A stretch of DNA of 64,000 nucleotides from Marinobacter antarcticus (lineage in GTDB: Bacteria > Pseudomonadota > Gammaproteobacteria > Pseudomonadales > Oleiphilaceae), in NCBI RefSeq assembly GCF_011049865.1, contig NZ_DRGY01000100.1, positions 11,952-75,951 on the forward strand, in the 5' to 3' direction. The position numbers and the translations under genes are program-made. Positions 1-64,000 of the stretch are shown here, piece after piece. Positions within the stretch are counted from its first letter, which is position 1. Every line of letters begins with the position of its first letter. The notes beneath the pieces were generated by a model. It was not told where the DNA came from. It saw nothing but the letters and a program-made list of their open reading frames with translations, and ran no database searches.

Positions 1-302
1 TAGACAGTGCCTTCGCGGTCACTGTCTGCGAGCTCTGCCCGCGCCAGTATAAGGGCCAGTGCCGTTGCTGGCAGCAAAATAAGCTTTGCCCAGACACTCA
101 GTGTATCGATGCGATATGTGCCACTGAATATGCCGGTGTCCTGGCCTAAAAGCGGCAGAGTCAGAACGGTCGCAACCAGCAGGCCGGCCAGCATGACCAC
201 CAGCGCTGTACGGGGCAGGTGCAGCATTTCGGCTACCAGCGCGGCAACAATGCTGAGAAGTAGAATGATCTCGGGGATCAGCAGAATAAGGTCAGAAGCC
301 AT
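1..302 (-). CDS. nuoN: NuoN-like antiporter-type subunit, N-terminal part (runs off the window)
   Basis: Not in the ORF track. ATG at 302 overlaps the nuoM-like stop (TGATG). Translates as MASDLILLIPEIILLSIVAALVAEMLHLP...GTYRIDTLSVWAKLILL, with the NuoN-typical N-terminal LxPE and the 'Y.iD.ls...K' pattern. Position follows nuoM. Confidence 0.75.
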   Translation of the reverse strand, partial: MASDLILLIPEIILLLSIVAALVAEMLHLPRTALVVMLAGLLVATVLTLPLLGQDTGIFSGTYRIDTLSVWAKLILLPATALALILARAELADSDREGTV

Positions 303-1771
303 CAGAACTGCAGCGCCGCTGTGGTCTTGTGAATGATGTCTAACACCCAGGACGGTGCGATGCCCACTACAATAATCAATATCAACAGCGGAGCCAGTGC
401 GAGTATTTCACGTCGGTTCAGATCCTTCATGTCGCTCCACCGGTCGTTTGCCTCACCAAGAAACACCTGGCTGATCGCCTTCAGATAAAGGCCTGCGGTA
501 ATAACGATACCAAGAATAGCGATGACCGCCATTGGTTCGACCTGCAGGGTCGCCAGAAAGATCTGAAACTCGGCCGGAAAGTGCGCCAGACCGGGCAAGC
601 CCAGAGAAGCGAAAGCGGCCAGCATGAAAGACCAGCCAAGCACCGGTGTCAGCTGTAGCAGGCCACCGAATTGGTCCATCTCCCGGGTGTGGGCACGATC
701 TTGTAGCATGCCGACAAGCAAAAACAGGGCGCTGGTGACAAGGCCATGGCTGACCATTTGCAGAACCGCACCATCGAGTGCAATTGTGCGTACCGTCGGG
801 TCGAGCGCCAGCCCGGCAATGGCGACTCCGACGATGACATAACCCATGTGGTTAACGGACGTATAGGCGATCAAACGCTTGAGGTCGCTCTGCGCCAGAG
901 CGGCAAATGCACCATAAAGAGCGGCGATGACACCGAAAGTCAGAATGACGATACCAGCTTCATGAAAGGCGTCTGGTGTCATCTGCAAGGAAAATCGCAC
1001 CAGCCCATAGGTGCCAAATTTCAGCATCACCCCAGCAAGTATGACGCTACCGGCCGTAGGTGCCTGCACGTGTGCGGCAGGTAGCCATGTGTGTAAAGGG
1101 AATACCGGTGTCTTGACCGCAAAGGTAAACAGCATTGCAACTAATGCCCACATGGCTGCCGCGCCGGCCAGAGGTGGGTTGTCGATCCAGGCGCGCATGT
1201 CGAAAGTGTGCGGATCACTGCCCAGATATAGCCCAAGTATTGCCAACAGCAGTGGCAGGCTGCCCAGGAAGGTGTAAATAAAAAACATCAGCGCTGCTCG
1301 CTGTCGGTCTTCGTGTCCCCAGCCGGCAATCATGAAATACATGGATACCAGTGATATCTCGAAAAATACGTAGAACAGGATACCATCCAGCGCCGTGAAG
1401 GTACCGATAGCGGTCGTTTCCAACAGTAGCATCAGCACCACAAAGGCTGGGGCGCGTTCACGCAGCTTGGCAGAATAGATAAAAGTGATGAAAAACAGTA
1501 GGGCGCTCAACAGCACCAGCGGCAGACTGATACCGTCAACCCCCACCCGGTAGGCGGCACCGATGGAAGGCATCCAGTCGATCTGTTCAACCTGGGCAAA
1601 ACCGCTGTCATTAACACCTCGTAACCACATCAACACGCCACCCAAAAGCGTCAAGCCACTGGTTGTTATGCCGATGGCGTGCACTACCCCCGGCGGAGGC
1701 CTGCGCAACACCATGATGAGCAGCGCTCCGAGGAGCGGCAGAAACACGGTTATGGACACGATGGGCAGCAC
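302..1771 (-). CDS. nuoM: NuoM-like antiporter-type subunit of a Complex I-like complex
   Basis: Motifs GVDGISLPL, FFEISLVSMYFMI, AVKTPVFPLHTWLP, AGVMLKFG, IAYTSVNHMG, FPAEF. GTG start with an AAGGAG RBS. Confidence 0.92.
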   Translation of the reverse strand: MLPIVSITVFLPLLGALLIMVLRRPPPGVVHAIGITTSGLTLLGGVLMWLRGVNDSGFAQVEQIDWMPSIGAAYRVGVDGISLPLVLLSALLFFITFIYSAKLRERAPAFVVLMLLLETTAIGTFTALDGILFYVFFEISLVSMYFMIAGWGHEDRQRAALMFFIYTFLGSLPLLLAILGLYLGSDPHTFDMRAWIDNPPLAGAAAMWALVAMLFTFAVKTPVFPLHTWLPAAHVQAPTAGSVILAGVMLKFGTYGLVRFSLQMTPDAFHEAGIVILTFGVIAALYGAFAALAQSDLKRLIAYTSVNHMGYVIVGVAIAGLALDPTVRTIALDGAVLQMVSHGLVTSALFLLVGMLQDRAHTREMDQFGGLLQLTPVLGWSFMLAAFASLGLPGLAHFPAEFQIFLATLQVEPMAVIAILGIVITAGLYLKAISQVFLGEANDRWSDMKDLNRREILALAPLLILIIVVGIAPSWVLDIIHKTTAALQF

Positions 1772-1785
1772 GCAGATTGTCTCCT

Positions 1786-3603
1786 TTAAAAAGTCAGTAT
1801 TGAAATCAGTAGGGTGGCGAAAATCAACGTGGTAACCACGACGGTGATAACCAGTTCGCGATGGATGAGCCCACTTTGCAGGCGACGGGCGCGACTGCCA
1901 AGAGAGGTCACGCCACGAACCAGAGAAAATATCAGCCCGTCGATACCCCGTTCATCGCCAAGGCGCACGGCCTGACCAAGACTGAGTCCAAGTTGCCCCA
2001 GAGCCAGCACCCGGTTGTATAGTGCGCGCTCCAGTCGCTCGCAGCTGCGGGCGATAGCGAGTGCGGGCCGCACCATCCAGGTATTGAAGCCGCCAGCGAT
2101 GGCGAAGCTTCGCTGACTCCATGGCCTCAACGGGCCCAGCAAATGCTGTGCCGGAACAAACCAACCCAGGGTCAGGCCCACTACTGCGGCAACAAGACCC
2201 AGCATCATGGCAACATTATTTGCAGGGAGCGGGTCGGAAAACATTGCCTCGATAGCCGGAAAGGCAGCGCCAAGGATGGCGGCCAGAATAACAAGGCACG
2301 CCAGCGCCGCTCCCATCCATGCCAGACCGGTGATGTTATGGTGTGCGGTGTTTCCTTGCCAGAGAATACGAAGCGACCGGGCCATATAGGCGCCGGTGAG
2401 CAGTGTGCTGGCCAGCACAAGTGTTGTGAATAATGGAGCGTAGGAGGAGGCCAGAGCGGCGGCAATAATGGCATCCTTGGAAAAGAAACCACTCAGCGGG
2501 GGAATACCCGTCAAAGCCAGCGCGGCCACAGCAAAACCGAAGAATATCCACGGTCGGTCGCGCCCTGCGCCATGAAGTTCGCTGAACGCCGTGCTATCAC
2601 GGCTGTGCTGGAACACCCCCGCGCCGAGAAACAGAGAGCTCTTGATGAACGCGTGGGCCAGCAGGTGCAGCAATGCTGCCAGGGGTACCCCAGCCCCGAC
2701 CGCCACCAGCATCAAGCCATACTGACTGGAAGTCGACGCCGCAAGCGTGCGCTTCAGGTCACTCTCGCCCAGGGCAATCAAACCGGTGACCAGGGTGGTG
2801 ATACCGCCAACGATACCAATTACCAGCAGTACCTGATCCGGCAACATCGGCGCCGTGCGGATCAGTAGAATCGCGCCCGCGGCCACCAGAGTGGCGGAGT
2901 GCAATAGCGCCGAGACTGGGGTGGGGCCGGCCATGGCCCGCTGTAACCAGTCATGTAATGGTGTCTGCGCCGATTTCCCCATGGCTGCGACCAATAGCAG
3001 CAGCCCTGCGGCTGTCGCGGCACCACCACCGGTGTTTAACGTGGTGGTGATATTGCTGCTGCCCGCGTCAGCAATGAGGATGAATACCCCAATATAGAGT
3101 CCCAGGTCGGCGCTGCGGGTATAAAGGAAGGCGCGGGTGGCAGCGGATCTTACTCCCGGGCGCTGGAACCAGAAACCGATCAGCAAATAGCTGGCAAGTC
3201 CGATGAGCTCCCAGGCGGCAAGCAGTAATATCCAGTCGCCGGCGAGCACCAGGGTTTGCATGGCGGCGACAAACAGCAGCATGGTGGCAAAGAAACGAAC
3301 CTTCTCATCGTCCCGCTTCATGTAGCCGATGGCGTACACCACCACCAGACCGCCAATAATGGCGACCAGGCCTGAAAGCAATGCTGTGAGTGGTGTGGCG
3401 ACCAGGCTCAGGGGCAGATTCGGCAAACCCGGTAACTGTATCTCGTGGCTCACTCCGGCGCTTGTGTCCGCCAACAGCGCGAGGCTGGCCAGCAGACCGA
3501 TTGTGGCGCCTGATAGCGCGAACACCTCGGGGATTCGCCGCAGCAACAGAATGAGCATTGCAGCAGCAAGCGGTGCGAGGATCGTGGCGAAAATAAGATT
3601 CAT
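1786..3603 (-). CDS. nuoL: NuoL-like antiporter-type subunit
   Basis: Motifs WELIGLASY, GKSAQTPLHDWL, GPTPVSALLHSATLVAAG, FFSKD, plus a C-terminal amphipathic helix ending LQSG...TM. Confidence 0.92.
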   Translation of the reverse strand: MNLIFATILAPLAAAMLILLLRRIPEVFALSGATIGLLASLALLADTSAGVSHEIQLPGLPNLPLSLVATPLTALLSGLVAIIGGLVVVYAIGYMKRDDEKVRFFATMLLFVAAMQTLVLAGDWILLLAAWELIGLASYLLIGFWFQRPGVRSAATRAFLYTRSADLGLYIGVFILIADAGSSNITTTLNTGGGAATAAGLLLLVAAMGKSAQTPLHDWLQRAMAGPTPVSALLHSATLVAAGAILLIRTAPMLPDQVLLVIGIVGGITTLVTGLIALGESDLKRTLAASTSSQYGLMLVAVGAGVPLAALLHLLAHAFIKSSLFLGAGVFQHSRDSTAFSELHGAGRDRPWIFFGFAVAALALTGIPPLSGFFSKDAIIAAALASSYAPLFTTLVLASTLLTGAYMARSLRILWQGNTAHHNITGLAWMGAALACLVILAAILGAAFPAIEAMFSDPLPANNVAMMLGLVAAVVGLTLGWFVPAQHLLGPLRPWSQRSFAIAGGFNTWMVRPALAIARSCERLERALYNRVLALGQLGLSLGQAVRLGDERGIDGLIFSLVRGVTSLGSRARRLQSGLIHRELVITVVVTTLIFATLLISILTF

Positions 3604-3911
3604 CCTTTCAACTCGGCGGCTTCTTCCATTTCAACCGAACCTATGGCGCGGAAACGGGCGATGGCCACACCAAAGCCTACTGCCATTTCTACTGCCATCA
3701 CGGTCATCACGATCAACACAAACATCTGTCCGGCGGGGGTGTCTGGATGCAGGTAGTGCCAGAATGCGACCAGGTTAACCATGGCGCCGGCCAATATTAA
3801 CTCCACACCCATCAGGAGCATCACTAGATTGGTTTGCGACAGTGCGCCGTATATGCCGATACCGAACAGCGCTGCGCCGGTGATTAACGCGGGGAACAGT
3901 TCAGGCGTCAT
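3600..3911 (-). CDS. nuoK: NuoK-like subunit
   Basis: 103 aa, three TM segments, MGVELIL and MAVEMAVG with both conserved Glu residues. Confidence 0.9.
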   Translation of the reverse strand: MTPELFPALITGAALFGIGIYGALSQTNLVMLLMGVELILAGAMVNLVAFWHYLHPDTPAGQMFVLIVMTVMAVEMAVGFGVAIARFRAIGSVEMEEAAELKG

Positions 3912-4429
3912 CAGTTTCGGTTCCTTTTTAAGGGTTCAACCGCCACGGCCGTGGCAGCAATCATGGCGGTAAGGAGTGTGAGACCAGCGGTCTCGAAGAT
4001 CAGCATTGATCTACCCATCAGCTCAAGCCCCAGATCCTCGATCTGTTGTGCGGAATCCGGTACCGAGCCGGCGAGAGTCCCCCAGTTGGTAAATAGGGCC
4101 ACGGCTACGATGGCCAAAAATGCCACCAGACCCGTTATCACGGAACGGCGCTTTTGATGGGTCATATCCATCTTGCCCAGACCGCCCGGATCCATCATGA
4201 ACATCACCATAAAAATCGCCATGATGCTCATTTCCGTGGCCATCATCATGATCTGCAACACACCGAGGAATTCCGCCTGCATCCCGATGAACATGGCACC
4301 GATAGCTGTTTGTGAGAACAGCAGGGCCAGTGCGGAACGCATCATCGAATGAGTGCGGAAGACGACTATCCCGAACCACACGGCGGCGAGCCCAAAGAAG
4401 CTGATAAAAAACGTCTGTGCGCTGATCAT
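3911..4429 (-). CDS. nuoJ: NuoJ-like subunit
   Basis: Start taken at MISAQTFF (ATGA overlap with the nuoH stop). AEFLGVLQIMMM region; C-terminal 'LGLELM...LIFETAGLTLLTAMIAA' pattern. Confidence 0.85.
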   Translation of the reverse strand: MISAQTFFISFFGLAAVWFGIVVFRTHSMMRSALALLFSQTAIGAMFIGMQAEFLGVLQIMMMATEMSIMAIFMVMFMMDPGGLGKMDMTHQKRRSVITGLVAFLAIVAVALFTNWGTLAGSVPDSAQQIEDLGLELMGRSMLIFETAGLTLLTAMIAATAVAVEPLKRNRN

Positions 4430-5322
4430 GGCCATACCAACACCTGCAGCCCAACCACAAAGATATTGAGTAGCGCCAGAGGGATACCGAGTTTCCAGCA
4501 TAAACTCAGCAGATCGGCCTCGCGGACACGCGGCAAAGCCGGCCCGGCCAGCAACATGAGTGCGGTGACCGCCAATATCTTGATGGCGCTCCAGGCCCAG
4601 GGAGGCAGCCAGGGCCCTTGCCAGCCACCCAGATAGAAAACGACGATGGTTGCCGCCAGAGTAATAACCAGCACCAAACGTCCAAGCCGAAAGACTGCCA
4701 GCCGCACGCCGCTGTATTCCGCTTCCACGCCGCCGGCCAGCTCACTTGTTGCCGTGGTCAGGTCGAACGGCGGCAGAAACGCCAGCGCCATGGCGGCGAC
4801 GAAAAACAGTACAAATCCCAGTGGCTGGTAAAGAATATTCCATAGATCCGCTTGGGAGGTAACGATTTGGGTGGTCAACAAAGACTCGGCGCGCATCGCC
4901 ACCGCGGTGACGGGCATAACGATGAGCATGGCATAGGCAATGAGCTGGCCCAGAAAGCGCCAGCCACCGATCATTGCATAGGCGCCGTTCGGCCCCCAGC
5001 CGGCCATCAGCAAAGCCACCAGTACATAAACCAGTGCCGCGTTGATGAACAGTACGCCGGTGGCGAGGTCAGTGATGATCAAACCAGGTGTCAGAGGAAG
5101 CACCGTGGCGGCAAGCAGTGCCGAGATCAACAACAGGACCGGTGCCACCTCAAAGAAAACCCGGTCGGGTTTGCGCGGTACGATAGATTCCCGGCCCAGC
5201 AGGGCGATGCCGGCGGTGATCGGTGCGGCCAGTTGCCAGCGCCCGTTCATAGTCCAGGCTTCGATTACCGCGACCAGGTAAGCACCGACGGCCAATAATA
5301 GGAGTATGAGCGCAGTCGTCAT
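4426..5322 (-). CDS. nuoH: NuoH-like subunit (degenerate acidic loop)
   Basis: Motifs PFDL...SELAGG...[20 protein letters not shown]...CWK. Confidence 0.88.
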
Positions 5323-7223
5323 TGGCGAATCTCCCAGGGCGACAGATCCAGAGAGCCCACGGCGAGGAGGGCATCGCCCAGCGACTGTTGCTTGGTCAGG
5401 GTGTCGATCAGGGTGAGGTGGTGTGTGGAGGGTGTTTCCAACTGCGCTGTTACCACAAGACCCTTTTCCAGGGTCAGATACAGATGAGCTGCGCCGCGGG
5501 GTGTTTCAACGAATGCCTCGCCAGCGCCGGTTGCCGAGCCGATGGCAGTTGGCTCGGGTAGTTCGATGGTACCGGCGGCATCAATAAGCGCGAGACTTTG
5601 GCTGAGCTCGTCAAGACGTACCTGCAGGCGGGCCATACTATCACCGCTGTCGCGGCTGATTGCCTTGAATCCCAGCGCGGTGTAGACCGGGTTCGTACTT
5701 CGTGCGTCGTTGTCAATGCCCACAGCGCGTGCCACGGGGCCTCGCAAGGCATTATCTTGAGCTAGCCGACCGATGCCAGCGTTGCGTGATTTCAGTAATG
5801 GTGTCCGGCGCAGGCGTTTGATCAGGCTTGCTAAGTCTGGTTTGAGCGCCATGATTTGCTGATCGTTCGCATACCGGAACTTCAGTTGCATTGTTGCAGC
5901 ACGTCGTAACAGCCAGTCGAAGCCCATCTGCTGACCGAACAGCGCCAGCCAGCCCAGATGACTGGTGATTCGTTCTCTTTCCAATGCACCAATGCGGCCA
6001 TGGGCCGCAGTAGTCGTAATGTCGATGCCAGCAGCATTTTCCATCGCCTGGCTGGCAAGAAAGTGATAAGCAAGCGGAGCCAGTGGTTCCATATTGCTCA
6101 GCCGCGCTACAAAGCTAAGGGGTTCGAGCGCCGAACGATGAGGCAATGTCACGTTGTCCGTCAGTGTTCCGGCGTTGGAACCGGCAACCGTGTCACCGTC
6201 GAGCGTCAATGTCAGCAATAGGCCACTAGGCAAACCCGGGAAAAACGGCCCAAAGGGCACGTCGATCCAGTCCATTGGCAGGCCGTCACTGCTGCGTGGC
6301 AGATCTTTGGTAACGTCAATCATGGACATAAACGCATCATCCCCATGATCCATATCCCCATGATCCATATCCCCATGATCCATACCGCTGTGATCCATAC
6401 CGCTGTGATCCATATCGCCATGATCCATATCGCCATGATCCATATCGCCATGATTCATATCACTTTGATCAGTGCTGGCATGATCATGGGCTTTTGAAGC
6501 CTTTGCCTTTCGTGGTTCCAGGGTCATGCCACACTTGGGGCAAGAACCCGGCTCGCTCTGCACGACTTCCGGGTGCATGGGACAGGTGTATTCCTCCGAT
6601 GCCGCATGATCCATAGACTGATGGTCGTTCGCTTCGTGCTGATGACTGTGTGATCCGTGATCGTGCGTCTCGTGCGGGTGACTGTCGACGTCATTGGCGG
6701 ACGCCTCGCGCGGCTCCAGAGTCATGCCGCATTTGGGGCAGGAGCCGGGCTCGTCCTGCACTACTTCCGGGTGCATGGGGCAAGTGTATTCGACTCGAAC
6801 GTGCAACATCGGCGCGTCAAAGTCTGTCACTTCTGGTCGAAAGGCGCCTTCGGCGAAAGCAATTCGAAGTTGGGCAATGCCATCAATCAGGCCTGGCTGT
6901 GACAATTCGGCTGTCACATCTGCAGAAGGTAGGGGCGATAGGTCGTCTGTACCCAGAACCAGTAAAGCGCGAGGCCGCGCCATCTGGGCATAGATCACTG
7001 CGGCGGCGTTCCGCAGCGCAGGCGAGATATCGCCAACCACGAGCAGCACGCTGGCGTGGCGAGGGCTGGCTACAAGCCGCACGCCAGCCGCTTCCACATC
7101 CAGCCCCCGTGCATGCGCGATGTCGATCCCCGGAACAAGAAAGCCGGTGAGGTCACGTGCCATTGCTTTGGCCACTAATTGGCGAAGTCCGGAAAGCTTG
7201 CCCTGGCGGGCGCCGACGATCAT
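5319..7223 (-). CDS. Fusion protein: Cys-less NuoB-like domain, two heavy-metal-binding (YTCPMHP) domains, His/Met-rich linker, NuoD-like domain
   Basis: N-terminus [18 protein letters not shown]...IYAQMARPR resembles NuoB. [26 protein letters not shown] occurs twice. (MDHGD)n linker. C-terminus PFGPFFP...[34 protein letters not shown] resembles NuoD. Confidence 0.85.
6341..6460. repeat. 8 x 15-bp tandem repeat encoding M[DN]H[GS][DG] pentapeptides
   Basis: Units ccccatgatccatat, cgctgtgatccatac and cgccatgatccatat read directly from 6341 to 6460. Confidence 0.95.
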
Positions 7224-7580
7224 TTATTGCCTCCGCAATACACCCTGACTCCAGCCATAAAGCAGGCCGAGAAACAGGATGGCAAGAAATACACCCATAT
7301 CAAGCAAGGCAACCAGCCCTACCTGCTTGTAAACCACCGCCCACGGATACATGAACGCCATTTCCATATCGAAAGCCAGAAACAACAAGGCGTATCCATA
7401 ATAACGCGCATGATAACGCACCCAAACTGGGTCACGTGACAGCTGGCCACCAGTTGCGGGGACGTCTTTTCCGGGTTCCTGTTGTGTTTTTCCGGTAGCA
7501 CGTGCGATAGCGTACAGGCTCAGTACGAAGCCTGTCGCACCAACAATCAAGCCCAGCAAAAGTCCATATTGTTCGAGCAT
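7224..7580 (-). CDS. nuoA: NuoA-like subunit
   Basis: YYGYALLFLAFDMEMAFMYPWA and the GWSQGVL end. AGGAG RBS before MLEQYG at 7580. Confidence 0.88.
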   Translation of the reverse strand: MLEQYGLLLGLIVGATGFVLSLYAIARATGKTQQEPGKDVPATGGQLSRDPVWVRYHARYYGYALLFLAFDMEMAFMYPWAVVYKQVGLVALLDMGVFLAILFLGLLYGWSQGVLRRQ

Positions 7581-7778
7581 GCTTATCGTTTCTCCTAATA
7601 CCCGCAAAGGGCAAGGGCTGGCATAGTTTTTCGAGATTGACGTTACCGGTTCTCAACCCGCTACAGCCTGATTTTTATCGAATGGACGACCGAGCCAGTT
7701 GTAAAGCCGGCAGAACCTGCTCAAGAAACTCGTGCATATGCAGACTCTCAGGTGTAATCAAACCATAGATAACACAGA

Positions 7779-7901
7779 TCATAAAGCTAATGACGAATCT
7801 TTATCATGGCCATCCTTATGACCTCCATGACCGAACAGGTGCATGGCGACAAAGATTATGCCAATCAGAGTCCAGAACCAGTTTTCCGCTCGCCATTCCA
7901 T
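7779..7901 (-). CDS. 40-aa single-TM His-rich micro-protein (DUF2933-like)
   Basis: Hand-translated as MEWRAENWFWTLIGIIFVAMHLFGHGGHKDGHDKDSSLAL*. AAGGGTGAG RBS upstream. Below the length cut-off of the ORF track. Confidence 0.6.
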   Translation of the reverse strand: MEWRAENWFWTLIGIIFVAMHLFGHGGHKDGHDKDSSLAL

Positions 7902-7960
7902 ATAACACTCACCCTTCTGAGTTTTGGCACAGTATTGAAATGTTTATGTCTAAGGTTATA

Positions 7961-8854
7961 TCACTGAAGTAATTTTGCAAAAGCCGTCACCAGAGGCCCT
8001 TGCGGCCGGTTTTGGTAATGGAGTTTGAATAATGGTCGTGATAGTGGTGCAGAGCCCGAGACGCTCACTTCCCGAATGCAACCTTGCGTCAGCAGATTAT
8101 CCACCATGATTTTTGGTAACAGGGCACGGCCCAATCCGTGAACCACTGCATTGATAATGGCTTCATTACTGCCCATGGTGATTTTTTTGACGGGTGTTAT
8201 ATGTTCATGCTCAAAAAACTGTTCAGAAACTTCTCGCGTGCCGGAGCCATTTTCACGAACAACCCATAAGGCCTCAGAATCATTAAGGTCTTCCACCTTG
8301 TCATGAATGGCGCTGCCATCGACAGTCGCTTCGACCACCGCAAGCTTGTCATCACGCCAGTGCTCGCAAATAATGCGGGGGTCATTCACGGTACCTTCGA
8401 CCAACCCGATATCGATATCGCAATCCACCAACTGGCGGCTAATTGACTGGGTATTACCGACGACAACCTGGATATCAATAGCGGGATGCTGGTTCGCAAA
8501 CGTTACCAGGTAGGGTGATAACCAGTAGCCCGCAATGGTTGTGCTCGCACCGATCACCAAAGTGCCTCGCTTTAGCCCCACCCGGGCATGAATGTCGTCG
8601 ATAGCCGCCTTTTCCAGCGCAAAAATACCGCGAGCGTGATCAAAGATCACGTCGCCATTTGCGGTTAGCTGCACCCCTTTTCGGCTATTGCCTGTGCCAC
8701 CCGAACGCTCAATCAACGGCAAATCAAGCTGGCTTTCTAGTTCCTTTACGGCCCTCGATACCGCCGGCTGGCTGATATGCAGCGTTTCAGCGGCTCGCGA
8801 GAAGCTACCGTCGACAATTACAGTATGAAAAATACGCAGTAGGTGCAGATTCAC
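7961..8854 (-). CDS. yeiE: LysR-family regulator, YeiE/CysL type
   Basis: HTH SFSRAAETLHISQPAVSRAV; motifs GASTTIAGY, GSGTRE, MGSNEAI. Divergent from yeiH. Confidence 0.85.
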   Translation of the reverse strand: MNLHLLRIFHTVIVDGSFSRAAETLHISQPAVSRAVKELESQLDLPLIERSGGTGNSRKGVQLTANGDVIFDHARGIFALEKAAIDDIHARVGLKRGTLVIGASTTIAGYWLSPYLVTFANQHPAIDIQVVVGNTQSISRQLVDCDIDIGLVEGTVNDPRIICEHWRDDKLAVVEATVDGSAIHDKVEDLNDSEALWVVRENGSGTREVSEQFFEHEHITPVKKITMGSNEAIINAVVHGLGRALLPKIMVDNLLTQGCIREVSVSGSAPLSRPLFKLHYQNRPQGPLVTAFAKLLQ

Positions 8855-8858
8855 CGGT

Positions 8859-8873
8859 ATAACCTCATGTTAT
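8859..8873. promoter_or_regulatory. LysR-type T-N11-A box (ATAAC-N5-GTTAT)
   Basis: Palindrome ataacctcatgttat lies just upstream of the LysR start in the divergent intergenic region. Confidence 0.55.
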
Positions 8874-8957
8874 TCCAATATGATAAAACTATATTCGAAT
8901 TATGCATAAGCAAACCCTACGCTGTATACCTCAGTTGACAGACAGCACGAGGTTCAC

Positions 8958-10022
8958 ATGACAGCCACCACGTTCACACCACCAAAAGCAATAACAACTG
9001 CCAACACATCTGCATGGTGGAAAGGTATTGCGCTGGTCGCCGTCATCGCAGGAACTGCGCTGGCCGCCGCCAAAACGCCTTTGGCCAATCAAATCGGGCT
9101 AGGCGCCCTGACGCTTGCAATCATTACCGGGATTATCGCAGGTAACACGTTTTTTCCCCGGATTGCCCATCACACTGCTGAGGGCGTTGATTTTTCAAAA
9201 AGTAATCTGCTGCGGTGGGGGATCATGTTGTACGGTTTTCGAATTACCTTTCAGCAAGTTGCAGGCGTTGGCTGGCAGGGTGTTCTGACCGATGTGGTCA
9301 TGCTCACACTGACCTTTGGTCTGGCGTTACTCATCGGTATCCGGTTATTAAAGCTGGACCGACAAACCGTGATTCTAATAGGCGCAGGCAGCTCTATATG
9401 CGGTGCAGCGGCCATTCTGGCGACTGAACCGGTCATTCGGGCCCAGGCTCATAAAGTGTCTGTTGCTGTGGCTACCGTGGTGGTTTTCGGAACCCTGGCA
9501 ATGTTTCTTTATCCGATGGTGTACCCGTATCTTGAAATGACGGCTCATCAATACGGTTTATTTGTGGGATCCACGGTGCACGAGGTTGCCCAGGTGGTGG
9601 GCGCCGGGCAGGCTGTCAACGATGTCGCTGGCAACACCGCGGTGATTGAAAAAATGCTGCGAGTGATGATGCTGGCTCCCTTTTTGCTGGCGCTCTCCTT
9701 GGTTGGCTTTACCAATCAGCGAACAGACGGCAAAGAAACTGAACGGCAGGGTGGCATTACCGTGCCCTGGTTCGCCGTTATTTTTCTCGCGATCAGTGGC
9801 CTTAATTCATTCCACGTTATTCCGACAACTGTGGTCGATATTCTGGTTGGGCTTGATACCGTATTACTGACCATGGCTATGGCCGCTCTGGGCTTGCGAA
9901 CACACATTGGGGCGATCAAGCAGGCTGGCGCCAAGCCGTTGATATTGGCCGCTTTGCTCTTTGTTTTCCTGACTGTTGGTGGCTACTTCGTTAACAGAGG
10001 CCTGATATTGCTTTTCGCTTGA
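8958..10022 (+). CDS. yeiH: YeiH/UPF0324 family putative sulfite/sulfate exporter
   Basis: Motifs LLRWGIMLYGF, GSSICGAAA, GSTVHEVAQV, KMLRV, MAALGL. Confidence 0.92.
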   Translation: MTATTFTPPKAITTANTSAWWKGIALVAVIAGTALAAAKTPLANQIGLGALTLAIITGIIAGNTFFPRIAHHTAEGVDFSKSNLLRWGIMLYGFRITFQQVAGVGWQGVLTDVVMLTLTFGLALLIGIRLLKLDRQTVILIGAGSSICGAAAILATEPVIRAQAHKVSVAVATVVVFGTLAMFLYPMVYPYLEMTAHQYGLFVGSTVHEVAQVVGAGQAVNDVAGNTAVIEKMLRVMMLAPFLLALSLVGFTNQRTDGKETERQGGITVPWFAVIFLAISGLNSFHVIPTTVVDILVGLDTVLLTMAMAALGLRTHIGAIKQAGAKPLILAALLFVFLTVGGYFVNRGLILLFA

Positions 10023-10058
10023 AGGGCTTCTGGTTGATAAAAATTTGAAGACTGCAAA

Positions 10059-10086
10059 GGAATAAAACGGACACTCGTTACGCCTT
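10059..10086 (+). promoter_or_regulatory. ECF-sigma promoter copy 1 (GGAATAAA-N9-cGTtACGcCTT)
   Basis: Same -35 element and spacing as the copies at 10741 and 12401; the downstream element matches 8 of 11 positions. Confidence 0.55.
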
Positions 10087-10219
10087 CTTTTGTATGCCGG
10101 TTCTGCGTTCTCAAGTGAACACTGGAATACGGGAGGAGCCGTACATCACGTGAATCTGCCATTTCGGTGTCGGTCCAGCCTAAATGCGCACCTCAATGCA
10201 TAGGATCAGGAGATACATT

Positions 10220-10642
10220 ATGAAACAGAATCTGAAACACACACTACTGATTGTCGCACTTACTGCCGGAAGTTCAGTTTACGCTTCGGAAGGCCCCGGG
10301 CTGGATGTCTCAGCCCAGAAGGCTGGTAACGAAGTGACTATTTCAAGCGTAAAGGCTAACGCATCCGGGTTTGTTGTTATCCATGACAGCAACACCGAAG
10401 GAAAGCCGGTTGTACCGTCTTCTATCGGACATACAATGATCAACGCCGGTCACAACAGTGACGTTAAGGTGACGCTTGACCACACAGTAAAGGTTGGCGA
10501 AAAGCTATTTGTTATGCTGCATGAGGACACTGGAAAAAAAGGTATTTATGAGTTTGGGCCGGGCTCCGTAAATGTTGATAAACCAGTGGTAGATGAAGGT
10601 CATGTTGTCGTCAAGGCGTTCACCATCAACGGCATGAAATAA
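10220..10642 (+). CDS. Secreted beta-sandwich protein (DUF7282-like)
   Basis: Signal peptide MKQNLKH...VYA; motifs GFVVIH and VMLHEDTG; AGGAG RBS. Confidence 0.7.
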   Translation: MKQNLKHTLLIVALTAGSSVYASEGPGLDVSAQKAGNEVTISSVKANASGFVVIHDSNTEGKPVVPSSIGHTMINAGHNSDVKVTLDHTVKVGEKLFVMLHEDTGKKGIYEFGPGSVNVDKPVVDEGHVVVKAFTINGMK

Positions 10643-10740
10643 CCGAAAGCACAATCAACGCGCTCTCGCGATATTTCAACGAAGTCAACAGGGCGCTTGT
10701 TGTGGTATGAACCAGACAATCTCACATAAATTTCAATTGG

Positions 10741-10769
10741 GGGAATAAATCGGGCAGTGGTGACGTCTT
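10741..10769 (+). promoter_or_regulatory. ECF-sigma promoter copy 2 (GGGAATAAA-N9-GGTGACGTCTT)
   Basis: Identical conserved blocks to 12401-12429; lies upstream of 10897. Confidence 0.7.
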
Positions 10770-10896
10770 GATAAGAGACCGTAAATATTTTTACAGACCC
10801 CGTGAAGCTTGCGCGGCATATAGGCTACGAATGGAGAGCACCGGCCGTCATGGACTAAATGCTTCATGGTTCCACATGTGAATCAGGACTCTAACA

Positions 10897-12384
10897 ATGA
10901 TAAACCAACGTATCTTGCAGATATCAAAACTTGTGCTTTCAATAGGTCTTTTCTACGGCGCTAATGGCGCCATAGCGGCACCGGGAGAAGACAGTATTGC
11001 CCGGGGAAAACAGGTCTATAACCAGCAATGTGCCGCCTGTCATCAGGCTGAAGGGCAGGGAATTCCCGGATCGTTTCCGCCTCAGAAGGATCACACTGCA
11101 AACGTCTTCAATGCCAGTGGCGGTGTGGGCGGGCGAGACTATCTGGTCCATGTGCTGCAATACGGCCTGACTGGCGCGATTGATGTAGAGGGGACATCGT
11201 ATAACGGCAATATGCCTGCTTGGGGTGGATCGCTCAGCGACCAGCAAATCGCGGATGTCCTGAATTATGTGGTGACAGGGTTTGGCAATAAAGCACGTCT
11301 TTCCGGCGAATTTCGCCCTTACTCTGCCGATGAGGTGAAAGCGATCTCAGGTAAGGACCTCTCCGGTAAAGATGTCTATCAGTTGCGCCAGGTGGTCCTG
11401 GGGAACCAAGGGCAGGGTTCGGCGTTGTCATCGCCCACCTCTCAAAGTGTGGCAGCATCAGACGCCACCCACATGGCGTCGGAAGTATCACTTGAACAGG
11501 CTATACCGAAACCGATCTATGCCGCAGTCCAGAAAACCGGAGTTGTTGAGCGCTTTCCTTCAAAATCATCCTGGCCCGGGGTTGAGGGTGCTCACTACGA
11601 TGCCCTGAGTCCGGACGGGAAACAGCTCATAGTGTCGGGGTTCAAGACCGGCAATGTGTACGTTATGGACACGAATAACGGCGAAATCGAAGGCAGTATT
11701 TCGATTGGCGAGGTGGCGCAGGGTGTCAAGATATCACCAGATGGGCGTTACGGCCTTGCGGTAGCGCCCAACCAGGGGATCGTTGCGGTCATTGATATGG
11801 AAACGCTGGCACTGGTCAAAAAAATCAGTGTGGGTGACACGCCTCACAACCTCATTTTCAATACGAACGGCAGCCTCGCTTATGTCACCTTGCAGGGCGG
11901 GGGTGCGTTAGCCGTGGTGGATATGGAAACGCTCACCAAACAGCGAGAGATACCGACACCGGGGCTGGAAACCCCCCATAATATTGATATTTCCGGTGAC
12001 GGGCATCGTTTATGGATTCGTGACTTCATCGGCCATGTGGGCGTTCTTGATCTGGACAGCGAGAAGGTTCTCAAGGTGTTCAAGGTTGGCGCGGGTCACG
12101 GTGGCATCGATGTGATTCCCAACAGCCGTTATGTGGCCACGGGCGCCATCTCCGCGTCTCAGGTGACGGTGATTGATGCTGACAGCCTCGCAATTGTTGC
12201 CAATCTCGATGTAGGAACCGGACCCCATGGTGTGCGGGCCAGCGCCGATGGCCGTTACCTGTATACGTCTGTGACAGCAGACAATATGATCACCATTATT
12301 GACATGGAGTCGCTGAAGGTCGTTCGCCAGGAGCCCGTTGACGGGAAGTTTCCATTCTGGCTTGCAGTACCCGGCAACCCTTAA
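10897..12384 (+). CDS. Periplasmic cytochrome c plus YVTN/YncE-type beta-propeller fusion
   Basis: Signal peptide; CAACH heme motif with distal Met (GNMPAW); repeated 'VGxxPH...s.DG..LYvt' blades. Confidence 0.85.
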   Translation: MINQRILQISKLVLSIGLFYGANGAIAAPGEDSIARGKQVYNQQCAACHQAEGQGIPGSFPPQKDHTANVFNASGGVGGRDYLVHVLQYGLTGAIDVEGTSYNGNMPAWGGSLSDQQIADVLNYVVTGFGNKARLSGEFRPYSADEVKAISGKDLSGKDVYQLRQVVLGNQGQGSALSSPTSQSVAASDATHMASEVSLEQAIPKPIYAAVQKTGVVERFPSKSSWPGVEGAHYDALSPDGKQLIVSGFKTGNVYVMDTNNGEIEGSISIGEVAQGVKISPDGRYGLAVAPNQGIVAVIDMETLALVKKISVGDTPHNLIFNTNGSLAYVTLQGGGALAVVDMETLTKQREIPTPGLETPHNIDISGDGHRLWIRDFIGHVGVLDLDSEKVLKVFKVGAGHGGIDVIPNSRYVATGAISASQVTVIDADSLAIVANLDVGTGPHGVRASADGRYLYTSVTADNMITIIDMESLKVVRQEPVDGKFPFWLAVPGNP

Positions 12385-12400
12385 AAAAAGACTGCCGGTT

Positions 12401-12429
12401 GGGAATAAAGTGAAAGCTGGTGACGTCTT
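12401..12429 (+). promoter_or_regulatory. ECF-sigma promoter copy 3, autoregulatory for the sigma operon
   Basis: gggaataaagtgaaagctggtgacgtctt directly upstream of the sigma gene. Confidence 0.7.
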
Positions 12430-12475
12430 TGGTTAATGGCTAGCCCAATAAAGCACTCCTGATAAGGCACTGTGG

Positions 12476-13054
12476 ATGCGCAACGCCCGGAGCAAACAGC
12501 AGTTCGACGCCCTGACTCGCCCCTGGCGGGATCGGCTGTTCGGTGTTGCGCAGCGCCAGGCCCGGTCGCGGGAGGCGGCTGAAGACTGGACACAGGAGAC
12601 GCTGCTCCGGGCGTGGCGAGATTTTGGCCAGCTTGCGGAACAAGGTGCGATCTATGCGTGGCTACTGAAAATCCTGAATCGGGTAGTGGCTGATGACGTT
12701 CGGCGTAGCGCACGGCGAGATCAATTGGCACCTATGCTTACCACCGGTGACGCATTTTTGCAGGAGCAGGCCTGCACGTCCGCCGGACCTTTCGAACAAA
12801 CCGTGCAAACCCAAAGCAATGAACAACTTATGAAAGCGATGCAGGCGCTACCGGACAATTTCCGTCAAGTTGTTTTGTTGCGGGATATCGAAGGGCTGAA
12901 TTATCAGGAGATTGGGCAGGTTCTGAACATTGCACAGGGTACGGTCATGAGTCGGTTATCAAGAGGTCGGCGGCTTTTGGCCAACCTCCTCATCAGGACG
13001 GAATCCGGGGATGGATTAGCAGCAACCTCTATACACGGCGGTAAATCCACATGA
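12476..13054 (+). CDS. ECF sigma factor (sigma-70 family, group 4)
   Basis: Region 2 AEDWTQETLLRAWR...AWLLKI; region 4 LRDIEGLNYQEI...GTVMSRLSRGR. Confidence 0.92.
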   Translation: MRNARSKQQFDALTRPWRDRLFGVAQRQARSREAAEDWTQETLLRAWRDFGQLAEQGAIYAWLLKILNRVVADDVRRSARRDQLAPMLTTGDAFLQEQACTSAGPFEQTVQTQSNEQLMKAMQALPDNFRQVVLLRDIEGLNYQEIGQVLNIAQGTVMSRLSRGRRLLANLLIRTESGDGLAATSIHGGKST

Positions 13055-13866
13055 ATGACCTCGACAAAACAGAGGCCGGGCGCTTCTCTGAACTCCACCT
13101 CGAGCTGCAGGACTGGCTGGCAGGTTACGTGGATGGCGAACTGAATGAGCATCACACGGCCATAGTGGAGGCGCACCTGGTAGGCTGTGAAGCCTGTCGT
13201 GCGGACGTTGCCCGTCAGAAGGCCACGAGCAGACGATTTCATGATATGCCGACAACCCGCATGCCGATCGAGCTGCATAAGCAACTTGATAACGCGCTTG
13301 CAAACGCGCCGGATCATTCTGAACAAGCGCGCAGTACGACATCCAGATTTAATCTCAGACAATGGCTGACCGGCTTATACCGCCCTGCGGCGGTTGGTGC
13401 CGGAGGATGGGCCGTGGCACTGGTGCTTGCCGGAGTACTGTGGCTGCCCGACGTGGGTGTTATGAGTCAAGGCCACATCCCGATGGTGAGTGATGCCTTG
13501 GCAGACTATCAAAAGGTGGCCCTCACGGACCTTCCTGCGCTGGGAAATACCACTGACTCATCAGTTCCAGCCAAGCTGGCAGGCGGTCGCTTACTAGCCT
13601 CCTGGCACACCACCGTGGGCGGCGAACCCGCTGAGGCCTTTGCCATGCGACGGGGCAACAGCCTGGTGATTCAGTACCGGATTTCGGAACAGGTTCTGTT
13701 CAGGAATCCAGACGTGCGGAAGGCGATGGCCACCATGGGCGACTACCGTACTCGCGAAAACCAGCTGGAGGTGCTGGCCATCCCGATGAAGGAATCCGGT
13801 TTACTGGTTGTCGGGCCAGCGAATGCCATGCCAGCAACCAGTGATTTGGAGTTAGAATCTATCTAG
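13051..13866 (+). CDS. Zinc-finger (ZAS) anti-sigma factor
   Basis: EAHLVGCEAC (HxxxCxxC), one TM segment, periplasmic domain; coupled to the sigma gene. Confidence 0.88.
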   Translation: MNDLDKTEAGRFSELHLELQDWLAGYVDGELNEHHTAIVEAHLVGCEACRADVARQKATSRRFHDMPTTRMPIELHKQLDNALANAPDHSEQARSTTSRFNLRQWLTGLYRPAAVGAGGWAVALVLAGVLWLPDVGVMSQGHIPMVSDALADYQKVALTDLPALGNTTDSSVPAKLAGGRLLASWHTTVGGEPAEAFAMRRGNSLVIQYRISEQVLFRNPDVRKAMATMGDYRTRENQLEVLAIPMKESGLLVVGPANAMPATSDLELESI

Positions 13867-13973
13867 ACAGTAAACGTGATTATTTTACATCCAGCATCTA
13901 AACTGACGCATGGATGTATCGTGTGGTGCCTAAGGCGAGGGGCCCGGAAAGGCCAACAACAAGGAGAAGAGTC

Positions 13974-15203
13974 ATGTCCTTATCAGATCAGTACCCAAGT
14001 AATACCGACGTTCAGGCAGAGCCGATCCAGCTCAGCCGCCGACGCCTGCTGCTCGGTAGTGCCGGCGCCATGGCGTCAGTGAGTTTATTGGGGTTTTCGC
14101 CGCTTACCAGGGCGGAAGAACCCAAAACATTGCCTGATTACGTCAAATGGAAAAACGCCAACGAAGTGATTGTCCACAGCGCCAATACCATTGAAACCGA
14201 ACGAGGTGCTATTGGTAGCGGCGTGGTTACGCCCAGCGACAAGTTGTATGTGCGCAACAATCTGCCTGCACCGAACGAGCAGATCGTGGCTGACCGCGAT
14301 GCCTGGAAAGTCAGTATCAAGGGCGTCAACAACCCAAAAACTCTGACGATCGCAGACCTGAAAGACATGGGTATTGAAACGGTAACGACGGTGCTGCAAT
14401 GCTCTGGTAACGGTCGCGCTTTTTTCGAGCATGGCCCCGGTGGTACCCAATGGGGCACGGGAGCTGCTGGCTGTATTGTGTGGACCGGTGTGCGGTTGCG
14501 GGATGTTGTTGAGAAGCTTGGTGGTGTAAAGGCGGGTATGAATTACATAACCAGTACCGGTGGTGAATCACTGCCTGCGGGCCTCGATCCCAAGACCATC
14601 CAGGTTGAGCGCTCGGTGCCGACCCGGGCCCTTGATCAGGCCCTGCTGGCGTGGGAAATGAACGATGACCCCATGCCTCTGGCCCACGGCGGCCCGCTTC
14701 GGATGGTGATGCCTGGCTATTATGGTGTTAACAACGTCAAGTACGTAGAGCAGGTTGCGTTTACCGAAGATCAATCCGAAGCCAAAATTCAGACCTCCGG
14801 TTATCGCATTCGCCCCATTGGTGATAAGGGTGCGCCAGGGCAGCCGTCCATGTGGGAGATGCCCGTTAAATCCTGGGTGACAGCCCCGCTGTCGAATACA
14901 AACAAGGGCCGCAACATGATTCACGGCGTAGCCTTTGGCGGCATTAACGCGGTCGCAAAAGTCGATGTGTCCATCGATGGTGGCAAAACCTGGAAACAGG
15001 CCCGCTTCCTGGGTCCGGATATGGGGCGCTACGCCTGGCGGCCTTTTGTGCTTGCAACCGATCTGTCTCCGGGCGAGTACCGCATTGTTAGCCGGGCCAC
15101 CGATAGCGAAGGCAACACCCAGCCACCCAACCGAACTGAAAATGAGCGCGGTTACGGCAACGCCAGTTGGAAGGATCATGGCGTGAGTGTCACAGTCGGC
15201 TAA
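13974..15203 (+). CDS. sorT: Tat-exported molybdopterin sulfite oxidase-family enzyme (SorT-type sulfite dehydrogenase)
   Basis: SRRRLL Tat motif; YVRNN; LQCSGNGR (Mo-ligand Cys); HGGPLRMVMPGYYG...VKY; C-terminal dimerisation domain. Confidence 0.85.
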   Translation: MSLSDQYPSNTDVQAEPIQLSRRRLLLGSAGAMASVSLLGFSPLTRAEEPKTLPDYVKWKNANEVIVHSANTIETERGAIGSGVVTPSDKLYVRNNLPAPNEQIVADRDAWKVSIKGVNNPKTLTIADLKDMGIETVTTVLQCSGNGRAFFEHGPGGTQWGTGAAGCIVWTGVRLRDVVEKLGGVKAGMNYITSTGGESLPAGLDPKTIQVERSVPTRALDQALLAWEMNDDPMPLAHGGPLRMVMPGYYGVNNVKYVEQVAFTEDQSEAKIQTSGYRIRPIGDKGAPGQPSMWEMPVKSWVTAPLSNTNKGRNMIHGVAFGGINAVAKVDVSIDGGKTWKQARFLGPDMGRYAWRPFVLATDLSPGEYRIVSRATDSEGNTQPPNRTENERGYGNASWKDHGVSVTVG

Positions 15204-15300
15204 CCGAAAACCACTCAGCGGTCGCTACAACGACGGGCCGCTGCGACAGCTCTTGGATTACCGCGAAAATACCAAGTACCATTCTATCGAGGATAGTATT

Positions 15301-15618
15301 ATGACGTTACGAGCTCCCCTTGCGCTTGCTGCCTGCCTGCTAACCATCGGTTCCGCTCTGGCGGATGAGCAGTTTGATGCCGGTAAGAAAGTCTTTCTGG
15401 AACAGGCGCAACCGTCTTGCACCATCTGCCACACACTGAACGACGCAGGATCTGCTGGTGCAATTGGCCCCAACCTGGATGAACTCAAACCCAGCGCCGA
15501 TCAAGTGGTCAACGCCGTGAGTGGCGGTGTGGGCATCATGCCTGCATTTGACGGTTCACTGTCTGAAGAGCAGATCAAAGCCGTGGCGTATTACGTTGAG
15601 AAGGCGACGTCGAAGTAG
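15301..15618 (+). CDS. sorU: Cytochrome c, SorU-type electron acceptor
   Basis: CTICH heme motif, IGPNLD, GIMPAF; immediately downstream of sorT. Confidence 0.8.
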   Translation: MTLRAPLALAACLLTIGSALADEQFDAGKKVFLEQAQPSCTICHTLNDAGSAGAIGPNLDELKPSADQVVNAVSGGVGIMPAFDGSLSEEQIKAVAYYVEKATSK

Positions 15619-15671
15619 TGCGCAGCGCACAACGCTGGATATGGGATTAGGGCAGAGCCGGTATCAGAAAT

Positions 15672-16580
15672 TTAACCGTGCCCATAAGTATGGGCATCCT
15701 TGTGAATATGGTCGGGATGTTCGAACTCCAGTGTCGAATGACTTATGTTGAATTCCTGCTCCAGAGCCTGTTTTATCCTGTACTTGGTGCTCTCAAGCTG
15801 ATCCCATGCGCTTTTCTCGATAACTACATGAGCGTCCAGCGACGCATCGTGTTCTCCCATCTGCCAAAAATGCACATGATGAAGGTCAATCACACCTTCG
15901 ATATTTGACAGGGCCAGTATTACAGCATCTGTATCGATATCCACAGGGCTACCCAGCATGAGTGTTCTGATGGTCCCACCGATTTCTGTAAGACCCAGGT
16001 AGAGAATGTAGCCTGCGATACCTATGGTGATTGCAGGATCAACCCACCGCAGGTCGTAGAGCAGAATAAGTATCCCGCCAATGATCACGGCGACCGAAGC
16101 GAGTGCGTCGGAAAGATTGTGAAGAAACAGCGCGCGGATGTTGACGCTGCCCTTCTGCATCGAGTACGTAAGCAAAGCTGTCAATGCATCCACTGCCAGG
16201 GCGATACCGCCAAGCCAGACTACCCACCAGCCCTTGATTTGCGGAGGGTCGATTATCCGCATGCCACCTTCATAGACCAGGTAGAGCCCGATAATTATCA
16301 AAGTGGTGTAATTTATGAGGGCCGCAACGACCTCAATTCGTCCGTAGCCAAAGGTCATCTTTGAGTCAGCCGGGCGGCGCGCAATTTTTCGAGCCGCAAA
16401 GGCTATAACGAGCGCTGCCATGTCTGAAAAGTTATGCAAGGCGTCGGCGATCAGGGCCAGGCTGCCAGCAAAGATACCCCCTCCAACCTGGGCCAGAGTC
16501 AGTATGCCGTTCGCCCAGATGGCTATAGCAACGCGTTTGTCCTTGGTCTCGGGGGGCATATGAACATGTTCGTGACTCAC
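15672..16580 (-). CDS. czcD: Cation diffusion facilitator (CzcD/ZitB type)
   Basis: Motifs LIADALHNFSD, FLHNLSDALAS, HHVHFW, HSTLEFE. GTG start at 16580 (MSHEHVH) with a GAGGT RBS. Confidence 0.9.
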   Translation of the reverse strand: MSHEHVHMPPETKDKRVAIAIWANGILTLAQVGGGIFAGSLALIADALHNFSDMAALVIAFAARKIARRPADSKMTFGYGRIEVVAALINYTTLIIIGLYLVYEGGMRIIDPPQIKGWWVVWLGGIALAVDALTALLTYSMQKGSVNIRALFLHNLSDALASVAVIIGGILILLYDLRWVDPAITIGIAGYILYLGLTEIGGTIRTLMLGSPVDIDTDAVILALSNIEGVIDLHHVHFWQMGEHDASLDAHVVIEKSAWDQLESTKYRIKQALEQEFNISHSTLEFEHPDHIHKDAHTYGHG

Positions 16581-16810
16581 GGGATCAACCTCGTTTGGTG
16601 CTTGGTAGAAGAAGGAGCTCCCCAGAACTGCTGGGGCGGCGGGCATAGCTTGTCATTGGCCATCAAGGTTGTAGACCAATGGGTCGCATTTTGGGCTTGG
16701 ACTGAAGCGTTTTGTTGACCACTTCCGAGGCCTTGTCGCCATCAACACTGCAGGGCCGACCGCTGTCAGCCCGGCCACCTGGAATGGTCCACTAGCCCGG
16801 TTATTGCCGG

Positions 16811-17158
16811 CTAACTACCTGGACGGGACAGTGCCTCCTCGTCAACAACCCCGTCTTCAATGCGAATAGCCCTCACCAACCGGGAAACAAGTACCTTGCC
16901 ATCACCGGGGTGCCCGTCCTGAGTGCGGGCCTTCTCAACGATTACGCCTGAAACTTCCCATGCCGATGCTTCGTCAGCCACATCCACTTCAAGCTTGACC
17001 ATGCGTACTTTTGCAAGGTGGTTTCCGCCGCCCGCCGTTGAATGCCCGAATTCGCTCAATGGGACCACAGCAATACTGGTAACCCCTGGCACCTCCGCCA
17101 ATCCATCGATGACGTGCTCAGCCATTGTTTCACGTACGTAGGCTTTGATCTCATACAT
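16811..17158 (-). CDS. P-II-like small protein downstream of czcA
   Basis: MYEIKAYVR...VKLEV...GDGKVLVS: P-II fold motifs including the GDGK B-loop. Confidence 0.8.
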   Translation of the reverse strand: MYEIKAYVRETMAEHVIDGLAEVPGVTSIAVVPLSEFGHSTAGGGNHLAKVRMVKLEVDVADEASAWEVSGVIVEKARTQDGHPGDGKVLVSRLVRAIRIEDGVVDEEALSRPGS

Positions 17159-17172
17159 GGCTCATCTCCTCG

Positions 17173-20100
17173 TCAGACTTCAACATCGTTACGTTCGGCA
17201 GCGAACCACCGGTAGATACTCGGCAACACCAACAGTGTCAGCAGGGTTGACGTGATCAGCCCCCCGACAACCACAGTGGCAAGTGGGCGTTGCACATTGG
17301 AGCCAATGCCGTCCGCCAGCAACAGAGGTATCAGCCCGAGAATGGCAACGGTTGCGGTCATCAGAACCGGTCGCAAACGTCGCTCGGCACCGAGTTTGAC
17401 CGCTTCAATAACCTCATAGCCCTCATCCCGAAGCTGGTTGATATAACTCACCATCACCACGCCATTGAGCACTGCGACGCCAAATACTGCGATAAAACCA
17501 ACCGCTGCCGGCACGGACAGGTAAAGACCGCTGACAAACAGCGCGACAACCCCGCCAGTGATCGCAAACGGAACGTTGAGGAATATCAGGCTGGCGTAAC
17601 GCAGGCTGCTGAATGCGGAGAACAACAGCAGGAAAATGAGGCCAAGGGTGATGGGCACGACGATTTGCAAACGGGCCATGGCTCGCTGCTGATTTTCGAA
17701 CTGACCACCGAATTCCACAAAATAACCCGGTGGCATTTCCATCTCCTCAGCGATTCGCTGCTTAAGGTCTGCCACCACGCTGCCCATGTCGCGACCGCGC
17801 ACGTTCATTTGCACATACAGCCGACGACTGGCATTGGAACGTGAGATCTTTTTCGGCCCGGAGTAGGTCTCCACGCTGGCAATACGTGACAACGGAATCA
17901 TTTCTCCTTTTGCACCGCGCATCGGCATGTTCCGGATCGCATCAATGGAACCACGGGATTCTTCCTGCAAGCGGGCAAAAATCTCGAAGCGGCGCACACC
18001 ATCGAACACAAGGCCCGCTGCCTGACCACCGATGCCGGTTTCAACCGTATTCATCACGTCGTTCACACTGATACCGTATTGCGCCAATGCATCACGGTCC
18101 GGGCGAATGACAATCTGCTTTTTGCCGGCTAGTTGCTGAGTGCGAACATCCGTTGCGCCGGGAACCTGGCGGGCGAGGGCGGCAATTTCTTTGCCAATAT
18201 CACCAAGCTTTTTCAGATCGTCACCGAAAACGCTCGCAACCAGCTGCGCCTGAACGCCAGACAAGAGCTCGTCGGTACGCAACTGGATAGGTTGGGAAAT
18301 ATTGTTGGCAAGGCCGGGTATCTGATCATTTACCGCTTCTGCAATCTGGCTTTGCAATTCCTCGTAGCTGATGTCTGACCGCCACTCATCAAGGGGTTTC
18401 AGAACCACCATGGTAGCAACCACGTTGACCGGTTCCGGATCGCCGCCCACTTCTGCGCGACCGACGCGAGCATAACTACCGGTAATTTCGGGGAAATCAC
18501 CCAGCACTTCCTGGATTTTTTTGCTGTAGCTTATTGCCGAGTCCAGGCTCGCGCCGGGTGGTAATGTTGAACGAATCTGGAAGTTGCCCTCCCGCAAGGT
18601 GGGTACGAACTCGCTGCCCAAGAAGGGGAACAGGGTCAAACTTCCCAAAAACAGGACAAGCGCTATCCCCATGACCAGTTTGGGTGTTTTAACAACGTTT
18701 CGCAGGATGGGCCGATAAGCCGCGCTCAACCATCCAACCAGGCGGGGCTCTTTGTGCTTGATGCCCATCTTGAACGCCAGCGAACTCAGTACCGGCACCA
18801 CCGTCAGTGCCAGTATGAGCGAACCCAGAAGGGCGAAGCAGATTGCATAAGCCATCGGTGAGAACAGCTTGCCTTCAACGCCTTCCAGCGTGAACAGCGG
18901 CAGAAAAACAATAATGATGATGCCGATGCCGAATACAATCGGCCGGGCGACCTCCCGGGCCGCTTCACCCACCAGACGTATCATGCTGACGTTTTCTTCC
19001 GAACGCTCCTCAAGATGACGGAAAATATTCTCGATCATCACCACGGCACCGTCCACCATCATGCCAATGCCAATCGCCAGCCCACCCAGGCTCATCAGGT
19101 TGGCGGACAAACCCGCGAACCTCATGCCAATGAATGCCACCAGAACTGAAAGGGGTAGGGTAGCCACGACAATAAGAGTCGAGCGCAGATTTCCAAGAAA
19201 CAGATACAGAAAGATGACAACAAGCGCTATGCCCTCAAGCAATGCCTTTTCTACGGTACCGATGGCTTTTTCCACCAGCGTTGCCTGGGAATAGTACGGT
19301 TTTATTGACAGTCCTTTCGGCAGGGATTGATTGAGCGCCGCTATTTTGGTGTCGGTGTCCCGAAGAACCTGGCTGGTATTGGTATCGATCAGCTTCATGA
19401 TGTAACCACCGACGGATTCCTCGCCTAACGATATTTCAGCACCGCGACGTATTGCCGGCCCCAGCTCAATGTCAGCCACGTCATTGAGATAAACCGGTGT
19501 GCCTTCCCGTTCTGCGACCAGTGTTTGCCGCAAATCCTCAAGCCCTTTTTCACCGGGGCTGACCCAGCCATAGCCGCGCACAATGTATTCTTCACCGCCG
19601 CGGGTAATAAAGGAGGCACCGACATTCCTGTTGCTCGCGACAATGGCCTCCCGAGCGTCTGTCACGGTGAGACCACGGGCCTGCAACGCGCGGGCGTCAA
19701 GGTTGACCTGGTACTGTTTTACTTCGCCACCGATAGACAGCACACCGGTGACGCCCGGAACAGTTTTGAGCTGGGGCTTTATGATCCAGTCCTGAATCGT
19801 CCGCATCTCTTCCAGCGAAAAATCGGCTCCCTCTTCTTGAACCAGCGAATACATCATGATGCGACCGAGGCCGGTGCTGATAGGGCCAAGTTCGGGTTCG
19901 CCCATTCCCGCCGGTATCTGTCGGACGGCCTCATCAAGCCGTTCCATGACCAGGCGCCGCGCAAAATAGATGTCCGTGCCATCTTCAAAGTAAACGGAAA
20001 CCCGTGAAAGCCCGAAAATGGAAGTGCTTTGAACTCTCTCAAGTCCAGGAATCCCATACATGCTTACTTCCACGGGATAGGAAATAAGCGTCTCAACATC

Positions 20101-20277
20101 AACAGGTGAAAGACCGGGACTTGTGGTGAAAATCTGAACCATCGTCGGCGTTGCATCGGGAAAGGCATCAACCGGTAGTTTGTTGAACGAAAAATACCCG
20201 GCCAGCGCAACGCCAATCACAAAGACGATCACCAATAGCCGATTAGCCAGGGCGTAATTAACAAGAGCGTTTATCAT
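17173..20277 (-). CDS. czcA: Heavy-metal RND transporter, CzcA/CusA family (system 1)
   Basis: Motifs PVDAFPDAT, SLGGLAIGIGMMVDG, ERRLRPVLMTA; 1034 aa. Confidence 0.95.
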   Translation of the reverse strand: MINALVNYALANRLLVIVFVIGVALAGYFSFNKLPVDAFPDATPTMVQIFTTSPGLSPVDVETLISYPVEVSMYGIPGLERVQSTSIFGLSRVSVYFEDGTDIYFARRLVMERLDEAVRQIPAGMGEPELGPISTGLGRIMMYSLVQEEGADFSLEEMRTIQDWIIKPQLKTVPGVTGVLSIGGEVKQYQVNLDARALQARGLTVTDAREAIVASNRNVGASFITRGGEEYIVRGYGWVSPGEKGLEDLRQTLVAEREGTPVYLNDVADIELGPAIRRGAEISLGEESVGGYIMKLIDTNTSQVLRDTDTKIAALNQSLPKGLSIKPYYSQATLVEKAIGTVEKALLEGIALVVIFLYLFLGNLRSTLIVVATLPLSVLVAFIGMRFAGLSANLMSLGGLAIGIGMMVDGAVVMIENIFRHLEERSEENVSMIRLVGEAAREVARPIVFGIGIIIIVFLPLFTLEGVEGKLFSPMAYAICFALLGSLILALTVVPVLSSLAFKMGIKHKEPRLVGWLSAAYRPILRNVVKTPKLVMGIALVLFLGSLTLFPFLGSEFVPTLREGNFQIRSTLPPGASLDSAISYSKKIQEVLGDFPEITGSYARVGRAEVGGDPEPVNVVATMVVLKPLDEWRSDISYEELQSQIAEAVNDQIPGLANNISQPIQLRTDELLSGVQAQLVASVFGDDLKKLGDIGKEIAALARQVPGATDVRTQQLAGKKQIVIRPDRDALAQYGISVNDVMNTVETGIGGQAAGLVFDGVRRFEIFARLQEESRGSIDAIRNMPMRGAKGEMIPLSRIASVETYSGPKKISRSNASRRLYVQMNVRGRDMGSVVADLKQRIAEEMEMPPGYFVEFGGQFENQQRAMARLQIVVPITLGLIFLLLFSAFSSLRYASLIFLNVPFAITGGVVALFVSGLYLSVPAAVGFIAVFGVAVLNGVVMVSYINQLRDEGYEVIEAVKLGAERRLRPVLMTATVAILGLIPLLLADGIGSNVQRPLATVVVGGLITSTLLTLLVLPSIYRWFAAERNDVEV

Positions 20278-20288
20278 ATATCGAAACC

Positions 20289-21512
20289 TTAGTGGCCGTG
20301 GCTGGCGCTACGATTCTTGGCAGTGAGCGCGGACATGAGATCAAAAGCGCCTTTCGCGACGACAGGCTGGCCGCTACGAAGACCGCTACGAATTTCAATC
20401 CATCCGTTTGCTTCGGTCCCGATCCTGACGGGGGTCGCCTTGTACTCGCCTTGCTCTTCGCCGGGCACAAACACAACATCGCGCCCTTCAACGGTCTGAA
20501 CAGCGTCTCGTGGAACCAGCGGTAACGCCCCATTGGTTTGAGCCGACATAACCGCCGTGCCAAACATACCGGGCCGCAAATAGCCTTCAGGTGTGTCAAT
20601 TTCCGCTCGCGCCAGAACGGTGCGACTGGTTTCGTCCAACTGTGTGGATATCCAGGAAATCTGGCCGTTATAGGCGCGGGATGCGCCGGGCTGTAACTGG
20701 ATTCTAACCGTGTCCCCGAGCGCCAACTGACCGATAGCAGACTCTGACACCCTGATCATGGCCCAGACTTTCCGATTGTTAACAACCATAAAAGGCGTGT
20801 CGGAAGATGATAAAGTTTGCCCGATCATCACATCCTTTTTTTCAAGCACACCGTTGATTGGCGATTTAAGGGCATAGCTGGCCAGACTCGCTGTGTCGGA
20901 TTCTGCTGACGATACGCCGTAAGCCTTCAACTCCTCCCTGGCGGCATTCAGCTCGGCGGACATAGTCAGAAAACGGGCTTTGGCTGAGAGAAACTCTTCT
21001 TCACTGGATATGCCCTGGTTCTGCAGTGATCGTTCACGTTTGTACTCGGCCTCGGCCGCCGCTTTTCTTGCGGTCAATGACTGCATGCGCGCCCGTACTT
21101 TTGCCAGAGCCACACTATTGAGCGTTGCGATGGTGTCGCCTTTGGAGACTTTGTCACCAAGATCTACCAGGATTTCTGACACTTTTGCCTCAAGAAGCGG
21201 GCCAACCTTCGCGACGAGATCCGGCACAAACATAATTTCCACGGGGGCTCTGACCGTCTCGTTCGCACGACCTGACGAGGCGGGCGAAACGTTAATATCC
21301 AGAAGGTTTTGCTGAGCTTCCGTCAGATGTACCGCCCCCTCTTCTTCACGTTGTTCTTGTTGGTTTACTTTCTCATTGCCGTGCTTGCTTTCACCTTGAT
21401 GGGACGCTTCTGCGCTGCCCTCATTGTCTACCTCCTGGGCCGCAGGCACGCCAGAAAAAAGAAGGGTAGCGGCAAACAGAGTTAACGGAAAAGCCCGGGT
21501 TATCTGCAACAT
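20289..21512 (-). CDS. czcB: RND membrane fusion protein (CzcB type)
   Basis: LKSPING, LDETSRT, LRPGMFG; His/Glu-rich N-terminus. Confidence 0.92.
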   Translation of the reverse strand: MLQITRAFPLTLFAATLLFSGVPAAQEVDNEGSAEASHQGESKHGNEKVNQQEQREEEGAVHLTEAQQNLLDINVSPASSGRANETVRAPVEIMFVPDLVAKVGPLLEAKVSEILVDLGDKVSKGDTIATLNSVALAKVRARMQSLTARKAAAEAEYKRERSLQNQGISSEEEFLSAKARFLTMSAELNAAREELKAYGVSSAESDTASLASYALKSPINGVLEKKDVMIGQTLSSSDTPFMVVNNRKVWAMIRVSESAIGQLALGDTVRIQLQPGASRAYNGQISWISTQLDETSRTVLARAEIDTPEGYLRPGMFGTAVMSAQTNGALPLVPRDAVQTVEGRDVVFVPGEEQGEYKATPVRIGTEANGWIEIRSGLRSGQPVVAKGAFDLMSALTAKNRSASHGH

Positions 21513-21584
21513 ACTTTAACTCTCAGTTGAAATGGATACGGTCGGAAAGGGGGTTTGGCTGGTGGCTCCTGATATCTGCAAACG

Positions 21585-22910
21585 TCACTGGCCGCTGCCG
21601 GAGGCCATGACAATGCCACCGCCGGTGCTGATTTCGAGCGCCTTTACCGACGCGATGTAATCACTTTGGGCCTCGATGTACTCATTGCGTACGGAGATCA
21701 AACTATTCTGGGCGGCAAGGACATCGGTTGTACCGACCTTGCCGGCACGAAATGCTGTCTGCATCAGTTCAAGCGTTTCCTCTGACCGTTTGAGGATAGA
21801 GGCGCTCATCTGTTCAAGTTGGGCTGTGGCTGCACGGTATTTTGCCTGCGCTCTCAAGACGCCGATTTTAATACTGAGACGCAATTGCTCGGATCTGACT
21901 TCGGCGGCTTTAAGTTCTGCACTCGCGCGCTTCACCTCGCCACCGAATCGGTGAACGGTTGGCAGGGGCACTGAAATACCACCGCCAATGATGTTGCTGC
22001 CCTCTTCGCGGTCAAAAAAACCAAACACTCGCAAATTAGGTATTGTCTGATTCTGCGCCAGATCAAGACCTGATTCTGCCGAGCTGACAAGTGCCATGGC
22101 GGCCTGCAAGTCGGTTCTGCGACTTAACGCAAGCTCTACTAACTGGTTTTCCGGGGGCAAGCTTTCGAAGTCCAGTGAGATATTGCCGTCCACCCGTATG
22201 GGTTCCTGAGGGTCAACGCCAAGCACTTCACTTAAGGCTAATCGTGATTCTTCAAGCTGTCTCTGTGCGGCGGCCTCCTGATTTTTGGCGCGGGCAAACC
22301 CAATAACCGCGGTATTCAACTCAAGCCGTGTTCGCTTACCCTGATTTACCGAAATACGCATCAGTTCACGAGTTCTGGACATAAGGTCGATGGTTCGCTT
22401 TGCTGTCTCAAGGGACTCTCTCGCCAGAAGAATATCGAAAAAGGCCGCCCGCACCCGGGCACCGATTGCCCGTCTCAGGAAGTCATACTCGAGTTCGGCC
22501 GAGGACAACTGTCCGCTGGCGACTTTCTCGCTCAAATCAGCTTTGCCCGCGGTCCAGAATTCCTGGGACAGGCGAATTCCATAATCAGTTGAGGTTTGTG
22601 ATCTATTTGACCGGCGACCGCCGCTGAGTTCTAACTCGGGGTTGCTGGGAACAATGCGGCGGGCGTGCTGAACATCCCCCGTGAACATGCCAATGCGCGC
22701 TTTTTGCCCGGCGAGTGCCGGATTGTTGTTGTAAGCTTTTGCAATCGCTTCATTGAGAGTTAATGTTAACGACGGCTGGCTGGCTTTGTACGCTTTCAGG
22801 GAAACGCTGTTCTGCGCTGCCACTGGAAAAGACACCAGGCCTGCTAACGCAATAGCGAGCATGGGGAAAAATCGTTTTGAGGTTCGCCTCATAGACTTAT
22901 ATTCCGTCAC
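21585..22910 (-). CDS. czcC: Outer membrane factor (CzcC/TolC type)
   Basis: Signal peptide; two OEP repeats; PNLRVFG...GGGISVPLP; first gene of the CBA operon. Confidence 0.88.
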   Translation of the reverse strand: MTEYKSMRRTSKRFFPMLAIALAGLVSFPVAAQNSVSLKAYKASQPSLTLTLNEAIAKAYNNNPALAGQKARIGMFTGDVQHARRIVPSNPELELSGGRRSNRSQTSTDYGIRLSQEFWTAGKADLSEKVASGQLSSAELEYDFLRRAIGARVRAAFFDILLARESLETAKRTIDLMSRTRELMRISVNQGKRTRLELNTAVIGFARAKNQEAAAQRQLEESRLALSEVLGVDPQEPIRVDGNISLDFESLPPENQLVELALSRRTDLQAAMALVSSAESGLDLAQNQTIPNLRVFGFFDREEGSNIIGGGISVPLPTVHRFGGEVKRASAELKAAEVRSEQLRLSIKIGVLRAQAKYRAATAQLEQMSASILKRSEETLELMQTAFRAGKVGTTDVLAAQNSLISVRNEYIEAQSDYIASVKALEISTGGGIVMASGSGQ

Positions 22911-22950
22911 AGATTAAAAATTTCACCCAGATACCGAGGGTTAGCAGAAG

Positions 22951-22983
22951 CGAAACTTTAACCGACGAAACTTAATTAAACTT
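22951..22983. promoter_or_regulatory. Three AAACTT direct repeats upstream of czcC; possible OmpR-family binding site
   Basis: aaactt at 22953, 22968 and 22978 (15- and 10-bp spacing) between the response regulator and czcC. Confidence 0.3.
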
Positions 22984-23026
22984 GAACATTCAGGCAGGTA
23001 ACCGGAAAGACTTGAATGCGACCAGC

Positions 23027-23707
23027 CTATTTCCGTACGGCGTTATCCGGCCCGGAAAAATAATAGCCTTGGCCCCTCAGCGAGCGGATATACTCCTTAC
23101 CGACCATTTTTCTTAAACGAGTTATGTAGACCTGAATCACGTTCAATGTCGGACTGCGATCAATGTTATACAGTTCGTCGATAAGTTCCTCTATCGAGAA
23201 CACGCGCCCAGGACGGGCCATAAAGCAGCGCAGTAACCGATACTCGGTTGCTGTCAAGGTGTAACTGGTGCCTTCAGGACACTCCAAAGACCGGGTTTCA
23301 TCGTTGAGTGTAAAACCATAGGCCGATATCTGTGACGATACTCGCCCCTCGGAACGTCGCACAATAACCTCAAGCCTTGCCACAAGCTCTTCAAAATGAA
23401 AGGGCTTGGGAAGATAATCATCGGCACCAGCGCGAAGACCTTCGACCCGTTCCATCCATTTTGATCGGGCTGTTAGTAGCAGTACTGGTTCTTGGCGGTT
23501 CTCAAGACGCCACCTGCGTAGCAGGGTGAGGCCATCGGTCACAGGGAGGCCGATATCAAGAATTGCCACGCGGTAGGCTTCCGACTGAAACAGTACTTCC
23601 GCAGCGTGAGCCGTGGCTGCATGATCAACAGCGTACCCCGCCTGCTCGAGCTGCCCCATCAGTTTTTCAGCGAAAACCACCTCGTCTTCTACCAGCAGTA
23701 ATCTCAT
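23027..23707 (-). CDS. OmpR/PhoP-family response regulator
   Basis: MRLLLVEDE, ILDIGLP, LLLTAR, GADDYLPKPF, winged helix ending SLRGQGY. Confidence 0.93.
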   Translation of the reverse strand: MRLLLVEDEVVFAEKLMGQLEQAGYAVDHAATAHAAEVLFQSEAYRVAILDIGLPVTDGLTLLRRWRLENRQEPVLLLTARSKWMERVEGLRAGADDYLPKPFHFEELVARLEVIVRRSEGRVSSQISAYGFTLNDETRSLECPEGTSYTLTATEYRLLRCFMARPGRVFSIEELIDELYNIDRSPTLNVIQVYITRLRKMVGKEYIRSLRGQGYYFSGPDNAVRK

Positions 23708-23825
23708 TACAGCCTCCAAAAGGGAAAATAGGCATCAAAGTTATTTGCTGCAATAATAGGAACGTATTCAGTTGATGCTACATGAAAGTCGTTTTCGACA
23801 TCAGAGTATTACCGGGAGATATTGA

Positions 23826-25175
23826 TTGTTTCGACGTTCCATTCGTCTGGGATTGCTGGCCTCGCTTATGCCGTTGAGTTTTCTTGTCATGCTGGCGGTC
23901 TGGTTTGGTCATGAAGCCTTGCTGGAGCAGTTTTCACGCGATGTGAGGCAAGACATGTTGGCGCAGGAGTCCGACCAGCTTCAGAATCTGTTAACAAACT
24001 CTTACCCTGACACAGTAAGGGCCATAAAGAGCATTGAGAGCCTCGAGTTTGTTTTTCAGCATGCATTTGCGTTCAGAATAGGGCAGACGCTGTATTTTTC
24101 TGCTGGCGTTGATAAAGAGATAATGAGCCCGTTGCTCTCTGAAAAGACCCCCGGAGTTGTCTACATCAAGTCGGGTCAGCGGTCGCTGATAGGCTATCGG
24201 CGTACGTTCCGTACAAACCGCCTGCCTGTTGTGCTGGTGGTTGCTGAGACACAAACACCGCACTTAGCCGGATGGGAACGAGTTCATGTATCAATTGCCA
24301 TTCTGTCTGTTTTGCTTTTGATTGTTCTGTGGTGTGTGATTTTTCTGGCGGTCCATCTTGCGCTTTCGCCGGTATCCCGGGTTCGCAATGATCTAGCTGA
24401 TCTGCATTCCGGCAGGCGCGCTCGATTGCACAATACGGTACCTCAGGAATTTTCCGACCTGGTAAACGGATTTAATCGTTTGCTTGAAACTCTGGACGAC
24501 CGCCTTGAGCGTTCCCGCAGAACGATCGCCAACCTCTCCCACAGCGTTAAAACGCCGCTGGCCTCGGTGCTTGCTGTCCTCGAGGCGGATTCGTCGCACA
24601 TCAGCCCCGATGATCGTATCTATATGATAAAACAGTTGAGGTCATTACATAAAACACTTGACTCTCAAATGAGGAGAGGGGACGTGTCAGGCCCACAGAT
24701 AAGTCGTAGCACACAGGTCGTTGTTCTGACTGAGGACCTGGTGGACCTGGTTGGCCGAATGTTCCCGCAAAAGCAGTTCAGATTCTCCCCGAAGCCCGGT
24801 GTGCCGTTAAAATGGCAGGTCGATGAGCAAGACTTCAGTGAAGTCGCGGGAAATCTACTGGAAAATGCGGGTAAATGGTCGTTATCTGCTGTTGATCTTG
24901 CGCTTAGTACATCCACTGAGGGCCTGAATTTATCGATCAGCGATGACGGTCCTGGAATACAAGAAGAAGATCGGGAACGCTTGTTGGAGCGTTGGGTCCG
25001 GCTCGATGAACAAGGCAGCGGGTATGGGCTGGGGTTGAGTATCGTTAAAGAAATTGTGGATCGTTACGAGGGGCGTCTGGAATTTTCTGAATCTTCGCTG
25101 GGTGGCTTGCAGGTAAACGTACTTTTCCCCGGCCAAGCTGTAGAGGAATGCGAAAACGCGCGACGCTTCCCATAA
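23826..25175 (+). CDS. Sensor histidine kinase (PhoQ/CarS/BqsS-like)
   Basis: Two TM segments, HAMP domain, H-box NLSHSVKTPL, N-box GNLLENAGKW, DDGPG, GYGLGL. Confidence 0.92.
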   Translation: MFRRSIRLGLLASLMPLSFLVMLAVWFGHEALLEQFSRDVRQDMLAQESDQLQNLLTNSYPDTVRAIKSIESLEFVFQHAFAFRIGQTLYFSAGVDKEIMSPLLSEKTPGVVYIKSGQRSLIGYRRTFRTNRLPVVLVVAETQTPHLAGWERVHVSIAILSVLLLIVLWCVIFLAVHLALSPVSRVRNDLADLHSGRRARLHNTVPQEFSDLVNGFNRLLETLDDRLERSRRTIANLSHSVKTPLASVLAVLEADSSHISPDDRIYMIKQLRSLHKTLDSQMRRGDVSGPQISRSTQVVVLTEDLVDLVGRMFPQKQFRFSPKPGVPLKWQVDEQDFSEVAGNLLENAGKWSLSAVDLALSTSTEGLNLSISDDGPGIQEEDRERLLERWVRLDEQGSGYGLGLSIVKEIVDRYEGRLEFSESSLGGLQVNVLFPGQAVEECENARRFP

Positions 25176-25205
25176 GCACCGGGGTGGTGTTCTCATGCGA
25201 CTGGA

Positions 25206-25970
25206 TCAGCGTGGGAGGCGTCTCCAGTTAATTATTCCTGAGATTGCTAGCAGTAGAATGGCCAATGCTGACAAGTCAGATATCCACGGCCCAATGCCCA
25301 AAATACGCCCTGAATGGAGATCCAGCAGGAACTGCTGCAAAGAAATGCCGCCGCCCTGATAGGTATCAAGAAGCTGCTTTCTGACCGCCGCAGGTGTTGG
25401 GCGTTGACTTGACCAGGCAACCTGCTCGTTTACAGATGGGGCCTGGGTCCAGCTCAGAAACGACGAGGTCGTCCTGAATTGTCCGTTTGGCGTGTCAATA
25501 AAAAAAGAGTCGGCTTTCGAACCGAATTTCCGGATACGGCCGGGCAAATTTTCTTGCCCAAGGCGATCAATCAGCACGCCAGTTCGAGTCAAGAGGGTTA
25601 TCGAATCCGACGTCGCGGCTGCTAAAAAACCCGGGCCTTCAACAATACCCAAAAGCGGACTGTCGACGATTTGTTCGAGCTGTAGAGGTTCCTTGCCAAG
25701 AAATAGCTGACTGTTCATCCAGCTCACAAGCACACCACTATCGGTGTTAAAGCTGACAATTTCCTGTGGTCCGTTACTCAGTCCGTACCATCTCAGAAGT
25801 GGGGGCCAGGTCAGAACACTGTCTTCCATACCAACATCTTTCAAGTGGTTGATTGCAGTGCCGGTTGCTGCAATCAATATCAGGAAAACAGCTGAAACTA
25901 CACCGATATAGCGATGCGACAGGCGTAAAAATTTGCGCCGGGTTTGCCGGGAGCGTGTGAACGAAATCAC
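25206..25970 (-). CDS. PepSY-associated TM domain protein
   Basis: LSHRYIG...ATGTAINH at the N-terminus; LLDLHSGRILG at the C-terminus. Confidence 0.82.
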   Translation of the reverse strand: MISFTRSRQTRRKFLRLSHRYIGVVSAVFLILIAATGTAINHLKDVGMEDSVLTWPPLLRWYGLSNGPQEIVSFNTDSGVLVSWMNSQLFLGKEPLQLEQIVDSPLLGIVEGPGFLAAATSDSITLLTRTGVLIDRLGQENLPGRIRKFGSKADSFFIDTPNGQFRTTSSFLSWTQAPSVNEQVAWSSQRPTPAAVRKQLLDTYQGGGISLQQFLLDLHSGRILGIGPWISDLSALAILLLAISGIINWRRLPR

Positions 25971-26497
25971 GAGTCATTAACCAACTGGCTGTAATAGAGC
26001 GCTAAACGTGCCAATTTTTTGAGCGCGTAGACTGACAAGGTGGCACCGGTAATGCCGTCTACGGGTTGGTTGAGCGTTTTGCCGCCCTCAAGTTCCGCGC
26101 CTTTGAACTGATTCGTAAAAACGGGGTATCGAACTTCCCATCCTCTCGTCTCCCGGTACACGAGTACGTCCAGTTTACGAATGACATTGTTATCCACCAA
26201 TATACCGACAGTAATCGGACGTGCTTTGCCAACTTCCTCCAGTATCCAGGCAACCCGTGAACCTTGCTTCCAGTATCGTTCACGCAACGCGGCGGGTGGA
26301 TGCCCCAATACATCTGCGGCAACCGCCTTTTTTTCGCCCACAATCCATAGTGCGGCGGGTTCCGGGATATCACCGGCAAACGATTCTCTCAAAAATACCT
26401 GAGGTTCTTTATAAACCTCATCAGCCAGAAGGGGCATCGGAACAGACAGCAAAATGAGTACAAGCAAAAGGTGGGCGCGCCCAAGCGGGTAACTCAT
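25967..26497 (-). CDS. FMN-binding (flavinylation-motif) periplasmic protein
   Basis: RETRGWEV...FTNQF and VDGITGATLS, a DxxTGAT flavinylation motif; signal peptide. Confidence 0.82.
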   Translation of the reverse strand: MSYPLGRAHLLLVLILLSVPMPLLADEVYKEPQVFLRESFAGDIPEPAALWIVGEKKAVAADVLGHPPAALRERYWKQGSRVAWILEEVGKARPITVGILVDNNVIRKLDVLVYRETRGWEVRYPVFTNQFKGAELEGGKTLNQPVDGITGATLSVYALKKLARLALYYSQLVNDS

Positions 26498-26520
26498 GAG
26501 AACAACCTTATTATTGAATT

Positions 26521-26553
26521 CTGAGGCAGGCGCGGCACACGCGCCTGCCTCAG
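26521..26553. terminator. Perfect 14-bp stem-loop after the porin gene (terminator/attenuator or mRNA stabiliser)
   Basis: ctgaggcaggcgcg-gcaca-cgcgcctgcctcag. Confidence 0.6.
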
Positions 26554-26566
26554 ACAACACGGCATT

Positions 26567-28105
26567 TTAAAAGGTGTATGCTACGCCCGTCGAGAACGCT
26601 AGAACACTGTCTTCATCTTCTCCAGCCGGAATAAAGTTGGTTAAACCGGCCAGTGTCTGTTCGTCAGTCCAAGTGTATTCCGTGGCAAATGAAATCACCC
26701 AGTCTGGAACCGGACGATAGGCCAGGCCAAGGGTGACGCGATTAACAATAGAGCTTTTCTCTTTTTCGAGGTTGGTGATCTGGCGATTGGAGAACTCAAT
26801 ACCGGTTATCCTATTGCGAACAACAACCTGCTCCATGCGAACGGTCGGTTCAAGAGAGGGGTTGCCGAAACCACGCCCTAGAAAGGTATTGTCCAATGCT
26901 TTCGGCCAGAATGGGTAACGAGCTTCTATCCAATAACCTGTGCGGCTTTCAGCGAGCCCGCCGAGCGTGATTTCGCTAACGACTTCTGTGGTTTCACCGC
27001 CTTCGGCACTGATCTTTGCCTCCACTTCTTTATCTACAGCGGCACGGGCGAAACTGGCAGCAACGTCATCAATATTGCCCCAATCGGTGTGAACAACCTC
27101 GTATTCAAATTCAAACCCACCAAAAGTATGAAGCCCATCAACGGCAACTGACCACACCGACTCAGAGTCCATGAAATCCGGCGTATAGCGTCCGTAATAT
27201 CCAGAAACGGCGAATTCCTGTCCCGGTTCAGGCAACAGGCCCAGCCGCCCAGTAATGGCTTTATTGCCGTTAAGATCGTTGGAAAATCCGCCGCGGGAAG
27301 GGGCAAATCCAGCTTCAAATTTGGTGACACCTATCGTTGAGTTGCCAGCAGGTTCGGCTGCTACTTCGCCCTCGAATTCGAAGTCGAGGTTGACGCCGTT
27401 TACTGCGTAAAGTCGGTAGTCAACCAGGCCCGCCCGGGTTTCTACCAGTCCTGAAAAACCCAGCCCCAGTTCTGGCCATGCGGCCTTGTTTGGCAAGACG
27501 GGCGCACCCCTGTCTACCAGAGTACGACGAGTCAAATTCCATTGATTGTCATCATGATTGATATTAAAGCGGCCTAAAGGAACAAGCAGGGCACCCATGT
27601 CCAGATTGACGCTGTCATTGATACGATATCTTGCCCAGGCCTGTTCCATCGATATTTCTGAGCCATTGGTTCCTTCGATTGCCTGTCCTGCAGAGAAACC
27701 ATCAGACCCTGCCGAAGCTCCTTTTTCCAGCTCAATTGCGCCAAACCGCTCAAATTCCAACTCGAAGTAAGCTTCAAGGCGGTCGTTAATTTTACCGTCG
27801 CCCGTCAAAACAAAACGTCGAAAAGTAAAGGTGTCCTGGTCGGCGTCCAAGTTGTTTGATTCGGCGCGGATCGAACCGTATCCACCTATATGAAAGTCCC
27901 TTGCGCCAGACTGCACAGAGCCATTGTCGCTAACCTTGGACTCGCCAGACGAATTCATCGAATCTTCCAGGGTCTCGATCCGCTTCTGCTGCTCTTCGAT
28001 TACCTGCCACAACTGTTCATCGCTATTACTAGCCTCTTCGGCAATAACGATAGGTGTCGCCAAACTTCCCGCCAGCCCGAAAACAAAAGCCGTTCTTTTA
28101 ATCAC
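26567..28105 (-). CDS. Outer-membrane beta-barrel/porin with N-terminal coiled coil
   Basis: GTG start at 28105 with GGAG RBS; signal peptide; EEQQKRIETLE coil; GGYG, ELEFE; C-terminal GVAYTF. Confidence 0.8.
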   Translation of the reverse strand: MIKRTAFVFGLAGSLATPIVIAEEASNSDEQLWQVIEEQQKRIETLEDSMNSSGESKVSDNGSVQSGARDFHIGGYGSIRAESNNLDADQDTFTFRRFVLTGDGKINDRLEAYFELEFERFGAIELEKGASAGSDGFSAGQAIEGTNGSEISMEQAWARYRINDSVNLDMGALLVPLGRFNINHDDNQWNLTRRTLVDRGAPVLPNKAAWPELGLGFSGLVETRAGLVDYRLYAVNGVNLDFEFEGEVAAEPAGNSTIGVTKFEAGFAPSRGGFSNDLNGNKAITGRLGLLPEPGQEFAVSGYYGRYTPDFMDSESVWSVAVDGLHTFGGFEFEYEVVHTDWGNIDDVAASFARAAVDKEVEAKISAEGGETTEVVSEITLGGLAESRTGYWIEARYPFWPKALDNTFLGRGFGNPSLEPTVRMEQVVVRNRITGIEFSNRQITNLEKEKSSIVNRVTLGLAYRPVPDWVISFATEYTWTDEQTLAGLTNFIPAGEDEDSVLAFSTGVAYTF

Positions 28106-28264
28106 AATGATATCTCCGTCATCCATTGAAGTGGGTGCCCATACCGAGGCTCTGATAGACGACATGAGTTTACGGACCTGGCTGATAAATGTAAACGATA
28201 ACAATTTATATTCAGTATAAAACCCCAGGCAATGTATAACTGTTAAGGTGATTGATATCAGGCA

Positions 28265-29212
28265 CTAAAAAAGCTCGGAATCCAATGGACAGGTCTCGAC
28301 TTCCACGGTCACATGCACGAGCGACGAATTATTTGTTCGGATGCGGTCGCGATAATGTCCGGGCGACTGCGGGTTATGGGTAACGACCGCGGCAATAGCA
28401 GCGTATAGATTCGGCCCAATCGACCACACATGAAGGTCACTTAGCCGCGTATCACCGCACTCCACCACACGCTTTATGTCCTGCTCGATAGCAGTCTGTT
28501 GCTGATCAAGCAATACGCTCGAAGTTGCCTGCAACAATCCCCAGGACCAGCGAGTGATGAGAATAGCACCAACAATGCCCATGGCGGGGTCCATCCAGTT
28601 CCAACCGGCGTATTTGCCGGCAAGCAAGGCGACGATGGCCAGAACAGAGGTGAGCGCATCAGCCAACACGTGGAGATAGGCCGCACGGCGGTTGTGGTCG
28701 TGGTGGTCATGAGAGTGGTGTGAATCGTTTTCATGGTCGGCATGGCTGTGGTCATGGTGGTCTCCAAGAATCCATGCCGACACGCCGTTGACGATCAGTC
28801 CGATGATCGCTACGAAAATAGCGCCGTCAAACGAAATCGTTACCGGATGGATAAAGCGATCAATGCTTTCAACCACCATGAAGAGTGCGAATCCGGCCAA
28901 GAGTACGGCGCCCGTAAATCCTCCCAGCGCATTCACTTTGCCGGTACCAAAGCTGAAGCGCGAGCTCGCGGCGTTTTTCCTGGCATACGCGTAGGCAAAA
29001 GCAGCAATGCCCAGCGCCGTCGCATGCGATCCCATGTGTAGTCCGTCTGCAAGCAGTGCCATGGACCCATAAATCAGGCCTGCCGCAATTTCCCAGACCA
29101 TCATTACGAGTGTCAGCCCGACCACAATTAATGTGCGCTTTTCGCCAGACTGTTTCTGGTCTTGCCCAAAGGTGTGACCGTGATGCCATCGCGCCATTTG
29201 TTCTTCGTGCAT
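28265..29212 (-). CDS. dmeF: DmeF-type Co/Ni CDF efflux transporter
   Basis: MHEEQMARWHHGHTFG, ADGLHMGSHA, His-rich loop, AYLHVLADALTS. Confidence 0.9.
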   Translation of the reverse strand: MHEEQMARWHHGHTFGQDQKQSGEKRTLIVVGLTLVMMVWEIAAGLIYGSMALLADGLHMGSHATALGIAAFAYAYARKNAASSRFSFGTGKVNALGGFTGAVLLAGFALFMVVESIDRFIHPVTISFDGAIFVAIIGLIVNGVSAWILGDHHDHSHADHENDSHHSHDHHDHNRRAAYLHVLADALTSVLAIVALLAGKYAGWNWMDPAMGIVGAILITRWSWGLLQATSSVLLDQQQTAIEQDIKRVVECGDTRLSDLHVWSIGPNLYAAIAAVVTHNPQSPGHYRDRIRTNNSSLVHVTVEVETCPLDSELF

Positions 29213-29249
29213 GCGTCAGTGCTCCTGACCGAATAAGTTTTAGCCGACC

Positions 29250-29528
29250 CTACTTGAGGTAAGTGCGAATGACGTCGATCAGTTCATCGGCCCCCTCGCT
29301 GCGCTCGGCGTCGCTTTCGATGTCGGGATGAGCGACGTGCATCTGAATATGATCTTCCATGACTTCCGCCATGAGGCCATTCATGGCACCGCGCACAGCC
29401 GCGATCTGGTGTAGCACCTCGGCGCAGCCTTTGTCCGCCTCGATCGCACGTTCCAGTGCTTCGACTTGACCACGCATACGTCGTACGCGTCCCAGCAACT
29501 TGGGTTTGTTTTGAGTGATATGGCTCAT
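29250..29528 (-). CDS. dmeR: DmeR/RcnR/CsoR-family metal-sensing repressor
   Basis: LLGRVRRMRGQVEAL...GCAEVLHQIAAVRGA...EDHIQMH; directly upstream of dmeF. Confidence 0.9.
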   Translation of the reverse strand: MSHITQNKPKLLGRVRRMRGQVEALERAIEADKGCAEVLHQIAAVRGAMNGLMAEVMEDHIQMHVAHPDIESDAERSEGADELIDVIRTYLK

Positions 29529-29557
29529 GGGTGACTCATAGCATGGGTGACTCATAG
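29526..29557. repeat. Perfect 16-bp tandem duplication at the dmeR start
   Basis: catgggtgactcatag occurs twice (29526-29541 and 29542-29557). Confidence 0.9.
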
Positions 29558-29571
29558 ATAGTAATCTGAAT

Positions 29572-29597
29572 TATACAATAGGGGGCTAGGGTATATT
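29572..29597. promoter_or_regulatory. RcnR/CsoR/DmeR-type operator (G-tract flanked by ATA/TAT)
   Basis: tatacaatagggggctagggtatatt upstream of dmeR; reverse complement contains ATACCCTAGCCCCCTAT. Confidence 0.6.
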
Positions 29598-29746
29598 AAT
29601 AGCCAGAAATAACCAACCATCTCTATTGCCTCCAGCCTGGCTTTAACCTCGTTTCCCGGCCTTCCTTTAGCAAAAACATACTTTTGCAATGAATACAGTA
29701 TTTGGATAGTCTTCAAACCTGATTTGAGCAACTGATAAGTGAGTCT

Positions 29747-30127
29747 GTGTTTCTGAACCAAACCCAATCTGTCACTGGCAAAGCAATTTTGGTAGTCACA
29801 GTGCTGTCATTGCTTATCCTTTTTCGTGGTGCGTGGGCCTCGGATCAGAACGTTCACCAGGCTTCCCAAAGCCTGTCTTTGATCGAGTTCGCTCAAAATC
29901 ATGGGCATTTTCACGACTCTTCTCTTGATCACCTTCATATCGATTCCGTCGAGATGACCGACGGCGACCACTTGATGCTCCATGTGATGGGTGCGTTTGA
30001 AAACCATATGCCTTTGACTATTGCAGCGATGCCACTTCCTTCCGGGCGGGATGCGCCCGAATTGCAAAGACCTCCGTCGCCTCTGCCTGAGCAGGCGTCC
30101 TCGCTGTATCGCCCTCCGAAAGCCTGA
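29747..30127 (+). CDS. His-rich exported protein with C-terminal RPP motif (DUF2946/CzcI-like)
   Basis: Signal peptide, HGHFHD...DHLH...DHLMLH, ends SLYRPPKA. Confidence 0.6.
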   Translation: MFLNQTQSVTGKAILVVTVLSLLILFRGAWASDQNVHQASQSLSLIEFAQNHGHFHDSSLDHLHIDSVEMTDGDHLMLHVMGAFENHMPLTIAAMPLPSGRDAPELQRPPSPLPEQASSLYRPPKA

Positions 30128-30200
30128 AGTCCACATCGGATTTTGGCGCCATAGATAGCGCCGTTCACACGTTCTGATTTCACAATTCGGAGATAACCGG

Positions 30201-30926
30201 ATGTCATTTTTGCCGTTACTGCGCTTTTCCGGCGTAGACAGGCGTGGGCTTTTGCTTTTTGCGACTGCCTTCGTCAGCCTGTTCTTTTCCACTCTGCTCT
30301 TTGCCCATGGCGTTGAAGAAGGCGATGCCCTGTTCATTGAGCAAGCCAGCGGGGCACAGCTGTTGCCCTTTATCTATCTCGGTGCCAAGCACATGGTGAC
30401 CGGTTATGACCACCTACTGTTCCTGGCGGGGGTCATTTTCTTCCTGTATCGAATGAAAGATGTGGGCATCTACGTGACCCTGTTTGCCGTTGGCCACAGC
30501 GTCACGCTTTTGTATGGCGTGCTCAGCGAGACCAACGTCAACGCCTACATGGTCGATGCCATTATCGGATTTTCTGTGGTCTATAAGGCGATGGATAACC
30601 TCGGTGCTTTTCGGCGCTGGTTCGGGTTTCAACCCAACACCAAAGCGGCCGTTCTCATCTTCGGGTTCTTCCACGGCTTTGGTCTGGCGACCAAGCTTCA
30701 GGACTTTACGCTGTCTGAAGATGGCCTGGTGGCAAACATCCTCGCGTTCAATGTGGGCGTCGAGATCGGTCAGCTGATGGCGTTGAGCGTTATTCTGATT
30801 GCTATGAATTTCTGGCGCAGAACCGACTTTTTCCCGCGTCAGGCGTTGGCCGCCAACGTTCTTCTTATGAGTGCCGGCTTTATGTTGATGGGTTATCAAC
30901 TGACCGGTCTGTACACCGTTTCCTGA
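30201..30926 (+). CDS. HupE/UreJ-family membrane protein
   Basis: AHG after the signal, GAKHMVTGYDHLLF, FAVGHSVTL, GFFHGFGLA, FNVGVEIGQ. Confidence 0.88.
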   Translation: MSFLPLLRFSGVDRRGLLLFATAFVSLFFSTLLFAHGVEEGDALFIEQASGAQLLPFIYLGAKHMVTGYDHLLFLAGVIFFLYRMKDVGIYVTLFAVGHSVTLLYGVLSETNVNAYMVDAIIGFSVVYKAMDNLGAFRRWFGFQPNTKAAVLIFGFFHGFGLATKLQDFTLSEDGLVANILAFNVGVEIGQLMALSVILIAMNFWRRTDFFPRQALAANVLLMSAGFMLMGYQLTGLYTVS

Positions 30927-30937
30927 GGACATAGATC

Positions 30938-31534
30938 ATGCAAGACATTTCAAATATGGATCGCGAAGGGCTGCCATCGACAAAGAGGCTGATCAAGGCC
31001 ACCGGCGTTGCCGCTGTCATTGGCCTGCTGACTCTGATCATAGCTATTCTGCCTGCAGAATACGGTATTGATCCGACCGGGCTGGGAGGGGCTATGGGAC
31101 TGACCATGCTCAGCCAGGCAAATGCTGCGGAGCCGGCATCTTCGGAGGTTGGCTCATCGTCCGACAACCTGCTCGCGCTTTCCGCAGGCCCCGTGTGGAA
31201 GACGTCGGGCAAGCTGAGTTCAGACACAACAAGAGTCACTCTGAAACCGGGCGAGGGCCTTGAGGTAAAGGCCACCATGAAAGCAGGCGACCGCATGGTT
31301 TTCAGCTGGGCCTCAGAAGGTGGCCCCGTTAATTTCGACATGCACGGTGAACGTTATAACGACGGCGACAATTTCACCAGCTACTGGCAGGGAAGAAATG
31401 AACCCGCTGCAAACGGTGCTTTCGAGGCGCCATTTGACGGCACCCATGGCTGGTATTGGCGAAATCGCGGCGACGAGACGGTTACCATCGTGCTCCGAAC
31501 CAGCGGTTTTTACGACGGCATCACCAAGAAGTAA
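30938..31534 (+). CDS. Membrane-anchored hypothetical protein (PAEYGIDPTG / HGWYWRN family)
   Basis: One TM segment; LPAEYGIDPTG; FDMHGE; GTHGWYWRNR. Confidence 0.75.
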   Translation: MQDISNMDREGLPSTKRLIKATGVAAVIGLLTLIIAILPAEYGIDPTGLGGAMGLTMLSQANAAEPASSEVGSSSDNLLALSAGPVWKTSGKLSSDTTRVTLKPGEGLEVKATMKAGDRMVFSWASEGGPVNFDMHGERYNDGDNFTSYWQGRNEPAANGAFEAPFDGTHGWYWRNRGDETVTIVLRTSGFYDGITKK

Positions 31535-31563
31535 TCAATTAATCATCGTTAAGGAGTTATTCC

Positions 31564-31911
31564 ATGAAAAACATCATTCTTTCGTTCACAGTCGCTCTCG
31601 TTTTTTCATTCGCTGGACAGGCGTTTGCGGGTGCCGGGCATAGCCACGGCGTATCGGAGCCTATTTCCAAAGCACAGGCAACCCAGAAGGCAGCGACCGT
31701 AAAGCAGCAACTGATCAGTTCGAACCAGGTCTCTTCCGCATGGAGCGATATCGAAGGCAGTAGTGCCCAGCAACGTTCGAGCTCGGCCGGTAGCCTTTGG
31801 GTAGTGGAGTACGCCAACCCCAAGGCTACGGATGAGAACAAGTCCAGGCTGTTCGTGTTCGTCGATGAATTCGGCAACCCGGTTGGGGCGAACCACACCG
31901 GCGATCTGTAA
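31564..31911 (+). CDS. Secreted His-motif protein (DUF6488-like)
   Basis: Signal peptide followed by AGHSHG; ends GANHTG. Confidence 0.75.
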   Translation: MKNIILSFTVALVFSFAGQAFAGAGHSHGVSEPISKAQATQKAATVKQQLISSNQVSSAWSDIEGSSAQQRSSSAGSLWVVEYANPKATDENKSRLFVFVDEFGNPVGANHTGDL

Positions 31912-31929
31912 CATCCAGGCGGCATAATG

Positions 31930-31964
31930 AGGGCGTGCTACTCAATGGGTAGCACGCCCTTTTT
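31930..31964 (+). terminator. Rho-independent terminator
   Basis: agggcgtgctac-tcaatgg-gtagcacgccct followed by a T-tract, between convergent genes. Confidence 0.8.
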
Positions 31965-33348
31965 ATTTGGGCCAGTAGATATGATGATCGTCGATCACGA
32001 AGTCGTGTTCATGGATTTTGTGTGAATGTCTGTGGGTGTGGTGGTGGGGTTCTGGGCCCTCCCATCCTTCATGTTCGTGTTGATGATGCTCATCGTGGTA
32101 GTGGTAATGACCGTGAGTTACCGCGTGATGGGTATGCTCCAGATAATCCGGGTCCTGGCGCGGCCAGAGCAGTGCGGCAGTAACCACGGACAAGAGAGCT
32201 ATCGAACCCAGAACCATAAAAGCCCCCATTAATCCCACCTGAACACCGAGCCATCCGGCAAGGGGGTAGGTGACCAGCCAGCACGCATGGGACAGCGAAA
32301 ACTGGGCGGCGAACAGCGCCGGACGATCTTTCTCGCGACTTGATTGCGTCAACAATCGTCCCGCAGGTGTGAGGATCATCGACATCCCGGCTCCCATCAG
32401 AAACCACAGCAAAATCAGCAATGGAATCCCCGGCATTGTGGCCCCAGCCAGAACACTCAGGGAAAGAACGAATCCTCCAAACAACATGCAGGACCTCGGC
32501 TGAACCCTGCTCAGAATACCCGGCAGGGTGAGCGCCACTGCCATAGAACCACCACCTGCGGCTGCAAACGCGAGCGCTACCCATTCCTCGGCAAGCCCAA
32601 GATGGCTCCGTACATAAACGACGGTGTTGACGATTTGCATGGCCCCCGCAGAAGAGACCGCCATGCTCAGGGCAAGCAACCCTCGGAGTCTTGGTGTTTT
32701 CAGATAGATACGTGCGCCTTTGGTGACTCTCGTCCAGAAGGGCTCACCGAGAGAGTCGTCAGTGCGAGCGGGCAAGGTGACGGATAGGACGAAAGCGGCG
32801 GAAAGGACAAAGGCAAAACCATTCATCAGAAACAGTACATCAAACGTCATGATGGTAATCAGAGCCGCCGCTAGCATCGGACTCAGCAGGTTCTCCAGAT
32901 CGTAAGCCAGACGGGACAGCGACAGCGCCTTGGTGTACTCAGCTTGATCCGTCACGATATCAGGGATGGTTGCCTGGAAAACCGGCGTGAAGCCGGCCGA
33001 AAAAACGTTGAGAACAAACACCAGCGTATAGATCTGCCAAACCTCAGTGACGAAAGGCAGAACCGCCACCACGCAGGCTCGCAGGATATCCAGCGTTACC
33101 AGCAGAGAGCGGCGCGGAAGTTTCTGGGCAACAGCGCCAAACAGCGGCGCGATGACCACATAGGCGATCATTTTAAGCGCCAGCGCAATGCCGAGCACCT
33201 GGCCCGCATTGCCGCCCGCCAGATCATAGGCCAGGAGCGCCAGCGCAACCGTCGTCAGGCCGGTCCCCGCCAGCGCGATTACCTGAGCACTGAAAAGGCG
33301 CTTGTAGGTACGAATTCTAAGTGGGGAGAAGATACCCAGTCGGTACAC
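31963..33348 (-). CDS. MFS transporter with His-rich C-terminal tail (NreB-like)
   Basis: LFSAQVIALAGTG, YTKALSLSRLAYDLE, FAAQFSLSHACW; tail HHAVTHGHYHYHDEHHQHEH...DDHHIYWP. Confidence 0.85.
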   Translation of the reverse strand: MYRLGIFSPLRIRTYKRLFSAQVIALAGTGLTTVALALLAYDLAGGNAGQVLGIALALKMIAYVVIAPLFGAVAQKLPRRSLLVTLDILRACVVAVLPFVTEVWQIYTLVFVLNVFSAGFTPVFQATIPDIVTDQAEYTKALSLSRLAYDLENLLSPMLAAALITIMTFDVLFLMNGFAFVLSAAFVLSVTLPARTDDSLGEPFWTRVTKGARIYLKTPRLRGLLALSMAVSSAGAMQIVNTVVYVRSHLGLAEEWVALAFAAAGGGSMAVALTLPGILSRVQPRSCMLFGGFVLSLSVLAGATMPGIPLLILLWFLMGAGMSMILTPAGRLLTQSSREKDRPALFAAQFSLSHACWLVTYPLAGWLGVQVGLMGAFMVLGSIALLSVVTAALLWPRQDPDYLEHTHHAVTHGHYHYHDEHHQHEHEGWEGPEPHHHTHRHSHKIHEHDFVIDDHHIYWPK

Positions 33349-33371
33349 CTTATTAACCTCATATCTTCCGA

Positions 33372-33809
33372 TCAGTTTTTCACCGTCCGATTCCGATACG
33401 TCTCAAGATCGGCTCGCAGCGGCTCCAGGTCATAGCCGACTGCACTGGCTTTGCCAAGCAGGTCCGTGACCGGATGGTGAGCCGCATTGGCATAGGCCCA
33501 CAAGTGGATGGCGCGCTTACCGGTGCGACAATAGCCCAGAACCGGGTCCGTGGATGATTGCAACGCGCTGGCAAAAGCCTCGATGTCCTCTGGGGCGTAC
33601 TTTCCCGGTTCGACCGGAATTTCGTACCAGGTGATGCCGAGCGACTCTGCCTTGTTTTTCAGGGTTTCGGTATCAGGCTGGTCGTCCGTTTCATTTCTGG
33701 GTCGGCTGGCAATAATCGTGCGGAAACCCGCGTTTGCCAGTTGTTCAATGTCGTCAATACCAGGTTGCGCCATTACGCTGAATCGCTCATCAACTTGTTT
33801 GATATCCAT
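33372..33809 (-). CDS. TIGR01244/DUF442 sulfur transferase (PTP-like fold)
   Basis: AGFRTII, RPxxE, YCRTGKRA (CX5R). Confidence 0.85.
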   Translation of the reverse strand: MDIKQVDERFSVMAQPGIDDIEQLANAGFRTIIASRPRNETDDQPDTETLKNKAESLGITWYEIPVEPGKYAPEDIEAFASALQSSTDPVLGYCRTGKRAIHLWAYANAAHHPVTDLLGKASAVGYDLEPLRADLETYRNRTVKN

Positions 33810-33829
33810 CGAAGATCTCCTTTAATCTT

Positions 33830-34260
33830 GGATTCATAGAATAAGTGCAGCACCACCTGTTTTCAGAGTGCCTGAATGCTCATCCCAGAATATCTCTGCC
33901 GGAGTGTGATGTCCAAGTCGCTTTCTGGGCCGATTGTTAAGCTTATCCACCACCCGCTTTAGCTAGGCTTCTGTGACATTCCTGAAGTCCGTTCCCTTCG
34001 GGAAATATTGCAGGATCAGGCCGTTGGTATTCTCATTAATGCCGCGTTGACTTGAACGGCACGGATCACAGAAATACGTGCTGGCTGTGACCGTCATCCC
34101 AACGCACCGGTGCTCCGCAAACTCTGAGCCATTATCCAGTGTCAGTGTCTTCACAGCGCCTCTGAGAGGCCGCAGCATCCGGATCATGGCATCCGCCGTC
34201 GGGCCCGCCCTCCCAGTCTCCGATCTACAGTCGCTGCTCAACTGCGCTTCAACTCACAGC
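33830..34260 (-). mobile_element. IS30-family remnant: internally deleted, C-terminal transposase fragment with an in-frame stop
   Basis: TLTLDNGSEFA, QRGINENTNGL...FPKGT; TAG at 33963-33965 followed in frame by LKRVVDKLNNRPRKRLG. IR-like ends ggattcatagaataagtgcagc and (reverse complement) gctgtgagttgaagcgcag. Confidence 0.8.
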
Positions 34261-34411
34261 TAACCGTTGAGCTGTGACAACCCAGTGTTTGGGCTATTTG
34301 GCGCAAGCTTCGTCCCGCATTCATCCACGCTAAAACCTGATATCGTGACCCTCGGGTCAAAAGGGGCTGCGGGTTTGGGCACAGTAGAGACGCTAGTCCT
34401 AGAGCAAACGA

Positions 34412-34463
34412 AAACATAGAGACATAAAACCTATTGACTATCGGTTTTTATGCCTCTATGTTT
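34412..34463 (+). promoter_or_regulatory. About 20-bp inverted repeat over a TTGACT-17-TATGTT promoter; candidate BlaI-type operator 1
   Basis: aaacatagagacataaaacc-tattgactatc-ggtttttatgcctctatgttt. Confidence 0.65.
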
Positions 34464-34505
34464 ATTTGGGTGCAAATTGATAGTTCAACGCAACGGTATT
34501 GACCG

Positions 34506-34922
34506 ATGGTAACAAAATCCATGCAACTGGGTGAGCTTGAAAAATTAGTGCTTAATTATCTGTGGCGCGAGCACATAGCGGATGCGAAACAGGTACATAG
34601 CCACTTTGAGCCACGCCGTGGTGGCACCTTAAATACCATTCAATCCACGTTGGATCGTCTATATAAAAAGGGCCTGTTGACGCGTGTAAAAAGCGGCCAT
34701 GCGTTTAATTACTCACCTTCTGTCGAACGCAAAGCGCTGTTGGGCTCTCTCATTCAAACCATTACAGAAGAGCTGGCCAAAAATGATGCCGACGCGGTGC
34801 TGGAAGCCTTCGTGGATATTTCTGTCAATATTGATGAAGAAAGTTTACAGCGCCTAGAGCATTTAATCGCCAGCAAAAAGGCGGAGCGCAAGAAAAACCA
34901 AAAACAAAGAAAGCCAGTATGA
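34506..34922 (+). CDS. BlaI/MecI/CopY-family repressor
   Basis: LGELEKLVLNYLW...TIQSTLDRLYKKG; no C-terminal CxC. Confidence 0.88.
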   Translation: MVTKSMQLGELEKLVLNYLWREHIADAKQVHSHFEPRRGGTLNTIQSTLDRLYKKGLLTRVKSGHAFNYSPSVERKALLGSLIQTITEELAKNDADAVLEAFVDISVNIDEESLQRLEHLIASKKAERKKNQKQRKPV

Positions 34923-35872
34923 ACTTGGTGATGCATAGTTTATTTCTTATTTCAGTCGCGGTCTTAAGCTTCAGTGTTGCCAGTGCGCTCATAGCCCATG
35001 CATTTTTGCGATGGTCTAATCAGTTTAATCCTCGCTCACGATTATTTTTACTGCGCCTATTTGCTGCTTGGCCGCTATTAGGTGGCTTGGTAATTGGAGT
35101 CATGGTTTCACTCCCGTCAATCTATCATGACTCTAAATTGCCATTCGATCATTGTCACAATCCCGGTGGCTGCGTAATGCAACCCGCATCACATATGCTC
35201 TCTATCGGGGAATTCACGCTTTTCATTGGGCTATTGGGGCTTCTCTTCTGGGCTACTATCAACGCGTTATTACAGTGGCGTCGCGCTTACGCACTAGCTG
35301 ATTCGATCGAAACCAACACCTATGCAACGCTGGCACCGGATATCCATGTAGTGGAGGCAACGCAGCCCCTGGCGTTCTCAGTGGGTCTCTTTAAGCCGGT
35401 CGCAGCCCTGTCCACCGAACTTATACGATTATTAACACCTCAACAGTTGGACATTATCTGTAATCATGAACAAGTACATTTGCGTCATTATGATAATGGC
35501 TATAAATGGGCGTTACGTTTGTTATGTGCCTTTCATTGGCCACGGGTTAAACGAGCCATTTTATCAGAACATGCCGTTACCTTGGAGCTTCGGGCGGATC
35601 AGCACGTGGCACAACACACCGAAGATCCTATTGCTGTCGCCGAGACAATCGTTGTCATGCAGCGACTCATAAAGCCGCTCAAAACTAGCGAGCCAGTGTG
35701 TCAATTTGTGGGCTCGGCTTTGGAGCGACGTGTGCAGTATTTATTAGCTCAGTCGCCAAGTCGTGATCTTCCTAAATGTTCAGCGGCTCTTTGTTTAATA
35801 ACCGCTATTGTCATCATTACTAGCGGCGCCGCACCGATACACAACGCTCTAGAAGCCATATTAAGAGCTTAA
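34919..35872 (+). CDS. BlaR1-like M56 membrane metallopeptidase
   Basis: HEQVH (HExxH), ELRAD, LERRV; periplasmic DHCHNPGGC loop; no penicillin-binding sensor domain. Confidence 0.85.
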   Translation: MNLVMHSLFLISVAVLSFSVASALIAHAFLRWSNQFNPRSRLFLLRLFAAWPLLGGLVIGVMVSLPSIYHDSKLPFDHCHNPGGCVMQPASHMLSIGEFTLFIGLLGLLFWATINALLQWRRAYALADSIETNTYATLAPDIHVVEATQPLAFSVGLFKPVAALSTELIRLLTPQQLDIICNHEQVHLRHYDNGYKWALRLLCAFHWPRVKRAILSEHAVTLELRADQHVAQHTEDPIAVAETIVVMQRLIKPLKTSEPVCQFVGSALERRVQYLLAQSPSRDLPKCSAALCLITAIVIITSGAAPIHNALEAILRA

Positions 35873-35914
35873 CCGAATAAAAATGATCAATGGAGTTTAT
35901 TTTAAATATAAAAC

Positions 35915-35954
35915 GACGCACAAAATACCGATTGCCAGTCGGTTTTTATGCGTC
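35915..35954 (+). promoter_or_regulatory. Second copy of the operator-like inverted repeat, upstream of RND system 2
   Basis: gacgcacaaaatacc-gattgccagtc-ggtttttatgcgtc; shares the ATTGxCxxTCGGTTTTTATGC core with 34433-34453. Confidence 0.55.
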
Positions 35955-36181
35955 AACTCTTTAGTTAATCGAACGGCTGGTATTGGAAGAATAAAAACGT
36001 ATTGCCGATTGTTGTGACATTAAAAACATAAGGCGGTTACAAAATATAATATTTTTCGCTGTTTTAGCATCCTTGTGACTTACATTTTAGGTTGGGCTGA
36101 TGACTCTATCCCTGACGCACTGTTATGAATCGCCAATTTACTTTTCGAGTCCAATGGCTCACACCGTTACAGGAGCAGTTC

Positions 36182-37468
36182 ATGTTTAGTTTGGCTCAAC
36201 CGCAACCCAGGTTCGTGCTCGTGGCAATATTATTGTTGCCCATAACCACACTAGCGCAACAAGAAGAGACCACCCTGCCTGACCTATGGACACTTGAAAA
36301 TAGCATACAGCGTGTACTCGACATTGCTCCGGAAATAAAAACGGCCGAGGCAAAAGTCAATGCCCGGCAAGGCGCATTGCAGCAGGCGGGGGCGTGGCCC
36401 AATCCAACGATTTCGGTTCAAAGTGATGACAAGCTGGGTATTGAAGATGGCTCGGGGGGCAACGATATAACCCAGTATGCATTCAGCCTACCCTTGCCAC
36501 TAAGTGGTCGCCTCTCTCACCAAAAAGCGATAGCGAGCGAAGCACTACAGGGTGCGAAGGCTAACCGTCGCTATCAGCGATTAGTGCTTGAGCAACAGAC
36601 GGCAATGCGATTTCGGCAGTTACAATTGACGACGGCCAATTTAGAACTCGCGGAGCAACGCTTAAAACTGGCTGACGAACTGAAAGCGGCTACTTTACGG
36701 CGCGAACAAGCCGGAGAATTATCCAAACTCGAACGCCTTCGTCTGGGTCTTGTCCGTGAAGAGGCGCAGCAGATTCTGGACAAGGCTGAAGGTGAATACC
36801 ACGAGGCGTTGAGTCAATATCGCGCTTATTTAGGGTTACCCTCAACCGTCAACTTAACTCTAACACCGTTGAGGCCCCTGGAGTCAGTGCCACCATTAGC
36901 CACCTTTGAAATGAATTTGGCCGACCAACCATTGTTCGTGGTTGCGCAGCATCGCATAGGCGCTTCACAGTCTAACGTAAAGCTGTCTCAGGCGAGTCGC
37001 TGGCCTGATCCGGTTCTCAGTGTGTTTCAAGCGGAAGATTTTTTAGGTGGGCGCCGTCAAAAATCTATCGGCATTGGCCTCAGTATTACGGTACCGCTTT
37101 GGGACAGAAAAAGCGGGCAACGAAGTCAGTCCCTTGCCGAGGTAAGGGAAGCCCAGTCAGATCTGAATTCTTTACGACGGGATATCACCAGTCGGGTAAG
37201 ACAAAGTTATATTCATCTTAAGCACCTGGTGCAACAGGCCACGCATTATCGCGCTCGTGTATTTGAACCTGCACGAGAAGTCCTGGATCTCACCAACAAA
37301 GCCTACTTGTCGGGTGAAGTGGAGATTTTGTCTTTAATTGATGCTAACAGCACGTATTTTAATGCACATACCCGCTACCTGGGATTACTTCAATTGGCAT
37401 GGACCGAGAGGGCTGAGCTTCAACTGACCGCTGGGCGATCCTCCTTGAATGCAGAACAGGAAAAATAA
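36182..37468 (+). CDS. Outer membrane factor (CzcC type), RND system 2
   Basis: QAGAWPNP, RWPDP...GLSITVPLWD, AYLSGE. Confidence 0.88.
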   Translation: MFSLAQPQPRFVLVAILLLPITTLAQQEETTLPDLWTLENSIQRVLDIAPEIKTAEAKVNARQGALQQAGAWPNPTISVQSDDKLGIEDGSGGNDITQYAFSLPLPLSGRLSHQKAIASEALQGAKANRRYQRLVLEQQTAMRFRQLQLTTANLELAEQRLKLADELKAATLRREQAGELSKLERLRLGLVREEAQQILDKAEGEYHEALSQYRAYLGLPSTVNLTLTPLRPLESVPPLATFEMNLADQPLFVVAQHRIGASQSNVKLSQASRWPDPVLSVFQAEDFLGGRRQKSIGIGLSITVPLWDRKSGQRSQSLAEVREAQSDLNSLRRDITSRVRQSYIHLKHLVQQATHYRARVFEPAREVLDLTNKAYLSGEVEILSLIDANSTYFNAHTRYLGLLQLAWTERAELQLTAGRSSLNAEQEK

Positions 37469-37470
37469 CC

Positions 37471-38580
37471 ATGAATATCTTCATTAAAAGTCTACTGATC
37501 ATTGCACTCCCACTCTTTTCGGTTCTGGTGCACGGCGCCGAGCTTGAGTTGAGTACTGAGCAACTCAAGACAGCCGGTTTGACTACGATTACTGTCGCTT
37601 CTCGTGAGTATGCTTCACGCGTAAAGTTGACGGGGATTTTGACGTCTGATCAGCGTAAGAGCAATCGCATCGCGTCAGTCGTGGAAGGCATCGTGACTGA
37701 GCTAAAGGTCGTTGCGCACGATCGTGTACGCGAGGGGCAGGTACTGGCCAAGTTGCGCAGTAACACCTTGGGCCAGGCCCAAGCCGATTACCTGGAAGCC
37801 CTCTTTCTATTCCAGCTCACACAGACCGAAAAAACCAGGATTGCTGGCTTAAGGCGAGAAGGGATCGTCTCGGAGAGTCGCTTGCTCAAGGTGAACAGTG
37901 ACTATAAAACGGCCCGTGCCAACCTGAAACAACGGCGACGGCTTTTGTCTTTGACTGGACTTTCCGATCAGCAAATCCAGGCATTAGAAGATAAACCCGA
38001 CCTACTGGCCGAATTTGAATTGACCAGCCCCATTGACGGAATTGTGTCAGTCTCAACGATCGAATCCGGTCAATTGTTACCGGCCGGTGAGGCAGCTTTT
38101 CACGTCGATGATCTCTCGAGTCTTTGGCTTGAAGTTCAGATTCCAGTCGCGAGTTTACCGCTTGTCAAAGTAGGCGCTGAGGCTTTGATTCAAGTCCAAT
38201 CCACTCCTGACCGTCCCTTTCACGGCAAGCTGCAATCGCTCGGCACAGAAGTTAACCGCCAAAGCCAAACACTAGAGGGCCGAATCGTGGTGGCAAATTC
38301 GGAAGGCTTACTCTACCCGGGTATGTACGCTGAAGTGAGCATATCAGGTGTCGTCAATCAAAGCTTGACGGTGCCTGCGAGTGCGGTGTTCAGGGTGGGC
38401 GATCAGGCGTACGTATTCCAGGCCTTGGGCGGGGGCCGATTTGAGCCCACACAAGTGGATATTGGGTCTGGAGCAGATGGGTTGATACCGATCCAAAGCG
38501 GCCTGGAAACAGGAGCCACAGTTGTAACCCAGGGTGTGGCAGAGTTGAAATCTCATTGGCAATATCAGGGAGGCGAGTAG
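37471..38580 (+). CDS. RND membrane fusion protein, system 2
   Basis: LTSPIDG, LYPGMYA, VPASAV. Confidence 0.9.
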   Translation: MNIFIKSLLIIALPLFSVLVHGAELELSTEQLKTAGLTTITVASREYASRVKLTGILTSDQRKSNRIASVVEGIVTELKVVAHDRVREGQVLAKLRSNTLGQAQADYLEALFLFQLTQTEKTRIAGLRREGIVSESRLLKVNSDYKTARANLKQRRRLLSLTGLSDQQIQALEDKPDLLAEFELTSPIDGIVSVSTIESGQLLPAGEAAFHVDDLSSLWLEVQIPVASLPLVKVGAEALIQVQSTPDRPFHGKLQSLGTEVNRQSQTLEGRIVVANSEGLLYPGMYAEVSISGVVNQSLTVPASAVFRVGDQAYVFQALGGGRFEPTQVDIGSGADGLIPIQSGLETGATVVTQGVAELKSHWQYQGGE

Positions 38581-38583
38581 CTT

Positions 38584-41500
38584 ATGATTGCTTCCCTGAT
38601 TCGTTTTGCCTTGATACAACGGTTAATGATCCTGCTGTTAGCAGGTGCCCTTAGCGTTGCAGGCCTGTGGGCTTTTCGCACTCTTCCTATCGATGCCTTT
38701 CCCGATATCGCATCGCCGCAAGTGTCAATTATTATTAAGGCCCCGGGCTTGGCACCTACGGAAGTAGAAAGCCGAATTACTTTCCCGATTGAAATGGGAA
38801 TGCAAGGGTTGCCGCGCCAGGTCGTGTTACGTTCGATGACGAAGAACGCGCTCAGCATTGTCACTATCGACTTCGAGGATGGTGTCGATATTTATTGGGC
38901 GCGTCAGCAGGTAACGGAGCGTTTGAATCAAGTCTGGAGTGAACTGCCCGATGGCGTTGAAGGAGGCCTGGGGCCGGTTACAACCCCCTTGGGCGAAGGC
39001 TATATGTATCGCGTTCAGGGCGTTGGCTATAGTAATCAAGAATTGCGCCGCATTCAAGACTGGGTCATTCGTCCGCGCTTGCGTTCAGTTGCCGGTGTGG
39101 CAGAAGTCAATTCACTGGGTGGCGATGTAAAAGTATTCGAAGTGGTTGCCAATCAGGACGCCTTAATGGCCTATGGGCTCAGCATCAACGATTTACAAGC
39201 CACACTGGAAAACAATAACCGCAATGCCGGTGGTGGTCGTATTAATCGCAATAACGAGGTGCTGTTGGTACGCACTGAAGGTCAGCTTTCTGGCCTGAAG
39301 GATATTCGCAGTATTACCGTGACCAGCCGCAACGGCACACCCGTGCATGTGGATGATATTGCCGACGTGCGTATCAACTCGTTGACACGCTATGGAGCGG
39401 TGACCGCTGACGCGCAAGGTGAGGTTGTCACTGGTTTAGTGCTGTTGCGTAAAGGCGCTAACAGTCGCAGCACAATAGACGGCGTTAAAAAAGAAATAGA
39501 CGCAATGCAGTCAGCGTTGCCTCAAGGTGTGGAATTAGTCCCGTTCTATGATCGAACCGATTTGGTTTCAGCAGCGGTGTGGACCGTTGAAAAGGCCTTA
39601 GGCGAAGCTGTGATTCTGGTGTTATTGGTATTGATTGTAATGCTTGGAAATTTGCGTGCGGCATTGACGGTCGCATTGATCCTGCCGTTATCTGTTTTAT
39701 TTACATTTATTATGATGCGTCTTTTCGGTGTACCTGCCAATCTTATGTCGCTAGGAGGGTTGGCTATTGCCATTGGGATTCTGGTAGATGCCGCGGTCGT
39801 TGTGGTGGAAAACATTCACTCTCAACTTAACCGCGCACCTAAAGGCGTGAGTCGTCTACATTTGGTTTATCGTGCGACCTTGGAAGTGGCAACTCCCGTT
39901 ATTTCAGGCATCTTGATCATTATTGTCGTTTTTCTTCCGCTCTTCAGTCTCTCGGGACTTGAGGGGAAGATGTTCACGCCGCTTGCCGTGACCATTTCCT
40001 TTGCGCTCGTGGCCTCCCTTCTTCTATCGTTAACCGTGATACCGGTACTAGCGAGCTTATTGATGAAAGGAGGCGCAGAAAAAGAAGGGCGCGTATCAGG
40101 CGCCTTGAAGCATGCCTACTTACCCGTAATGAATTGGGCACTTAGCCAACGAAAGCTCGCCATTGCCGTTGCCCTTGGGGCTTTGGTTGTGGCTATGATT
40201 ATGTACCCCTTTATCGGAAAAGAATTTATGCCGGTAATGGATGAAGGTACCACCGTGGTCATCATTGAAAAGCTACCCAGTGTTTCACTGGAACGCTCAC
40301 TAGAGTTGGATGCCCCTTTCCAAAAGGCCATGATGGAACTACCGGAGGTCACTGGTGTTGTGTCACGAACGGGTGCCGATGAATTACGCCTGGATCCGAT
40401 GGGGCTTTACCAAACGGATAACATTCTGATCACCAAGCCGCGAAGTGAGTGGACGGTGAGCCTCGAAGAACACCAGGAAAATCTGCGTAAAAAATTGGAT
40501 CAATTTATTGGCATTGACTATGCGTTTACCCAACCCATTGACATGCGCGTATCTGAGATGTTGACGGGCGTGCGTGCCGCTATGGCGATTAAACTCTACG
40601 GCGACGATCTTTCTGTTCTGGAAGAAAAATCTAAACAAATCAAAGCCTTGGTCAATAACGTTCCCGGCGCCGTGGACGTGTTTCGTGGACAGCTGTCAGG
40701 GCAGAGTTATTTGGAAATTAACATTCGCCCTCAGGCTATCGCCCGTTTTGGCATCAATAACGAAGATATTAATCAGCTGATAGAAGTGGCTGTCGGGGGC
40801 CGTGTTGTCACCGAGGTAATCGAAGGCAATCAGCGCATCGGTGTATTACTTCGCTACCCTGAAGAAGCGCGGTTTTCTCCGGTGGCTATCGGAAGCTTGT
40901 TTGTGGAATCGCCCAACGGTAACAAAATACCATTGAGTAGCCTGGCGGATATTCAAGAAGTAGATGGACCTGTGGCTATTACACGCGAGTCGGCTAAACG
41001 ACAGGTGGTCATACAGTCCAATGTTGATGGACGCGATGTGGTCAGTTTTGTCGATGAGGTTCGTGAATCTATTGAGCGCAATATAACACTACCACCAGGT
41101 TACTACGTTACCTTCGGCGGACAGTTTGAAAACCAACAACGCGCTTCTGCTCGCTTGGTCCTCGTAGTCCCTATTGCAATCGCGTTAATATTTTTGATGC
41201 TATTTATTACGTTCCGTTCGTTGGGGCAGGCAAGCTTGATAATCTTAAATATCCCCTTCGCAATGATCGGTGGCGTTGTCAGTCTCTTTGTGTCTGGTCT
41301 GTATCTTTCCGTCCCTGCCTCGGTTGGTTTTATAACCTTGTTTGGTGTCGCTGTTCTTAACGGTGTGGTGATGGTTACTTATTTTAACCAGTTACGTGAG
41401 TCTGGGCGTAGTATTATTCAAGCCGTACAGGAAGGTGCCGAACGTCGTTTGATGCCAGTACTTATGACTGCCTTGATCGCAAGTTTCGGGCTCATGCCAC

Positions 41501-41673
41501 TGTTGTTCGCCACTGGCCCCGGGTCTGAGTTACAACGACCATTAGCTGTTGTGGTTATCGGTGGTTTGTTCTCCTCAACGGTACTTACTTTAGTATTGCT
41601 GCCAACACTCTACGCGTGGCTTGAAGGCCGGGCCGAAGCCAGGTTGCACACTGACAAAGAGGTGATGGTATGA
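38584..41673 (+). CDS. czcA: Heavy-metal RND transporter, CzcA family, system 2
   Basis: LPIDAFPDI, SLGGLAIAIGILVDAA, ERRLMPVLMTA. Confidence 0.93.
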   Translation: MIASLIRFALIQRLMILLLAGALSVAGLWAFRTLPIDAFPDIASPQVSIIIKAPGLAPTEVESRITFPIEMGMQGLPRQVVLRSMTKNALSIVTIDFEDGVDIYWARQQVTERLNQVWSELPDGVEGGLGPVTTPLGEGYMYRVQGVGYSNQELRRIQDWVIRPRLRSVAGVAEVNSLGGDVKVFEVVANQDALMAYGLSINDLQATLENNNRNAGGGRINRNNEVLLVRTEGQLSGLKDIRSITVTSRNGTPVHVDDIADVRINSLTRYGAVTADAQGEVVTGLVLLRKGANSRSTIDGVKKEIDAMQSALPQGVELVPFYDRTDLVSAAVWTVEKALGEAVILVLLVLIVMLGNLRAALTVALILPLSVLFTFIMMRLFGVPANLMSLGGLAIAIGILVDAAVVVVENIHSQLNRAPKGVSRLHLVYRATLEVATPVISGILIIIVVFLPLFSLSGLEGKMFTPLAVTISFALVASLLLSLTVIPVLASLLMKGGAEKEGRVSGALKHAYLPVMNWALSQRKLAIAVALGALVVAMIMYPFIGKEFMPVMDEGTTVVIIEKLPSVSLERSLELDAPFQKAMMELPEVTGVVSRTGADELRLDPMGLYQTDNILITKPRSEWTVSLEEHQENLRKKLDQFIGIDYAFTQPIDMRVSEMLTGVRAAMAIKLYGDDLSVLEEKSKQIKALVNNVPGAVDVFRGQLSGQSYLEINIRPQAIARFGINNEDINQLIEVAVGGRVVTEVIEGNQRIGVLLRYPEEARFSPVAIGSLFVESPNGNKIPLSSLADIQEVDGPVAITRESAKRQVVIQSNVDGRDVVSFVDEVRESIERNITLPPGYYVTFGGQFENQQRASARLVLVVPIAIALIFLMLFITFRSLGQASLIILNIPFAMIGGVVSLFVSGLYLSVPASVGFITLFGVAVLNGVVMVTYFNQLRESGRSIIQAVQEGAERRLMPVLMTALIASFGLMPLLFATGPGSELQRPLAVVVIGGLFSSTVLTLVLLPTLYAWLEGRAEARLHTDKEVMV

Positions 41674-41978
41674 AAGTTCTTATTATGATTGTGCACAGCA
41701 ATAGTCAGCAGAATTTATCTGACTTATTGCGTAGTTTAACGCAAATAGAGGGTTTTACTTTCAGTCATGTTGAGGGACATGGGGCAAAGGAGGTACACGA
41801 TCCTTTCCTCTCGGCTCGCGATATGGTGGTGGGTTACGTTCCCCGAATCCGTGTGGATATTCTACTTGATGATAGCCACGTTGATACCGTGCTTGACTCA
41901 GTGCGCGCAATGTCCAGCGGTGGTAACGAACTGGGTGTCTTTTGGGTAACCAATGTGCAAAACAGTGGGCGGCTATAG
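41670..41978 (+). CDS. P-II-like/DUF3240 small protein
   Basis: GFTFSHVEGHG...RDMVVG; coupled to czcA. Confidence 0.8.
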   Translation: MKVLIMIVHSNSQQNLSDLLRSLTQIEGFTFSHVEGHGAKEVHDPFLSARDMVVGYVPRIRVDILLDDSHVDTVLDSVRAMSSGGNELGVFWVTNVQNSGRL

Positions 41979-42005
41979 GGCTAACAAAATGGGCGAATTA
42001 AGGTT

Positions 42006-42101
42006 TCACTGGCGGCAGAGGGGGCCGCACAAAAGACAGCCGCTGCCGACGCCAGTGCCGATGCCTCCAATCAGGCCTTGAATATTTGCAGTCCAGTTCA
42101 T
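42006..42101 (-). pseudogene. Possible N-terminal remnant of a YeeE/YedE sulfur transporter
   Basis: Hand-translated as MNWTANIQGLIGGIG...; a shifted frame gives LASAAAVF, resembling the YeeE 'GG.LIGLA.A' start. Lies downstream of pdo on the same strand. Confidence 0.35.
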
Positions 42102-42225
42102 TGAATTCTTCCCATGTGGGTTCAATCCTAACTCTCGTGTGTTTCGTCATCCAGAGCTGTCCATAGAGATTCTCATCGATTCGAATAATGTGTTCCTGGG
42201 CGAAAATTCATGCTCACAAGTGCCA

Positions 42226-42930
42226 CTATTGCTTGCCACAGGCCAGATTAGCCGGTACGGCAATATCCATCAGCTTGGGGTTGGGCAAATCCAGATTATT
42301 CATAATCTGGGCGTACTCGGCTTCCGATTTGCCCGCCAAACGTGGGTTGTAATGTTTTTCCTCGTAGATGGAAGAGCTCAGCATTCCTTTGTAGTCATGG
42401 GCGGGATACACCAACGTATCGTCTGGCAAGCAGAACAGCTTGTTGACGATGGAATCGTAGCTTTTGCGCGGATCGCCGCCCTGGAAATCCGTCCGGCCAC
42501 TGCCGCGAATCAACAGTACATCGCCCGTGAAGACGGCCTGCTGGCTGCCCTGATTCCAGTAAAAACTGAAGGACTCATCCGTGTGGCCAGGGGTGTATAT
42601 GGCCTCCAGGCGGATGCCGTCGATGTCGATCCGGTCGCCTTCCGACACATGCTCTGACACGCATTCCGCCTTGGTAAATTCACCCATGATGGTGACGCAC
42701 TGAGTGGCGTCACGCAGAGCGCCCAGGGCGGTGACGTGATCAGCGTGCGTGTGGGTGTCGATCGCCCTGACAAGTTTGAGGCCAAGTTGATCAATCAATC
42801 CAAGATAGGCCTCCGTAGATTCTTTTACGGGGTCGATAATCACCGCTTCCCGCCCGCGGCCTGAGGCGATGAGGTAGGTATAGGTGCTGGACGTTTTGTC
42901 GAAAAGCTGACGGAACAGCATAAAGTTCAT
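42226..42930 (-). CDS. pdo: Persulfide dioxygenase (ETHE1/Pdo, MBL fold)
   Basis: FRQLFD, DTHTHADH, TPGHT, GSGRTDF, YPAHDY, HYNPRL, VPANLACG. Confidence 0.9.
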   Translation of the reverse strand: MNFMLFRQLFDKTSSTYTYLIASGRGREAVIIDPVKESTEAYLGLIDQLGLKLVRAIDTHTHADHVTALGALRDATQCVTIMGEFTKAECVSEHVSEGDRIDIDGIRLEAIYTPGHTDESFSFYWNQGSQQAVFTGDVLLIRGSGRTDFQGGDPRKSYDSIVNKLFCLPDDTLVYPAHDYKGMLSSSIYEEKHYNPRLAGKSEAEYAQIMNNLDLPNPKLMDIAVPANLACGKQ

Positions 42931-43023
42931 CCTCGCGAGAAATGTAAAATAATCTAAGCTTGTAACTTAACGTAATAACAAGGGAGGCACCTGTCAATCA
43001 CAAAGAAGTGACCTCCATGCCTC

Positions 43024-44283
43024 TTATCGAACAGCAGCGGCCTCTGGCAACCAGCTTTCAAGTTGACCCAACGCGGCGAACAGTTGCCTTTGAAGTCTTG
43101 CTTTCTCCAGTTTGAGAGCCGTCAGTTTCCGGGCACTGTCGATGGCGGCTTCGATATCGCCACGCCCGCTGCCGATTTCGTCCAGCATCGCCTGCCAGTG
43201 TGCGGTCTGGTTCGGCACCTGCCGGTCCTTAAGAATATCCAGTCGCGAATAGCTGGCGCGGATCGCCGCAATCGCCTGGGCGGTCGCGGCCTTCCATTCC
43301 CGGCGAGTCTGGAGCAGATTCCACTCCTGTTGTGCCAGTTGGGATTTTGCCTGTTGTACGGCGCTGCTCTGGCGGCGTCCGGTGAAGGGTATCTGAACAC
43401 CAACGCCGATGGTCCAGCGCTTGTCTTCGTCGGCCCAGAGACTGTTGTAGCCCGCATTTGCCGTAAAAGAAGGGCGCTGACCGGCCTCTTTTTCTTTTAG
43501 CCTGGCGGCGGCGGCTTCTTTTCGGGCTTTGACAGACAACAGCAACGGGTGCGCGTCAGTCATGTCGGTTGTCCGTGGTAAAGCTGAGAGCGGAGGAACC
43601 CGCAATGAAACAGGCTGCGAATCGGGCTCAGCACCCAACAGCGGTAACAGGCTGGCACGCAGCTTGTCCTGTTCCTCTCCCAGGCCAATAAACTGGGCAT
43701 CCAGCGCATCAAGTTCCGTTGTGAGCCGCAGCAACTGGCTTTGCGGAGCCTTGCCATAGGCCAGCCGCTGCTCGGTGATCTCAATAAGCTGCGAGACATG
43801 GTTGCGGGTTTGATGGTGCAGTTGAATGGCTTGATCGATATACCACCAATTCGCGTAAGCCGCTTTTACCTGCGCTGTTAATTGTCGCTCCGCCCACTGG
43901 GCGTCGGCACGGGCACCTCTTATCTGGGCAGCCGCCGCGTTTTCAGAGGCCTCCAACTGATCAGGCCAGGGCAGTTTCTGGGAGATTTCAAAGCGGTGGC
44001 CTACCGTGCTTCCGCCTTCCAGGGTTTGTGGCGCTAACGCGTATTTCGCCACCGGGTCATCCCAGGTGCCGCTGGCTTCGCCGGCGGCGCGGGCCGCGGA
44101 GATCGTTTCTCGCGTGCCAGCCAGCGACGCATTGGTGTCGAGTGCCTTTTCAATCCAGTCATTAATATCCGCCGGCCGTCCGGGTTGTACCTCAGCCCGG
44201 ACATAGCTGACGGAAACTGCAATCGTCAGGATGGAACCGACGAGAATAGGACGGATCAGGAATCGAGTTAGAGCGAATGTCAT
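43024..44283 (-). CDS. cusC: Outer membrane factor (CusC type)
   Basis: WDDP...SQKLPWP, GVGVQIPF; last gene of the cus operon. Confidence 0.82.
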   Translation of the reverse strand: MTFALTRFLIRPILVGSILTIAVSVSYVRAEVQPGRPADINDWIEKALDTNASLAGTRETISAARAAGEASGTWDDPVAKYALAPQTLEGGSTVGHRFEISQKLPWPDQLEASENAAAAQIRGARADAQWAERQLTAQVKAAYANWWYIDQAIQLHHQTRNHVSQLIEITEQRLAYGKAPQSQLLRLTTELDALDAQFIGLGEEQDKLRASLLPLLGAEPDSQPVSLRVPPLSALPRTTDMTDAHPLLLSVKARKEAAAARLKEKEAGQRPSFTANAGYNSLWADEDKRWTIGVGVQIPFTGRRQSSAVQQAKSQLAQQEWNLLQTRREWKAATAQAIAAIRASYSRLDILKDRQVPNQTAHWQAMLDEIGSGRGDIEAAIDSARKLTALKLEKARLQRQLFAALGQLESWLPEAAAVR

Positions 44284-47200
44284 GATTGAGCTCCTTCACG
44301 TACAAAGCGCTTCAGGCGATGAAGCTGCCATAAATAGAAAATCACAGGAATCAGTAGCAGGGTAAGAATAAGCGTAGTGACCATGCCGCCGATCATGGGG
44401 CCGGCAATGCGCTGCATCACTTCGGAACCGGTACCACTGCCAAACATGATGGGCACGAGACCCGCGACGATGGCAGAAAATGTCATCATGATGGGACGCA
44501 CTCGCTGGGCAGCGCCACGGGAAACGGCCTCGCCGAGCAACTCCGGGGTGAGCCTGGACATCTGGTGGTCGACGGATTCCACCGCCTCGCGCAAGGCCTG
44601 GTTCAGGTAAACCAGCATCAACACGCCGATTTCAACGGCAACACCGGCGAGGGCAATAAACCCGACCGCCACCGCTACTGACAAGTTGTAGCCCAGCAGA
44701 TACATCAACCAGATACCGCCGATCATGGCGAAGGGCAGGGTGCCAAAGATGATGCCCACCTCAATGAGATTACGGAAGTTCAGGTATAGCAGTATCAGGA
44801 TAATGGCGAGCGTCAACGGAACGACCACCGTCAGCCGTTCTTTGGCCCGCTGCATGTATTCATACTGACCGGACCAGGTGACGGAATAACCTGCAGGTAA
44901 ATCAAGCTCTTCCCGAACCCGTGCCTGCGCGTCTTCAATCCAGGTTCCCAGATCCCGGTCTGCAATATCCACGAGGGTCCAGCCGTTGATGCGACCATTT
45001 TCGGATTTGATCATCGGTGGCCCGTTATCTATACGGACATCGGCGACATCGGCGAGGGCAATGCGCTGCCCGTCGGGGGTCACTATCGGCAGTAGCCGCA
45101 TTTGCGCTACTGAGTCCCGATATTGCTGGGGGTAGCGCATATTGATGGGATAGCGCTCCAGCCCCTCCACGGTGGTTGCCACATCCATGCCCCCGATCGC
45201 CGTGCGTACGACGGCCTGAACATCCTCTATGTTGAGACCAAAACGGGCAGCGGTGTCACGCTGTATATCCACTTTGACATAGCGGCCGCCGGCTACCCGC
45301 TCGGAGAACGCAGAAGCGGTTCCGGGGACTTTGTTGAGAATGGCCTCAAGCTGCTGGCCAATGCTCTCAATAACCGCTAGATCGGAACCGGCCACCTTGA
45401 TGCCCACGGGGGTTTTAATGCCGGTAGAGAGCATATCGATTCGGGTTTTTATGGGCATAACCCAGGCATTTGTCAGCCCTGGCAGTTTAACGATCCGTTC
45501 CAGTTCTTTTCGGACTTTGTCGGGTGTCATGTCCGGTCGCCACTGGTCACGGGGTTTGAACTGGATGAAGGTCTCAATCATGGTCAGTGGTGCCGGGTCG
45601 GTCGCTGTTTCCGCGCGACCGATCTTGCCGAAAACTGTCGCCACTTCTGGCACTGTCGCAATCATTTTGTCGGTCTGTTGTAAAATCTGCCGTGCCTTGC
45701 CGATGGATATGCCCGGGTAAGTCGTCGGCATATACATCAGATCGCCTTCATTGAGTGGCGGCATGAATTCGCTACCCAATCTATTGGCTGGCCACAGCCC
45801 TATCATGAGCACGACCAGTCCGCCAATGATCATGATGGCCGGCCGATGCAACGCCCAGCGAATGACCGGCGAATAGATCGCGATCAGCATACGATTGAGA
45901 GGGTTGCGGTGCTCCGGAATAACGTTGCCACGAATGAAATACCCCATTAACACCGGAACCAGCGTGATCGCCAGCCCTGCGGCGGCTGCCATTGCGTAGG
46001 TCTTGGTAAATGCAAGGGGGGCAAAGAGCTTGCCTTCCTGCGCCTCCAGGGTGAATACCGGTAAAAAGCTGACGGTGATGATCATCAGTGAGAAGAACAG
46101 CGGCGCGCCAACTTCTCCGGCCGCCCGGGCGATGACCGACCAACGGTTCTCAGCGGTCAACGGTGTTTTTTCTATGTGTTTATGGACGTTTTCGATCATC
46201 ACGATAGCCCCGTCCACCATGGCACCGATGGCGATGGCGATCCCGCCCAAAGACATAATATTGGCGTTGATACCCTGATAGTGCATGACCACAAACGCCG
46301 TCAGAATGCCCACCGGGAGACTGACAATCACAACCAGGGATGAGCGCAGGTGAAAGAGGAACGCGGCGCAGATCAGAATAACAACGAGGAACTCCTCCAC
46401 CAGCTTGGTGTAAAGATTGTCCACGGCGTTGTTGATCAGGGTCGAGCGGTCATAGGTGGGCACAATTTCCACACCGTCGGGCAAGCTGGGCTCGATTTCC
46501 CGCAGGCGCTGCTTCACGCCCTCAATGGTTGCAAGGGCATTCTCGCCAAACCGCATCACCACAATGCCACCGGCAACCTCGCCCTCGCCATTGAGCTCGG
46601 CAATGCCCCGTCGCATCTTGGGCCCCAGTCGGATATCCGCCACATCCTTGAGCAGCAGTGGCTTGCCATTAACGTTTACGCCGAGGGGGATCTGCCTAAG
46701 GTCATCGGCGTTAGTCAGATAACCGGTCACTCGCACCATGTATTCCGCTTCCGCCATCTCAATCACCGAGGCACCTGCTTCCTGGTTGCCCCGGTTAATC
46801 GCCACCTGGATGCGCTGCAACGTAATGTCGTGGGCACGAAGACGATTGGGGTCGACCACCACCTGATATTGTTTGACCATGCCGCCAACGCTGGCCACTT
46901 CCGAGACCCCGGGGACGGTTTGTAATTCAAACTTCAAAAACCAGTCCTGGAGAGACCTCAGATCCACCAGATCATTGTTGCCGCTTCGATCAACCAGCGC
47001 GTAGGCAAACACCCAGCCCACACCGGTGGCATCTGGCCCCAGTTCCGGTTTGGCGCTGGCCGGCAATTGCCCGGCCACCTGGCTCAGATATTCCAGTACC
47101 CGGGAGCGAGCCCAGTACAGGTCGGTATCGTCGTCGAATATCACGTACACGAACGAATCCCCAAAAAAGGAATAGCCGCGAACAGTTTTCGCGCCTGGTA

Positions 47201-47435
47201 CTGACAGCATGGCGGTGGTAAGGGGATAGGTAACCTGGTCTTCCACAACCTGCGGTGCCTGCCCCGGATAGCTGGTTTTAACGATAACCTGCACGTCCGA
47301 CAGGTCCGGAATGGCATCAATCGGCGTTTCTTTCAGCGAATACAGGCCCCACCCGGTAAGGATCAGTGTGGCAAGCAGCACAAAAAAACGGTTATGGAGT
47401 GACCAGTGGATAACGGTATTGATCATATTGTTCAT
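44280..47435 (-). CDS. cusA: Cu/Ag RND transporter CusA
   Basis: DAIPDLSD, FMPPLNEGDLMYMP, AWVMPI..RIDML (Met cluster), RVRPIMMT. Confidence 0.95.
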   Translation of the reverse strand: MNNMINTVIHWSLHNRFFVLLATLILTGWGLYSLKETPIDAIPDLSDVQVIVKTSYPGQAPQVVEDQVTYPLTTAMLSVPGAKTVRGYSFFGDSFVYVIFDDDTDLYWARSRVLEYLSQVAGQLPASAKPELGPDATGVGWVFAYALVDRSGNNDLVDLRSLQDWFLKFELQTVPGVSEVASVGGMVKQYQVVVDPNRLRAHDITLQRIQVAINRGNQEAGASVIEMAEAEYMVRVTGYLTNADDLRQIPLGVNVNGKPLLLKDVADIRLGPKMRRGIAELNGEGEVAGGIVVMRFGENALATIEGVKQRLREIEPSLPDGVEIVPTYDRSTLINNAVDNLYTKLVEEFLVVILICAAFLFHLRSSLVVIVSLPVGILTAFVVMHYQGINANIMSLGGIAIAIGAMVDGAIVMIENVHKHIEKTPLTAENRWSVIARAAGEVGAPLFFSLMIITVSFLPVFTLEAQEGKLFAPLAFTKTYAMAAAAGLAITLVPVLMGYFIRGNVIPEHRNPLNRMLIAIYSPVIRWALHRPAIMIIGGLVVLMIGLWPANRLGSEFMPPLNEGDLMYMPTTYPGISIGKARQILQQTDKMIATVPEVATVFGKIGRAETATDPAPLTMIETFIQFKPRDQWRPDMTPDKVRKELERIVKLPGLTNAWVMPIKTRIDMLSTGIKTPVGIKVAGSDLAVIESIGQQLEAILNKVPGTASAFSERVAGGRYVKVDIQRDTAARFGLNIEDVQAVVRTAIGGMDVATTVEGLERYPINMRYPQQYRDSVAQMRLLPIVTPDGQRIALADVADVRIDNGPPMIKSENGRINGWTLVDIADRDLGTWIEDAQARVREELDLPAGYSVTWSGQYEYMQRAKERLTVVVPLTLAIILILLYLNFRNLIEVGIIFGTLPFAMIGGIWLMYLLGYNLSVAVAVGFIALAGVAVEIGVLMLVYLNQALREAVESVDHQMSRLTPELLGEAVSRGAAQRVRPIMMTFSAIVAGLVPIMFGSGTGSEVMQRIAGPMIGGMVTTLILTLLLIPVIFYLWQLHRLKRFVREGAQS

Positions 47436-47489
47436 CCGGTTCTGGAATGCGCGGATGCCCGGGTTGCGGTCGCAGGCACCCGCAGGGAC

Positions 47490-47831
47490 CTATTGTTTCT
47501 TGATGCGGGTCACTTTTTGCCCGCTTTTCGACGGGGTGAGAGTGAAAGTAACCGAATCGCCCGTATTGACCGACTTCATGTCAACGTTCGGATCAACCGA
47601 GAACCCCATGGTCATGGGGGGCCAGCTTAGTTCCGGGATGGCCTTGTGCTTGAAGGTTACCTTGCGGTTGTTGTGATCAATGGCGGTGATGACGCCGCTG
47701 CTTTCAATTGCATCGACGGACTGCCCGGCTGCCATCCCGGGCATGGACGACATGGCCTCATCTGCAGTGACCAATGCAGGAACCGTGACAAAGCCAACGA
47801 CCATTGATAGTGCAAGAGTGGTGAACTTCAT
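47490..47831 (-). CDS. cusF: Periplasmic Cu/Ag chaperone CusF
   Basis: HKAIPELSWPPMTMGF (H-W-M-M site). Confidence 0.9.
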   Translation of the reverse strand: MKFTTLALSMVVGFVTVPALVTADEAMSSMPGMAAGQSVDAIESSGVITAIDHNNRKVTFKHKAIPELSWPPMTMGFSVDPNVDMKSVNTGDSVTFTLTPSKSGQKVTRIKKQ

Positions 47832-47834
47832 GGT

Positions 47835-49349
47835 TTATTCTCCAGTATTTTGTTGTGTTTCTGGCATGGCGGTCAGATCTTCGACCACATAGCCTTGGGG
47901 GGTCTCGCGAAAACGAAAGGTGACTTTCTGGTCCATGTCCAGTCCGGTCGTATCCACCGACTCTGATATCCCAAAGGTCATCGTCATGGCGGGCCAGCTC
48001 AGTTCCGTTATAGGACCGTGATTCAGTGTGATGCTTGCGGATTCGCCGCCGAGGTCAAGTTCTGAAATTCTCCCGATCCCGGTGATTAACCCTGCGGTTT
48101 CGGCGTTCCCTTTGCCGCTGGATGCGCTGGTCTGGCCGGATTCGAAACGCAACAGGGCTTCCTCCAGGTTGGTTTCCGAGTCGATTAGAAATTGAGCAGA
48201 TGTAACCACCCGCTGACCTTCATTAAGACCGTCAATGACCACAATACGATTGCCGGCTTCCTGGCCGGTGCGCACCGGTGCGGGACGAAAATAGCCGTCG
48301 CCCTCCGCAACCAGCACGTGCTGGCTGTTGGTACGCTGGATCAGCGCGGACCTTGGAACAGTCAGTAAGTTTTCACCAATGGGCGCATCCATTGTTAACT
48401 GGACGAACATATTGGGTCGCAGAGTACCCTCCGTGTTGGGAACACGAATTCTTGCCCGAAGACTCCGTGTGCGACGATCGAGCTCCGGATAGACATAATC
48501 AATTGTGCCTTGCCACTCCCTGTTGGGCAGTGCCGGGGTTGTGAAACGCACCTCTTGCCCAGCTTTCACCAGGCCTGCCTGACGCTCAAAAAATTCTGCA
48601 ATTATCCAGACCGAATCCCGACTACCGATCGCCATGATTTCAGTGTCCGGGCGGATATACATACCAGCACGGGCATTCAGGTTCGTTACATAACCGGAGC
48701 TGGGTGCAAACATGGTTATCCGCTGCAGCGCTTTTCCATTTTTCTTCAGCGATGCAATCTGGGCGTCCGTCATCCCCAAAGCGCGGAGTTTGTTTCCGGA
48801 CGCTTCGGCGACCGGGCCCGAACTGACACGCAGGGCAAGCAGAAACTCCTGCTGGGCGTTGACCAACTCCGGTGAATAGATCTCAAACAGCGGTTGGTTT
48901 TTCTTAACGTTTTCGCCGACGGACTTCACATGGAGCACTTCAACCCAGCCAGAAATTCGACTGTGAACCAGCGTTAGCTGCTCTTCATTGTCAGTGACGT
49001 AACCCACCGTCGAGACAGGTATAGCAACGGCGCCCCGCGTCACAACACCGGTTTTGACTCCGAGGTTAGCGCGAATCTGTGAGTTAATACTGACGCCACC
49101 GTCCTCGTTATCTAAGCTGTTGTCGTCGTAAACCGGCACCAGGTCCATCCCCATGGGGGACTGCCCAGGTTTGTCTCGCCGATAGTTAGGGTCCATTGGT
49201 GCAACCCAGTAAAGCGGTGCTTCTTTGCCTGCCGACTCGCTGGATACGTTCATTGCTGTTCCCGACACTTCAGAGAACACGTATGGACGGCCCAGCAAAC
49301 CAGCTATAAAAGCAATAGCAACCAGTGCCACCAATAAGGCAAATCGCAT
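47835..49349 (-). CDS. cusB: CusB membrane fusion protein with N-terminal metal-binding motif and C-terminal CusF domain
   Basis: YWVAPMDP...SPMGMDLVP; C-terminal HGPITELSWPAMTMTF. Confidence 0.92.
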   Translation of the reverse strand: MRFALLVALVAIAFIAGLLGRPYVFSEVSGTAMNVSSESAGKEAPLYWVAPMDPNYRRDKPGQSPMGMDLVPVYDDNSLDNEDGGVSINSQIRANLGVKTGVVTRGAVAIPVSTVGYVTDNEEQLTLVHSRISGWVEVLHVKSVGENVKKNQPLFEIYSPELVNAQQEFLLALRVSSGPVAEASGNKLRALGMTDAQIASLKKNGKALQRITMFAPSSGYVTNLNARAGMYIRPDTEIMAIGSRDSVWIIAEFFERQAGLVKAGQEVRFTTPALPNREWQGTIDYVYPELDRRTRSLRARIRVPNTEGTLRPNMFVQLTMDAPIGENLLTVPRSALIQRTNSQHVLVAEGDGYFRPAPVRTGQEAGNRIVVIDGLNEGQRVVTSAQFLIDSETNLEEALLRFESGQTSASSGKGNAETAGLITGIGRISELDLGGESASITLNHGPITELSWPAMTMTFGISESVDTTGLDMDQKVTFRFRETPQGYVVEDLTAMPETQQNTGE

Positions 49350-49590
49350 TGGTTCTTTCTCCAAATCATCAAATTGAGTTAGTGAGGGGGAGGGCCGCGG
49401 GTGTGCGGCTCTCCCGGCCTAAGACTTGTTAGCCTTCAGACCCTGGCACGGAGGCTGGTGTATCAGAGTGCTCATGCATCCCGCCAGAGGACGCCTGGGT
49501 GGTTTCATGATATTTCCTCGTAATAGCACACATGCGCCCGCTCACCCGAATTAGCTGGGGGTTAGACGGGCAAACAAGTCAGGTATTGAT

Positions 49591-49980
49591 TCAGGCTATT
49601 GAGGTATTCGGTGGGGGAGTCAGGGTATCGAGTATGATGCTGCGGTAATCGCCCTCAACAGCGATCGGTAGCTGATCAGACGTAGACTGGATAACTTGCT
49701 TGAATTCGCCAGCAGGAAGCAAAATCGTTGAAAGCCCACAATTGCCCTGGCTAGTAGCCAAAGAGCAGCTTTCCAGCGTCATGCCCTCGCACTTTTCATC
49801 AGCTTGGTCTGTAGCCGCCCCAAAACTGATTGCTTTGGGGCAGTCTTCCATAACCGGTGCATTTGAGGAGGTTCCAACATGCTGTCCCGGTAACGTCAAG
49901 GCAAACGACACCATCGGCTGAAAAACCACAATAAGGGTCAGCAGAAAAAGTGCGAATTTGTTAGGCCGTGGGCGTTCCAA
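49591..49980 (-). CDS. Cys-rich exported protein (CopL/DUF2946-like)
   Basis: Signal peptide; MEDC..KCEGM..SC..NC; ends TPPPN; upstream of cusB. Confidence 0.6.
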   Translation of the reverse strand: MERPRPNKFALFLLTLIVVFQPMVSFALTLPGQHVGTSSNAPVMEDCPKAISFGAATDQADEKCEGMTLESCSLATSQGNCGLSTILLPAGEFKQVIQSTSDQLPIAVEGDYRSIILDTLTPPPNTSIA

Positions 49981-50038
49981 GTTAATGGCTTCCTGTCGGG
50001 TGAGTCACATGCTTCAAGGTCGTTTTTGAGCTGGCGCG

Positions 50039-50070
50039 AGTATGCAGGTCTTTAGCCGCTCACAGGTCAA
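50039..50070 (-). promoter_or_regulatory. Possible MerR-type promoter, TTGACC-20-CATACT, upstream of the copL-cus genes
   Basis: ggtcaa at 50065-50070 and agtatg at 50039-50044; the dyad is poor. Confidence 0.3.
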
Positions 50071-50264
50071 GTATTAAAACGAAAGTTTAAGTCTTTTTTA
50101 GAATAACATGCATTTTGGGAGGTGAATCAAAAAACATCTTCTGGTTTCTCATCATTTTTATGCTGAGCCTGAAGCGCAGCACCGCATGCCAGACACAACG
50201 CTATACCGGCTACCTAGGGCACCTCTGAAAGCCAGGGTCAATTCAGAGGTTATTCAGAGGCTCC

Positions 50265-50651
50265 TCAGTTATCGAGTGATTCCAGAATCGGGCATCCGTC
50301 CGGGCTTGCGCCACAACGGTTCGTGAGTAGTCGCAACTCATCCCGAAGCCGCCCGAGCTCTTCCAGATGAAGCTCAATGTCCGTCAGCTTCTGAAACGCT
50401 AGTGAGCGTACCTGTGGTCGGGCTGCTTGAGGATTTTCCCGGAAATTGAGGAGCGCTGAGATCTCCGCCAGGCTAAAACCCATTTTTTGGGCACGCTTGA
50501 TAAAGCCCAAGCGTGACAGATCTTTATCGCTATATTGTCGAACACCAGCGGTGTTGCGATAAACCCGGGGTAACAAGTTGATTTTTTCGTAATAGCGCAG
50601 CGTATCGGCACTGATATCGAGTTGTTCCGTAACCTTACCAATCTGAAGCAT
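50265..50651 (-). CDS. cueR: MerR-family metal sensor, CueR-like
   Basis: DTLRYYEK, RAQKMGFSL, C-terminal CGASPDGC. No Cys at the start of the dimerisation helix, which points to monovalent-metal selectivity. Confidence 0.75.
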   Translation of the reverse strand: MLQIGKVTEQLDISADTLRYYEKINLLPRVYRNTAGVRQYSDKDLSRLGFIKRAQKMGFSLAEISALLNFRENPQAARPQVRSLAFQKLTDIELHLEELGRLRDELRLLTNRCGASPDGCPILESLDN

Positions 50652-50689
50652 GATGTTTCCCCAGTCTTTTGAGAATGACGTCCCCTACA

Positions 50690-53119
50690 TTAAGTTCTAT
50701 CACCCACGCTCGCCACTGCATCGAAAAACATGCCCGGTCGCTGCCATAGCGAATTGATAAAAATAACGGTGACGCTGGTGGCCATTGCAACCATCGCCCA
50801 GACCGGATAGATCAACCCGGTGGTCGCCAGGGGAATGCCAATGCCGTTGAACAAAAAGGCAAGACTCACGTTCTGCAGCATCTTGCGATACCCCCAACGG
50901 CTAATTTCCCAAGCCGTAATGACGGCGCCCAAACGCCCGTTGAGAATAATGATGTCGGCAGAGTCGATGGCAATATCCGTGCCGCTGCCCATAGCGATGC
51001 CAACATCGGCCTGCATCAGTGCCGGAGCATCATTGATACCGTCGCCGACCATCGCGACTCGCGACTGTCGTTGCATCTCACGCAGGACTTCAGCTTTGTC
51101 TGCAGGCAGTACGCTAGCATATACCTCGTTGATGCCGGCACGCTCTGCAATGTGGCGGGCGGTGCGCTCGTTGTCACCCGTAAGCATGGCAGTGCGGATG
51201 CCGAGTTCGTGGAGTTGGCTGATGGTTTCAATGGTATCAACGCGAAGAGCGTCGCCAAGGGCGATCGCACCAAGCAGACGATTATCATGGGCAACGACAA
51301 TCACCGTATGGCCCTGCTGTTCGGCAGTTTCCACACTTTGGGCCAATGCGCTCAGGTCGATACCTTGTGATTTCAGGAACGCCGGACTGCCAACCCAGAC
51401 AGTCTCACCATCAACCTGCGCTTTCACGCCGCGACCGGACTCGGCCTGAAAATCCTCCACGTCGGGGAAGTTCACCCCGGCCTCCAGCGCTTTTTCGACC
51501 ACCGCCCGGCCCAGTGGATGCTCAGACGCCGCCTCCACCGCGGCGGTGATAGCCAGCAAGTTGTTCTCATCGCCGTCGATACTGATAACAGACCGCACGG
51601 CGGGCCGACCTTCAGTGAGCGTGCCTGTTTTGTCGAACACGATCGTATCGACCGTGCGCAGCGCCTGAAAAGCTTCACCGGTGCGCATCAACACGCCCTT
51701 GTCCGCGGCCTCACCCGCAGCCCTTACAATCGACAGCGGTGCGGAGATACCGACCGCACATGGATAACCCATAACAAGTACCGTCAATGCGGCAAACACG
51801 GCACGCTGGAACAGGGGCTCGGCCCCAAATAACCAAAGCCCCAAGGTCCAGGCCAGAAAAGCCAGGATCGAGATGATCAAAACAGTGGGCGTATAAACCT
51901 GCAGCACACGATCCACGATATGCAGCAGGCCGGGTTTGAGGGCTCGCGCATCTTCTACGCTGCTGATCACCTGATGCAGAAAGCTTTCGGTACCGACCGC
52001 AGTGACCCGGATCAACAGCGTACCGTTGCCATTGATCGCTCCGCCCACAACGGTATCGTCCGTCGATTTGTCCACCGGCAGCGACTCGCCGGTAATCAGC
52101 GCTTCGTCCACGGCGGAGGAACCACTGATAACAACACCGTCAACCGGGATCCGCTCGCCGGGTCGCACCCGCACCTGCATACCGGATGCCACTTGCTCTA
52201 CCGGCAGATCCCGTTCGTCATCTTCTGTAACCACGTGTGCCGTGTTGGGTTGCAAATCCAGCAATCGTTTAACCGATTGTGCACTGCGCGTTTTCACGAT
52301 CAGCGATAACCATTCGGAGAATATATGGTAGGTAAGCACCATCACTGACACCGCAAAAAACGCGGCAGTGGGATAACCTTCAGGCTGAAGAACGAGCCCG
52401 ATGCCGCCACCTGTCAGTCCCGCGAAGGCCCCGATCTCCACCAGCACATGCTGGTTGAGAATACCTCGCCGTAGCGCCTGTACCCCCATAATCAACATAT
52501 GCCTGGCAACGCCGAACATGATACCCAGTGCGAGTACAGCGACCAGTAAGGGCTCGAACCCGGTGAGCACGCCACTGGCACGCAAAGCGAATAAGGCGAC
52601 CCCGCCCGCAGCCAGGCCGACGCTACCGGCCAGTGCGGCGGCGGTACCCTGGCCACGCAGAACCGCATAACCAAACCCGACCAGGCTGACATAGACCACG
52701 ACTGAGAGCGCGAGAGTCCAGATGCTTGTGACATCAACAATGAGTCCCACTGATGCCAGGCTCATCGCGAGCGCGACCACGAAGCGCTTGCGCTCGACGG
52801 CCAGCGCTTTCTCCTGCCGTTCGAAGGGTTCTACCTTGCGTGGGTCGCTCAGGGTATAACCGATCTGTTGCAGCGTCCCCATCAGATCCTTGGCATTAGC
52901 CTGAGCACTGTCGTATTCCACGAGCGCTTGCTCATGGGTCAGGCTCACCGCGACGCGTTTTACGCCGGGCTTGCTACTTAGCGCCCGCTCAATAGTGCCG
53001 GTACACAGTGAGCAGTGCAGTCCGCCAATATGGGCCCTTACGCGGTTGATTCCTTGACGATCAGTTGCCTCTTCGCTCCATGGTGTGAACTCGTCTGAAC
53101 GGGTTGTGACATATGTCAT
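50690..53119 (-). CDS. Heavy-metal P1B-type ATPase with a non-canonical YPC motif
   Basis: GLHCSLC metal-binding domain, TGES, GYPCAVG, DKTGT, SEHP, GDGIND; TM segments LFNG and MATSV. Confidence 0.92.
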
Positions 53120-53155
53120 ACGATACCTCCGGGTTATAGTTTGAATCGCGTCATA

Positions 53156-53803
53156 TCAAAGCGCCAAGGTGATGGACCAAAGCCCCAGTGCTATCAGTAC
53201 CACACCGGTCCAGCGCGGCATGCGTCCGGCAAGCCCCGCAATCGCGGTCAGCAGACGGCGCCCGGAGCGCAAAAAAACGGCCAGTATGAGAGGGCTGGAA
53301 AGCGCCAGACCAAAAACGAATAACGACAAAGCGCCGTAGGCGACTCCAACGCCCGCCGCTGCCTGAGCAGCCGCATCGCCCAGCAGCACCGCCAGTAACG
53401 GCGCCGCACACGCCGGGACATTCAGGCCGAACACAGCCCCAAGGCTGGCACCGCCGGCCTTGTGTGAAACGTGGGGCAGTAGCCGATTCATTTGCCGAAT
53501 CATCCAGGGTGCGCCACCAGCGAGATAAACCAGACCCAGCAGAACGTATACGCTGCCGAGCACGCCCCATAAACCTTCCTGCACACCTAGAAAACGCGAG
53601 CCAATGATGGCGGCAAGTACGCCGAGCAGACCCGTGAACGTGGCCCGGACAAGGGTGTAAACCAGAGTCTGAATTCGCCGTTGCCTTGGCGACAATCGAT
53701 CCAGATATTTCAGCAAGATCAGATGACTGCCAACGGAACACGGTTCGACGAAGCCCAAAAGCCCGAGCCCTGTCGCCAAAATCAGGCTTTGTAACAGGTC
53801 CAT
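53156..53803 (-). CDS. CcdA/DsbD-like membrane thiol-disulfide transporter
   Basis: Six TM segments with two membrane Cys in VEPCSVG and NVPACAAP. Confidence 0.75.
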   Translation of the reverse strand: MDLLQSLILATGLGLLGFVEPCSVGSHLILLKYLDRLSPRQRRIQTLVYTLVRATFTGLLGVLAAIIGSRFLGVQEGLWGVLGSVYVLLGLVYLAGGAPWMIRQMNRLLPHVSHKAGGASLGAVFGLNVPACAAPLLAVLLGDAAAQAAAGVGVAYGALSLFVFGLALSSPLILAVFLRSGRRLLTAIAGLAGRMPRWTGVVLIALGLWSITLAL

Positions 53804-53808
53804 GCTGC

Positions 53809-54027
53809 TTAACTCTCCGTGGGGGATGCCTTATAACCGGCTGCTCGCAAAGCCTCGGCCAATGTCTCGGCTGAAACCTGGTCAGCGTCATGCGCAATAC
53901 GTGCCTGTTTAGAGTCCAGAGACACTGAGCAGCCGTTAACGCCGACCTGTTGTTCCAGCAGGTGTTGAACGACCTGCACGCAGCCGTCGCAGTGCATGCC
54001 GTCGATAGACAATATCGTGGTTTTCAT
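53809..54027 (-). CDS. copZ: HMA-domain copper chaperone
   Basis: GMHCDGC; 72 aa. Confidence 0.88.
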   Translation of the reverse strand: MKTTILSIDGMHCDGCVQVVQHLLEQQVGVNGCSVSLDSKQARIAHDADQVSAETLAEALRAAGYKASPTES

Positions 54028-54086
54028 GATTGCTCCTGAAGTCTGGCGGCTTGGGAACGTCGCCTTCTTAAATGATCGTCAGGAGA

Positions 54087-54117
54087 ACGATACGACCTTG
54101 AGTTAACTCCAGGTCAA
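54087..54117 (-). promoter_or_regulatory. MerR/CueR-type promoter for copZ-ccdA-ATPase-cueR
   Basis: TTGACC-19 bp-TATCGT with dyad ACCTGGAGTT/AACTCAAGGT. Confidence 0.85.
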
Positions 54118-54173
54118 GGAGTTTTTTTGGGGGGAGAATTAGCGGTCATTTTTGCTTTAATAGCTATCCGCCC

Positions 54174-54204
54174 TTGACCTGGACTGAACTCCAACATCTA
54201 GGCT
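54174..54204 (+). promoter_or_regulatory. MerR/CueR-type promoter for the DUF4396 operon
   Basis: TTGACC-19 bp-TAGGCT; left half-site ACCTGGA as at 54087-54117. Confidence 0.7.
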
Positions 54205-54372
54205 GGTTCCGGTTCTGCTTCATCAATTGCACCAATCAGAGACCACCTCGATCACTGGGGTGGCCAATACATTGACCCGGAATGGAAGGCTATTCTGCGT
54301 GAAACACAGTTCTGCGCTTTTACGGATCAATCAACCCGTGTTCAGAATACGGATATTCAAAAGGAGATTGTT

Positions 54373-55086
54373 GTGACAATACCGCTATGGCTGATAACAC
54401 TTTCATGGTCCGTTACTGGCATCGGCCTGCTTTGTGCTGGAGTGATCCTTGCCGATATCTATCGCGGTGGCTACCGGCAGTCCATGAAAAGCTGGGAGGC
54501 GGTGTGGCCGATTACAGCTATCTATGCCGGTCCGCTGGCGCTTTGGGCTTATTACCGATGGGGGCGTCCGGCTACCCCGCGATGGCAGCAGCAACATGGC
54601 GCGTCTCCACAAATGGGTTTGGGAGAAACCGCTGCCATTGAGACGATCCCCGGCGGCGCGGCTTCGTTTATTGGCCATCTGATTGCCGTGCCGATCGTGG
54701 TGGGCACCGGCGTGACGATCGCCGGCAAAGGCGTGTGGCCGATGATTCTGCTGATTGCCGTATTCGCGCTGCCGCTGTTGATTGCCTTCGAATACCGGTC
54801 GCTGACCCAAGCGGGCGAGATCCGTTCGGCCGGATTGCGGCTGCGGGTGGCGCTGAAAATATCGGTGCTGGCGATTCTCGCCTTCGATACCGGTATGGGC
54901 GCCGCGATGCTGATCGTGGCGTTTGTGCTGGGCTACCCGCCCACCTCGATCGCGTTCTGGTTCGTCATGTGGGGCGGGCTGCTGCTGGGTTTTATGACTG
55001 CCTATCCGGTGGTGCGCTGGCTGCTTGGGCAGGTGTCACGACGCCGGCCGAGTCGGGATAGGACTCAGGCTAGCGGCAGTATGTGA
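54373..55086 (+). CDS. DUF4396-family membrane protein
   Basis: WEAVWPITAIYAGP, Met-rich C-terminus 'GMGAAM...FWFVMW...GFMTAYPV'. Confidence 0.78.
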   Translation: MTIPLWLITLSWSVTGIGLLCAGVILADIYRGGYRQSMKSWEAVWPITAIYAGPLALWAYYRWGRPATPRWQQQHGASPQMGLGETAAIETIPGGAASFIGHLIAVPIVVGTGVTIAGKGVWPMILLIAVFALPLLIAFEYRSLTQAGEIRSAGLRLRVALKISVLAILAFDTGMGAAMLIVAFVLGYPPTSIAFWFVMWGGLLLGFMTAYPVVRWLLGQVSRRRPSRDRTQASGSM

Positions 55087-55167
55087 GCCAGTCCTGACCG
55101 GCTACGGATTTATACATCAGGGGCTCAAGGATTTGATATGACTCATTCCCTAAATGGAGAGAAAACC

Positions 55168-55764
55168 ATGCGTACACGTCATTTTTTGGCTATGTCGGCA
55201 ACCGCCTTACTGTTGGCGGGTTGTGCCAGCTCGAATACCAATCACGAATCTGCATCGCCCTCCGAAGACTTATCGATGCCTGACTCAGACTTGATCAAGA
55301 ACGCACTGAGTGCAGCGCCCGCAGATGTCGCCAAATACGCCACCGTAAAAACAATGGATGGCAGGGTATTACGCAAGGGCAGCAACGGCTGGGTGTGTCT
55401 CCCGGACCACGCCGCCGAACCGGGAAACAGCCCCAGATGCCTTGATCCATCCTATCAAGGCTTTATAAAGGCTTACATGCAAAAGACGGAACCCCATACC
55501 GACCGGGTCGGCTTCGGGTATATGTTGCAAGGCGGAAAACCAGGTAGCGATACCAATCCACTCGCCCAGGGCCCGAAGGACAAAGGCGTGTGGCAATCAG
55601 ACCCCCGCCCGCCTCATATTATGGTGGTGGTACCCGACAGCAAGGACCTGAAGGGACTGCCAACCGATTCAGGCGGGGCTGGCCCCTGGGTTATGTGGTC
55701 GGGAACACCGTATGCGCACATCATGATTCCGCTGGCAGGGAACGGGGATTTGAGCAAGATCTGA
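55168..55764 (+). CDS. Uncharacterised lipoprotein
   Basis: Lipobox LAGC; GWVCLPD...PRCLD, GYMLQGG, PHIMV, VMWSGTPYAHIMIP. Confidence 0.78.
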   Translation: MRTRHFLAMSATALLLAGCASSNTNHESASPSEDLSMPDSDLIKNALSAAPADVAKYATVKTMDGRVLRKGSNGWVCLPDHAAEPGNSPRCLDPSYQGFIKAYMQKTEPHTDRVGFGYMLQGGKPGSDTNPLAQGPKDKGVWQSDPRPPHIMVVVPDSKDLKGLPTDSGGAGPWVMWSGTPYAHIMIPLAGNGDLSKI

Positions 55765-55846
55765 TCGAATAGGGACTGACACCGATTGATGCCACATCGT
55801 GCGTCGTAGGAATCAGCCCTATGTACTGATAAAAGGAGAATAACAC

Positions 55847-55877
55847 TTGAACTTCCAGTTGCTGGAAGCTTTAACGT
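55847..55877 (+). promoter_or_regulatory. CueR-type promoter for the mini-MerR/GGCT operon
   Basis: TTGAAC-19 bp-TAACGT with perfect dyad CTTCCAG-ttg-CTGGAAG. Confidence 0.82.
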
Positions 55878-55905
55878 GGTACCTAAAATGAAAGAGGTGA
55901 TCCCT

Positions 55906-56100
55906 ATGAAAGGTGAGACGCTAATCCATCAGGCACTCGAGCGGCATCTCCCGGCCATTGAAGAGCATATCCAGCATTTACTCGGTCTACGCACCGTAAT
56001 CCATAGCCTGTTGTCGCACGAGCACACGAGTTGCGACAGGGGCGAATGCGCTTGTGTCGGCTGCCAGGCGCGGCGTGCCACCCAAGGGGCAGCGTCGTGA
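55906..56100 (+). CDS. 64-aa protein resembling a MerR C-terminal dimerisation helix plus Cys/His cluster
   Basis: GAGGTG RBS; ALERHLPAIEEHIQHLLGLRTVIHSLL-SHEHTSCDRGECACVGC; GTGA overlap with the next gene. Confidence 0.6.
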   Translation: MKGETLIHQALERHLPAIEEHIQHLLGLRTVIHSLLSHEHTSCDRGECACVGCQARRATQGAAS

Positions 56101-56627
56101 ACCCGCTGCTTTGGTCGCTTGTTCGTCAACTGATCCGGCTTCGCCGTGGCCGCCAGCCGCCGGCTTCTCTACAGGAGCCGGTGTGGTACTTCGCCTACGG
56201 TTCGAACATGAATGAGCGGCTTTTTCGCAAGCGCCGGCACATGGTTTGGCAGGACGCCCGGGTCGCGCGGCTCGATGGGTATCGCTTGGTCTTCAGTCGT
56301 GCCGGCGGCCGGTATCCCGGGCTCTCGGCGCCGGCCAACATCGTCGAGGCGCCTGGCGAGAGCGTCTACGGTGTACTCTACCTTCTACCGCCGCGCAAAT
56401 TCGCGCGCCTCGACAACAGCGAAGGCAAGCAGTATGCCTACGTCTGGGCCGACGTGGAGGACGCCGAGGGCCAACGGACTCCGGCAATGACTTATAAGGT
56501 GGCGGATGCTGTTCCCGAGGGTCAGCCCAGCCAGCAGTACCTCGGCCTCCTTCGCGAGGCTGCGCGCCAGCGTGGGCTGCCGGATAACTACAGGGCTTTT
56601 CTCGACCGCGTAGAGGCCCGAGAGTGA
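56097..56627 (+). CDS. Gamma-glutamylcyclotransferase-like protein 1
   Basis: VWYFAYGSNM, ANIV...VYGVLY, LDNSEG, PSQQYL. Confidence 0.85.
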   Translation: MNPLLWSLVRQLIRLRRGRQPPASLQEPVWYFAYGSNMNERLFRKRRHMVWQDARVARLDGYRLVFSRAGGRYPGLSAPANIVEAPGESVYGVLYLLPPRKFARLDNSEGKQYAYVWADVEDAEGQRTPAMTYKVADAVPEGQPSQQYLGLLREAARQRGLPDNYRAFLDRVEARE

Positions 56628-57691
56628 CGCCTTCGCCAGAAGAAGCGGAGTATACAAAGAAGCAGAGTAACGGCCGGTGGCGGCGATGGGGCCCCTGGAT
56701 TGGCGGCATCATCGGCATAGCGGCGCTACTCTGGGTGTTTGGCCGGATCGACTATGACCGTTTTCTGGCGATGCTTGCCGGGGCCAATCTTGGGTTTTTG
56801 CTGATGGTGCCGGCAGCGATGGCATGCGAGCAACTTCTAAGGGCGTGGAAATGGCGCCAGTTGCTGTACCCGATCCGGCCCGTCGGACCTTTCCACCTTT
56901 TCGGCGCTATCATGGGCGGCTATTTCGCCAACCTGATCATTCCCATCGGCGCGAGTCCTGTCGTGCGTTCCTGGCTCGTTGCCCGTCGTCAGGGCTTGTC
57001 GACAAGTTCTGTACTTGCCACCGTGGCGATTGATCGCGTGATCGACGGCATTGTCTTCACCGGCTTTGTTCCGGTCGTATTAATCCTCATGGCGGTGCCT
57101 GATCCCACCGGTGCCATCAGCGCCGGGTTGAGCTGGGGCGCCGGCGGCAGTTTCATTCTGCTTGTTCTGCTGCTGCTCGGCTTGGCCCGCTATCGGCTAC
57201 ACGCGCAGCACGGCACCGGCTGGCTGGGTTGGTGCGTCGATCGTCTGCCCCGTCGCCTTGTCGCCCCCGCACGCCGATTCGCCCGCTCGTTCGCCGTGGG
57301 CATTGTGTGGCCGCAGGAACAATGGCGACGCGTGGGAATTGTGCTGGCCAGCGTCGTCAGCAAGCTCATCGCCGCAACTCATTTCCTCTGGGCAGGGCTG
57401 GCGATCGGCGTCCTGCTGCAGCCCGTGGAGTATTTGTTCCTACTGGTAGTCTTCGGCTTTCTCGCCGTTGTCACTCACTTCGCCCGTATCACCGCAGGTT
57501 TCACAGTCGGCGCCGTGTTCGCCCTCGGAGTGCTGGGCCTGAGCGAGGAGCAGGCGCTTGCCATGGTGCTGACCGTTCAGGTCGCGAACATGCTGACCGT
57601 GACAGTCATCGGCGCACCGGTCCTGTGGCTAAGGAATGTCTCTCTTAGGGAGTTGCGGGCGGTGGGGGATAATGATGCCCGCTGCGGCTGA
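56624..57691 (+). CDS. Lysylphosphatidylglycerol-synthase TM-domain (UPF0104) membrane protein
   Basis: LRAWKWRQLL, GYFANLIIP, AIDRVIDG. Confidence 0.8.
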   Translation: MTPSPEEAEYTKKQSNGRWRRWGPWIGGIIGIAALLWVFGRIDYDRFLAMLAGANLGFLLMVPAAMACEQLLRAWKWRQLLYPIRPVGPFHLFGAIMGGYFANLIIPIGASPVVRSWLVARRQGLSTSSVLATVAIDRVIDGIVFTGFVPVVLILMAVPDPTGAISAGLSWGAGGSFILLVLLLLGLARYRLHAQHGTGWLGWCVDRLPRRLVAPARRFARSFAVGIVWPQEQWRRVGIVLASVVSKLIAATHFLWAGLAIGVLLQPVEYLFLLVVFGFLAVVTHFARITAGFTVGAVFALGVLGLSEEQALAMVLTVQVANMLTVTVIGAPVLWLRNVSLRELRAVGDNDARCG

Positions 57692-58472
57692 GCCCAAGCG
57701 TCGGTTCCGGCGGCTGCCGTTTTACATGTTCGGCGCCTTCGGGCGCGTGCTGTGCCTGGCCGGAGTGGCGACCCTGGTTGCGCTCGCAGGCGACTCGGCC
57801 GGGACTTTTGCCATTGCGGGTTTTTTTGTGCTCTGGACAATATATGCCTTTGTCAGCGGCGTTGTTGCCGTGCCCTATAACGACATCGTGGCACGCTCGA
57901 TAGAGTCGGGGAAACGCAGCCGTATGTTAGCGCTGCGATTTTTCGGCGGCGGACTGCTGGCTCTCGGTGTGGCTGCCATTGCCGGGCGATTGCTTGAGGT
58001 GCTCACGTTCTCCGAAGGGTATGCTGCGATATTGATCGTCGGGGCTCTACTGCTGCTGATCTCAACCCTGTCTTTTGTTTCTGCTGGCGAACCACAGACC
58101 CCTTTACCGGCTGAACACACTGGCGGCTTTGTTGAGTTTCTGAAGAGTGGCGTGGAGGTTTTCCGCCGCGACCAACGCTTTCGGTTGTTTCTCTACTCGC
58201 GCTGGGCCGCCGGTATGGTCGCCATGGCCTTGCCCTTCTACATTCTGCAGGTGATAGCAGTACAGGCTTCGAGCTCACAGGTCGCCTTTCTATTGGGTGC
58301 GCAGACCACCGGCGCGCTGCTCTCCAACCCGCTTTGGGGCTGGTGGGGGGACGTACGCGGCAAGCACAGCCTGCTGGAGGGCGTGGCCGTGATAGGTGCA
58401 TTGGCGCCCCTGCTGCAGTTCTTTCTTGTTCGCCGTCTGCGCAATGTCCCGATAAAGGAGAGCTACCCGTGA
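57672..58472 (+). CDS. MFS-like permease, short and probably internally deleted
   Basis: PYNDIVARSI...RSRMLALR, DQRFRLFL, WGWWGD; 266 aa with fewer than 12 TM segments. Confidence 0.6.
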   Translation: MMPAAAEPKRRFRRLPFYMFGAFGRVLCLAGVATLVALAGDSAGTFAIAGFFVLWTIYAFVSGVVAVPYNDIVARSIESGKRSRMLALRFFGGGLLALGVAAIAGRLLEVLTFSEGYAAILIVGALLLLISTLSFVSAGEPQTPLPAEHTGGFVEFLKSGVEVFRRDQRFRLFLYSRWAAGMVAMALPFYILQVIAVQASSSQVAFLLGAQTTGALLSNPLWGWWGDVRGKHSLLEGVAVIGALAPLLQFFLVRRLRNVPIKESYP

Positions 58473-59026
58473 AACAAACGCGATTACGACGCTGGCTGAC
58501 GAAATCCTGGGTACTGTCCGGGCTTTACTACCGGCTGCACGGCATCCCGCTTACCGGGCGACCGACGGACGAGGTTTGGTACTTCGCCTTCGGGGCCAAC
58601 ATGCACGATAGCGCCTTTCGCGAGCGCCGCGGCATGTACCCGCTCGAGTGGCGCCCGGGACGGATTCAGGGCTATCGGCTTCGTTTCAACCTGGAGGGGA
58701 GGCCAAAAGGCAGGGCCGCCCCGGCCAATATTGCGCTCGATCCAGACGCCGAAGTCTGGGGCGTACTCTATAAAATAACCCGACGCGATTCGCTACGCCT
58801 GGATGCGAGTGAAGGTGTGCCCGGCCCCCGTTACTGGCCGATCTGGATCGAGGCCGAGGATGTCAAGGGCAACCGAATTCAGGCCGTAGCTTACATCGCC
58901 GAGGGGAAGGCGCGCGATGGTAACCCGTCGCTCCGCTATCTCACGATGCTGCGTGAGGGTGCGCGTGCACATGGGTTACCAAAGCAGTGGCTGCACTATT
59001 TGGACAACGTAAAGCCCGCAGAATGA
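58469..59026 (+). CDS. Gamma-glutamylcyclotransferase-like protein 2
   Basis: VWYFAFGANM, ANI...VWGVLY, LDASEG, PSLRYL; GTG start with AAGGAG RBS. Confidence 0.85.
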   Translation: MKQTRLRRWLTKSWVLSGLYYRLHGIPLTGRPTDEVWYFAFGANMHDSAFRERRGMYPLEWRPGRIQGYRLRFNLEGRPKGRAAPANIALDPDAEVWGVLYKITRRDSLRLDASEGVPGPRYWPIWIEAEDVKGNRIQAVAYIAEGKARDGNPSLRYLTMLREGARAHGLPKQWLHYLDNVKPAE

Positions 59027-59074
59027 GAAAGCGTGACATTTAGTATGGGCACACGCTGATTCCTTTCAAGCACT

Positions 59075-60646
59075 TCACGGTTTGCGCACTTCGTAATAGC
59101 GCATCATTCCGTTGTCCTCGTGTTCCATGTTGTGACAGTGATACAGATAGAGCCCTTTGAAATCCTTGAAGGTCAGAGCAATCCGGACCCGCTGACCGGG
59201 CATTACCAGTACGGTATCGTGCAATCCCGAGTCTACGATCCCTGCCTGAAGTTGCCGGGCGCCCCCCGCGTTGGCGTTTCGTCGGCTAATAACCGTAAAT
59301 TGCAGCCCATGTACATGCATGGGGTGGGGCATCATGGTGTCGTTGAAGAACTCCCATATCTCGGTTGCGCCCAGCGAAACGACTTCATCATCGGCGACGG
59401 TTGCACCCTCAAACTGACGGCCATTGATCGCAAAGCCCTGCATCATTTTCATACTGAGCCTGAAAGGCCGGATTCTTGTGGAGTTGTCCGGGTGCGCGAG
59501 GAAGGCCAAGTCACTGCTCAACCGGTCTGGTAACGCGGGCGCAGCCTTCCCCGGAGTGCCATTAACCACCAGGGTCAGCAATGACGTAGGCGTGTCAGAC
59601 ATATTGTTAGAGCCTCCCATCATACCGCCCATCATCTCACCCGCCCGATGCGGTTCATTGATCAACTGGATCTCGGTGCCTTGGCGATCACCCTCAAAGC
59701 TGACCCACAGGTCAACGCGCTGGGCAGGCGCCAGGGTGACGTAGGGGCGCTCTTCAGGTGCTTCCAACAGCCCGCCGCCCGTGCCAATAACGGTAACGGG
59801 GCGACCATCGCTCCAGACCAGTTTGTATATACGTGCGTTGGAGCCATTCAATATACGCAAGCGATAAGCTGTTGCTTGCACCTCTTCAACCGTCGCCGGT
59901 TTACCATTCACTAGCAAGTGATCGCCTTTGAACCCTTGCATCCGGGTCATCATCGATCCCATGCTGTCAGCGAGGTAGCTCAGTTCATTCTCGCCGGCGA
60001 AGCTGCGGTCTTGTAGCACCATGACCCGTTCCCGATCGCCCTTTGGCAAATCCAGTTCGCGCTCAGGGTCATCTTCAATAATAAGCGGGCCTGCAAGCCC
60101 GGCATAGGACTGGAAACCAACGCGTCCGCCGTCATCCCCGTGCGGGTGAGGGTGATACCAGTAAAGCCCAGCACGATCATCCACCACAAAGCCGACGGTT
60201 TTTGTAGCACCCGGTTGAATGGGAAAGCGCGGTTGGCCATCGACCTCTGGCGGCACGTGCAACCCGTGCCAGTGAACGGTCGTGTTTTCTGGAAGATGGT
60301 TTTCAATATGAATCCGGACACGCTGGCCACGGCGCAACCGTATCAATGGACCGACATAGCGGTTGTCTGAATGAGTGAGCGTGTCGCCGGGCCCCTTGAT
60401 CAGCCTGGCGGTATAACGCCAGACTTCGCTGGCAGCGCCTGGAAGGATGGGCGTTACATCCGGGCGAGCAAACAATGTCAATTCGACGTCGAAAGGGCCC
60501 TGATCAAGGCCTGATTCGTCCGCATCGGTTTCAGCGGCACCTTGCTGACAACCACTGAGTAACAGTGGTGCTGGCAGCAGCGCAAAGGTTGCCGCGCCGC
60601 CCACCGATTTTAAAAAAGTTCGACGTGCCGGAATGAAATCGCGCAT
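59075..60646 (-). CDS. Multicopper oxidase (CueO-like), Tat-exported lipoprotein
   Basis: RRTFLK plus the LSGC lipobox; HWHG, WYHPH, HPMHVH, HCHNMEHEDNGMM. Confidence 0.93.
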   Translation of the reverse strand: MRDFIPARRTFLKSVGGAATFALLPAPLLLSGCQQGAAETDADESGLDQGPFDVELTLFARPDVTPILPGAASEVWRYTARLIKGPGDTLTHSDNRYVGPLIRLRRGQRVRIHIENHLPENTTVHWHGLHVPPEVDGQPRFPIQPGATKTVGFVVDDRAGLYWYHPHPHGDDGGRVGFQSYAGLAGPLIIEDDPERELDLPKGDRERVMVLQDRSFAGENELSYLADSMGSMMTRMQGFKGDHLLVNGKPATVEEVQATAYRLRILNGSNARIYKLVWSDGRPVTVIGTGGGLLEAPEERPYVTLAPAQRVDLWVSFEGDRQGTEIQLINEPHRAGEMMGGMMGGSNNMSDTPTSLLTLVVNGTPGKAAPALPDRLSSDLAFLAHPDNSTRIRPFRLSMKMMQGFAINGRQFEGATVADDEVVSLGATEIWEFFNDTMMPHPMHVHGLQFTVISRRNANAGGARQLQAGIVDSGLHDTVLVMPGQRVRIALTFKDFKGLYLYHCHNMEHEDNGMMRYYEVRKP

Positions 60647-60677
60647 CGTGACGAATCTCCGCTCAGGTTGACGATTT

Positions 60678-60917
60678 TCAGCTTCGCAGGAATTTGACGA
60701 GTGCCAGAATCCCGAGCACCAGCAGAGTCAAAACCAATAGGCCGGCAAGCATACAGACAATCATCATACCGCCGCCCATCATGCCGCCATCCATCATTCC
60801 ACTGCTCATCATTCCCGATTCGCCCATACGCCCAGGGCCGGATGAGGTGTCGGCAAACGCAAAAACAGAGTAAAGAGCGAGCATTAACAGTGTTGTGTAT
60901 CGGGTGAGCTTTTCCAT
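60678..60917 (-). CDS. Small Met-rich membrane protein
   Basis: Signal peptide, MGESGMMSSGMMDGGMMGGGMM, C-terminal TM segment. Confidence 0.7.
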   Translation of the reverse strand: MEKLTRYTTLLMLALYSVFAFADTSSGPGRMGESGMMSSGMMDGGMMGGGMMIVCMLAGLLVLTLLVLGILALVKFLRS

Positions 60918-60950
60918 GGCTAAGACCTTAAAGGGCTGCTTAAAGCAGCT

Positions 60951-60981
60951 AGATTAAACCTATGAGTAGCTCAAGGGTCAA
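60951..60981 (-). promoter_or_regulatory. MerR/CueR-type promoter for the Met-rich protein and multicopper oxidase
   Basis: TTGACC-19 bp-TAATCT with dyad ACCCTTGAG-cta-CTCATAGGT. Confidence 0.82.
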
Positions 60982-61365
60982 TAACGTACTTTTTGACTAG
61001 CTCGAGAGACCGTGTCAATGCTCCGGTGCTCCACTTGCTGTAGCCCTGCCATTCGTTGTAGGGCAGAGATCACCCCGGCAACTAATCGTGACCGTCCAAA
61101 ACCAAAGCCAAAGTATGCTAACTCGTATCAATCTTGCGGAGCCAGGGGGTGGCGCCTGATCTGGAAAGCGAAGTAGAATCCGGTATAGTATAACAAGGCA
61201 ACACTTTGTTTGTGAGAAGGTTTAACGGGAGTGATTCATGTTTCGGGGAATACACTCTATAGGTTTGAATATTTCAAATAATATGCTTTACTATTACGCG
61301 CTGAACTAAATCAACAACGCCTCCGCGAATACGCGGAGCACTAACGTCAGGGAAGTAATATAACA

Positions 61366-62484
61366 ATGAAAAAATTCGCTTCACGCTCTGTAATTTTTGC
61401 TGCGGCAACAACCGCATTCACGGTTGCTGCTCCAGCATCTGCTGTCGAATTTAAAATATCTGGACAGGTCGATAAGGCCTTTGTTGCAGCCGATAACGGC
61501 GAAGACAATGATATTGGCTTCGTGGATAACAACGGCTCGAATACCCGATTTCGGGTCTTGGGAAGTCAGGATTTCGACAACGGAATGACGGTTGGCTTGA
61601 ACTACGAGGTAGGATTGACCAACGATATTTCGACCGGCTTCGACATTAATAATAGCAATAATACGGACAAAACTTTCCTCGATGTCCGAAAAACAGAAGT
61701 CTACTTCGGCGGTAATTTCGGCAAGGTCAGTCTGGGCAAGGGTGATGGCGCTGCGAACGGCACTTCGGAGGTGGACCTGTCGGGAACACAATATCTGGGC
61801 GGCGGTTCAGCGCACTATTACGCCAGTGGTATCTCGTTTCTGGATGACAACGGGGTCGCCGTTGGTACCATTGGCGGTGCGGCGTATAATAACCTCGATG
61901 CGCTGAGTCGAAACAATCGCGTGCGATACGATACACCGGCGTTCGGTGGCCTTGTCCTGTCCGCTAGTGTCGCCAGTGGTAAAGCCTTCGAAACAGCGGC
62001 TCGTTACGCTACGGAGTTTGGCAATGGTGGTAAGTTTGCAGCGGCCGTTGATTTCCTCGATAGCCAAGATAAAGACGCTCTTATAAGTCAGGGTGGCGTC
62101 CGTACCTTCGATGGCAGCTTCAAGGAATACGGCGGTTCGGCATCGGTGTTGCTTTCCTCGGGGTTGAACGTTTCCGGCATGTATAAGAAGCGGGATAGCG
62201 ACACGGCCTCTGCTGAAGGCGAGAGCTATTTCGTCGGTGTCGGGTATACCGTGGCCAAGCATCACACGCAGATCGGCTGGGGTCGCTCCAACGATCTTGC
62301 AAATGAAGGCAGCGAAGGTAACAACTACCAATTGGCCTATGTATACGATCTGCGCAGCGATATTGAACTGTTCGGCAGCGTCCGTCACGTTACGCTAGAT
62401 AACGTTGAAAACGGCGGTGGCGTGCTCATAGACGCGCAAGATATCAATTACCTTTATGTAGGCGCGCGGGTCAAGTTTCTTTAA
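61366..62484 (+). CDS. Gram-negative general porin
   Basis: Signal peptide, SNTRFRVLGS, GKVSLGKG, RNNRVRYDTP, C-terminal GARVKF. Confidence 0.88.
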   Translation: MKKFASRSVIFAAATTAFTVAAPASAVEFKISGQVDKAFVAADNGEDNDIGFVDNNGSNTRFRVLGSQDFDNGMTVGLNYEVGLTNDISTGFDINNSNNTDKTFLDVRKTEVYFGGNFGKVSLGKGDGAANGTSEVDLSGTQYLGGGSAHYYASGISFLDDNGVAVGTIGGAAYNNLDALSRNNRVRYDTPAFGGLVLSASVASGKAFETAARYATEFGNGGKFAAAVDFLDSQDKDALISQGGVRTFDGSFKEYGGSASVLLSSGLNVSGMYKKRDSDTASAEGESYFVGVGYTVAKHHTQIGWGRSNDLANEGSEGNNYQLAYVYDLRSDIELFGSVRHVTLDNVENGGGVLIDAQDINYLYVGARVKFL

Positions 62485-62501
62485 TATCATTTGAGCGGCG
62501 A

Positions 62502-62545
62502 AGGCGGTTGGGACAGGTTTGTGACTGTTTGCAACCGCCCTTTTT
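62502..62545 (+). terminator. Probable terminator after the porin
   Basis: ggcggttg...caaccgcc followed by a T-tract; the loop is long. Confidence 0.5.
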
Positions 62546-62667
62546 CTTGGGATAGGCCGTTTTCATCAATGTGGGTCAATAGCTTGATTGACCAGAAGAG
62601 GCGCATTGACAGCAAGGCCTTACCAAATTTTTTGGCGTATCTGCTTAATTATTAAACTTGGATAATC

Positions 62668-63108
62668 ATGCTAGCAAAAAACTGTGTGCCTTATGTTTTA
62701 CTCTGCGCTGGCGTCTCGGTGACTGTGCTCATATCTGGCTGCAGTGGCGCCTTGAGCCCGCAAAAAGCCGACTATGAGAAACTGCCAGGATCTGGTGATC
62801 GTATGGCGGACGGTCCGGGCCTTATCAGTTCGCAAAAAGGTGATGATTACGATGGTGGCTATACTCTTTATTCCAAAGACCAATCAAAAGAGTCGCTGGT
62901 GCACCCGAATCAGTCAACGGAACAGCCTTCCAAGCTCGCGGAGGAAGCTAATCCGTCCACGAGCCAGCAGCAGAATTATGAGGAATTTGAGCGTTACCAA
63001 CAATTTCAGCGCATGCCGGAAGATTCCAGTGAATATCAGCGCTTTCGGGAATGGCAGGAGTGGAAACAGTATCAGCAATGGCGCAATCGAAACTCTGAAC
63101 AGCAATAG
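62668..63108 (+). CDS. Hypothetical lipoprotein with Gln/aromatic-rich tail
   Basis: Lipobox ISGC; YEEFERYQQFQR...EYQRFREWQEWKQYQQW. Confidence 0.65.
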   Translation: MLAKNCVPYVLLCAGVSVTVLISGCSGALSPQKADYEKLPGSGDRMADGPGLISSQKGDDYDGGYTLYSKDQSKESLVHPNQSTEQPSKLAEEANPSTSQQQNYEEFERYQQFQRMPEDSSEYQRFREWQEWKQYQQWRNRNSEQQ

Positions 63109-63224
63109 AAAGGCAAAGTAGCTTACACCACATCAATGAGTCAGTTGGTATAATCTCATAGCGTAGCCTGCCAAGATCTTCCAGGTTGCGCTGAGGTCTG
63201 TTTTCTCAAGCATTTTTCCGATTT

Positions 63225-63680
63225 TTAACCACGATTTGACCGCCCTGACGTCTCCGTCTCGGAGTATTGCACAACTCCATGCTGCAGCGAGGCAATCAAA
63301 GGACATTCAACATTCATCCTTTGCGCTGAGCACGCCTGAACCAGCCCATCCAGCGCTTTTTCTATGCCTTGCAGGCTTCGGATTTTCTGCCGCACGCTCG
63401 TTAATTTCTGCTCGCCCAATACCCGTGCTTCATTACAATGGGTGCCATCCTGCAGTGTCAGCAATTCCGCGATTTCATCCAGACTGAACCCAAGCCATTG
63501 AGCCGTACGAATAAAGTGAAGACGCCCCAACGCCTGATCGTCGTAGTGGCGAATACTACCGTAAGGCTTTTCAGGTTCTGCCACCAATCCCCGGCGTTGG
63601 TAATAGCGGATGGTTTCCACTCCCATACCGGCGGCCTTGGCCAGAGTGCCAATGGTCATTGAGCGTTGTTTTTTGGACAT
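63225..63680 (-). CDS. merR: Mercury-responsive regulator MerR
   Basis: VETIRYYQRRGL; three Hg-ligand Cys (THC, QAC, VECPLI). Confidence 0.95.
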   Translation of the reverse strand: MSKKQRSMTIGTLAKAAGMGVETIRYYQRRGLVAEPEKPYGSIRHYDDQALGRLHFIRTAQWLGFSLDEIAELLTLQDGTHCNEARVLGEQKLTSVRQKIRSLQGIEKALDGLVQACSAQRMNVECPLIASLQHGVVQYSETETSGRSNRG

Positions 63681-63685
63681 AGGGG

Positions 63686-63716
63686 TTGATTCCGTAGCTG
63701 ACTACGGGAGTAACCT
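63686..63716 (+). promoter_or_regulatory. mer operator/promoter
   Basis: TTGATT-19 bp-TAACCT with dyad CCGTAG-ctga-CTACGG. Confidence 0.9.
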
Positions 63717-63753
63717 TAGCGTAGTCACCCATGTCATGAAAGGAGCCATCGTA

Positions 63754-64000
63754 ATGTCAGAGTCCAAATCCGGTCGCGGTTCTCTGATCACAGGAGGGAT
63801 TGCCGCTGTTCTGGCATCTGCTTGCTGTCTTGGCCCCCTGATCTTAATCACGTTGGGCATTTCCGGTGCCTGGATCGGCAATCTGGCCGCTTTGGAACCC
63901 TATCGACCATGGTTCATCGGTGCGGCCCTGGTGGCGATGGTTTTTGCCTGGCGCCGGATATACCGACCCGCCAGGGCCTGCCAGCCGGGTGATGTTTGCG
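63754..64000 (+). CDS. merT: Mercuric transport protein MerT, 5' part
   Basis: Hand-translated as MSESKSGRGSLITGGIAAVLASACCLGPL...LEPYRPWF...CQPGDVC; not in the ORF track. Confidence 0.93.
   Translation, partial: MSESKSGRGSLITGGIAAVLASACCLGPLILITLGISGAWIGNLAALEPYRPWFIGAALVAMVFAWRRIYRPARACQPGDVC

Follow-up and report, generated by a model that had tools for sequence, protein, structure and literature searches.

Gene organization of a complex I-like operon

The window, i.e., the whole stretch of 64,000 nucleotides from Marinobacter antarcticus that was analyzed, carries at one end an eight-gene operon on the minus strand, which was assigned from open reading frames and Pfam/NCBIfam matches as nuoA, a NuoB~NuoD fusion and nuoH-J-K-L-M-N (Table 1). 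All eight reading frames are intact and translationally coupled. The nuoA and fusion genes abut (TAAATG), ATGA overlaps are found at the fusion/nuoH, nuoH/nuoJ and nuoK/nuoL junctions and TGATG overlaps at nuoJ/nuoK and nuoM/nuoN, and a single gap, of 14 nt and containing a ribosome-binding site, separates nuoL from nuoM. Apart from this gap, the tight coupling was as stated in a preliminary description of this DNA, which had also pointed to a nuo gene order devoid of nuoC, nuoEFG and nuoI. Consistent with the latter, neither the genes from nuoA to nuoN nor the sequence beyond nuoN included nuoC, nuoE/F/G or nuoI. When contig C100 was read beyond the window (C100:1–13000), the full nuoN was found to encode 456 aa (C100:10883–12253) and to be followed by an EamA transporter gene on the opposite strand; because of this neighbor, the operon ends with nuoN, and the Fe-S subunit that might have been encoded just past the window is absent. 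Among the eight products, there were no Pfam/NCBIfam matches to the MrpE/F/G families and no E1-E2 ATPase/HAD or ACR_tran domains, the latter two being present in other genes of the surrounding island. Besides, a DUF2933-type mini-protein gene upstream of nuoA may be an accessory gene of the operon; DUF2933 also adjoins operon copies in Marinobacter and Rubrobacter.

Table 1. Features of the operon and its upstream gene (positions in the window).
Feature	Position	Strand	Description
DUF2933-type mini-protein	7785–7901	-	38 aa; His-rich tail
nuoA	7224–7580	-	118 aa; ATG at 7580, AGGAGA ribosome-binding site upstream
NuoB~HMBDx2~NuoD fusion	5319–7223	-	634 aa
NuoB-like domain	6819–7223	-	~aa 1–135; confidently folded; no cysteine; 27-residue deletion
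HMBD 1	6708–6794	-	~aa 144–172; 26 protein letters not shown
His-rich acidic linker	6597–6707	-	aa 173–209; predicted disordered
HMBD 2	6510–6596	-	~aa 210–238
His/Met/Asp repeat linker	6333–6509	-	aa 239–297; (DHGDM)n and (DHSGM)n repeats; predicted disordered
NuoD-like domain	5319–6332	-	aa 298–634; starts with invariant FMSMxxxTKDLP motif; no cysteine
nuoH	4426–5322	-	298 aa
nuoJ	3911–4429	-	172 aa; ~10% Met
nuoK	3600–3911	-	103 aa
nuoL	1786–3603	-	605 aa; C-terminal lateral helix and anchor present
nuoM	302–1771	-	489 aa; TIGR01972 504 bits, above cut-off
nuoN, 5' part	1–302	-	third antiporter-like subunit; rest outside the window

The metal-resistance island reported in the preliminary description proved real, with three HME-RND systems, two CDF transporters, a P1B-ATPase with a MerR regulator, a multicopper oxidase and a CusB-type adaptor bearing HMBD and CusF domains.

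Loss of redox sites in the NuoB~NuoD cap

The peripheral arm of complex I is cut down here to one cytoplasmic NuoB~NuoD cap. Its AlphaFold model (pLDDT 82.7, pTM 0.75) matches the NuoD/HycE/MbsL fold, and both the NuoB and NuoD parts score far under their family cut-offs. In the alignment, the N2 ligands of the NuoB-like domain (C63, C64, C129 and C158 in E. coli) are changed to A, A, D/E/G and L, and the cysteine ligands are missing in 60/60 family members; 81 of 119 N-terminal domains in the family have no cysteine at all. Similarly, the quinone site of NuoD shows His to Phe, His to Pro and Tyr to Pro changes in 58–59 of 60 sequences, and its Asp (in QDVGA) was read as Gln in every displayed sequence of the alignment. 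The fusion contains six cysteines, all of them inside the two HMBDs. Judged by these residues, the cap is unable to bind cluster N2 or quinone. We also found no tblastn match to NuoI/C/E/F/G within 10 kb at at least 19 related loci.

Several observations would favor an enzyme that is still redox-active, either by borrowing the canonical NuoI/C/E/F/G or by using bound copper as a redox center that conserves energy from copper redox reactions. Elsewhere in the genome there is a canonical 13-subunit nuo operon, multicopper oxidases frequently adjoin the operon, and energy conservation from copper redox reactions has been speculated for a related cassette of Marinobacter atlanticus (PMC8233155). 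However, with the N2 and quinone ligands gone and no cysteine outside the HMBDs, electron transfer could not be re-established by borrowed NuoI/C/EFG. The operon is also carried by itself on plasmids and across phyla, and the three-sulfur site of the HMBD stabilizes Cu(I) (PMC11970713), which makes a redox function very hard to credit. The earlier conclusion that the complex is not an oxidoreductase of known type, which had been based on gene content only, is therefore supported.

Copper-type domains inserted between NuoB and NuoD

The preliminary description had recognized the B/D fusion, which is genuine; what is new is that two HMBD domains and His/Met-rich linkers occupy the place of NuoC. 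PF19335 (HMBD) was matched in two stretches at 93.5 bits (cut-off, 23.6), with the pattern C-x-M-H ... C-x-x-C, and the domains match the N-terminal metal-binding domain of Legionella CopA (LpCopA; 3RFU/8OVL) with E = 4e-10. In both proteins, a YTCPMHPE...PGxCPxCGM core follows a flexible His-rich tail on the cytoplasmic side; the LpCopA domain is fused to a P-type ATPase, whereas here tandem copies follow the NuoB-like domain and precede the NuoD-like domain; in Stappia, two copies are carried by NuoJ itself. The LpCopA domain holds Cu+ by three sulfurs and has been assigned the role of a copper sensor, regulatory rather than delivering ions (PMC11970713), so the HMBDs of the fusion need not mark the transported substrate. 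By analogy, they are predicted to bind Cu(I), a property known for LpCopA only, and the evidence favors cytoplasmic Cu(I) sensors or donors. The number of HMBD copies ranged from 1 to 11 per family member, and the 28 measurable members lacking an HMBD all still had linkers (median 15% His).

Proton channels and a methionine-lined E-channel

In the membrane arm, the Glu/Lys/His proton-pump residues of NuoL and NuoM are all invariant. NuoM has E144, K234, K265, H322, H348 and E407, and NuoL keeps E144, D178, K229, H254, H334, H338, K342, K399 and D400 (E. coli numbering for NuoM). In NuoN, Leu takes the place of the TM5 Glu (E. coli E133) and the three Lys are retained, so that either two or three proton channels may be working.

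The subunits that form the E-channel have been remodeled, and the altered residues are those given this name in E. coli complex I (PMC8357420). TM3 of NuoJ has ten changes (E55Q, I57M, V58M, Y59M, G61T, A62E, I63M, L66M, V70M and L74M), each present in 23–24 of 24 sequences, Rubrobacter and Fodinibius included; the positions of I57, V58, Y59, I63, L66, V70 and L74 are Met in 24/24 sequences from three phyla, and the TM3-4 loop reads MDMTH. NuoK retains E36 and E72, around which there are about nine family-specific methionines, and has His55 in its TM2-3 loop. In NuoA, D79 and E81 are retained with family-specific M80, M82 and M85 next to them; H66 and M104 are also family-specific. NuoH has a shorter TM1-2 loop, retains E36, E71, D213, E220, E228 and R293, and shows D63A, E157A and R209L together with V158M, L162M and A169M, the three methionines sharing one helix face. 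Methionine accounts for 17% and 16% of the family-specific conserved substitutions in NuoJ and NuoK, respectively, versus 2–5% in NuoL/M/N, and its enrichment in A+J+K over L+M+N was significant (Fisher exact test, p = 1.7e-5). Thus, the E-channel subunits NuoJ, NuoK, NuoA and NuoH have been relined with invariant methionines, which, from their sequence positions and the published topology, would be continuous in space. With copper-type domains and this relining in place and every electron-carrying site gone, the complex is most likely not a respiratory enzyme.

Comparison with Mrp, complex I and Ehr systems

The operon and complex I have the same gene order, A-(B..D)-H-J-K-L-M-N, and share the seven membrane subunits A, H, J, K, L, M and N, the lateral helix of NuoL, a NuoM that passes the TIGR01972 cut-off, the Glu/Lys/His residues of NuoL/NuoM and the NuoB and NuoD cap folds. 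Unlike complex I, it has no NuoC, NuoE/F/G or NuoI, no N2 cysteines and no quinone His/Tyr/Asp, gains the HMBDs, the His/Met inserts and the Met-relined E-channel, and has NuoH E157, NuoJ E55 and Y59 and NuoN E133 replaced.

The closest working analogy is Mrp, which likewise combines antiporter-like subunits with NuoK- and NuoJ-like ones and has no redox part. For Mrp, the NuoJ-like module, at MrpA E706, has been put forward as the site where the non-proton cation passes, and the position of NuoJ Y59 corresponds to this residue at the Na+ coupling point (PMC7419157). In contrast to Mrp, the operon has NuoH, NuoA and the NuoB~NuoD cap and no MrpE/F/G, and its coupling-point residue is Met (24/24 sequences) instead of Glu, suggesting a soft metal as the substrate. 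It might be argued that the complex is nevertheless a monovalent cation (Na+/K+)/H+ antiporter of the Mrp kind, or a regulated proton path, with the HMBD cap as a copper-responsive regulatory lid only. The lack of a redox module, the intact NuoL/NuoM channels and the retained NuoK E36/E72 and NuoA D79/E81 agree with this view, as does the LpCopA HMBD being a sensor and not an ion donor. We consider it decidedly unlikely, however, in view of the loss of the carboxylates flanking the Mrp coupling point (NuoJ E55Q and NuoN E133L), the Met at the MrpA E706 position, the use of invariant Met for aliphatic residues, which points to soft-metal ligands and not to Na+/K+, and the Mrp system that the genome already has (contig C138).

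Ehr complexes reportedly retain Fe-S subunits. They are assumed to be redox-coupled, whereas the operon encodes no Fe-S small subunit or ferredoxin-like subunit and has a full complex I-type membrane arm as well as copper-type domains. What is shared is a large-subunit/NuoD homolog of the same superfamily without Ni-Fe cysteine motifs; the function of the Ehr complexes is unknown (PMC6349859).

A putative member of the same family is the complex I-like 'nuoADHJKL' cassette of M. atlanticus CP1 (ACP86_11540–11570), which lies in a copper-resistance cluster (Eddie et al. 2021, PMC8233155). That cassette is co-expressed with copper homeostasis genes, carries the annotation 'NiFe-hydrogenase III large subunit' and has seven genes with a short NuoL and no nuoM or nuoN; HMBDs, lost ligands and methionines were not noted in the paper (PMC8233155). 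Our literature search returned this one report of a related cassette co-expressed with copper genes and no mechanistic description of such an operon.

Selection, distribution and genomic neighbors

Values of dN/dS were 0.01–0.34 across all eight genes, indicating that the operon is under purifying selection, and the family comprises 143 clusters at 50% identity (E <= 1e-30). A duplicated nuo operon that has lost its function and is decaying could account for the degenerate NuoB and NuoD parts, which fall far under family cut-offs, and occasional copies are in fact broken (L037). This reading is effectively refuted by eight intact frames with translational coupling, the dN/dS range, new residues that are invariant across three phyla and the number of clusters; the homologs are not mostly pseudogenized, an outcome that the preliminary description had allowed for.

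The operon was found on 12 plasmids, and copper genes adjoin it on 5 of the 6 plasmids examined. They also adjoin it in Thiogranum, Fodinibius, Cribrihabitans and Stappia and in the window itself. For sulfur-oxidizing Gammaproteobacteria, most of the loci derived from metagenomes had no copper genes within 6–10 kb.

These neighborhoods also bear on what the transport of copper would serve. Periplasmic cuproproteins are common neighbors (multicopper oxidase, CopB, plastocyanin/azurin, cupredoxin and cytochrome c), and many host genomes already have P1B-ATPases for detoxification; the same machine, working in the same direction, could then supply periplasmic Cu(I) to cuproproteins such as multicopper oxidase, cupredoxins and oxidases, like the slow CopA2/CcoI-type ATPases, and not serve detoxification. 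Location in resistance islands and on plasmids carrying efflux systems, and up to 11 HMBDs with long His/Met tails that suggest a response to copper excess, make such a role unlikely. Import of Cu/Ag, or sequestration from periplasm to cytoplasm with the HMBDs and His/Met tails as an acceptor sink, would fit the many predicted high-capacity binding sites in the cytoplasm, and sequence cannot tell direction. It appears highly improbable: resistance islands and plasmids would hardly be expected to carry genes for taking up a toxic metal, cations would already enter along the membrane potential with no need of three antiporter-like subunits, and the CopA HMBDs belong to an exporter. We infer that the direction of transport is export.

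A putative Cu(I) exporter on a complex I scaffold

We propose, with a probability of about 0.55, that the operon encodes a Cu(I) exporter that is driven by the proton-motive force, has a complex I scaffold and works in an Mrp-like manner, with Ag(I) as a probable further substrate. The preliminary description had suggested a membrane arm repurposed as a metal-gated or metal-driven translocator. Metal-linked translocation fits the HMBDs, the Met-relined E-channel, the intact NuoL/NuoM channels and the copper-gene neighborhoods in many isolates; as to the second part of that suggestion, the evidence favors proton-driven metal transport over a "metal-driven" proton pump. In the proposed cycle, the HMBDs and linkers would capture or sense cytoplasmic Cu(I), which may be handed from the cap, at its FMSM motif, to NuoJ, first to the MDMTH loop and then to the methionine ladder of TM3, and be let out to the periplasm near the His residues of NuoK. 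Inward flow of H+ through NuoL/NuoM, and perhaps NuoN, would drive the cycle as in Mrp Na+/H+ antiporters, and several H+ per Cu(I) would allow copper to be pumped against a very steep gradient without ATP. In CusA (RND) and Ctr1, Cu(I)/Ag(I) is passed stepwise between stacked methionine ligands across the membrane protein. The folds of these two proteins are unrelated to those of the operon products, and the analogy is one of chemistry only.

The chances appear about even that the operon encodes the first transition-metal transporter of the complex I/Mrp superfamily, in which the cap would be a Cu(I) receiver and the E-channel a Met-lined route for Cu(I)/Ag(I), powered by two or three proton channels at a high H+:Cu+ ratio. 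If true, the operon would represent a new mobile class of bacterial copper exporters, beside P1B-ATPases and the RND/Cus, CDF-type and CopB/CopD-type systems.

Organization of the operon and its genomic setting

The window (C100:11952-75951) comes from a 3.93-Mb genome of 153 contigs, and its first 7.6 kb are occupied by eight tightly coupled minus-strand genes. Their junctions, read directly at the gene borders from nuoA to nuoN, are TAAATG, ATGA, ATGA, TGATG, ATGA, a 14-nt spacer with a ribosome-binding site, and TGATG, in agreement with the coupled operon with ATGA, TGATG and abutting junctions proposed in the preliminary description. The absence of nuoC, nuoEFG and nuoI between nuoA and nuoN, also claimed there, was confirmed: no nuoC, nuoE/F/G or nuoI was found anywhere in the operon, including the complete nuoN, which was read from the contig sequence preceding the window. 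The next gene in that sequence encodes an EamA transporter on the opposite strand, so the operon ends with nuoN. The remainder of the window is indeed a metal-resistance island, with three OEP/adaptor/RND sets, two CDF transporters, a P1B-ATPase with a MerR regulator, a multicopper oxidase and a CusB-like periplasmic adaptor. The last has an HMBD at its N-terminus and a CusF domain at its C-terminus, so this island employs the HMBD fold on either side of the membrane. Elsewhere, the genome encodes a 13-subunit nuo operon of the canonical E. coli type (contigs C48/C49) and, on contig C138, an Mrp system. Scanning for promoters and terminators 5' of nuoA gave nothing beyond chance level, no CueR- or CusR-type operator was identified upstream of nuoA, and the LysR gene upstream of the operon was not conserved among relatives.

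Several other genes were observed. A DUF2933-type membrane mini-protein (38 aa, His-rich tail) is encoded just upstream of nuoA, and the Marinobacter (L048) and Rubrobacter (L051) copies of the operon are likewise flanked by DUF2933 genes. Contig C100 also encodes, immediately beyond the window, a CopA-like P1B-ATPase whose N-terminus is an HMBD; a single in-frame stop (…GERMS*WVELIL…) divides it into an HMBD portion of 125 aa and an ATPase portion of 613 aa, which may reflect a pseudogene, a sequencing error or read-through. The island also contains a 545-aa ORF with no Pfam match at E <= 1e-5, and, elsewhere in the genome, an orphan NuoL-like gene outside the nuo, Mrp and copper-linked operons may be of DabB type.

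Coordinates of the operon genes and of other features mentioned in the text
Feature	Location	Strand	Basis or remark
nuoA	window 7224-7580	-	ORF + Pfam/NCBIfam
NuoB~NuoD fusion (cap protein), 634 aa	window 5319-7223	-	ORF + Pfam/NCBIfam
nuoH	window 4426-5322	-	ORF + Pfam/NCBIfam
nuoJ	window 3911-4429	-	ORF + Pfam/NCBIfam
nuoK	window 3600-3911	-	ORF + Pfam/NCBIfam
nuoL	window 1786-3603	-	ORF + Pfam/NCBIfam
nuoM	window 302-1771	-	ORF + Pfam/NCBIfam
nuoN	starts at window 302, exits window	-	whole gene 456 aa
DUF2933-type mini-protein	window 7785-7901	-	
545-aa ORF	window 26567-28204	-	
CusB-type adaptor	window 47835-49364	-	
Split CopA-like P1B-ATPase	L005 5285-7531		contig C100
Orphan NuoL-like gene	C57:85943-86773		
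Pyr_redox_2 flavoprotein, 394 aa	L047 8406-9590; L013 8367-9551	same as operon	Thiogranum-type loci
Divergent actinobacterial operon	L039 9204-17426		Mycobacterium sp. WUMAC-067
Frameshifted nuoA, truncated cap	L037 9635-10543		Wenzhouxiangellaceae MAG
Split nuoN	L018 11079-12375		
nuoH annotated as two pieces	L051 17163-17938		Rubrobacter marinus plasmid
nuoJ with two C-terminal HMBDs	L056 10001-10918		Stappia indica

Loss of redox sites in the cap protein

In the cap protein, Pfam detected a pair of HMBD domains (PF19335, 93.5 bits) and, weakly, NuoD; NCBIfam added a weak NuoB match at the N-terminus. When the NuoB part of 60 family members was aligned with E. coli NuoB and with the canonical NuoB of the same genome, the core proved homologous (e.g., YAQMxRPRA); all four positions of the cysteines that ligand cluster N2 in complex I were replaced, by A, A, D/E/G and L. 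Around the position of the third ligand, 27 residues are missing. In the NuoD part, the His-x3-His loop reads GPFFPGLP versus GPNHPSAHG in E. coli, the quinone Tyr has become Pro in 58 of 60 sequences, and Gln occupies the place of the QDVGA Asp in all sequences displayed, as read off the alignment. The only six cysteines of the cap protein lie within the two HMBDs. AlphaFold2, run on an alignment of 76 sequences, gave a confident model (pLDDT 82.7, pTM 0.75) in which the NuoB-like and NuoD-like domains are folded, each of the two HMBDs forms a small beta unit and the His/Met linkers are disordered; searched against PDB with Foldseek, the model matched only 49-kDa/NuoD/NdhH/HycE/MbsL chains (E ~1e-16, TM up to 0.72).

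These alignments show a complex devoid of any site for Fe-S clusters or quinone, and the earlier claim that it is not an oxidoreductase of known type is thus upheld by the loss of the N2 cysteines and the quinone His, Tyr and Asp. Borrowing of Fe-S subunits from the canonical nuo operon was ruled out because the ligands of the cap itself are gone. A redox role had been considered for Marinobacter atlanticus, in which a seven-gene 'nuoADHJKL' cassette lies inside the cop cluster, interrupting it, and is expressed together with genes of copper homeostasis; the authors speculated that energy was derived from copper redox chemistry and made no mention of HMBDs, missing ligands or methionines (Eddie et al. 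2021, PMC8233155). Going by its published description, this cassette may belong to the same family as the M. antarcticus operon. Given the missing ligands, a redox enzyme after all is very improbable. Beyond this passing note, no account of the family or its mechanism was found in the literature, and PMC13707694 and PMC8478169 do not mention it. Complex I is among the closest known systems, but the copper-linked family differs from it in every redox feature. The loosely defined Ehr complexes share its ligand-free large subunit, although they are assumed to be redox-coupled, and Mrp is the closest working analogy despite a different subunit set.

Copper-type domains of the cap

The HMBD with its His-rich leader resembles the metal-binding domain at the N-terminus of Legionella CopA (3RFU, 8OVL; E = 4e-10). 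NMR has shown that this CopA domain coordinates Cu+ with three sulfurs; it acts in the cytosol as a copper sensor, relieving autoinhibition (Hu et al. 2024, PMC11970713). The match shows that the cytoplasmic cap bears domains of Cu(I) type. The number of HMBD copies ranged from 1 to 11. In an anchor-based analysis, linkers were measurable in 51 of 105 long representatives; HMBDs occurred in 23 of these, and all 28 others had His/Met-rich acidic linkers (median 15% His). In the M. antarcticus protein, (DHGDM)n and (DHSGM)n repeats separate HMBD 2 from the NuoD-like domain and are followed by an invariant motif, FMSMxxxTKDLP. Such domains and linkers might also take part in import or sequestration of metal, a reading we consider improbable. 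In Stappia indica, two HMBDs with His-rich linkers are found at the C-terminal end of NuoJ besides the two in the cap protein.

Kept and rebuilt residues of the membrane arm

For each subunit, 17-26 family sequences were aligned with the E. coli and the genome's own canonical subunits, and E. coli residue numbering was verified with the aligned E. coli sequence and with PMC8357420.

Residues kept and changed in the membrane subunits (E. coli numbering)
Subunit	Kept	Changed
NuoL	E144, D178, K229, H254, H334, H338, K342, K399, D400; lateral helix present	none listed
NuoM	E144, K234, K265, H322, H348, E407	none listed
NuoN	three Lys	E133 to Leu/Val
NuoK	E36, E72	~9 family-specific Met; H55
NuoA	D79, E81	M80, M82, M85, H66
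NuoH	E36, E71, D213, E220, E228, R293	D63A, E157A, R209L, V158M, L162M, A169M; TM1-2 loop shorter
NuoJ		E55Q, I57M, V58M, Y59M, G61T, A62E, I63M, L66M, V70M, L74M; TM3-4 loop MDMTH

The alignments show the two antiporter-like subunits, NuoL and NuoM, to be intact, and the E-channel helices to bear invariant methionine stripes. In complex I, the published E-channel comprises H-Glu157, A-Asp79, J-Gly61, which sits on a pi-bulge, and a chain running J-Glu55–K-Glu36–K-Glu72–N-Glu133 (Kolata and Efremov 2021, PMC8357420); it is these residues that are rebuilt in the copper-linked family. All NuoJ changes were present in 23-24 of 24 sequences, including those of Rubrobacter (Actinomycetota) and Fodinibius (Balneolota). 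By arithmetic from the alignment, NuoJ positions 59, 63, 66, 70 and 74 lie inside an 80-degree arc on a helical wheel and span ~22 Å, and the three new NuoH methionines share one helix face. Methionine makes up ~10% of NuoJ versus 3-4% of canonical NuoJ, and its share of family-specific conserved substitutions is 17% in NuoJ, 16% in NuoK and 10% in NuoA versus 2-5% in NuoL/NuoM/NuoN (A+J+K vs L+M+N, Fisher exact p = 1.7e-5). With NuoL and NuoM preserved, the complex could be a Na+/K+/H+ antiporter with a copper-sensing lid. MrpA E706, at the proposed Na+/H+ coupling point of Mrp, corresponds in position to NuoJ Y59 (Steiner and Sazanov 2020, PMC7419157); in the family this position is a Met amid methionines, and the neighbouring carboxylates J-E55 and N-E133 are gone. 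We regard such an antiporter as unlikely.

Distribution, selection and copper-gene context

The eight-gene order was strictly conserved in at least 19 loci of Gamma-, Beta- and Alphaproteobacteria and Balneolota, with no hit to NuoI/C/E/F/G/B within 10 kb of the operon in these loci. Searches yielded 143 clusters (50% identity) for the NuoD-like domain at E <= 1e-30 in a library of 1.84 billion proteins, and 1351 clusters (90% identity) for NuoJ at E <= 1e-5. PGAP (NCBI) names the products 'NADH-quinone oxidoreductase subunit' and 'heavy metal-binding domain-containing protein'. Homologs were not mostly pseudogenised, an outcome the preliminary description had considered: dN/dS against two close relatives was 0.01-0.34 for all eight genes and the new residues are invariant, which rules out a pseudogene and makes a relic extremely improbable. 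Occasional damaged copies (L037, L018, L051) may represent true decay or assembly errors. In the divergent mycobacterial version, the cap is a shorter NuoB~NuoD with long (DHxDM)n repeats and no HMBD, NuoJ is likewise methionine-rich (ILMMVMEMAVMAVYMVMFMGM), and K217 of NuoN is Glu. An NDH-2-like flavoprotein is encoded ~130 bp upstream of nuoA in two Thiogranum-type loci and a Pyr_redox_dim protein just downstream of the operon in T. longum; both may be partners of the operon.

The operon was present on twelve plasmid records, four of them conjugative, from Sulfitobacter, Paracoccus, Roseovarius, Thioclava, Nitratireductor and Rubrobacter. It often lies between IS elements or Tn7-like genes. 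For example, ISKra4-family transposases bracket it on Roseobacter plasmids L050, L052 and L055, and the Roseovarius copy adjoins Tn7-like TniQ/TniB/Mu-transposase genes, suggesting that the operon moves as a cassette.

Copper genes within ~10 kb of the operon were found in Thiogranum longum (multicopper oxidase, CopB, cupredoxin, CusRS, YHS), Fodinibius sediminis (two multicopper oxidases, CopB, CusRS), Cribrihabitans marinus (P1B-ATPase) and Stappia indica (multicopper oxidase), in addition to the M. antarcticus island. Copper-resistance genes lay within a similar distance of the operon on 5 of 6 plasmids examined (Roseovarius, Rubrobacter, Sulfitobacter, Paracoccus and Nitratireductor); the sixth, from Thioclava, had none within 12 kb. 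Among 133 flanking ORFs of 21 loci, the Pfam tally included only 3 multicopper oxidases and mostly unrelated proteins (two-component systems, Amt, HDOD), and tblastn found copper proteins at only 4 of the 21 loci; most of the 21 are from sulfur-oxidiser MAGs. The general neighbourhood enrichment proposed earlier as a check was thus weak. The association between operon and copper genes is not universal, and because copper genes are sparse at the mostly MAG loci, the context support comes mainly from isolates and plasmids. Export could also serve cuproprotein loading rather than detoxification, which is conceivable but has rather low odds.

Proposed mechanism and significance

The reading we favor, with a probability of roughly 55%, is that the complex is a proton/Cu(I) (Ag(I)) antiporter, in which cytoplasmic copper would be exported by inward proton flow, as Na+ is by Mrp. 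The HMBDs and tails would take or sense copper in the cytoplasm, and copper would enter near the former quinone site via the FMSM motif and the NuoJ MDMTH loop, which published complex I topology places on the cytoplasmic face. It would then travel along the methionines of NuoJ/NuoK/NuoA/NuoH and leave on the periplasmic side, driven by protons flowing inward through NuoL/NuoM. With several protons per ion, the driving force would be similar to that of ATP hydrolysis, which could explain the recruitment of a whole complex I arm.

If true, copper and silver resistance would have a new energy-coupling solution, a secondary-active multi-proton pump disseminated by plasmids and islands in bacteria of marine and hydrothermal-vent habitats. 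A widespread annotation error, with current names such as 'NADH-quinone oxidoreductase subunit' and 'Ni,Fe-hydrogenase III large subunit', would be corrected. The family would also be a natural experiment on the most debated question of complex I, the long-range coupling of the quinone site and the E-channel to the proton channels, with the redox trigger swapped for binding of a heavy ion that would be visible both spectroscopically and structurally.

Follow-up and report, generated by a model that had tools for sequence, protein, structure and literature searches.

An eight-gene operon on the minus strand of Marinobacter antarcticus contig NZ_DRGY01000100.1, at positions 1-7607 of the analysed window (the whole stretch of 64,000 nucleotides), probably encodes a membrane machine that derives from complex I, no longer carries electrons and would act, in an Mrp-like manner, as a pmf-driven exporter of Cu(I) or Ag(I), a reading to which a probability of about 0.58 is assigned. 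The disappearance of the electron-transfer parts, the copper-type metal-binding features and the strong selection on the genes together make a proton-driven copper(I) transporter the most likely explanation; we infer the substrate, direction and energy source of the export from sequence. Copper(I) transport has never been shown for the complex I family. The features, with window coordinates, are the following.

1..302, minus strand (contig 10883-12253): nuoN' (ND2-like), 456 aa in full; NCBIfam NuoN matches
302..1771, minus strand: nuoM' (ND4-like); TIGR01972 NDH_I_M, 504 bits against a cut-off of 263.8
1786..3603, minus strand: nuoL' (ND5-like); NCBIfam NuoL NF005141, 1.5e-116
3600..3911, minus strand: nuoK' (ND4L-like); PF00420, 4.9e-19, and alignment of 24 orthologues
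3911..4429, minus strand: nuoJ' (ND6-like), 172 aa; PF00499, 3e-21
4426..5322, minus strand: nuoH' (ND1-like); PF00146, 1.7e-60
5319..6332, minus strand: NuoD'-like C-terminal domain, fusion residues 298-634; PF00346, 2.8e-18
6333..6803, minus strand: metal-binding insert, fusion residues 141-297; PF19335 HMBD, 6.8e-27, in two stretches
6804..7223, minus strand: NuoB'-like N-terminal domain, fusion residues 1-140; weak NCBIfam NuoB matches at residues 41-92
7224..7607, minus strand: nuoA' (ND3-like); PF00507, 2.6e-24, and alignment of 33 orthologues with E. coli and the genome's own canonical NuoA
7779..7901, minus strand: DUF2933-type small membrane protein, 40 aa, with a His-rich tail (HLFGHGGHKDGHDKD); PF11666, 25.6 bits against a cut-off of 21

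The operon evidently descends from a proteobacterial nuo operon and retains the ancestral order A-B-[C]-D-[EFG]-H-[I]-J-K-L-M-N. NuoC, E, F, G and I are absent from its genes according to Pfam and to the gene order across loci, and B and D are fused, which leaves nuoA', the B'-HMBD-D' fusion, nuoH', nuoJ', nuoK', nuoL', nuoM' and nuoN'. An earlier note on this DNA had described the complete frames as open, and minus-strand translation bears this out for all eight genes, which are uninterrupted and tightly coupled; their junctions are ATGA/TGATG overlaps or short spacers, and the overlapping start and stop codons imply translational coupling. The nuoA' start is likely the ATG at 7580, which lies behind an AGGAGA site and gives 118 aa as in relatives, and not the TTG at 7607. 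Likewise, nuoJ' likely starts at ATG 4429, where an ATGA overlaps the nuoH' stop. The last operon member, nuoN', is represented in the window by its first 100 codons, the remainder lying beyond the left end. Some 200 bp upstream of nuoA', in the same orientation, lies the DUF2933-type gene, a possible accessory gene of the operon; a 70-aa DUF2933 gene is found near the operon in two close relatives (L051 and L054).

The most profound changes affect the cytoplasmic cap. In alignments with E. coli NuoB and the genome's own NuoB, the CCxxE, GxCxxxGG and PGCPP motifs of NuoB' are deleted, so that none of the four ligands of Fe-S cluster N2 is left and the domain is free of Cys, and AF2 predicts residues 12-126 with pLDDT > 90. 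The D' domain has the fold of the 49-kDa/HycE proteins (Foldseek against the PDB: probability 1.0 and TM 0.6-0.7 with HycE and the 49-kDa subunits of complex I) and belongs to a family of 143 clusters at 50% identity (E<=1e-30, whole-library phmmer). D' also lacks Cys, and in the family alignments the NuoD His-loop and the quinone-site Tyr positions are not conserved, while its N-terminal arm FMSM...M..W is invariant. In the alignments the cap is devoid of Fe-S and NiFe ligands, and no cofactor ligand is left in the proteins of the operon. Together with the missing subunits, these losses uphold the claim of the earlier note that the quinone and redox side has been discarded.

At the same time, the cap has acquired cytoplasmic heavy-metal-binding modules, recognizable as zinc-ribbon-like HMBD domains, His/Asp linkers and MDH repeats. 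The insert occupies the place of NuoC in the nuo gene order and consists of HMBD1 (146-171), a His/Asp-rich linker, HMBD2 (212-237) and eight tandem xxMDH pentapeptides (256-295), in which MDH recurs with a period of 5. All six Cys of the fusion protein lie inside the HMBDs, which AF2 folds with confidence, the linkers being disordered. Among 120 family proteins the HMBD copy number ranges from 0 to 11. The xxMDH repeats resemble the Met/His/Asp copper-binding repeats of CopA/PcoA-type proteins; a literature search found no biochemical support for the metal specificity of the PF19335 HMBD.

A second set of changes is found in the membrane, where the parts that make up the quinone cavity and E-channel in complex I, namely the NuoA' loop and TM2, the NuoH' loops, NuoJ' TM3 and NuoK', have been re-lined, with family-invariant and especially Met-rich residues substituting for the canonical ones. 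NuoA' keeps D80/E82 (E. coli D79/E81) between Met residues (FDMEMAFM). Its TM1-2 loop has been remodelled to VPATGG where E. coli has VPFESG, which confirms that the PYECG-type loop reads PATGG (P50-G54), and the new loop, EPGKDVPA(T/S)xGQLSRDPVWVRYH, is nearly invariant in 33 orthologues. In NuoK' both transmembrane Glu, E37 and E75, are retained with a Met near each (MGVE, MAVEM). The Met content of NuoJ' reaches 10.5%, compared to 3.4% in the genome's own canonical NuoJ and 2.7% in E. coli, and 16 Met recur in 85% or more of the family, 15 of them at positions that are not Met in E. coli. These residues are densest in TM3 (LGVLQIMMMATEMSIMAIFMVMFMM), where MMM replaces E. coli I57-V58-Y59, and the TM3-4 loop reads GKMDMTHQ. 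TM3 is 32% Met in every lineage, including the variants from Fodinibius and Mycobacterium, the distant Mycobacterium variant combining the Met-rich TM3 with MDH repeats and no HMBD. The TM3 Met do not line a single helical face (helical moment 0.16, P 0.73). The earlier note mentioned neither the HMBDs and MDH repeats on the cap nor the Met-dense NuoJ' TM3, and these gains are a pointer to the repurposed job.

NuoH' has its closest solved structure in E. coli NuoH (7nyh_H, 3.3e-53). Its N-terminal region had been described as absent, which proved too strong: TM1 and Glu21 (E. coli E36) are kept, and what has changed is the TM1-2 loop, shortened by an 11-residue deletion with loss of R37, R46, Y47, R51, D63 and K66. 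Replacement of the acidic TM5-6 loop was correctly noted and maps to residues 185-195; E216 and E218 are the acidic residues lost from this loop. In the E-channel, E157 is changed to Ala or Ser (Ala in the copy of the window) and E241 to Arg in 19 of 19 orthologues.

The proton-translocating part is far better preserved, NuoL' and NuoM' and, for the most part, NuoN' retaining the proton-channel residues. Alignment to E. coli K-12 and the genome's own Nuo proteins places the motifs reported earlier for NuoM, NuoL, NuoK and NuoA at the canonical positions, in NuoL' as WEL E132, GKSAQ K210, LLHSA H235 and FSKD K376/D377 and in NuoM' as FFEI E138, AVKT K220, MLKF K251 and PAEF E401, with H308 and H342 also kept. 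The NuoL' equivalents of E144, D178, K229, H254, D303, H338, K342 and K399 are invariant in 24 orthologues and those of H334 and D400 are present in 23; the long lateral helix and TM16 are likewise visible in the C-terminal alignment. For NuoM', none of 21 orthologues departs from the Lys, His and E401 equivalents, and 20 of them keep E138. Judged against an overall identity to E. coli of 34-38%, this retention of channel residues in the two subunits exceeds chance. In a comparison that covered 21 orthologues, NuoN' keeps K207, K237 and K375, and E. coli E133 (the TM5 Glu) is replaced by Leu, K295 by Val and H305 by Gln. The proposal that proton-pathway residues were kept stands for NuoL', NuoM', NuoK' and NuoA', whose charged transmembrane residues vary little or not at all across 21-33 orthologues from four bacterial classes, with no random loss; it fails for E157 and E241 of NuoH' and for E133, K295 and H305 of NuoN'. 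Since NuoH' has lost two E-channel Glu and NuoN' its TM5 Glu, the coupling of a cation site to the proton modules must differ from that in complex I.

In M. antarcticus the operon forms one module within a more extensive metal-resistance island, where its neighbours are a CDF transporter, three RND systems (two or more of the heavy-metal type) and two P1B ATPases; a nearby CusB-CusF fusion and one of the island's P1B ATPases also carry an HMBD. A separate complete Nuo13 is encoded on contigs C48/C49 and an Mrp-like cluster on contig C138. Two same-genus genomes contain all eight genes; copies from the genus share about 50% identity in the fusion protein, and in one same-genus genome CopB and DUF411 adjoin the operon. 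Outside the genus the flanks are not copper-specific: among 128 flanking ORFs a multicopper oxidase was found at only 2 of 20 loci, and response regulators, ammonium transporters and thioredoxins are commoner. A literature search on the operon returned as its sole match a passing mention in Marinobacter atlanticus transcriptomics. There, a 'NuoADHJKL' cassette of strain CP1 lies inside a copper-resistance operon and rises together with the cop genes (Eddie et al., 2021, PMC8233155); the account is based on transcriptomics only, describes the cassette as lacking nuoM/nuoN and reads it as a pump that might run on copper redox chemistry. It reports neither the missing Fe-S ligands nor the HMBD/MDH insert nor a Met-lined NuoJ' (PMC8233155).

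In the favoured mechanism, the complex would exchange a soft metal ion, most likely Cu(I) and possibly Ag(I), for protons in the manner of an Mrp-type antiporter. The tethered HMBD/MDH modules would capture cytoplasmic Cu(I) and pass it on to the Met-bearing D' arm and to the remodelled loops where cap and membrane meet. From there it could reach the periplasm along putative Met/carboxylate sites in NuoJ', NuoK' and NuoA', powered by inward proton flow via L', M' and N'.

Four other explanations have to be weighed against this exporter. That a complex I operon was duplicated or transferred and is now decaying here as a functionless relic might be suggested by the loss of 5 of the 13 subunits and of all cofactor sites, yet the probability of this is close to nil. 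Pairwise dN/dS is 0.01-0.26 in all eight genes (NG86; pairs with dS 0.05-1.3) and not near 1; in Gamma-, Beta- and Alphaproteobacteria and in Balneolales, about 20 loci show strict synteny of the eight genes, which alone form the conserved unit in the loci compared, and the membrane subunits are 70-90% identical across bacterial classes. All eight genes are under purifying selection in several classes, and the conclusion of the earlier note that this is a functional, repurposed machine and not a relic holds. Its notion that the coupling loops have decayed does not, as the replaced polar sites are as conserved in the family (0.76-0.90) as average sites (0.78-0.90). The substitution rates, cross-class identity and conservation of replaced sites contradict the relic reading, as do the open frames and overlapping starts and stops. 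A redox-driven ion pump, powered by another partner or by Cu(I)/Cu(II) cycling of bound copper, was suggested by Eddie et al. for the M. atlanticus cassette (PMC8233155). For Ehr-type complexes the general assumption is that redox reactions in the cytoplasm are coupled to ion translocation (PMC6349859), and some copies of the operon lie near c-type cytochrome genes, whose products would, however, be periplasmic and the cap cytoplasmic. With Fe-S ligands, NuoI, a flavin module and conserved quinone-site residues all missing and no redox gene conserved beside the operon at 22 loci, this idea seems decidedly improbable.

A somewhat better, still low chance is given to an Mrp-like Na+(K+)/H+ antiporter or pmf-linked pump for hard cations, in which the metal-binding cap would only sense or regulate, for instance by switching the complex on under metal stress. 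NuoK' retains its Glu pair and NuoA' its Asp/Glu, as complex I and Mrp do, the proton modules L', M' and N' are intact and most lineages have no copper genes in their flanks. This proposal leaves unexplained the Met-dense NuoJ' TM3 of every lineage and the exchange of the NuoH' E-channel Glu for Ala and Arg; moreover, the genome already has its Mrp-like cluster, and up to 11 HMBD copies look more like capture capacity than a sensor. Equally unlikely is a copper importer or insertion machine that would bring Cu(I) in or deliver it to cuproenzymes, with HMBD and MDH repeats as acceptors. Transport direction is not fixed by sequence alone, and many hosts are sulfur-oxidising or vent Gammaproteobacteria with cytochrome c, cytochrome c peroxidase or multicopper oxidase genes near the loci. 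Cation uptake down the membrane potential, however, requires no three-module proton engine, and it is P1B exporters that typically carry tethered metal-binding domains in the cytoplasm, which counts against import. In Marinobacter the operon sits in resistance islands among exporters, and the related cassette is co-induced with copper-resistance genes (PMC8233155).

Compared with known systems, the operon shares with E. coli-type complex I (Nuo13) the gene order, all seven membrane subunits, the Lys/Glu/His chains of L' and M', the NuoK Glu pair, the NuoA Asp/Glu and the NuoL lateral helix; the best solved match of NuoH' is a complex I subunit and NuoM' passes the NDH_I_M cut-off. It differs by the missing NuoC, E, F, G and I, Fe-S ligands and conserved quinone-site residues, by the fusion of B and D around a metal-binding insert, by the Met-dense NuoJ' TM3 and by replacement of E157, E241, E216 and E218 in NuoH' and E133 in NuoN'. 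In the known Cu(I) exporters CusCBA (RND) and CopA (P1B ATPase), Met clusters inside the membrane protein relay Cu(I)/Ag(I), and the transporter is fed by tethered metal-binding domains in the cytoplasm. The island's CusB and one P1B ATPase share the HMBD of the operon, but folds and energy coupling are unrelated, and the resemblance is functional only.

Ehr (energy-converting hydrogenase-related) complexes generally keep Fe-S subunits. These complexes, Mbx included, combine a large-subunit homologue devoid of Ni-Fe ligands with antiporter-like subunits and have no assigned function (PMC6349859). D' and its partners match this description, but Ehr complexes are thought to be redox-coupled, whereas the small subunit of the operon has lost its cluster and NuoI is missing; the membrane arm follows the Nuo pattern (A, J, K, L with lateral helix, M, N) rather than that of hydrogenases, and metal-binding domains have been added. 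The M. atlanticus CP1 cassette belongs to the same protein family and is embedded in and co-expressed with copper genes, but is said to lack nuoM/nuoN, which the operon and both same-genus genomes possess.

In Mrp, a small-subunit region homologous to NuoJ/K provides a separate cation path, to which the antiporter-like proton subunits are coupled, and Mrp is the closest functional analogue of the mechanism proposed here. Mrp (Mnh/Pha) belongs to the same superfamily and operates as a cation/proton antiporter with no redox module (PMC7419157). In contrast to Mrp, the operon has NuoA, NuoH and a cytoplasmic B'D' cap, lacks MrpB, E, F and G, encodes an L' that scores 391 bits against NuoL but 243 bits against MrpA, and would transport a soft metal and not Na+ or K+.

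Eight closely packed genes occupy window positions 1-7607 on the minus strand. They are written here with primes, B' and D' standing for the NuoB-like and NuoD-like parts of a fusion protein.

Genes of the operon (window positions, strand, profile matches)
7607/7580-7224, minus strand: nuoA', complex I subunit match (Pfam/NCBIfam)
7223-5319, minus strand: fusion protein of 634 aa, with weak NuoB N-terminal, two HMBD (PF19335) and NuoD C-terminal matches (Pfam, NCBIfam)
5322-4426, minus strand: nuoH' (Pfam/NCBIfam match)
4429-3911, minus strand: nuoJ' (Pfam/NCBIfam match)
3911-3600, minus strand: nuoK' (Pfam/NCBIfam match)
3603-1786, minus strand: nuoL' (Pfam/NCBIfam match)
1771-302, minus strand: nuoM' (Pfam/NCBIfam match)
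302 to past the left end of the window, minus strand: nuoN', 456 aa on the contig (Pfam/NCBIfam match)

The genes overlap (ATGA or TGATG), abut directly (TAA-ATG) or are separated by a 14-nt spacer with an AGGAG site, which indicates a single, translationally coupled operon. Pfam and NCBIfam profiles recognise the full set of seven core membrane subunits (A, H, J, K, L, M, N), and the operon contains no nuoC, E, F, G or I. NuoE/F/G homologues do occur in this genome, but not near the operon: some belong to the canonical nuo locus (contigs C48/C49), which is separate, complete and of the E. coli type, others to a cluster of their own on C46. An Mrp-like cluster is present on C138. Current annotation names for the family include 'hypothetical', 'NADH-quinone oxidoreductase' and 'Ni,Fe-hydrogenase III large subunit', and such names lead metabolic reconstructions to count a second complex I wrongly.

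The membrane subunits were aligned with the E. coli K-12 Nuo proteins and the canonical subunits of the same genome. An earlier note had proposed that proton-pathway residues are retained and quinone-coupling loops lost; all the motifs it quoted were found in the translations, each aligned at its canonical functional position. Residues kept are E132, D166, K210, H235, D282, H313, H317, K321, K376 and D377 in NuoL', E138, K220, K251, H308, H342 and E401 in NuoM', and the carboxylates E37 and E75 in NuoK' and D80 and E82 in NuoA'. They are invariant or nearly so among 21-33 orthologues at an overall identity to E. coli of 22-38%, and charged transmembrane residues of these four subunits are not randomly lost. 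The claim of a kept proton pathway holds for L', M', K' and A' and fails for NuoH' E157 and E241 and for the TM5 Glu of NuoN'. In NuoH', E157 (the 'SYE' Glu) is replaced by Ala or Ser, E241 (TM6 'GEY') by Arg in 19 of 19 sequences, R286 by Gly, K140 by Ala and Y128 by Val. In NuoN', the TM5 Glu (E133) has become Leu, K295 has become Val and H305 Gln, and the equivalents of K217, K247 and K395 are retained.

The loop losses were borne out in NuoA', where VPFESG has become VPATGG, and in NuoH', where the canonical acidic loop PFDQPEAEQEL is replaced and E216 and E218 of this TM5-6 loop are not conserved. The N-terminal region of NuoH' had been called absent, which is only partly correct: the ERR...RYGPNR residues are gone and the TM1-2 loop is 11 residues shorter, while TM1 and a Glu equivalent to E36 remain. 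The new NuoA' loop, EPGKDVPA[T/S]xGQLSRDPVWVRYHARYYGYALLFLAFDMEMA, is almost invariant from Gammaproteobacteria to Balneolales. The wording 'decay' could not be upheld, as the replaced canonical polar sites are as conserved in the family (0.76-0.90) as average sites; judged from these alignments, the change is a re-lining and not decay. A coarse statistic of polar residue retention (0.21-0.54 across subunits) displays weak asymmetry, which becomes clear only at the named functional residues. The lateral-helix region at the C-terminus of NuoL' (window 1786-2000) is about 32 residues longer than that of E. coli. In a comparison with loci L054, L014 and L027, an extra 26-residue internal repeat (LERALYN...) was found in NuoL' of several relatives and is absent from the window copy, which measures 605 aa instead of their 630 aa.

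The fusion protein, or cap, has lost the ligands for redox cofactors. B' comprises the N-terminal 140 residues and retains nothing of NuoB beyond its core strand-helix elements. The stretches that carry the four N2 cluster ligands in NuoB are all missing, and across 99 family sequences each of the four Cys positions is either absent or occupied by another residue. The whole protein contains six Cys, all inside two HMBD motifs (CPMH...CPKCGM), and therefore neither B' nor D' can bind an Fe-S or a Ni-Fe centre. The two HMBD copies, each with the CPMH...CPxCGM motif, match PF19335 with 93.5 bits (cut-off 23.6) and are predicted heavy-metal-binding domains. They belong to an insert between B' and D', the position of nuoC in the nuo order, that consists of HMBD1, a His/Asp-rich linker, HMBD2 and a tandem array of eight pentapeptides, each with MDH at its end (Met at 256, 261 ... 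291). The PF19335 paper found, PMC13254101, deals with an ATX1-like chaperone of the MXCXXC type and is not informative for the HMBD of the fusion protein. Anywhere between 0 and 11 HMBD copies are present in 120 otherwise collinear family members (553-1055 aa), which suggests rapid expansion and contraction of the repeats.

A confident AlphaFold2 model built on 76 sequences (mean pLDDT 82.5, pTM 0.76) displays B', both HMBDs and D' as folded and the linkers as disordered. Foldseek matched D' to HycE and the 49-kDa/NuoD subunits with a probability of 1.0. The region of the NuoD His loop (beta1-beta2) is variable in D' and the aligned quinone position lacks a conserved Tyr, in a low-identity alignment whose exact columns are uncertain. 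An invariant FMSM...M..W segment lies just before the first strand of D'.

Methionine is strongly enriched in NuoJ', where it makes up 10.5% of residues compared to 3.4% in the canonical NuoJ of the same genome and 2.7% in E. coli; 16 of its Met are shared by 85% or more of the family. TM3 of NuoJ in complex I bears a conserved Tyr and a pi-bulge. The corresponding helix of NuoJ' has the sequence LGVLQIMMMATEMSIMAIFMVMFMM, where MMM substitutes for I57-V58-Y59, and is followed by a GKMDMTHQ loop. Conserved extra Met flank the kept carboxylates of NuoA' (FDMEMAFM) and NuoK' (MGVE, MAVEM) and line part of NuoH' (IAYAMLIVM). A comparison of Met content revealed no enrichment in L', M' and N'. A continuous path along these residues is putative. 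A Met ladder on one face of TM3 was not borne out: the helical moment of the nine TM3 Met is 0.16, where random placement gives a mean of 0.25 (P=0.73), and five of them (63, 67, 70, 74 and 78 in 172-aa numbering) fall inside an 80-degree arc, which the full set does not. Since the residues do not share a single face, the claim is limited to a Met-dense helix.

A Met-rich TM3 also occurs in a distant actinobacterial variant from Mycobacterium sp. WUMAC-067 (locus L032), together with a repeat-bearing cap, so that Met-rich NuoJ' and the metal-binding cap travel together in two distant lineages. In this variant (9200-17500 of the locus), the cap is composed of B'-like and shortened D'-like parts joined by long repeats with no HMBD, NuoH' keeps the E157 Glu and NuoN' the TM5 Glu.

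Clustered at 90% identity, the full-length relatives of the fusion protein number well over 100. When just the D' domain was searched against 1.84 billion representatives, 143 clusters (50% identity) came up at E<=1e-30 and only 1120 matches at E<=1e-3, which places D' far from ordinary NuoD. Scanning one genome per species unveiled about 20 loci with the same A-BD-H-J-K-L-M-N order. Their hosts are Gammaproteobacteria (Thiogranum, Thioalkalispiraceae, Ectothiorhodospiraceae, Thiohalomonadales and Acidiferrobacteraceae), MAGs of Burkholderiales, the alphaproteobacterium Cribrihabitans marinus and, in the Balneolales, Fodinibius sediminis. Proteobacterial copies share 70-90% identity in their membrane subunits, compared to 45-68% for Fodinibius. 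Of 151 genomes in the host family, only 15 have the operon. Copies from the same genus are more distant (M' 74%, H' 71%) than those of Thiogranum (M' 85%, H' 84%), which suggests that the operon moved horizontally as one unit, and clustering of flanking ORFs found only the eight genes conserved together. The G+C content of the operon (window 1-6000) is 0.56-0.59 compared to 0.47-0.56 in most of the window; this value and the Thiogranum-like proteins are consistent with horizontal acquisition.

Pairwise dN/dS (NG86, pairs at dS 0.05-1.3) was 0.01-0.09 for K', 0.03-0.21 for A', 0.05-0.16 for H' and M', 0.07-0.22 for L', 0-0.12 for N' and 0.13-0.26 for the fusion protein. A value of 0.56 for one N' pair (L009-L012) is an artefact of a partial gene at a contig end (26% 'identity') and was disregarded. 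The earlier note had argued that the operon is not a relic; the frames are open and no dN/dS approaches 1, and with the retained residues this view thus stands.

In this genome the operon is part of a metal-resistance island.

Further members of the island
CDF transporter
Three RND systems, the third a putative, RND-sized gene set at 36125-41673
Two P1B ATPases, one with an HMBD

Beside the RND pump at 44280-47435, the island also encodes a CusB-CusF fusion (47835-49364, minus strand), a CusB-like adaptor with an HMBD (PF19335) at its N-terminus and a CusF domain at its C-terminus. A P1B-type ATPase to the left of the window (contig C100, 5285-7531) is divided into an N-terminal, HMBD-bearing part of 125 aa and a catalytic part of 613 aa, separate ORFs 27 bases apart; the split could reflect a frameshift, a pseudogene or an assembly error. 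Upstream of nuoA' on the same strand lies an unannotated 40-aa ORF (7779-7901, minus strand), MEWRAENWFWTLIGIIFVAMHLFGHGGHKDGHDKDSSL, that matches DUF2933 above the Pfam cut-off, and DUF2933 genes are found near the operon in close relatives too. A LysR-family regulator gene (7961-8854, minus strand) is directly upstream of the operon on the same strand; it accompanies the operon in no related locus and is therefore probably not a dedicated regulator.

CopB and DUF411 genes stand beside the operon copy of a same-genus genome. Outside the genus, copper-specific flanks were not found among 128 flanking ORFs of 20 loci, whose Pfam tally is heterogeneous; a copper-specific neighbourhood in all lineages was thus rejected and the copper context is limited to Marinobacter. 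Ammonium-transporter (Amt) genes account for five of the 128 ORFs; in locus L013 (18554-19771) one of them directly follows nuoN' and has the opposite orientation, and the other four are from other loci. A link to anti-phage defence was sought with PADLOC, which gave no matches. A literature search found the family described only by Eddie et al. (2021; PMC8233155), who reported that a 'NuoADHJKL' cassette interrupts a copper-resistance operon of Marinobacter atlanticus and is co-expressed with cop genes, and speculated on copper-redox-driven pumping.

We are nearly certain that the operon encodes a functional, redox-free derivative of complex I. A relic of a complex I operon, or a pseudogene cluster, is rejected in view of the open frames, dN/dS of 0.01-0.26 and replaced sites as conserved as average ones. 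That the machine handles a soft metal is probable, and export driven by the proton-motive force (pmf), an assignment made by analogy, is slightly favoured. Less likely rivals are a hard-cation antiporter whose cap senses metal, a copper importer or chaperone machine, and a pump that is still redox-driven, with a partner not among the operon genes. Taken as a whole, the leading reading, to which we assign a probability of about 0.5, is that of the first transition-metal transporter in the superfamily of complex I, Mrp and membrane-bound hydrogenases: a pmf-driven Cu(I)/Ag(I) exporter with a former quinone cavity and E-channel re-lined by Met and Met-carboxylate sites, HMBD/MDH modules tethered to a cofactor-free NuoB-NuoD cap that would feed it, and two to three intact antiporter modules that would give several protons per ion.

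Such an exporter can be modelled on Mrp. Metal would be captured by the cytoplasmic HMBD/MDH modules and let into the former quinone cavity and E-channel by the D' arm and remodelled interface loops (NuoA' TM1-2, NuoH' TM1-2 and TM5-6, NuoJ' TM3-4 and D' beta1-beta2). In complex I, the loops that reorganise during turnover are ND3 TM1-2, ND1 TM5-6, ND6 TM3-4 and 49-kDa beta1-beta2. The metal would then cross via Met and Met-carboxylate sites of J', K' and A', and inward proton flow through L', M' and N' would power the cycle.

If this exporter is real, a heavy-metal pump has evolved from a scaffold known only to translocate ions in redox-driven or Na+/H+-type systems, a new class in bacterial copper resistance beside P1B ATPases, RND/Cus, CopCD/PcoB and CDF. 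Nature would then have supplied an 'uncoupled' complex I for the study of long-range coupling between E-channel region and antiporter modules in the absence of redox chemistry, and also a natural experiment on the coupling mechanism, with proton modules and lateral helix kept and all four interface loops rewritten. The family, horizontally mobile and widespread in marine, vent and sulfur-oxidising bacteria, may also have a role in metal tolerance where such bacteria live.

With respiratory complex I the operon shares the seven core membrane subunits and their Lys/Glu/His channel residues, N' keeping three Lys and losing E133. In contrast to complex I, it is devoid of the NADH-oxidising N-module (NuoE, F and G), the N2 ligands of NuoB and the NuoI ferredoxin subunit, and neither the quinone-site His/Tyr of NuoD nor the acidic NuoH TM5-6 loop is conserved. 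With N-module, Fe-S chain and quinone site all failing, it is not a complex I in the functional sense. Mrp, a member of the superfamily that runs without a redox module, is driven by the pmf. The B'D' of the operon has no redox cofactor ligands, and its machine may be pmf-driven. The MrpA-G set (the C-terminal extension of MrpA, and B-G) is unmatched, NuoA', NuoH' and the B'D' cap are present instead and L' scores higher to NuoL than to MrpA models; the subunit set thus excludes an Mrp antiporter. Ehr complexes are defined by a large-subunit homologue without the Ni-Fe-binding Cys that is encoded with antiporter-like subunits (PMC6349859). D' likewise has the NuoD/HycE fold and no Cys, and antiporter-like L', M' and N' are present; redox coupling in Ehr is presumed to proceed via Fe-S small and ferredoxin-like subunits, whereas B' has no Fe-S ligands and a NuoI is missing. 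By its sequence, the operon fits the loose label 'Ehr' only in the missing Ni-Fe ligands, and it possibly brings a new substrate class to the superfamily.

Follow-up and report, generated by a model that had tools for sequence, protein, structure and literature searches.

A conserved complex I relative without redox cofactor sites carries a metal-binding array and is a candidate proton-driven copper exporter

In the complex I relatives known so far, ion pumping is linked with the chemistry of NADH, F420, ferredoxin, H2, polysulfide or CO2, and we know of none that handles a metal ion. In the Mrp, NDH-1MS/CupA and DAB systems, antiporter-like subunits couple proton flow to a non-redox substrate. 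Metal-acquisition arrays of transporters sit where the substrate is picked up, cytosolic in CopA and ATP7A/B and extracellular in Ctr1. In CusCBA and Ctr1, methionine stripes or clusters in transmembrane helices act as a thioether relay, and Met/His-rich capture regions lie on the substrate side. The Ehr complexes, reportedly described by Marreiros et al. in 2013, are said to have a large subunit without the NiFe cysteines, an unknown substrate and a retained pump module.

A literature search found no publication characterising the family analysed here; one paper of 2021 remarks on a cassette of this kind. In Marinobacter atlanticus CP1, a similar cassette with a ‘NiFe-hydrogenase III large subunit’ gene lies inside a copper-resistance cluster and is co-expressed with the copper genes; as described, it comprises seven genes without nuoMN (Eddie et al. 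2021, PMC8233155). That paper does not report an HMBD fusion, loss of redox ligands, a methionine ladder or the distribution of the family (PMC8233155). Judged at the level of sequence, the retained pump residues of NuoL and NuoM, the NuoJ ladder and the FMSMxxMT...LxMEW motif set out below appear to be new.

The window, a stretch of 64,000 nucleotides from a congener, Marinobacter antarcticus, is a metal-resistance island, and the CusB encoded in it also carries an HMBD. An operon of eight genes, nuoA–fusion–H–J–K–L–M–N, runs along its minus strand. The nuoA-like gene (7224..7580; PF00507, 2.6e-24; conservation followed over 81 loci) probably starts at the ATG at 7580, behind AGGAGA, where the ORF list has a TTG at 7607. 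After the fusion gene come the nuoH-like gene (4426..5322, 298 aa; PF00146, 1.7e-60) and the nuoJ-like gene (3911..4429, 172 aa; PF00499), whose ATG at 4429 and the nuoH stop share the sequence ATGA. The nuoK-like (3600..3911; PF00420), nuoL-like (1786..3603, 605 aa with a C-terminal extension; NF005141, 1.5e-116) and nuoM-like (302..1771, 489 aa; TIGR01972, 504 bits, above the cut-off) genes follow. The 5' part of the nuoN-like gene occupies 1..302; the whole encodes 456 aa and ends at C100:10883, left of the window. A canonical nuoA-N operon for complex I is also present elsewhere in the host genome.

The locus resembles complex I (NDH-1) in its gene order A-B..D-H-J-K-L-M-N, its NuoB and NuoD folds, the C-terminal extension of NuoL, the Glu/Lys proton pathway of NuoL and NuoM, both NuoK glutamates and the NuoA Asp/Glu. 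Unlike complex I, it has no electron-input or connecting subunits: nuoC, nuoE, nuoF, nuoG and nuoI were found neither in the operon, nor in the window, nor in ~100 related loci. It further differs in the loss of the N2 ligands and the quinone His/Tyr, in a metal array placed between B and D, in a Met-lined NuoJ TM3, and in the missing NuoH SYE and NuoN TM5 glutamates. Going by the description of Ehr, the large subunit without NiFe cysteines and the conserved membrane pump module are shared; unlike Ehr, the family derives from a full Nuo-type arm (A, J, K, L, M, N and the lateral helix) and has the B-D fusion, the array and the ladder. To our knowledge none of these features has been described for Ehr. 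Mrp lacks homologues of NuoH, NuoA and the NuoB-like and NuoD-like domains, unlike the present family, and no extra small genes of the MrpA-G set occur in the operon. The CupA and DAB systems differ in acting on CO2, and none has a metal array or a methionine ladder. A separate Mrp-like locus lies on contig C138.

The proton machinery of the membrane arm is retained. Conserved residues include the TM5 Glu, D166, K210, H235, H313/H317/K321 and K376/D377 in NuoL and E138, K220, K251 and E401 in NuoM. NuoN keeps its lysines. Both transmembrane glutamates of NuoK are present (E37 and E75, flanked by conserved M31, M34, M69, M72 and M76, with H55 in addition), and NuoA keeps the Asp/Glu of FDxE within the family motif FDMEMAFMYPW. 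Across the proton-pathway positions (TM5 Glu, TM7 Lys, TM8/TM12 Lys/Glu, the NuoK Glu pair and the NuoA Asp/Glu), the sole exception is the TM5 Glu of NuoN, which is Leu. NuoH retains its loop carboxylates and has Ala or Ser in place of the canonical SYE glutamate; its methionines 106, 117, 132, 136, 143 and 256 are conserved. In the roughly 100 loci sampled, all eight genes are present without damage and in conserved order, and the membrane subunits are 60-90% identical across phyla, better conserved than the head; this, together with the retained catalytic Lys and Glu residues, indicates strong purifying selection on the membrane arm. The same conservation makes it very improbable that the complex is a membrane-anchored metal sponge that does no more than buffer cytoplasmic metal, or a decaying relic, with its Nuo parts serving as an inert anchor or degenerating, an idea to which the low-complexity, expandable repeats of the arrays do lend themselves. 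A pseudogene or relic was rejected on these grounds.

The second gene of the operon encodes the hydrophilic cytoplasmic head of this complex-I-like machine. The ORF that the preliminary description had singled out, 5319..7223 on the minus strand, is real and specifies 634 aa, and it belongs, as that description implied, to an operon containing NuoA and NuoH. Its product comprises a truncated NuoB-like domain, two HMBDs, His and (MDHGD)n tracts and a NuoD-like domain, an order supported by the ORF, Pfam, NCBIfam, an AlphaFold2 model and Foldseek. Pfam returned two HMBDs, at residues 146-171 and 212-237 (PF19335, 93.5 bits; cut-off 23.6), and Complex1_49kDa (PF00346, 2.8e-18). The AlphaFold2 model has a mean pLDDT of 82.7, which rises above 90 in the two HMBDs and in the domains at either end. 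All of the 120 closest homologues share this architecture, and the fusion is far beyond chance. PGAP labels the head merely as a ‘heavy metal-binding domain-containing protein’ and the other genes as ordinary Nuo subunits, so apparent complex I counts in genomes are inflated.

The NuoB-like domain (residues 1-146; 6786..7223) is truncated and contains no Cys. Single-sequence models see it weakly (NCBIfam, 4e-5), and a 22-sequence profile of the N-terminal 146 aa matched MbhJ, NDUFS7 and NuoB chains in the PDB at 1.8e-7 to 1e-4, with MbhJ the best (1.8e-7) and NDUFS7 at ~1e-6. The NuoB/PSST fold is accompanied by core motifs: SPRHAS stands for SPRQAD of NuoB, and YAQMxRPR for YDQMxEPK. Alignment with the canonical NuoB and NuoCD of the same genome revealed what has been lost. 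The GLSCCYVEM segment is deleted, MGSCANSGG has become LG-TD-D and PGCPP has become LPSAD, which removes all four cysteine ligands of cluster N2, in agreement with the claim that this part could not hold N2.

The NuoD-like domain (residues 298-634; 5322..6332) has two internal deletions relative to NuoD. Its NuoD/49-kDa fold was recovered by Foldseek from the AlphaFold2 model, with HycE and NuoD/NDUFS2 at E-values of 2.8e-16 to 1e-14 and target-normalised TM-scores of 0.6-0.7 to NuoD, NDUFS2 and HycE, and the assignment of both termini to Nuo folds thus stands. The canonical GPNHPSAHG quinone loop is replaced by a 10-residue segment without the quinone His, also when compared with NdhH and MbhL, and this equivalent is invariant across the family as PFGP[FL]FPGLPGGL. 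RIDY of canonical NuoD reads RLSN(M), so that the quinone Tyr is gone as well, and the expected substitution of quinone residues was borne out. Residues 298-634 contain no Cys, and RMCGIC of MbhL aligns to NMEPLA; therefore neither the N- nor the C-terminal CxxC of group 4 [NiFe] hydrogenases is present, as had been noted. On these alignments, the fusion can form neither an N2 cluster nor a quinone site nor a NiFe site, and the complex is a conserved eight-subunit complex I relative without redox cofactor sites.

One part of the preliminary description did not survive. It held that soft-metal ligands had taken the place of the Fe-S and quinone residues; what stands there instead is Leu, Gly, Thr, Asp, Phe, Pro and Asn, and the claim was rejected. 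Cys/His/Met ligand sets were sought at the N2 and quinone positions of the NuoB-like and NuoD-like cores and none was found, so that new soft-metal sites at these positions were discarded. The conserved H56, M81, H422 and H602 of the fusion are positions inherited from NuoB, NuoD or Mbh. Soft ligands are located elsewhere: in the inserted array, in the membrane subunits and in the FMSMxxMT...LxMEW motif with which the NuoD-like domain opens (residues 298-319, with M299, M301 and M317; 6267..6332), whose columns are invariant in 77 sequences and in 46 distant sequences.

These losses bear on the proposal that the machine remains a redox enzyme. Eddie et al. speculated that M. atlanticus might gain energy from copper redox chemistry (PMC8233155); bound copper, or a partner such as cytochrome c or azurin, would then exchange electrons with the complex, and cytochrome c and cupredoxin genes do lie near some loci. 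We regard this as quite improbable. The head has no Fe-S ligands and no quinone His or Tyr, it is not accompanied by NuoI or NuoC, and the neighbouring cytochromes c and cupredoxins are periplasmic types, whereas the head is cytoplasmic. In general, Met/His sites for Cu(I) such as these serve to pass the metal on and do not act as electron wires.

The array lies between the two Nuo-like ends, is flexible and occupies the position where NuoC would sit. It begins with HMBD 1 (residues 146-171; 6711..6788), a His-rich linker (residues about 176-211; 6591..6698; pLDDT <50) and HMBD 2 (residues 212-237; 6513..6590; alignment to 8OVL/3RFU, E 1.2e-9). A His/Asp/Met tract, (MDHGD)n, follows (residues about 243-297; 6333..6497). 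In the DNA, Tandem Repeats Finder resolves it as a 15-nt unit repeated 8.2 times at 6339-6461, with a score of 176 and 92% matches. The six cysteines of the fusion (148, 162, 165, 214, 228 and 231) all fall within the two HMBDs, just as the preliminary description had counted them in its two YTCPMHP repeats, and its reading of the repeats as a metal-binding domain type also holds. Both copies have the CPMH...CPxCGM rubredoxin-knuckle core with Met/Cys/Met ligands, and both match the N-terminal MBD of Legionella CopA (PDB 8OVL) residue for residue, retaining every ligand for Ag+/Cu+; in LpCopA these are M44, C59 and M61 (PMC11970713). The HMBDs of the fusion are thus predicted to be Cu(I)/Ag(I)-binding domains. 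The likeness to P1B Cu(I) ATPases (Legionella CopA, 8OVL/3RFU) extends to the identical core YTCPMHPE...PGxCPxCGMxLEP, the preceding His-rich tail, to which the linker aligns, the cytoplasmic placement and the location of the genes in copper clusters. Unlike in these ATPases, the domain sits on a complex-I-like machine in up to 11 copies, and the proposed energy source would be the proton gradient rather than ATP.

Across the family the central region is by sequence always a metal-binding array, made of HMBDs and/or long His/Met tracts of hundreds of residues. The number of HMBDs is 1-11 in the 120 nearest homologues and 0-11 over the family, and many of the 143 representatives obtained by clustering at 50% have no HMBD and carry 30-96 His in MDHxxM-type tracts.

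In the membrane, the third transmembrane helix of NuoJ is an almost invariant methionine ladder (…LQIMMMATEMSIMAIFMVMFMMDPGG…), which together with the following loop reads QIMMMATEMSIMAIFMVMFMMDPGGLGKMDMTH (4157..4255, minus strand). By helical-wheel angles M63, M67, M70, M74 and M78 lie on one face of the helix with Q59 and E66. Sixteen Met columns of NuoJ are at least 90% conserved in 120 homologues, and the ladder is kept in 86 loci from Pseudomonadota, Actinomycetota, Chloroflexota, Bacteroidota and Balneolota. Met makes up 10.7% of the listed 196-aa ORF and 10.4% on average over the 120 homologues, against 3.9% in the canonical paralogue. Among the 3829 ORFs of the genome, NuoJ ranks first in Met density per 20-aa window and second in Met content; CopA-type multicopper oxidases take the three places below it in the density ranking. 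NuoA, NuoK and NuoH have extra conserved methionines beside E-channel carboxylates. A clear net enrichment is confined to NuoJ, to which NuoA adds local motifs; Met contents are at the canonical level in NuoL, M and N, NuoK equals its canonical paralogue and NuoH falls below its own, and a general Met enrichment of the complex was accordingly rejected. The adjacency of E-channel residues and the helical periodicity are what suggest that a continuous Met path may run through NuoJ, A, K and H. An exit from it to the periplasm is hypothetical, because we know of no such exit from the E-channel in complex I structures.

The head was earlier described as a ‘sensor or delivery head’, which is incomplete. 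In the sensor version, a copper-sensing head would respond to Cu(I) or other metals in the cytoplasm by switching an Mrp-like H+ or Na+/H+ arm on and off, and no metal would cross the complex; regulation of pH or membrane potential during metal stress is one conceivable purpose. The HMBD of LpCopA is indeed a regulatory sensor that controls an autoinhibitory His-rich tail and is not a delivery site (PMC11970713). The same combination of tail and core aligns here, the antiporter-like subunits are intact, and the preliminary description had itself suggested sensing. Such a head would, however, leave unexplained the NuoJ TM3 ladder and the methionines beside the E-channel carboxylates in five phyla, nor would it account for HMBDs in as many as 11 copies or for His/Met tracts of about 300 residues. 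We therefore consider sensing alone unlikely, at perhaps one chance in five. The NuoJ ladder and the re-wiring of the E-channel hint at passage of metal across the membrane through the complex, which makes a transporter delivery head more likely than a sensor.

The family is present at 232 loci in species-representative genomes of five phyla, and on 12 plasmids. A first tally of 144 flanking ORFs around the 25 closest loci gave only 2 multicopper oxidases and 2 ATPases. These loci come mostly from MAGs of sulfur oxidisers, with a mixed set of neighbours that includes response regulators, ammonium transporters, HDOD proteins and thioredoxins, and the tally spoke against a copper link; a wider sample of loci then showed the link. 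In flanks of about 9 kb at 91 loci, copper or other metal genes (P1B-ATPase, multicopper oxidase, CusBA or CDF) flank at least 23, and at 8 of the 91 a P1B-ATPase gene precedes nuoA in the same orientation, at a distance of under about 1 kb. In about three quarters of the loci, the flanks sampled yielded no metal gene. On a plasmid of Roseovarius indicus, the operon adjoins a CDF, copB, a copA-type multicopper oxidase and an azurin-family gene. On a plasmid of Rubrobacter marinus, two metal-sensitive (CsoR-type) regulators, a P-type ATPase, a CopZ-sized ‘cation transporter’, multicopper oxidases and DUF305 form a run with the operon downstream.

The neighbouring genes also bear on the direction of transport. 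If the complex were an importer, the proton-motive force would bring Cu(I) to the cytoplasm or to a membrane site for maturation of cuproenzymes, with the array as acceptor. The ladder and array suit either direction, and among the hosts are many sulfur oxidisers and denitrifier-like marine bacteria, which have many cuproenzymes and no resistance genes near the locus. The adjoining copper genes, however, serve efflux and detoxification (P1B-ATPase, CopA/CopB, CusBA, CDF and CsoR-type regulators), and expression of the M. atlanticus cassette increases along with that of copper-stress genes (PMC8233155). Import is improbable in our estimate, at roughly one chance in ten. Known copper importers bear their Met/His arrays on the outer side. 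Export is favoured by the cytoplasmic array, as such arrays sit where the substrate is taken.

Taken together, the lost redox sites, the metal modules, the Met helix and the copper-gene neighbours suggest that the complex is probably a proton-driven copper pump. For the specific form of a Cu(I)/Ag(I) exporter driven by the proton-motive force, that is, a Cu(I)/H+ antiporter, we would give even odds. It is from these features that we infer metal transport, its direction, its path and its energy coupling. The array would capture Cu(I) or Ag(I) from the cytoplasm and hand it to the NuoD-like domain at its N-terminus, which is Met-rich and invariant, in the former quinone chamber on NuoH/NuoA. The ion would then travel along the Met- and carboxylate-lined path of NuoJ TM3, NuoA, NuoK and NuoH, the former E-channel, and protons entering through NuoL and NuoM, which are intact, and through the altered NuoN would power the conformational cycle. 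Points that speak against export are the sensor role of the LpCopA HMBD (PMC11970713), the flanks free of metal genes and the lack of Met enrichment in NuoK and NuoH. The relation to CusCBA and Ctr1 is one of chemistry only, with no similarity of sequence or fold.

The family is well defined and has several hundred members, with every redox site gone, the proton machinery under strong selection and the coupling region rebuilt with thioether ligands. Somewhat short of even is the chance we would give to the broader proposal of a new class of transition-metal transporter, a machine of about 8 subunits that spreads on plasmids and metal islands in at least five phyla. Its quinone chamber and E-channel would have become a Cu(I)/Ag(I) conduit lined with methionines and carboxylates and fed by the cytoplasmic array, and export would cost several protons per ion, making it a proton-motive-force equivalent of the CopA ATPase. 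Should the family indeed transport copper, it would be a new class of transporter and, on mobile elements, a new determinant of resistance. Complex I coupling would thereby gain a natural experiment, in which a charged ligand in the quinone chamber drives, or is driven by, the antiporter modules without electron transfer, and which would bear on the old problem of how events at the quinone site reach the pumps. Even if it is only a copper-regulated ion pump, it is a conserved, unannotated component of copper islands.

Upstream of nuoA, a micro-ORF (7779..7901, minus strand) encodes a 40-aa, DUF2933-like membrane peptide with a His tail, a possible accessory gene. At locus L116 of a Marinobacter sp., a DUF2933 gene and a DUF5676 gene occupy the same position upstream of nuoA.

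The fusion protein is encoded on the minus strand, from window position 7223 down to 5319 (634 amino acids), by the sole ORF at that place, and its gene is the second in a tightly packed, co-directional set of eight. A nuoA-like gene (7224-7580) precedes it, and nuoH-like (4426-5322), nuoJ-like (3911-4429), nuoK-like (3600-3911), nuoL-like (1786-3603) and nuoM-like (302-1771) genes follow, all on the minus strand, the nuoJ ATG overlapping the nuoH stop as ATGA. The last gene, nuoN-like and on the same strand, occupies window 1-302, crosses the left window edge and ends at position 10883 of the contig, C100 (C100:10883-11951). The operon lacks nuoC, E, F, G and I. The same genome also encodes a canonical complex I, whose E. 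coli-type nuoA-N operon (C48:4899-9155 and C49:1-10835) is broken across two contigs within nuoF. Its NuoCD is fused (595 amino acids) and is 87-91% identical to that of Marinobacter spp., which places the genome in Marinobacter. The genome also holds an Mrp-like locus (contig C138, about 84-88 kb) and a lone further NuoL-like gene (contig C57, about 86 kb).

The preliminary description had read the protein as NuoB-like and NuoD-like ends joined by metal-binding repeats, and domain searches agree. Pfam finds two copies of the copper/silver-binding domain HMBD (PF19335; residues 146-171 and 212-237) at 93.5 bits against a cut-off of 23.6, and Complex1_49kDa at 2.8e-18. NCBIfam matches to NuoB, over residues 41-92, are weak (4e-5); a profile built from 22 sequences of the first 146 residues matches MbhJ at 1.8e-7 as well as many NDUFS7/NuoB chains, and these matches run through the SPRHAS/SPRQAD and YAQMxRPR/YDQMPEP motifs. 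An AlphaFold2 model built from a 77-sequence alignment has a mean pLDDT of 82.7; the two end domains and the two HMBDs score >90, the linkers <50. Searched with Foldseek, the model returned HycE and NuoD/NDUFS2 chains (E about 1e-16 to 1e-14).

The fate of the redox sites was followed by aligning the canonical NuoB and NuoCD of the same genome onto the fusion via the family alignment. Cys occurs at six positions in all (148, 162, 165, 214, 228 and 231), every one within the two YTCPMHP...CPKCGM repeats, as had been noted. The N2 ligands are missing from the NuoB-like part: GLSCCYVEM is deleted, MGSCANSGG corresponds to LG-TD-D and PGCPP to LPSAD. The NuoD-like part, which has two internal deletions relative to canonical NuoCD, carries a 10-residue segment in place of GPNHPSAHG and RLSN(M) in place of RIDY, so that the quinone His and Tyr equivalents are gone; with no Cys outside the repeats and NMEPLA opposite the RMCGIC of MbhL, the NiFe CxxC pairs are absent too. 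PDB sequence searches gave the identical register against NdhH and MbhL. The Cys count, the alignments, the profile and the model with its Foldseek matches therefore confirm the original observation, with one exception: the residues that take the place of the Fe-S and quinone sites are Leu, Gly, Thr, Asp, Phe, Pro and Asn, not soft-metal ligands as its title had it. A residual redox function is, in our judgement, less likely; copper redox energy has been the speculation for a complex-I-like cassette of M. atlanticus CP1 (PMC8233155).

HMBD 2 and the His-rich stretch before it align to the metal-binding domain at the N-terminus of Legionella CopA, LpCopA (PDB 8OVL, 3RFU; E 1.2e-9). In that domain NMR identified M44, C59 and M61 as the Ag+/Cu+ ligands (PMC11970713), and equivalents of all three are kept in both HMBD copies of the fusion. 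In LpCopA the domain sits on a copper ATPase; here it lies in a complex-I-like head. The tract ahead of the NuoD-like domain is the product of a 15-nt tandem repeat (window 6339-6461; 8.2 copies, 92% identity) encoding MDHGD units. Fusion homologues that are 84-87% identical vary in length from 638 to 654 amino acids, consistent with variation in repeat number within this tract.

The nearest 120 homologues are all the same fusion, with 1 to 11 HMBD copies. When the NuoD-like part alone was used as query, 143 representatives were found at E ≤ 1e-30 among 1.84 billion cluster representatives. HMBD is lacking in many of them; their NuoB-like and NuoD-like parts are joined by long tracts rich in His, Met and Asp, which contain as many as 96 His and include motifs such as MDHGAMDHSQMDH. 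Arrays of pure His/Met type come, for instance, from Rubrobacter or Chloroflexi. In every variant the array is closed by the same invariant junction, (D/G)FMSM(V/I)xMT(K/Q)xLPRSxDGLxMEW..PFGP(F/L)FPGLPGGL, a Met-rich motif that heads the NuoD-like domain (here M299, M301 and M317). The family trait is thus a cytoplasmic array of predicted metal-binding type, HMBD being one flavour of it. The junction is modelled at low confidence in the AlphaFold2 monomer despite its invariance, which suggests that it is ordered only against the membrane subunits. The comparisons show a predicted cytoplasmic array of Cu(I)/Ag(I)-binding type fused into the head. The main rival to a transport function is that this head senses copper and gates an H+ or Na+ pump, a reading that matches the regulatory role of the LpCopA domain, which senses copper and controls an autoinhibitory His-rich tail (PMC11970713).

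The membrane arm was compared with the canonical paralogues of the genome, key residues being numbered from these E. coli-type proteins and from the numbering of E. coli and Thermus. NuoL keeps the TM5 Glu, Asp166, Lys210, His235, His313/His317/Lys321 and Lys376/Asp377; NuoM keeps Glu138, Lys220, Lys251 and Glu401; both Glu are kept in NuoK and the Asp/Glu pair in NuoA. NuoN retains its Lys residues and has Leu for the TM5 Glu (canonical GLELLS corresponding to GVL(L/M)SG). It is the antiporter-like subunit adjoining the remodelled E-channel, and the TM5 Glu is lost there and not in NuoL or NuoM. Identity across phyla is 60-90% for the membrane subunits, clearly above the conservation of the head, and we consider a role as metal sponge or relic less likely. 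By these alignments the operon is shown to encode a redox-cofactor-free derivative of complex I with its proton-translocating arm intact.

In the coupling region the E-channel subunits are remodelled. TM3 of NuoJ reads LQIMMMATEMSIMAIFMVMFMMDPGGLGKMDMTHQ, against LEIIVYAGAIMVLFVFVVMML-NLGQ in the canonical paralogue; M63 stands in place of the Tyr that marks the TM3 pi-bulge of complex I, and M63, M67, M70, M74 and M78 fall within an 80-degree helical-wheel arc together with Q59 and E66. Among 120 NuoJ homologues 16 Met columns are at least 90% conserved (mean Met 10.4%), and these columns are also conserved across 86 loci from all five phyla. NuoA has FDMEMA(F/Y)MYPW, with M72, M74 and M77 in the 118-residue numbering, for canonical FDIEAVFLFAW, NuoK conserves M31, M34, H55, M63, M69, M72 and M76 around its two Glu, and in NuoH M132, M136 and M143 share one helix face and the Glu of the SYE motif is Ala or Ser. 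Net enrichment is clear for NuoJ only, the Met content of NuoK being equal to that of the canonical enzyme and that of NuoH below its paralogue. These alignments show a conserved methionine ladder. Out of 3829 ORFs in the genome the NuoJ-like ORF has the most Met per 20-residue window and the second-highest Met content overall; next in window density come three multicopper oxidases of the CopA type that carry Met-rich inserts (C57:112508-114361, C85:5794-7605 and C39:33648-35483; for example MDHGAMKDMDHSAMKDMDQSAM). First by overall content is a 151-amino acid membrane ORF (C39:27313-27768; 11.3% Met). The C85 oxidase has an MDHxxM motif similar to the (MDHGD)n tract of the fusion.

When one genome per species was scanned by pattern, 232 loci emerged; every locus long enough to judge keeps the gene order A–fusion–H–J–K–L–M–N. 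Hosts include Alpha- and Gammaproteobacteria (roseobacters, Brevundimonas, Alcanivorax, Halomonas, Salinisphaera and sulfur-oxidiser MAGs), Betaproteobacteria, Actinomycetota (Rubrobacter), Chloroflexota, Bacteroidota (Pontibacter) and Balneolota (Fodinibius); 12 plasmids in PLSDB carry the operon, four of them conjugative. Neighbours at the closest 25 loci are heterogeneous. Where 3 kb of flank or more was available (91 loci), copper genes (P1B-ATPase, multicopper oxidase, CusBA or CDF) lie inside about 9 kb in at least 23, roughly twenty-fold over a rough expectation that we estimate from a handful of such genes per genome, and in 8 of the 91 a P1B-ATPase lies less than ~1 kb upstream of nuoA on the same strand.

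The linkage is repeated on annotated plasmids of two phyla. On Roseovarius indicus pRIdsm_02 (operon locus 22007-28257) the operon is preceded by CDF, copB, copA-type multicopper oxidase, cytochrome c and plastocyanin/azurin-family genes and followed by Tn7-like and ISKra4 transposition genes, which suggests that copper cluster and operon are mobile as one unit; two ISKra4 transposase genes directly after the operon bracket Tn7-like TniQ, TniB and Mu-transposase genes. The Rubrobacter marinus plasmid has, in order, ArsR, CDF, a copper-binding four-helix bundle, a metal-sensitive regulator, a P-type ATPase, a metal-sensitive regulator, a small 'cation transporter', a multicopper oxidase, DUF305 and the operon. 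Linkage to copper-detoxification genes and to mobile elements thus recurs in the family. In M. atlanticus CP1 a complex-I-like cassette lies within a copper-resistance cluster and is co-expressed with it (PMC8233155); no characterisation of the fusion family was found in the literature searched.

We hold it very probable that the complex is a functional, copper-linked, non-redox relative of complex I. Outward transport of Cu(I)/Ag(I) is about an even call, and the specific Cu(I) path is less likely than that. In such an exporter Cu(I) would go from the array into the former quinone chamber and on along a Met/carboxylate path, and export would be driven by proton influx via NuoL, NuoM (and NuoN). 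Three to four protons at a typical proton-motive force are worth about the free energy of one ATP, so that a machine of this kind could equal CopA while consuming no ATP. The opposite direction, copper import, is less likely than the copper-sensing rival.

The window itself is a metal-resistance island. Efflux is represented by three RND systems (17173-22910, 36125-41673 and 43024-49364), the last of which includes a CusB that bears HMBD and CusF. There are also two CDF genes (15672-16646 and 28265-29212), a P1B-ATPase with HMA (50690-53119) and a multicopper oxidase (59075-60646), as well as a sulfite-oxidase-like Mo enzyme with cytochrome c (13914-15618); just left of the window lie a split HMBD gene and a P1B-ATPase (C100:5285-7531). 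The island takes in the entire contig (window 8958-64000 and C100:1-11951), and an ECF sigma/anti-sigma pair and a two-component system are also on it. At a Marinobacter sp. locus (L116), DUF2933 and DUF5676 micro-genes stand before the operon and an APC-like transporter, EamA and PEMT after it; such neighbours, or remnants of them, flank the window's operon too. Upstream of nuoA is a 40-amino acid ORF (window 7779-7901, minus strand), MEWRAENWFWTLIGIIFVAMHLFGHGGHKDGHDKDSSLAL; the DUF2933 (53 amino acids) and DUF5676 (91 amino acids) genes of L116 lie at its position on the same strand, and the window shows no intact counterpart of DUF5676. Also upstream is a LysR-type regulator (7961-8854). 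A 394-amino acid multi-pass membrane protein, with no local Pfam match and labelled PF27187 APC_Aq_097 in the contig index, is the immediate neighbour of the operon in L116 and at 6 of the first 25 loci. Beside the nuoN stop a 45-residue C-terminal remnant of this protein (C100:10729-10857; 73% identical) is followed by EamA, which indicates a rearrangement there. A full copy is found at C131:7211-8380, near HMBD-type P1B-ATPases.
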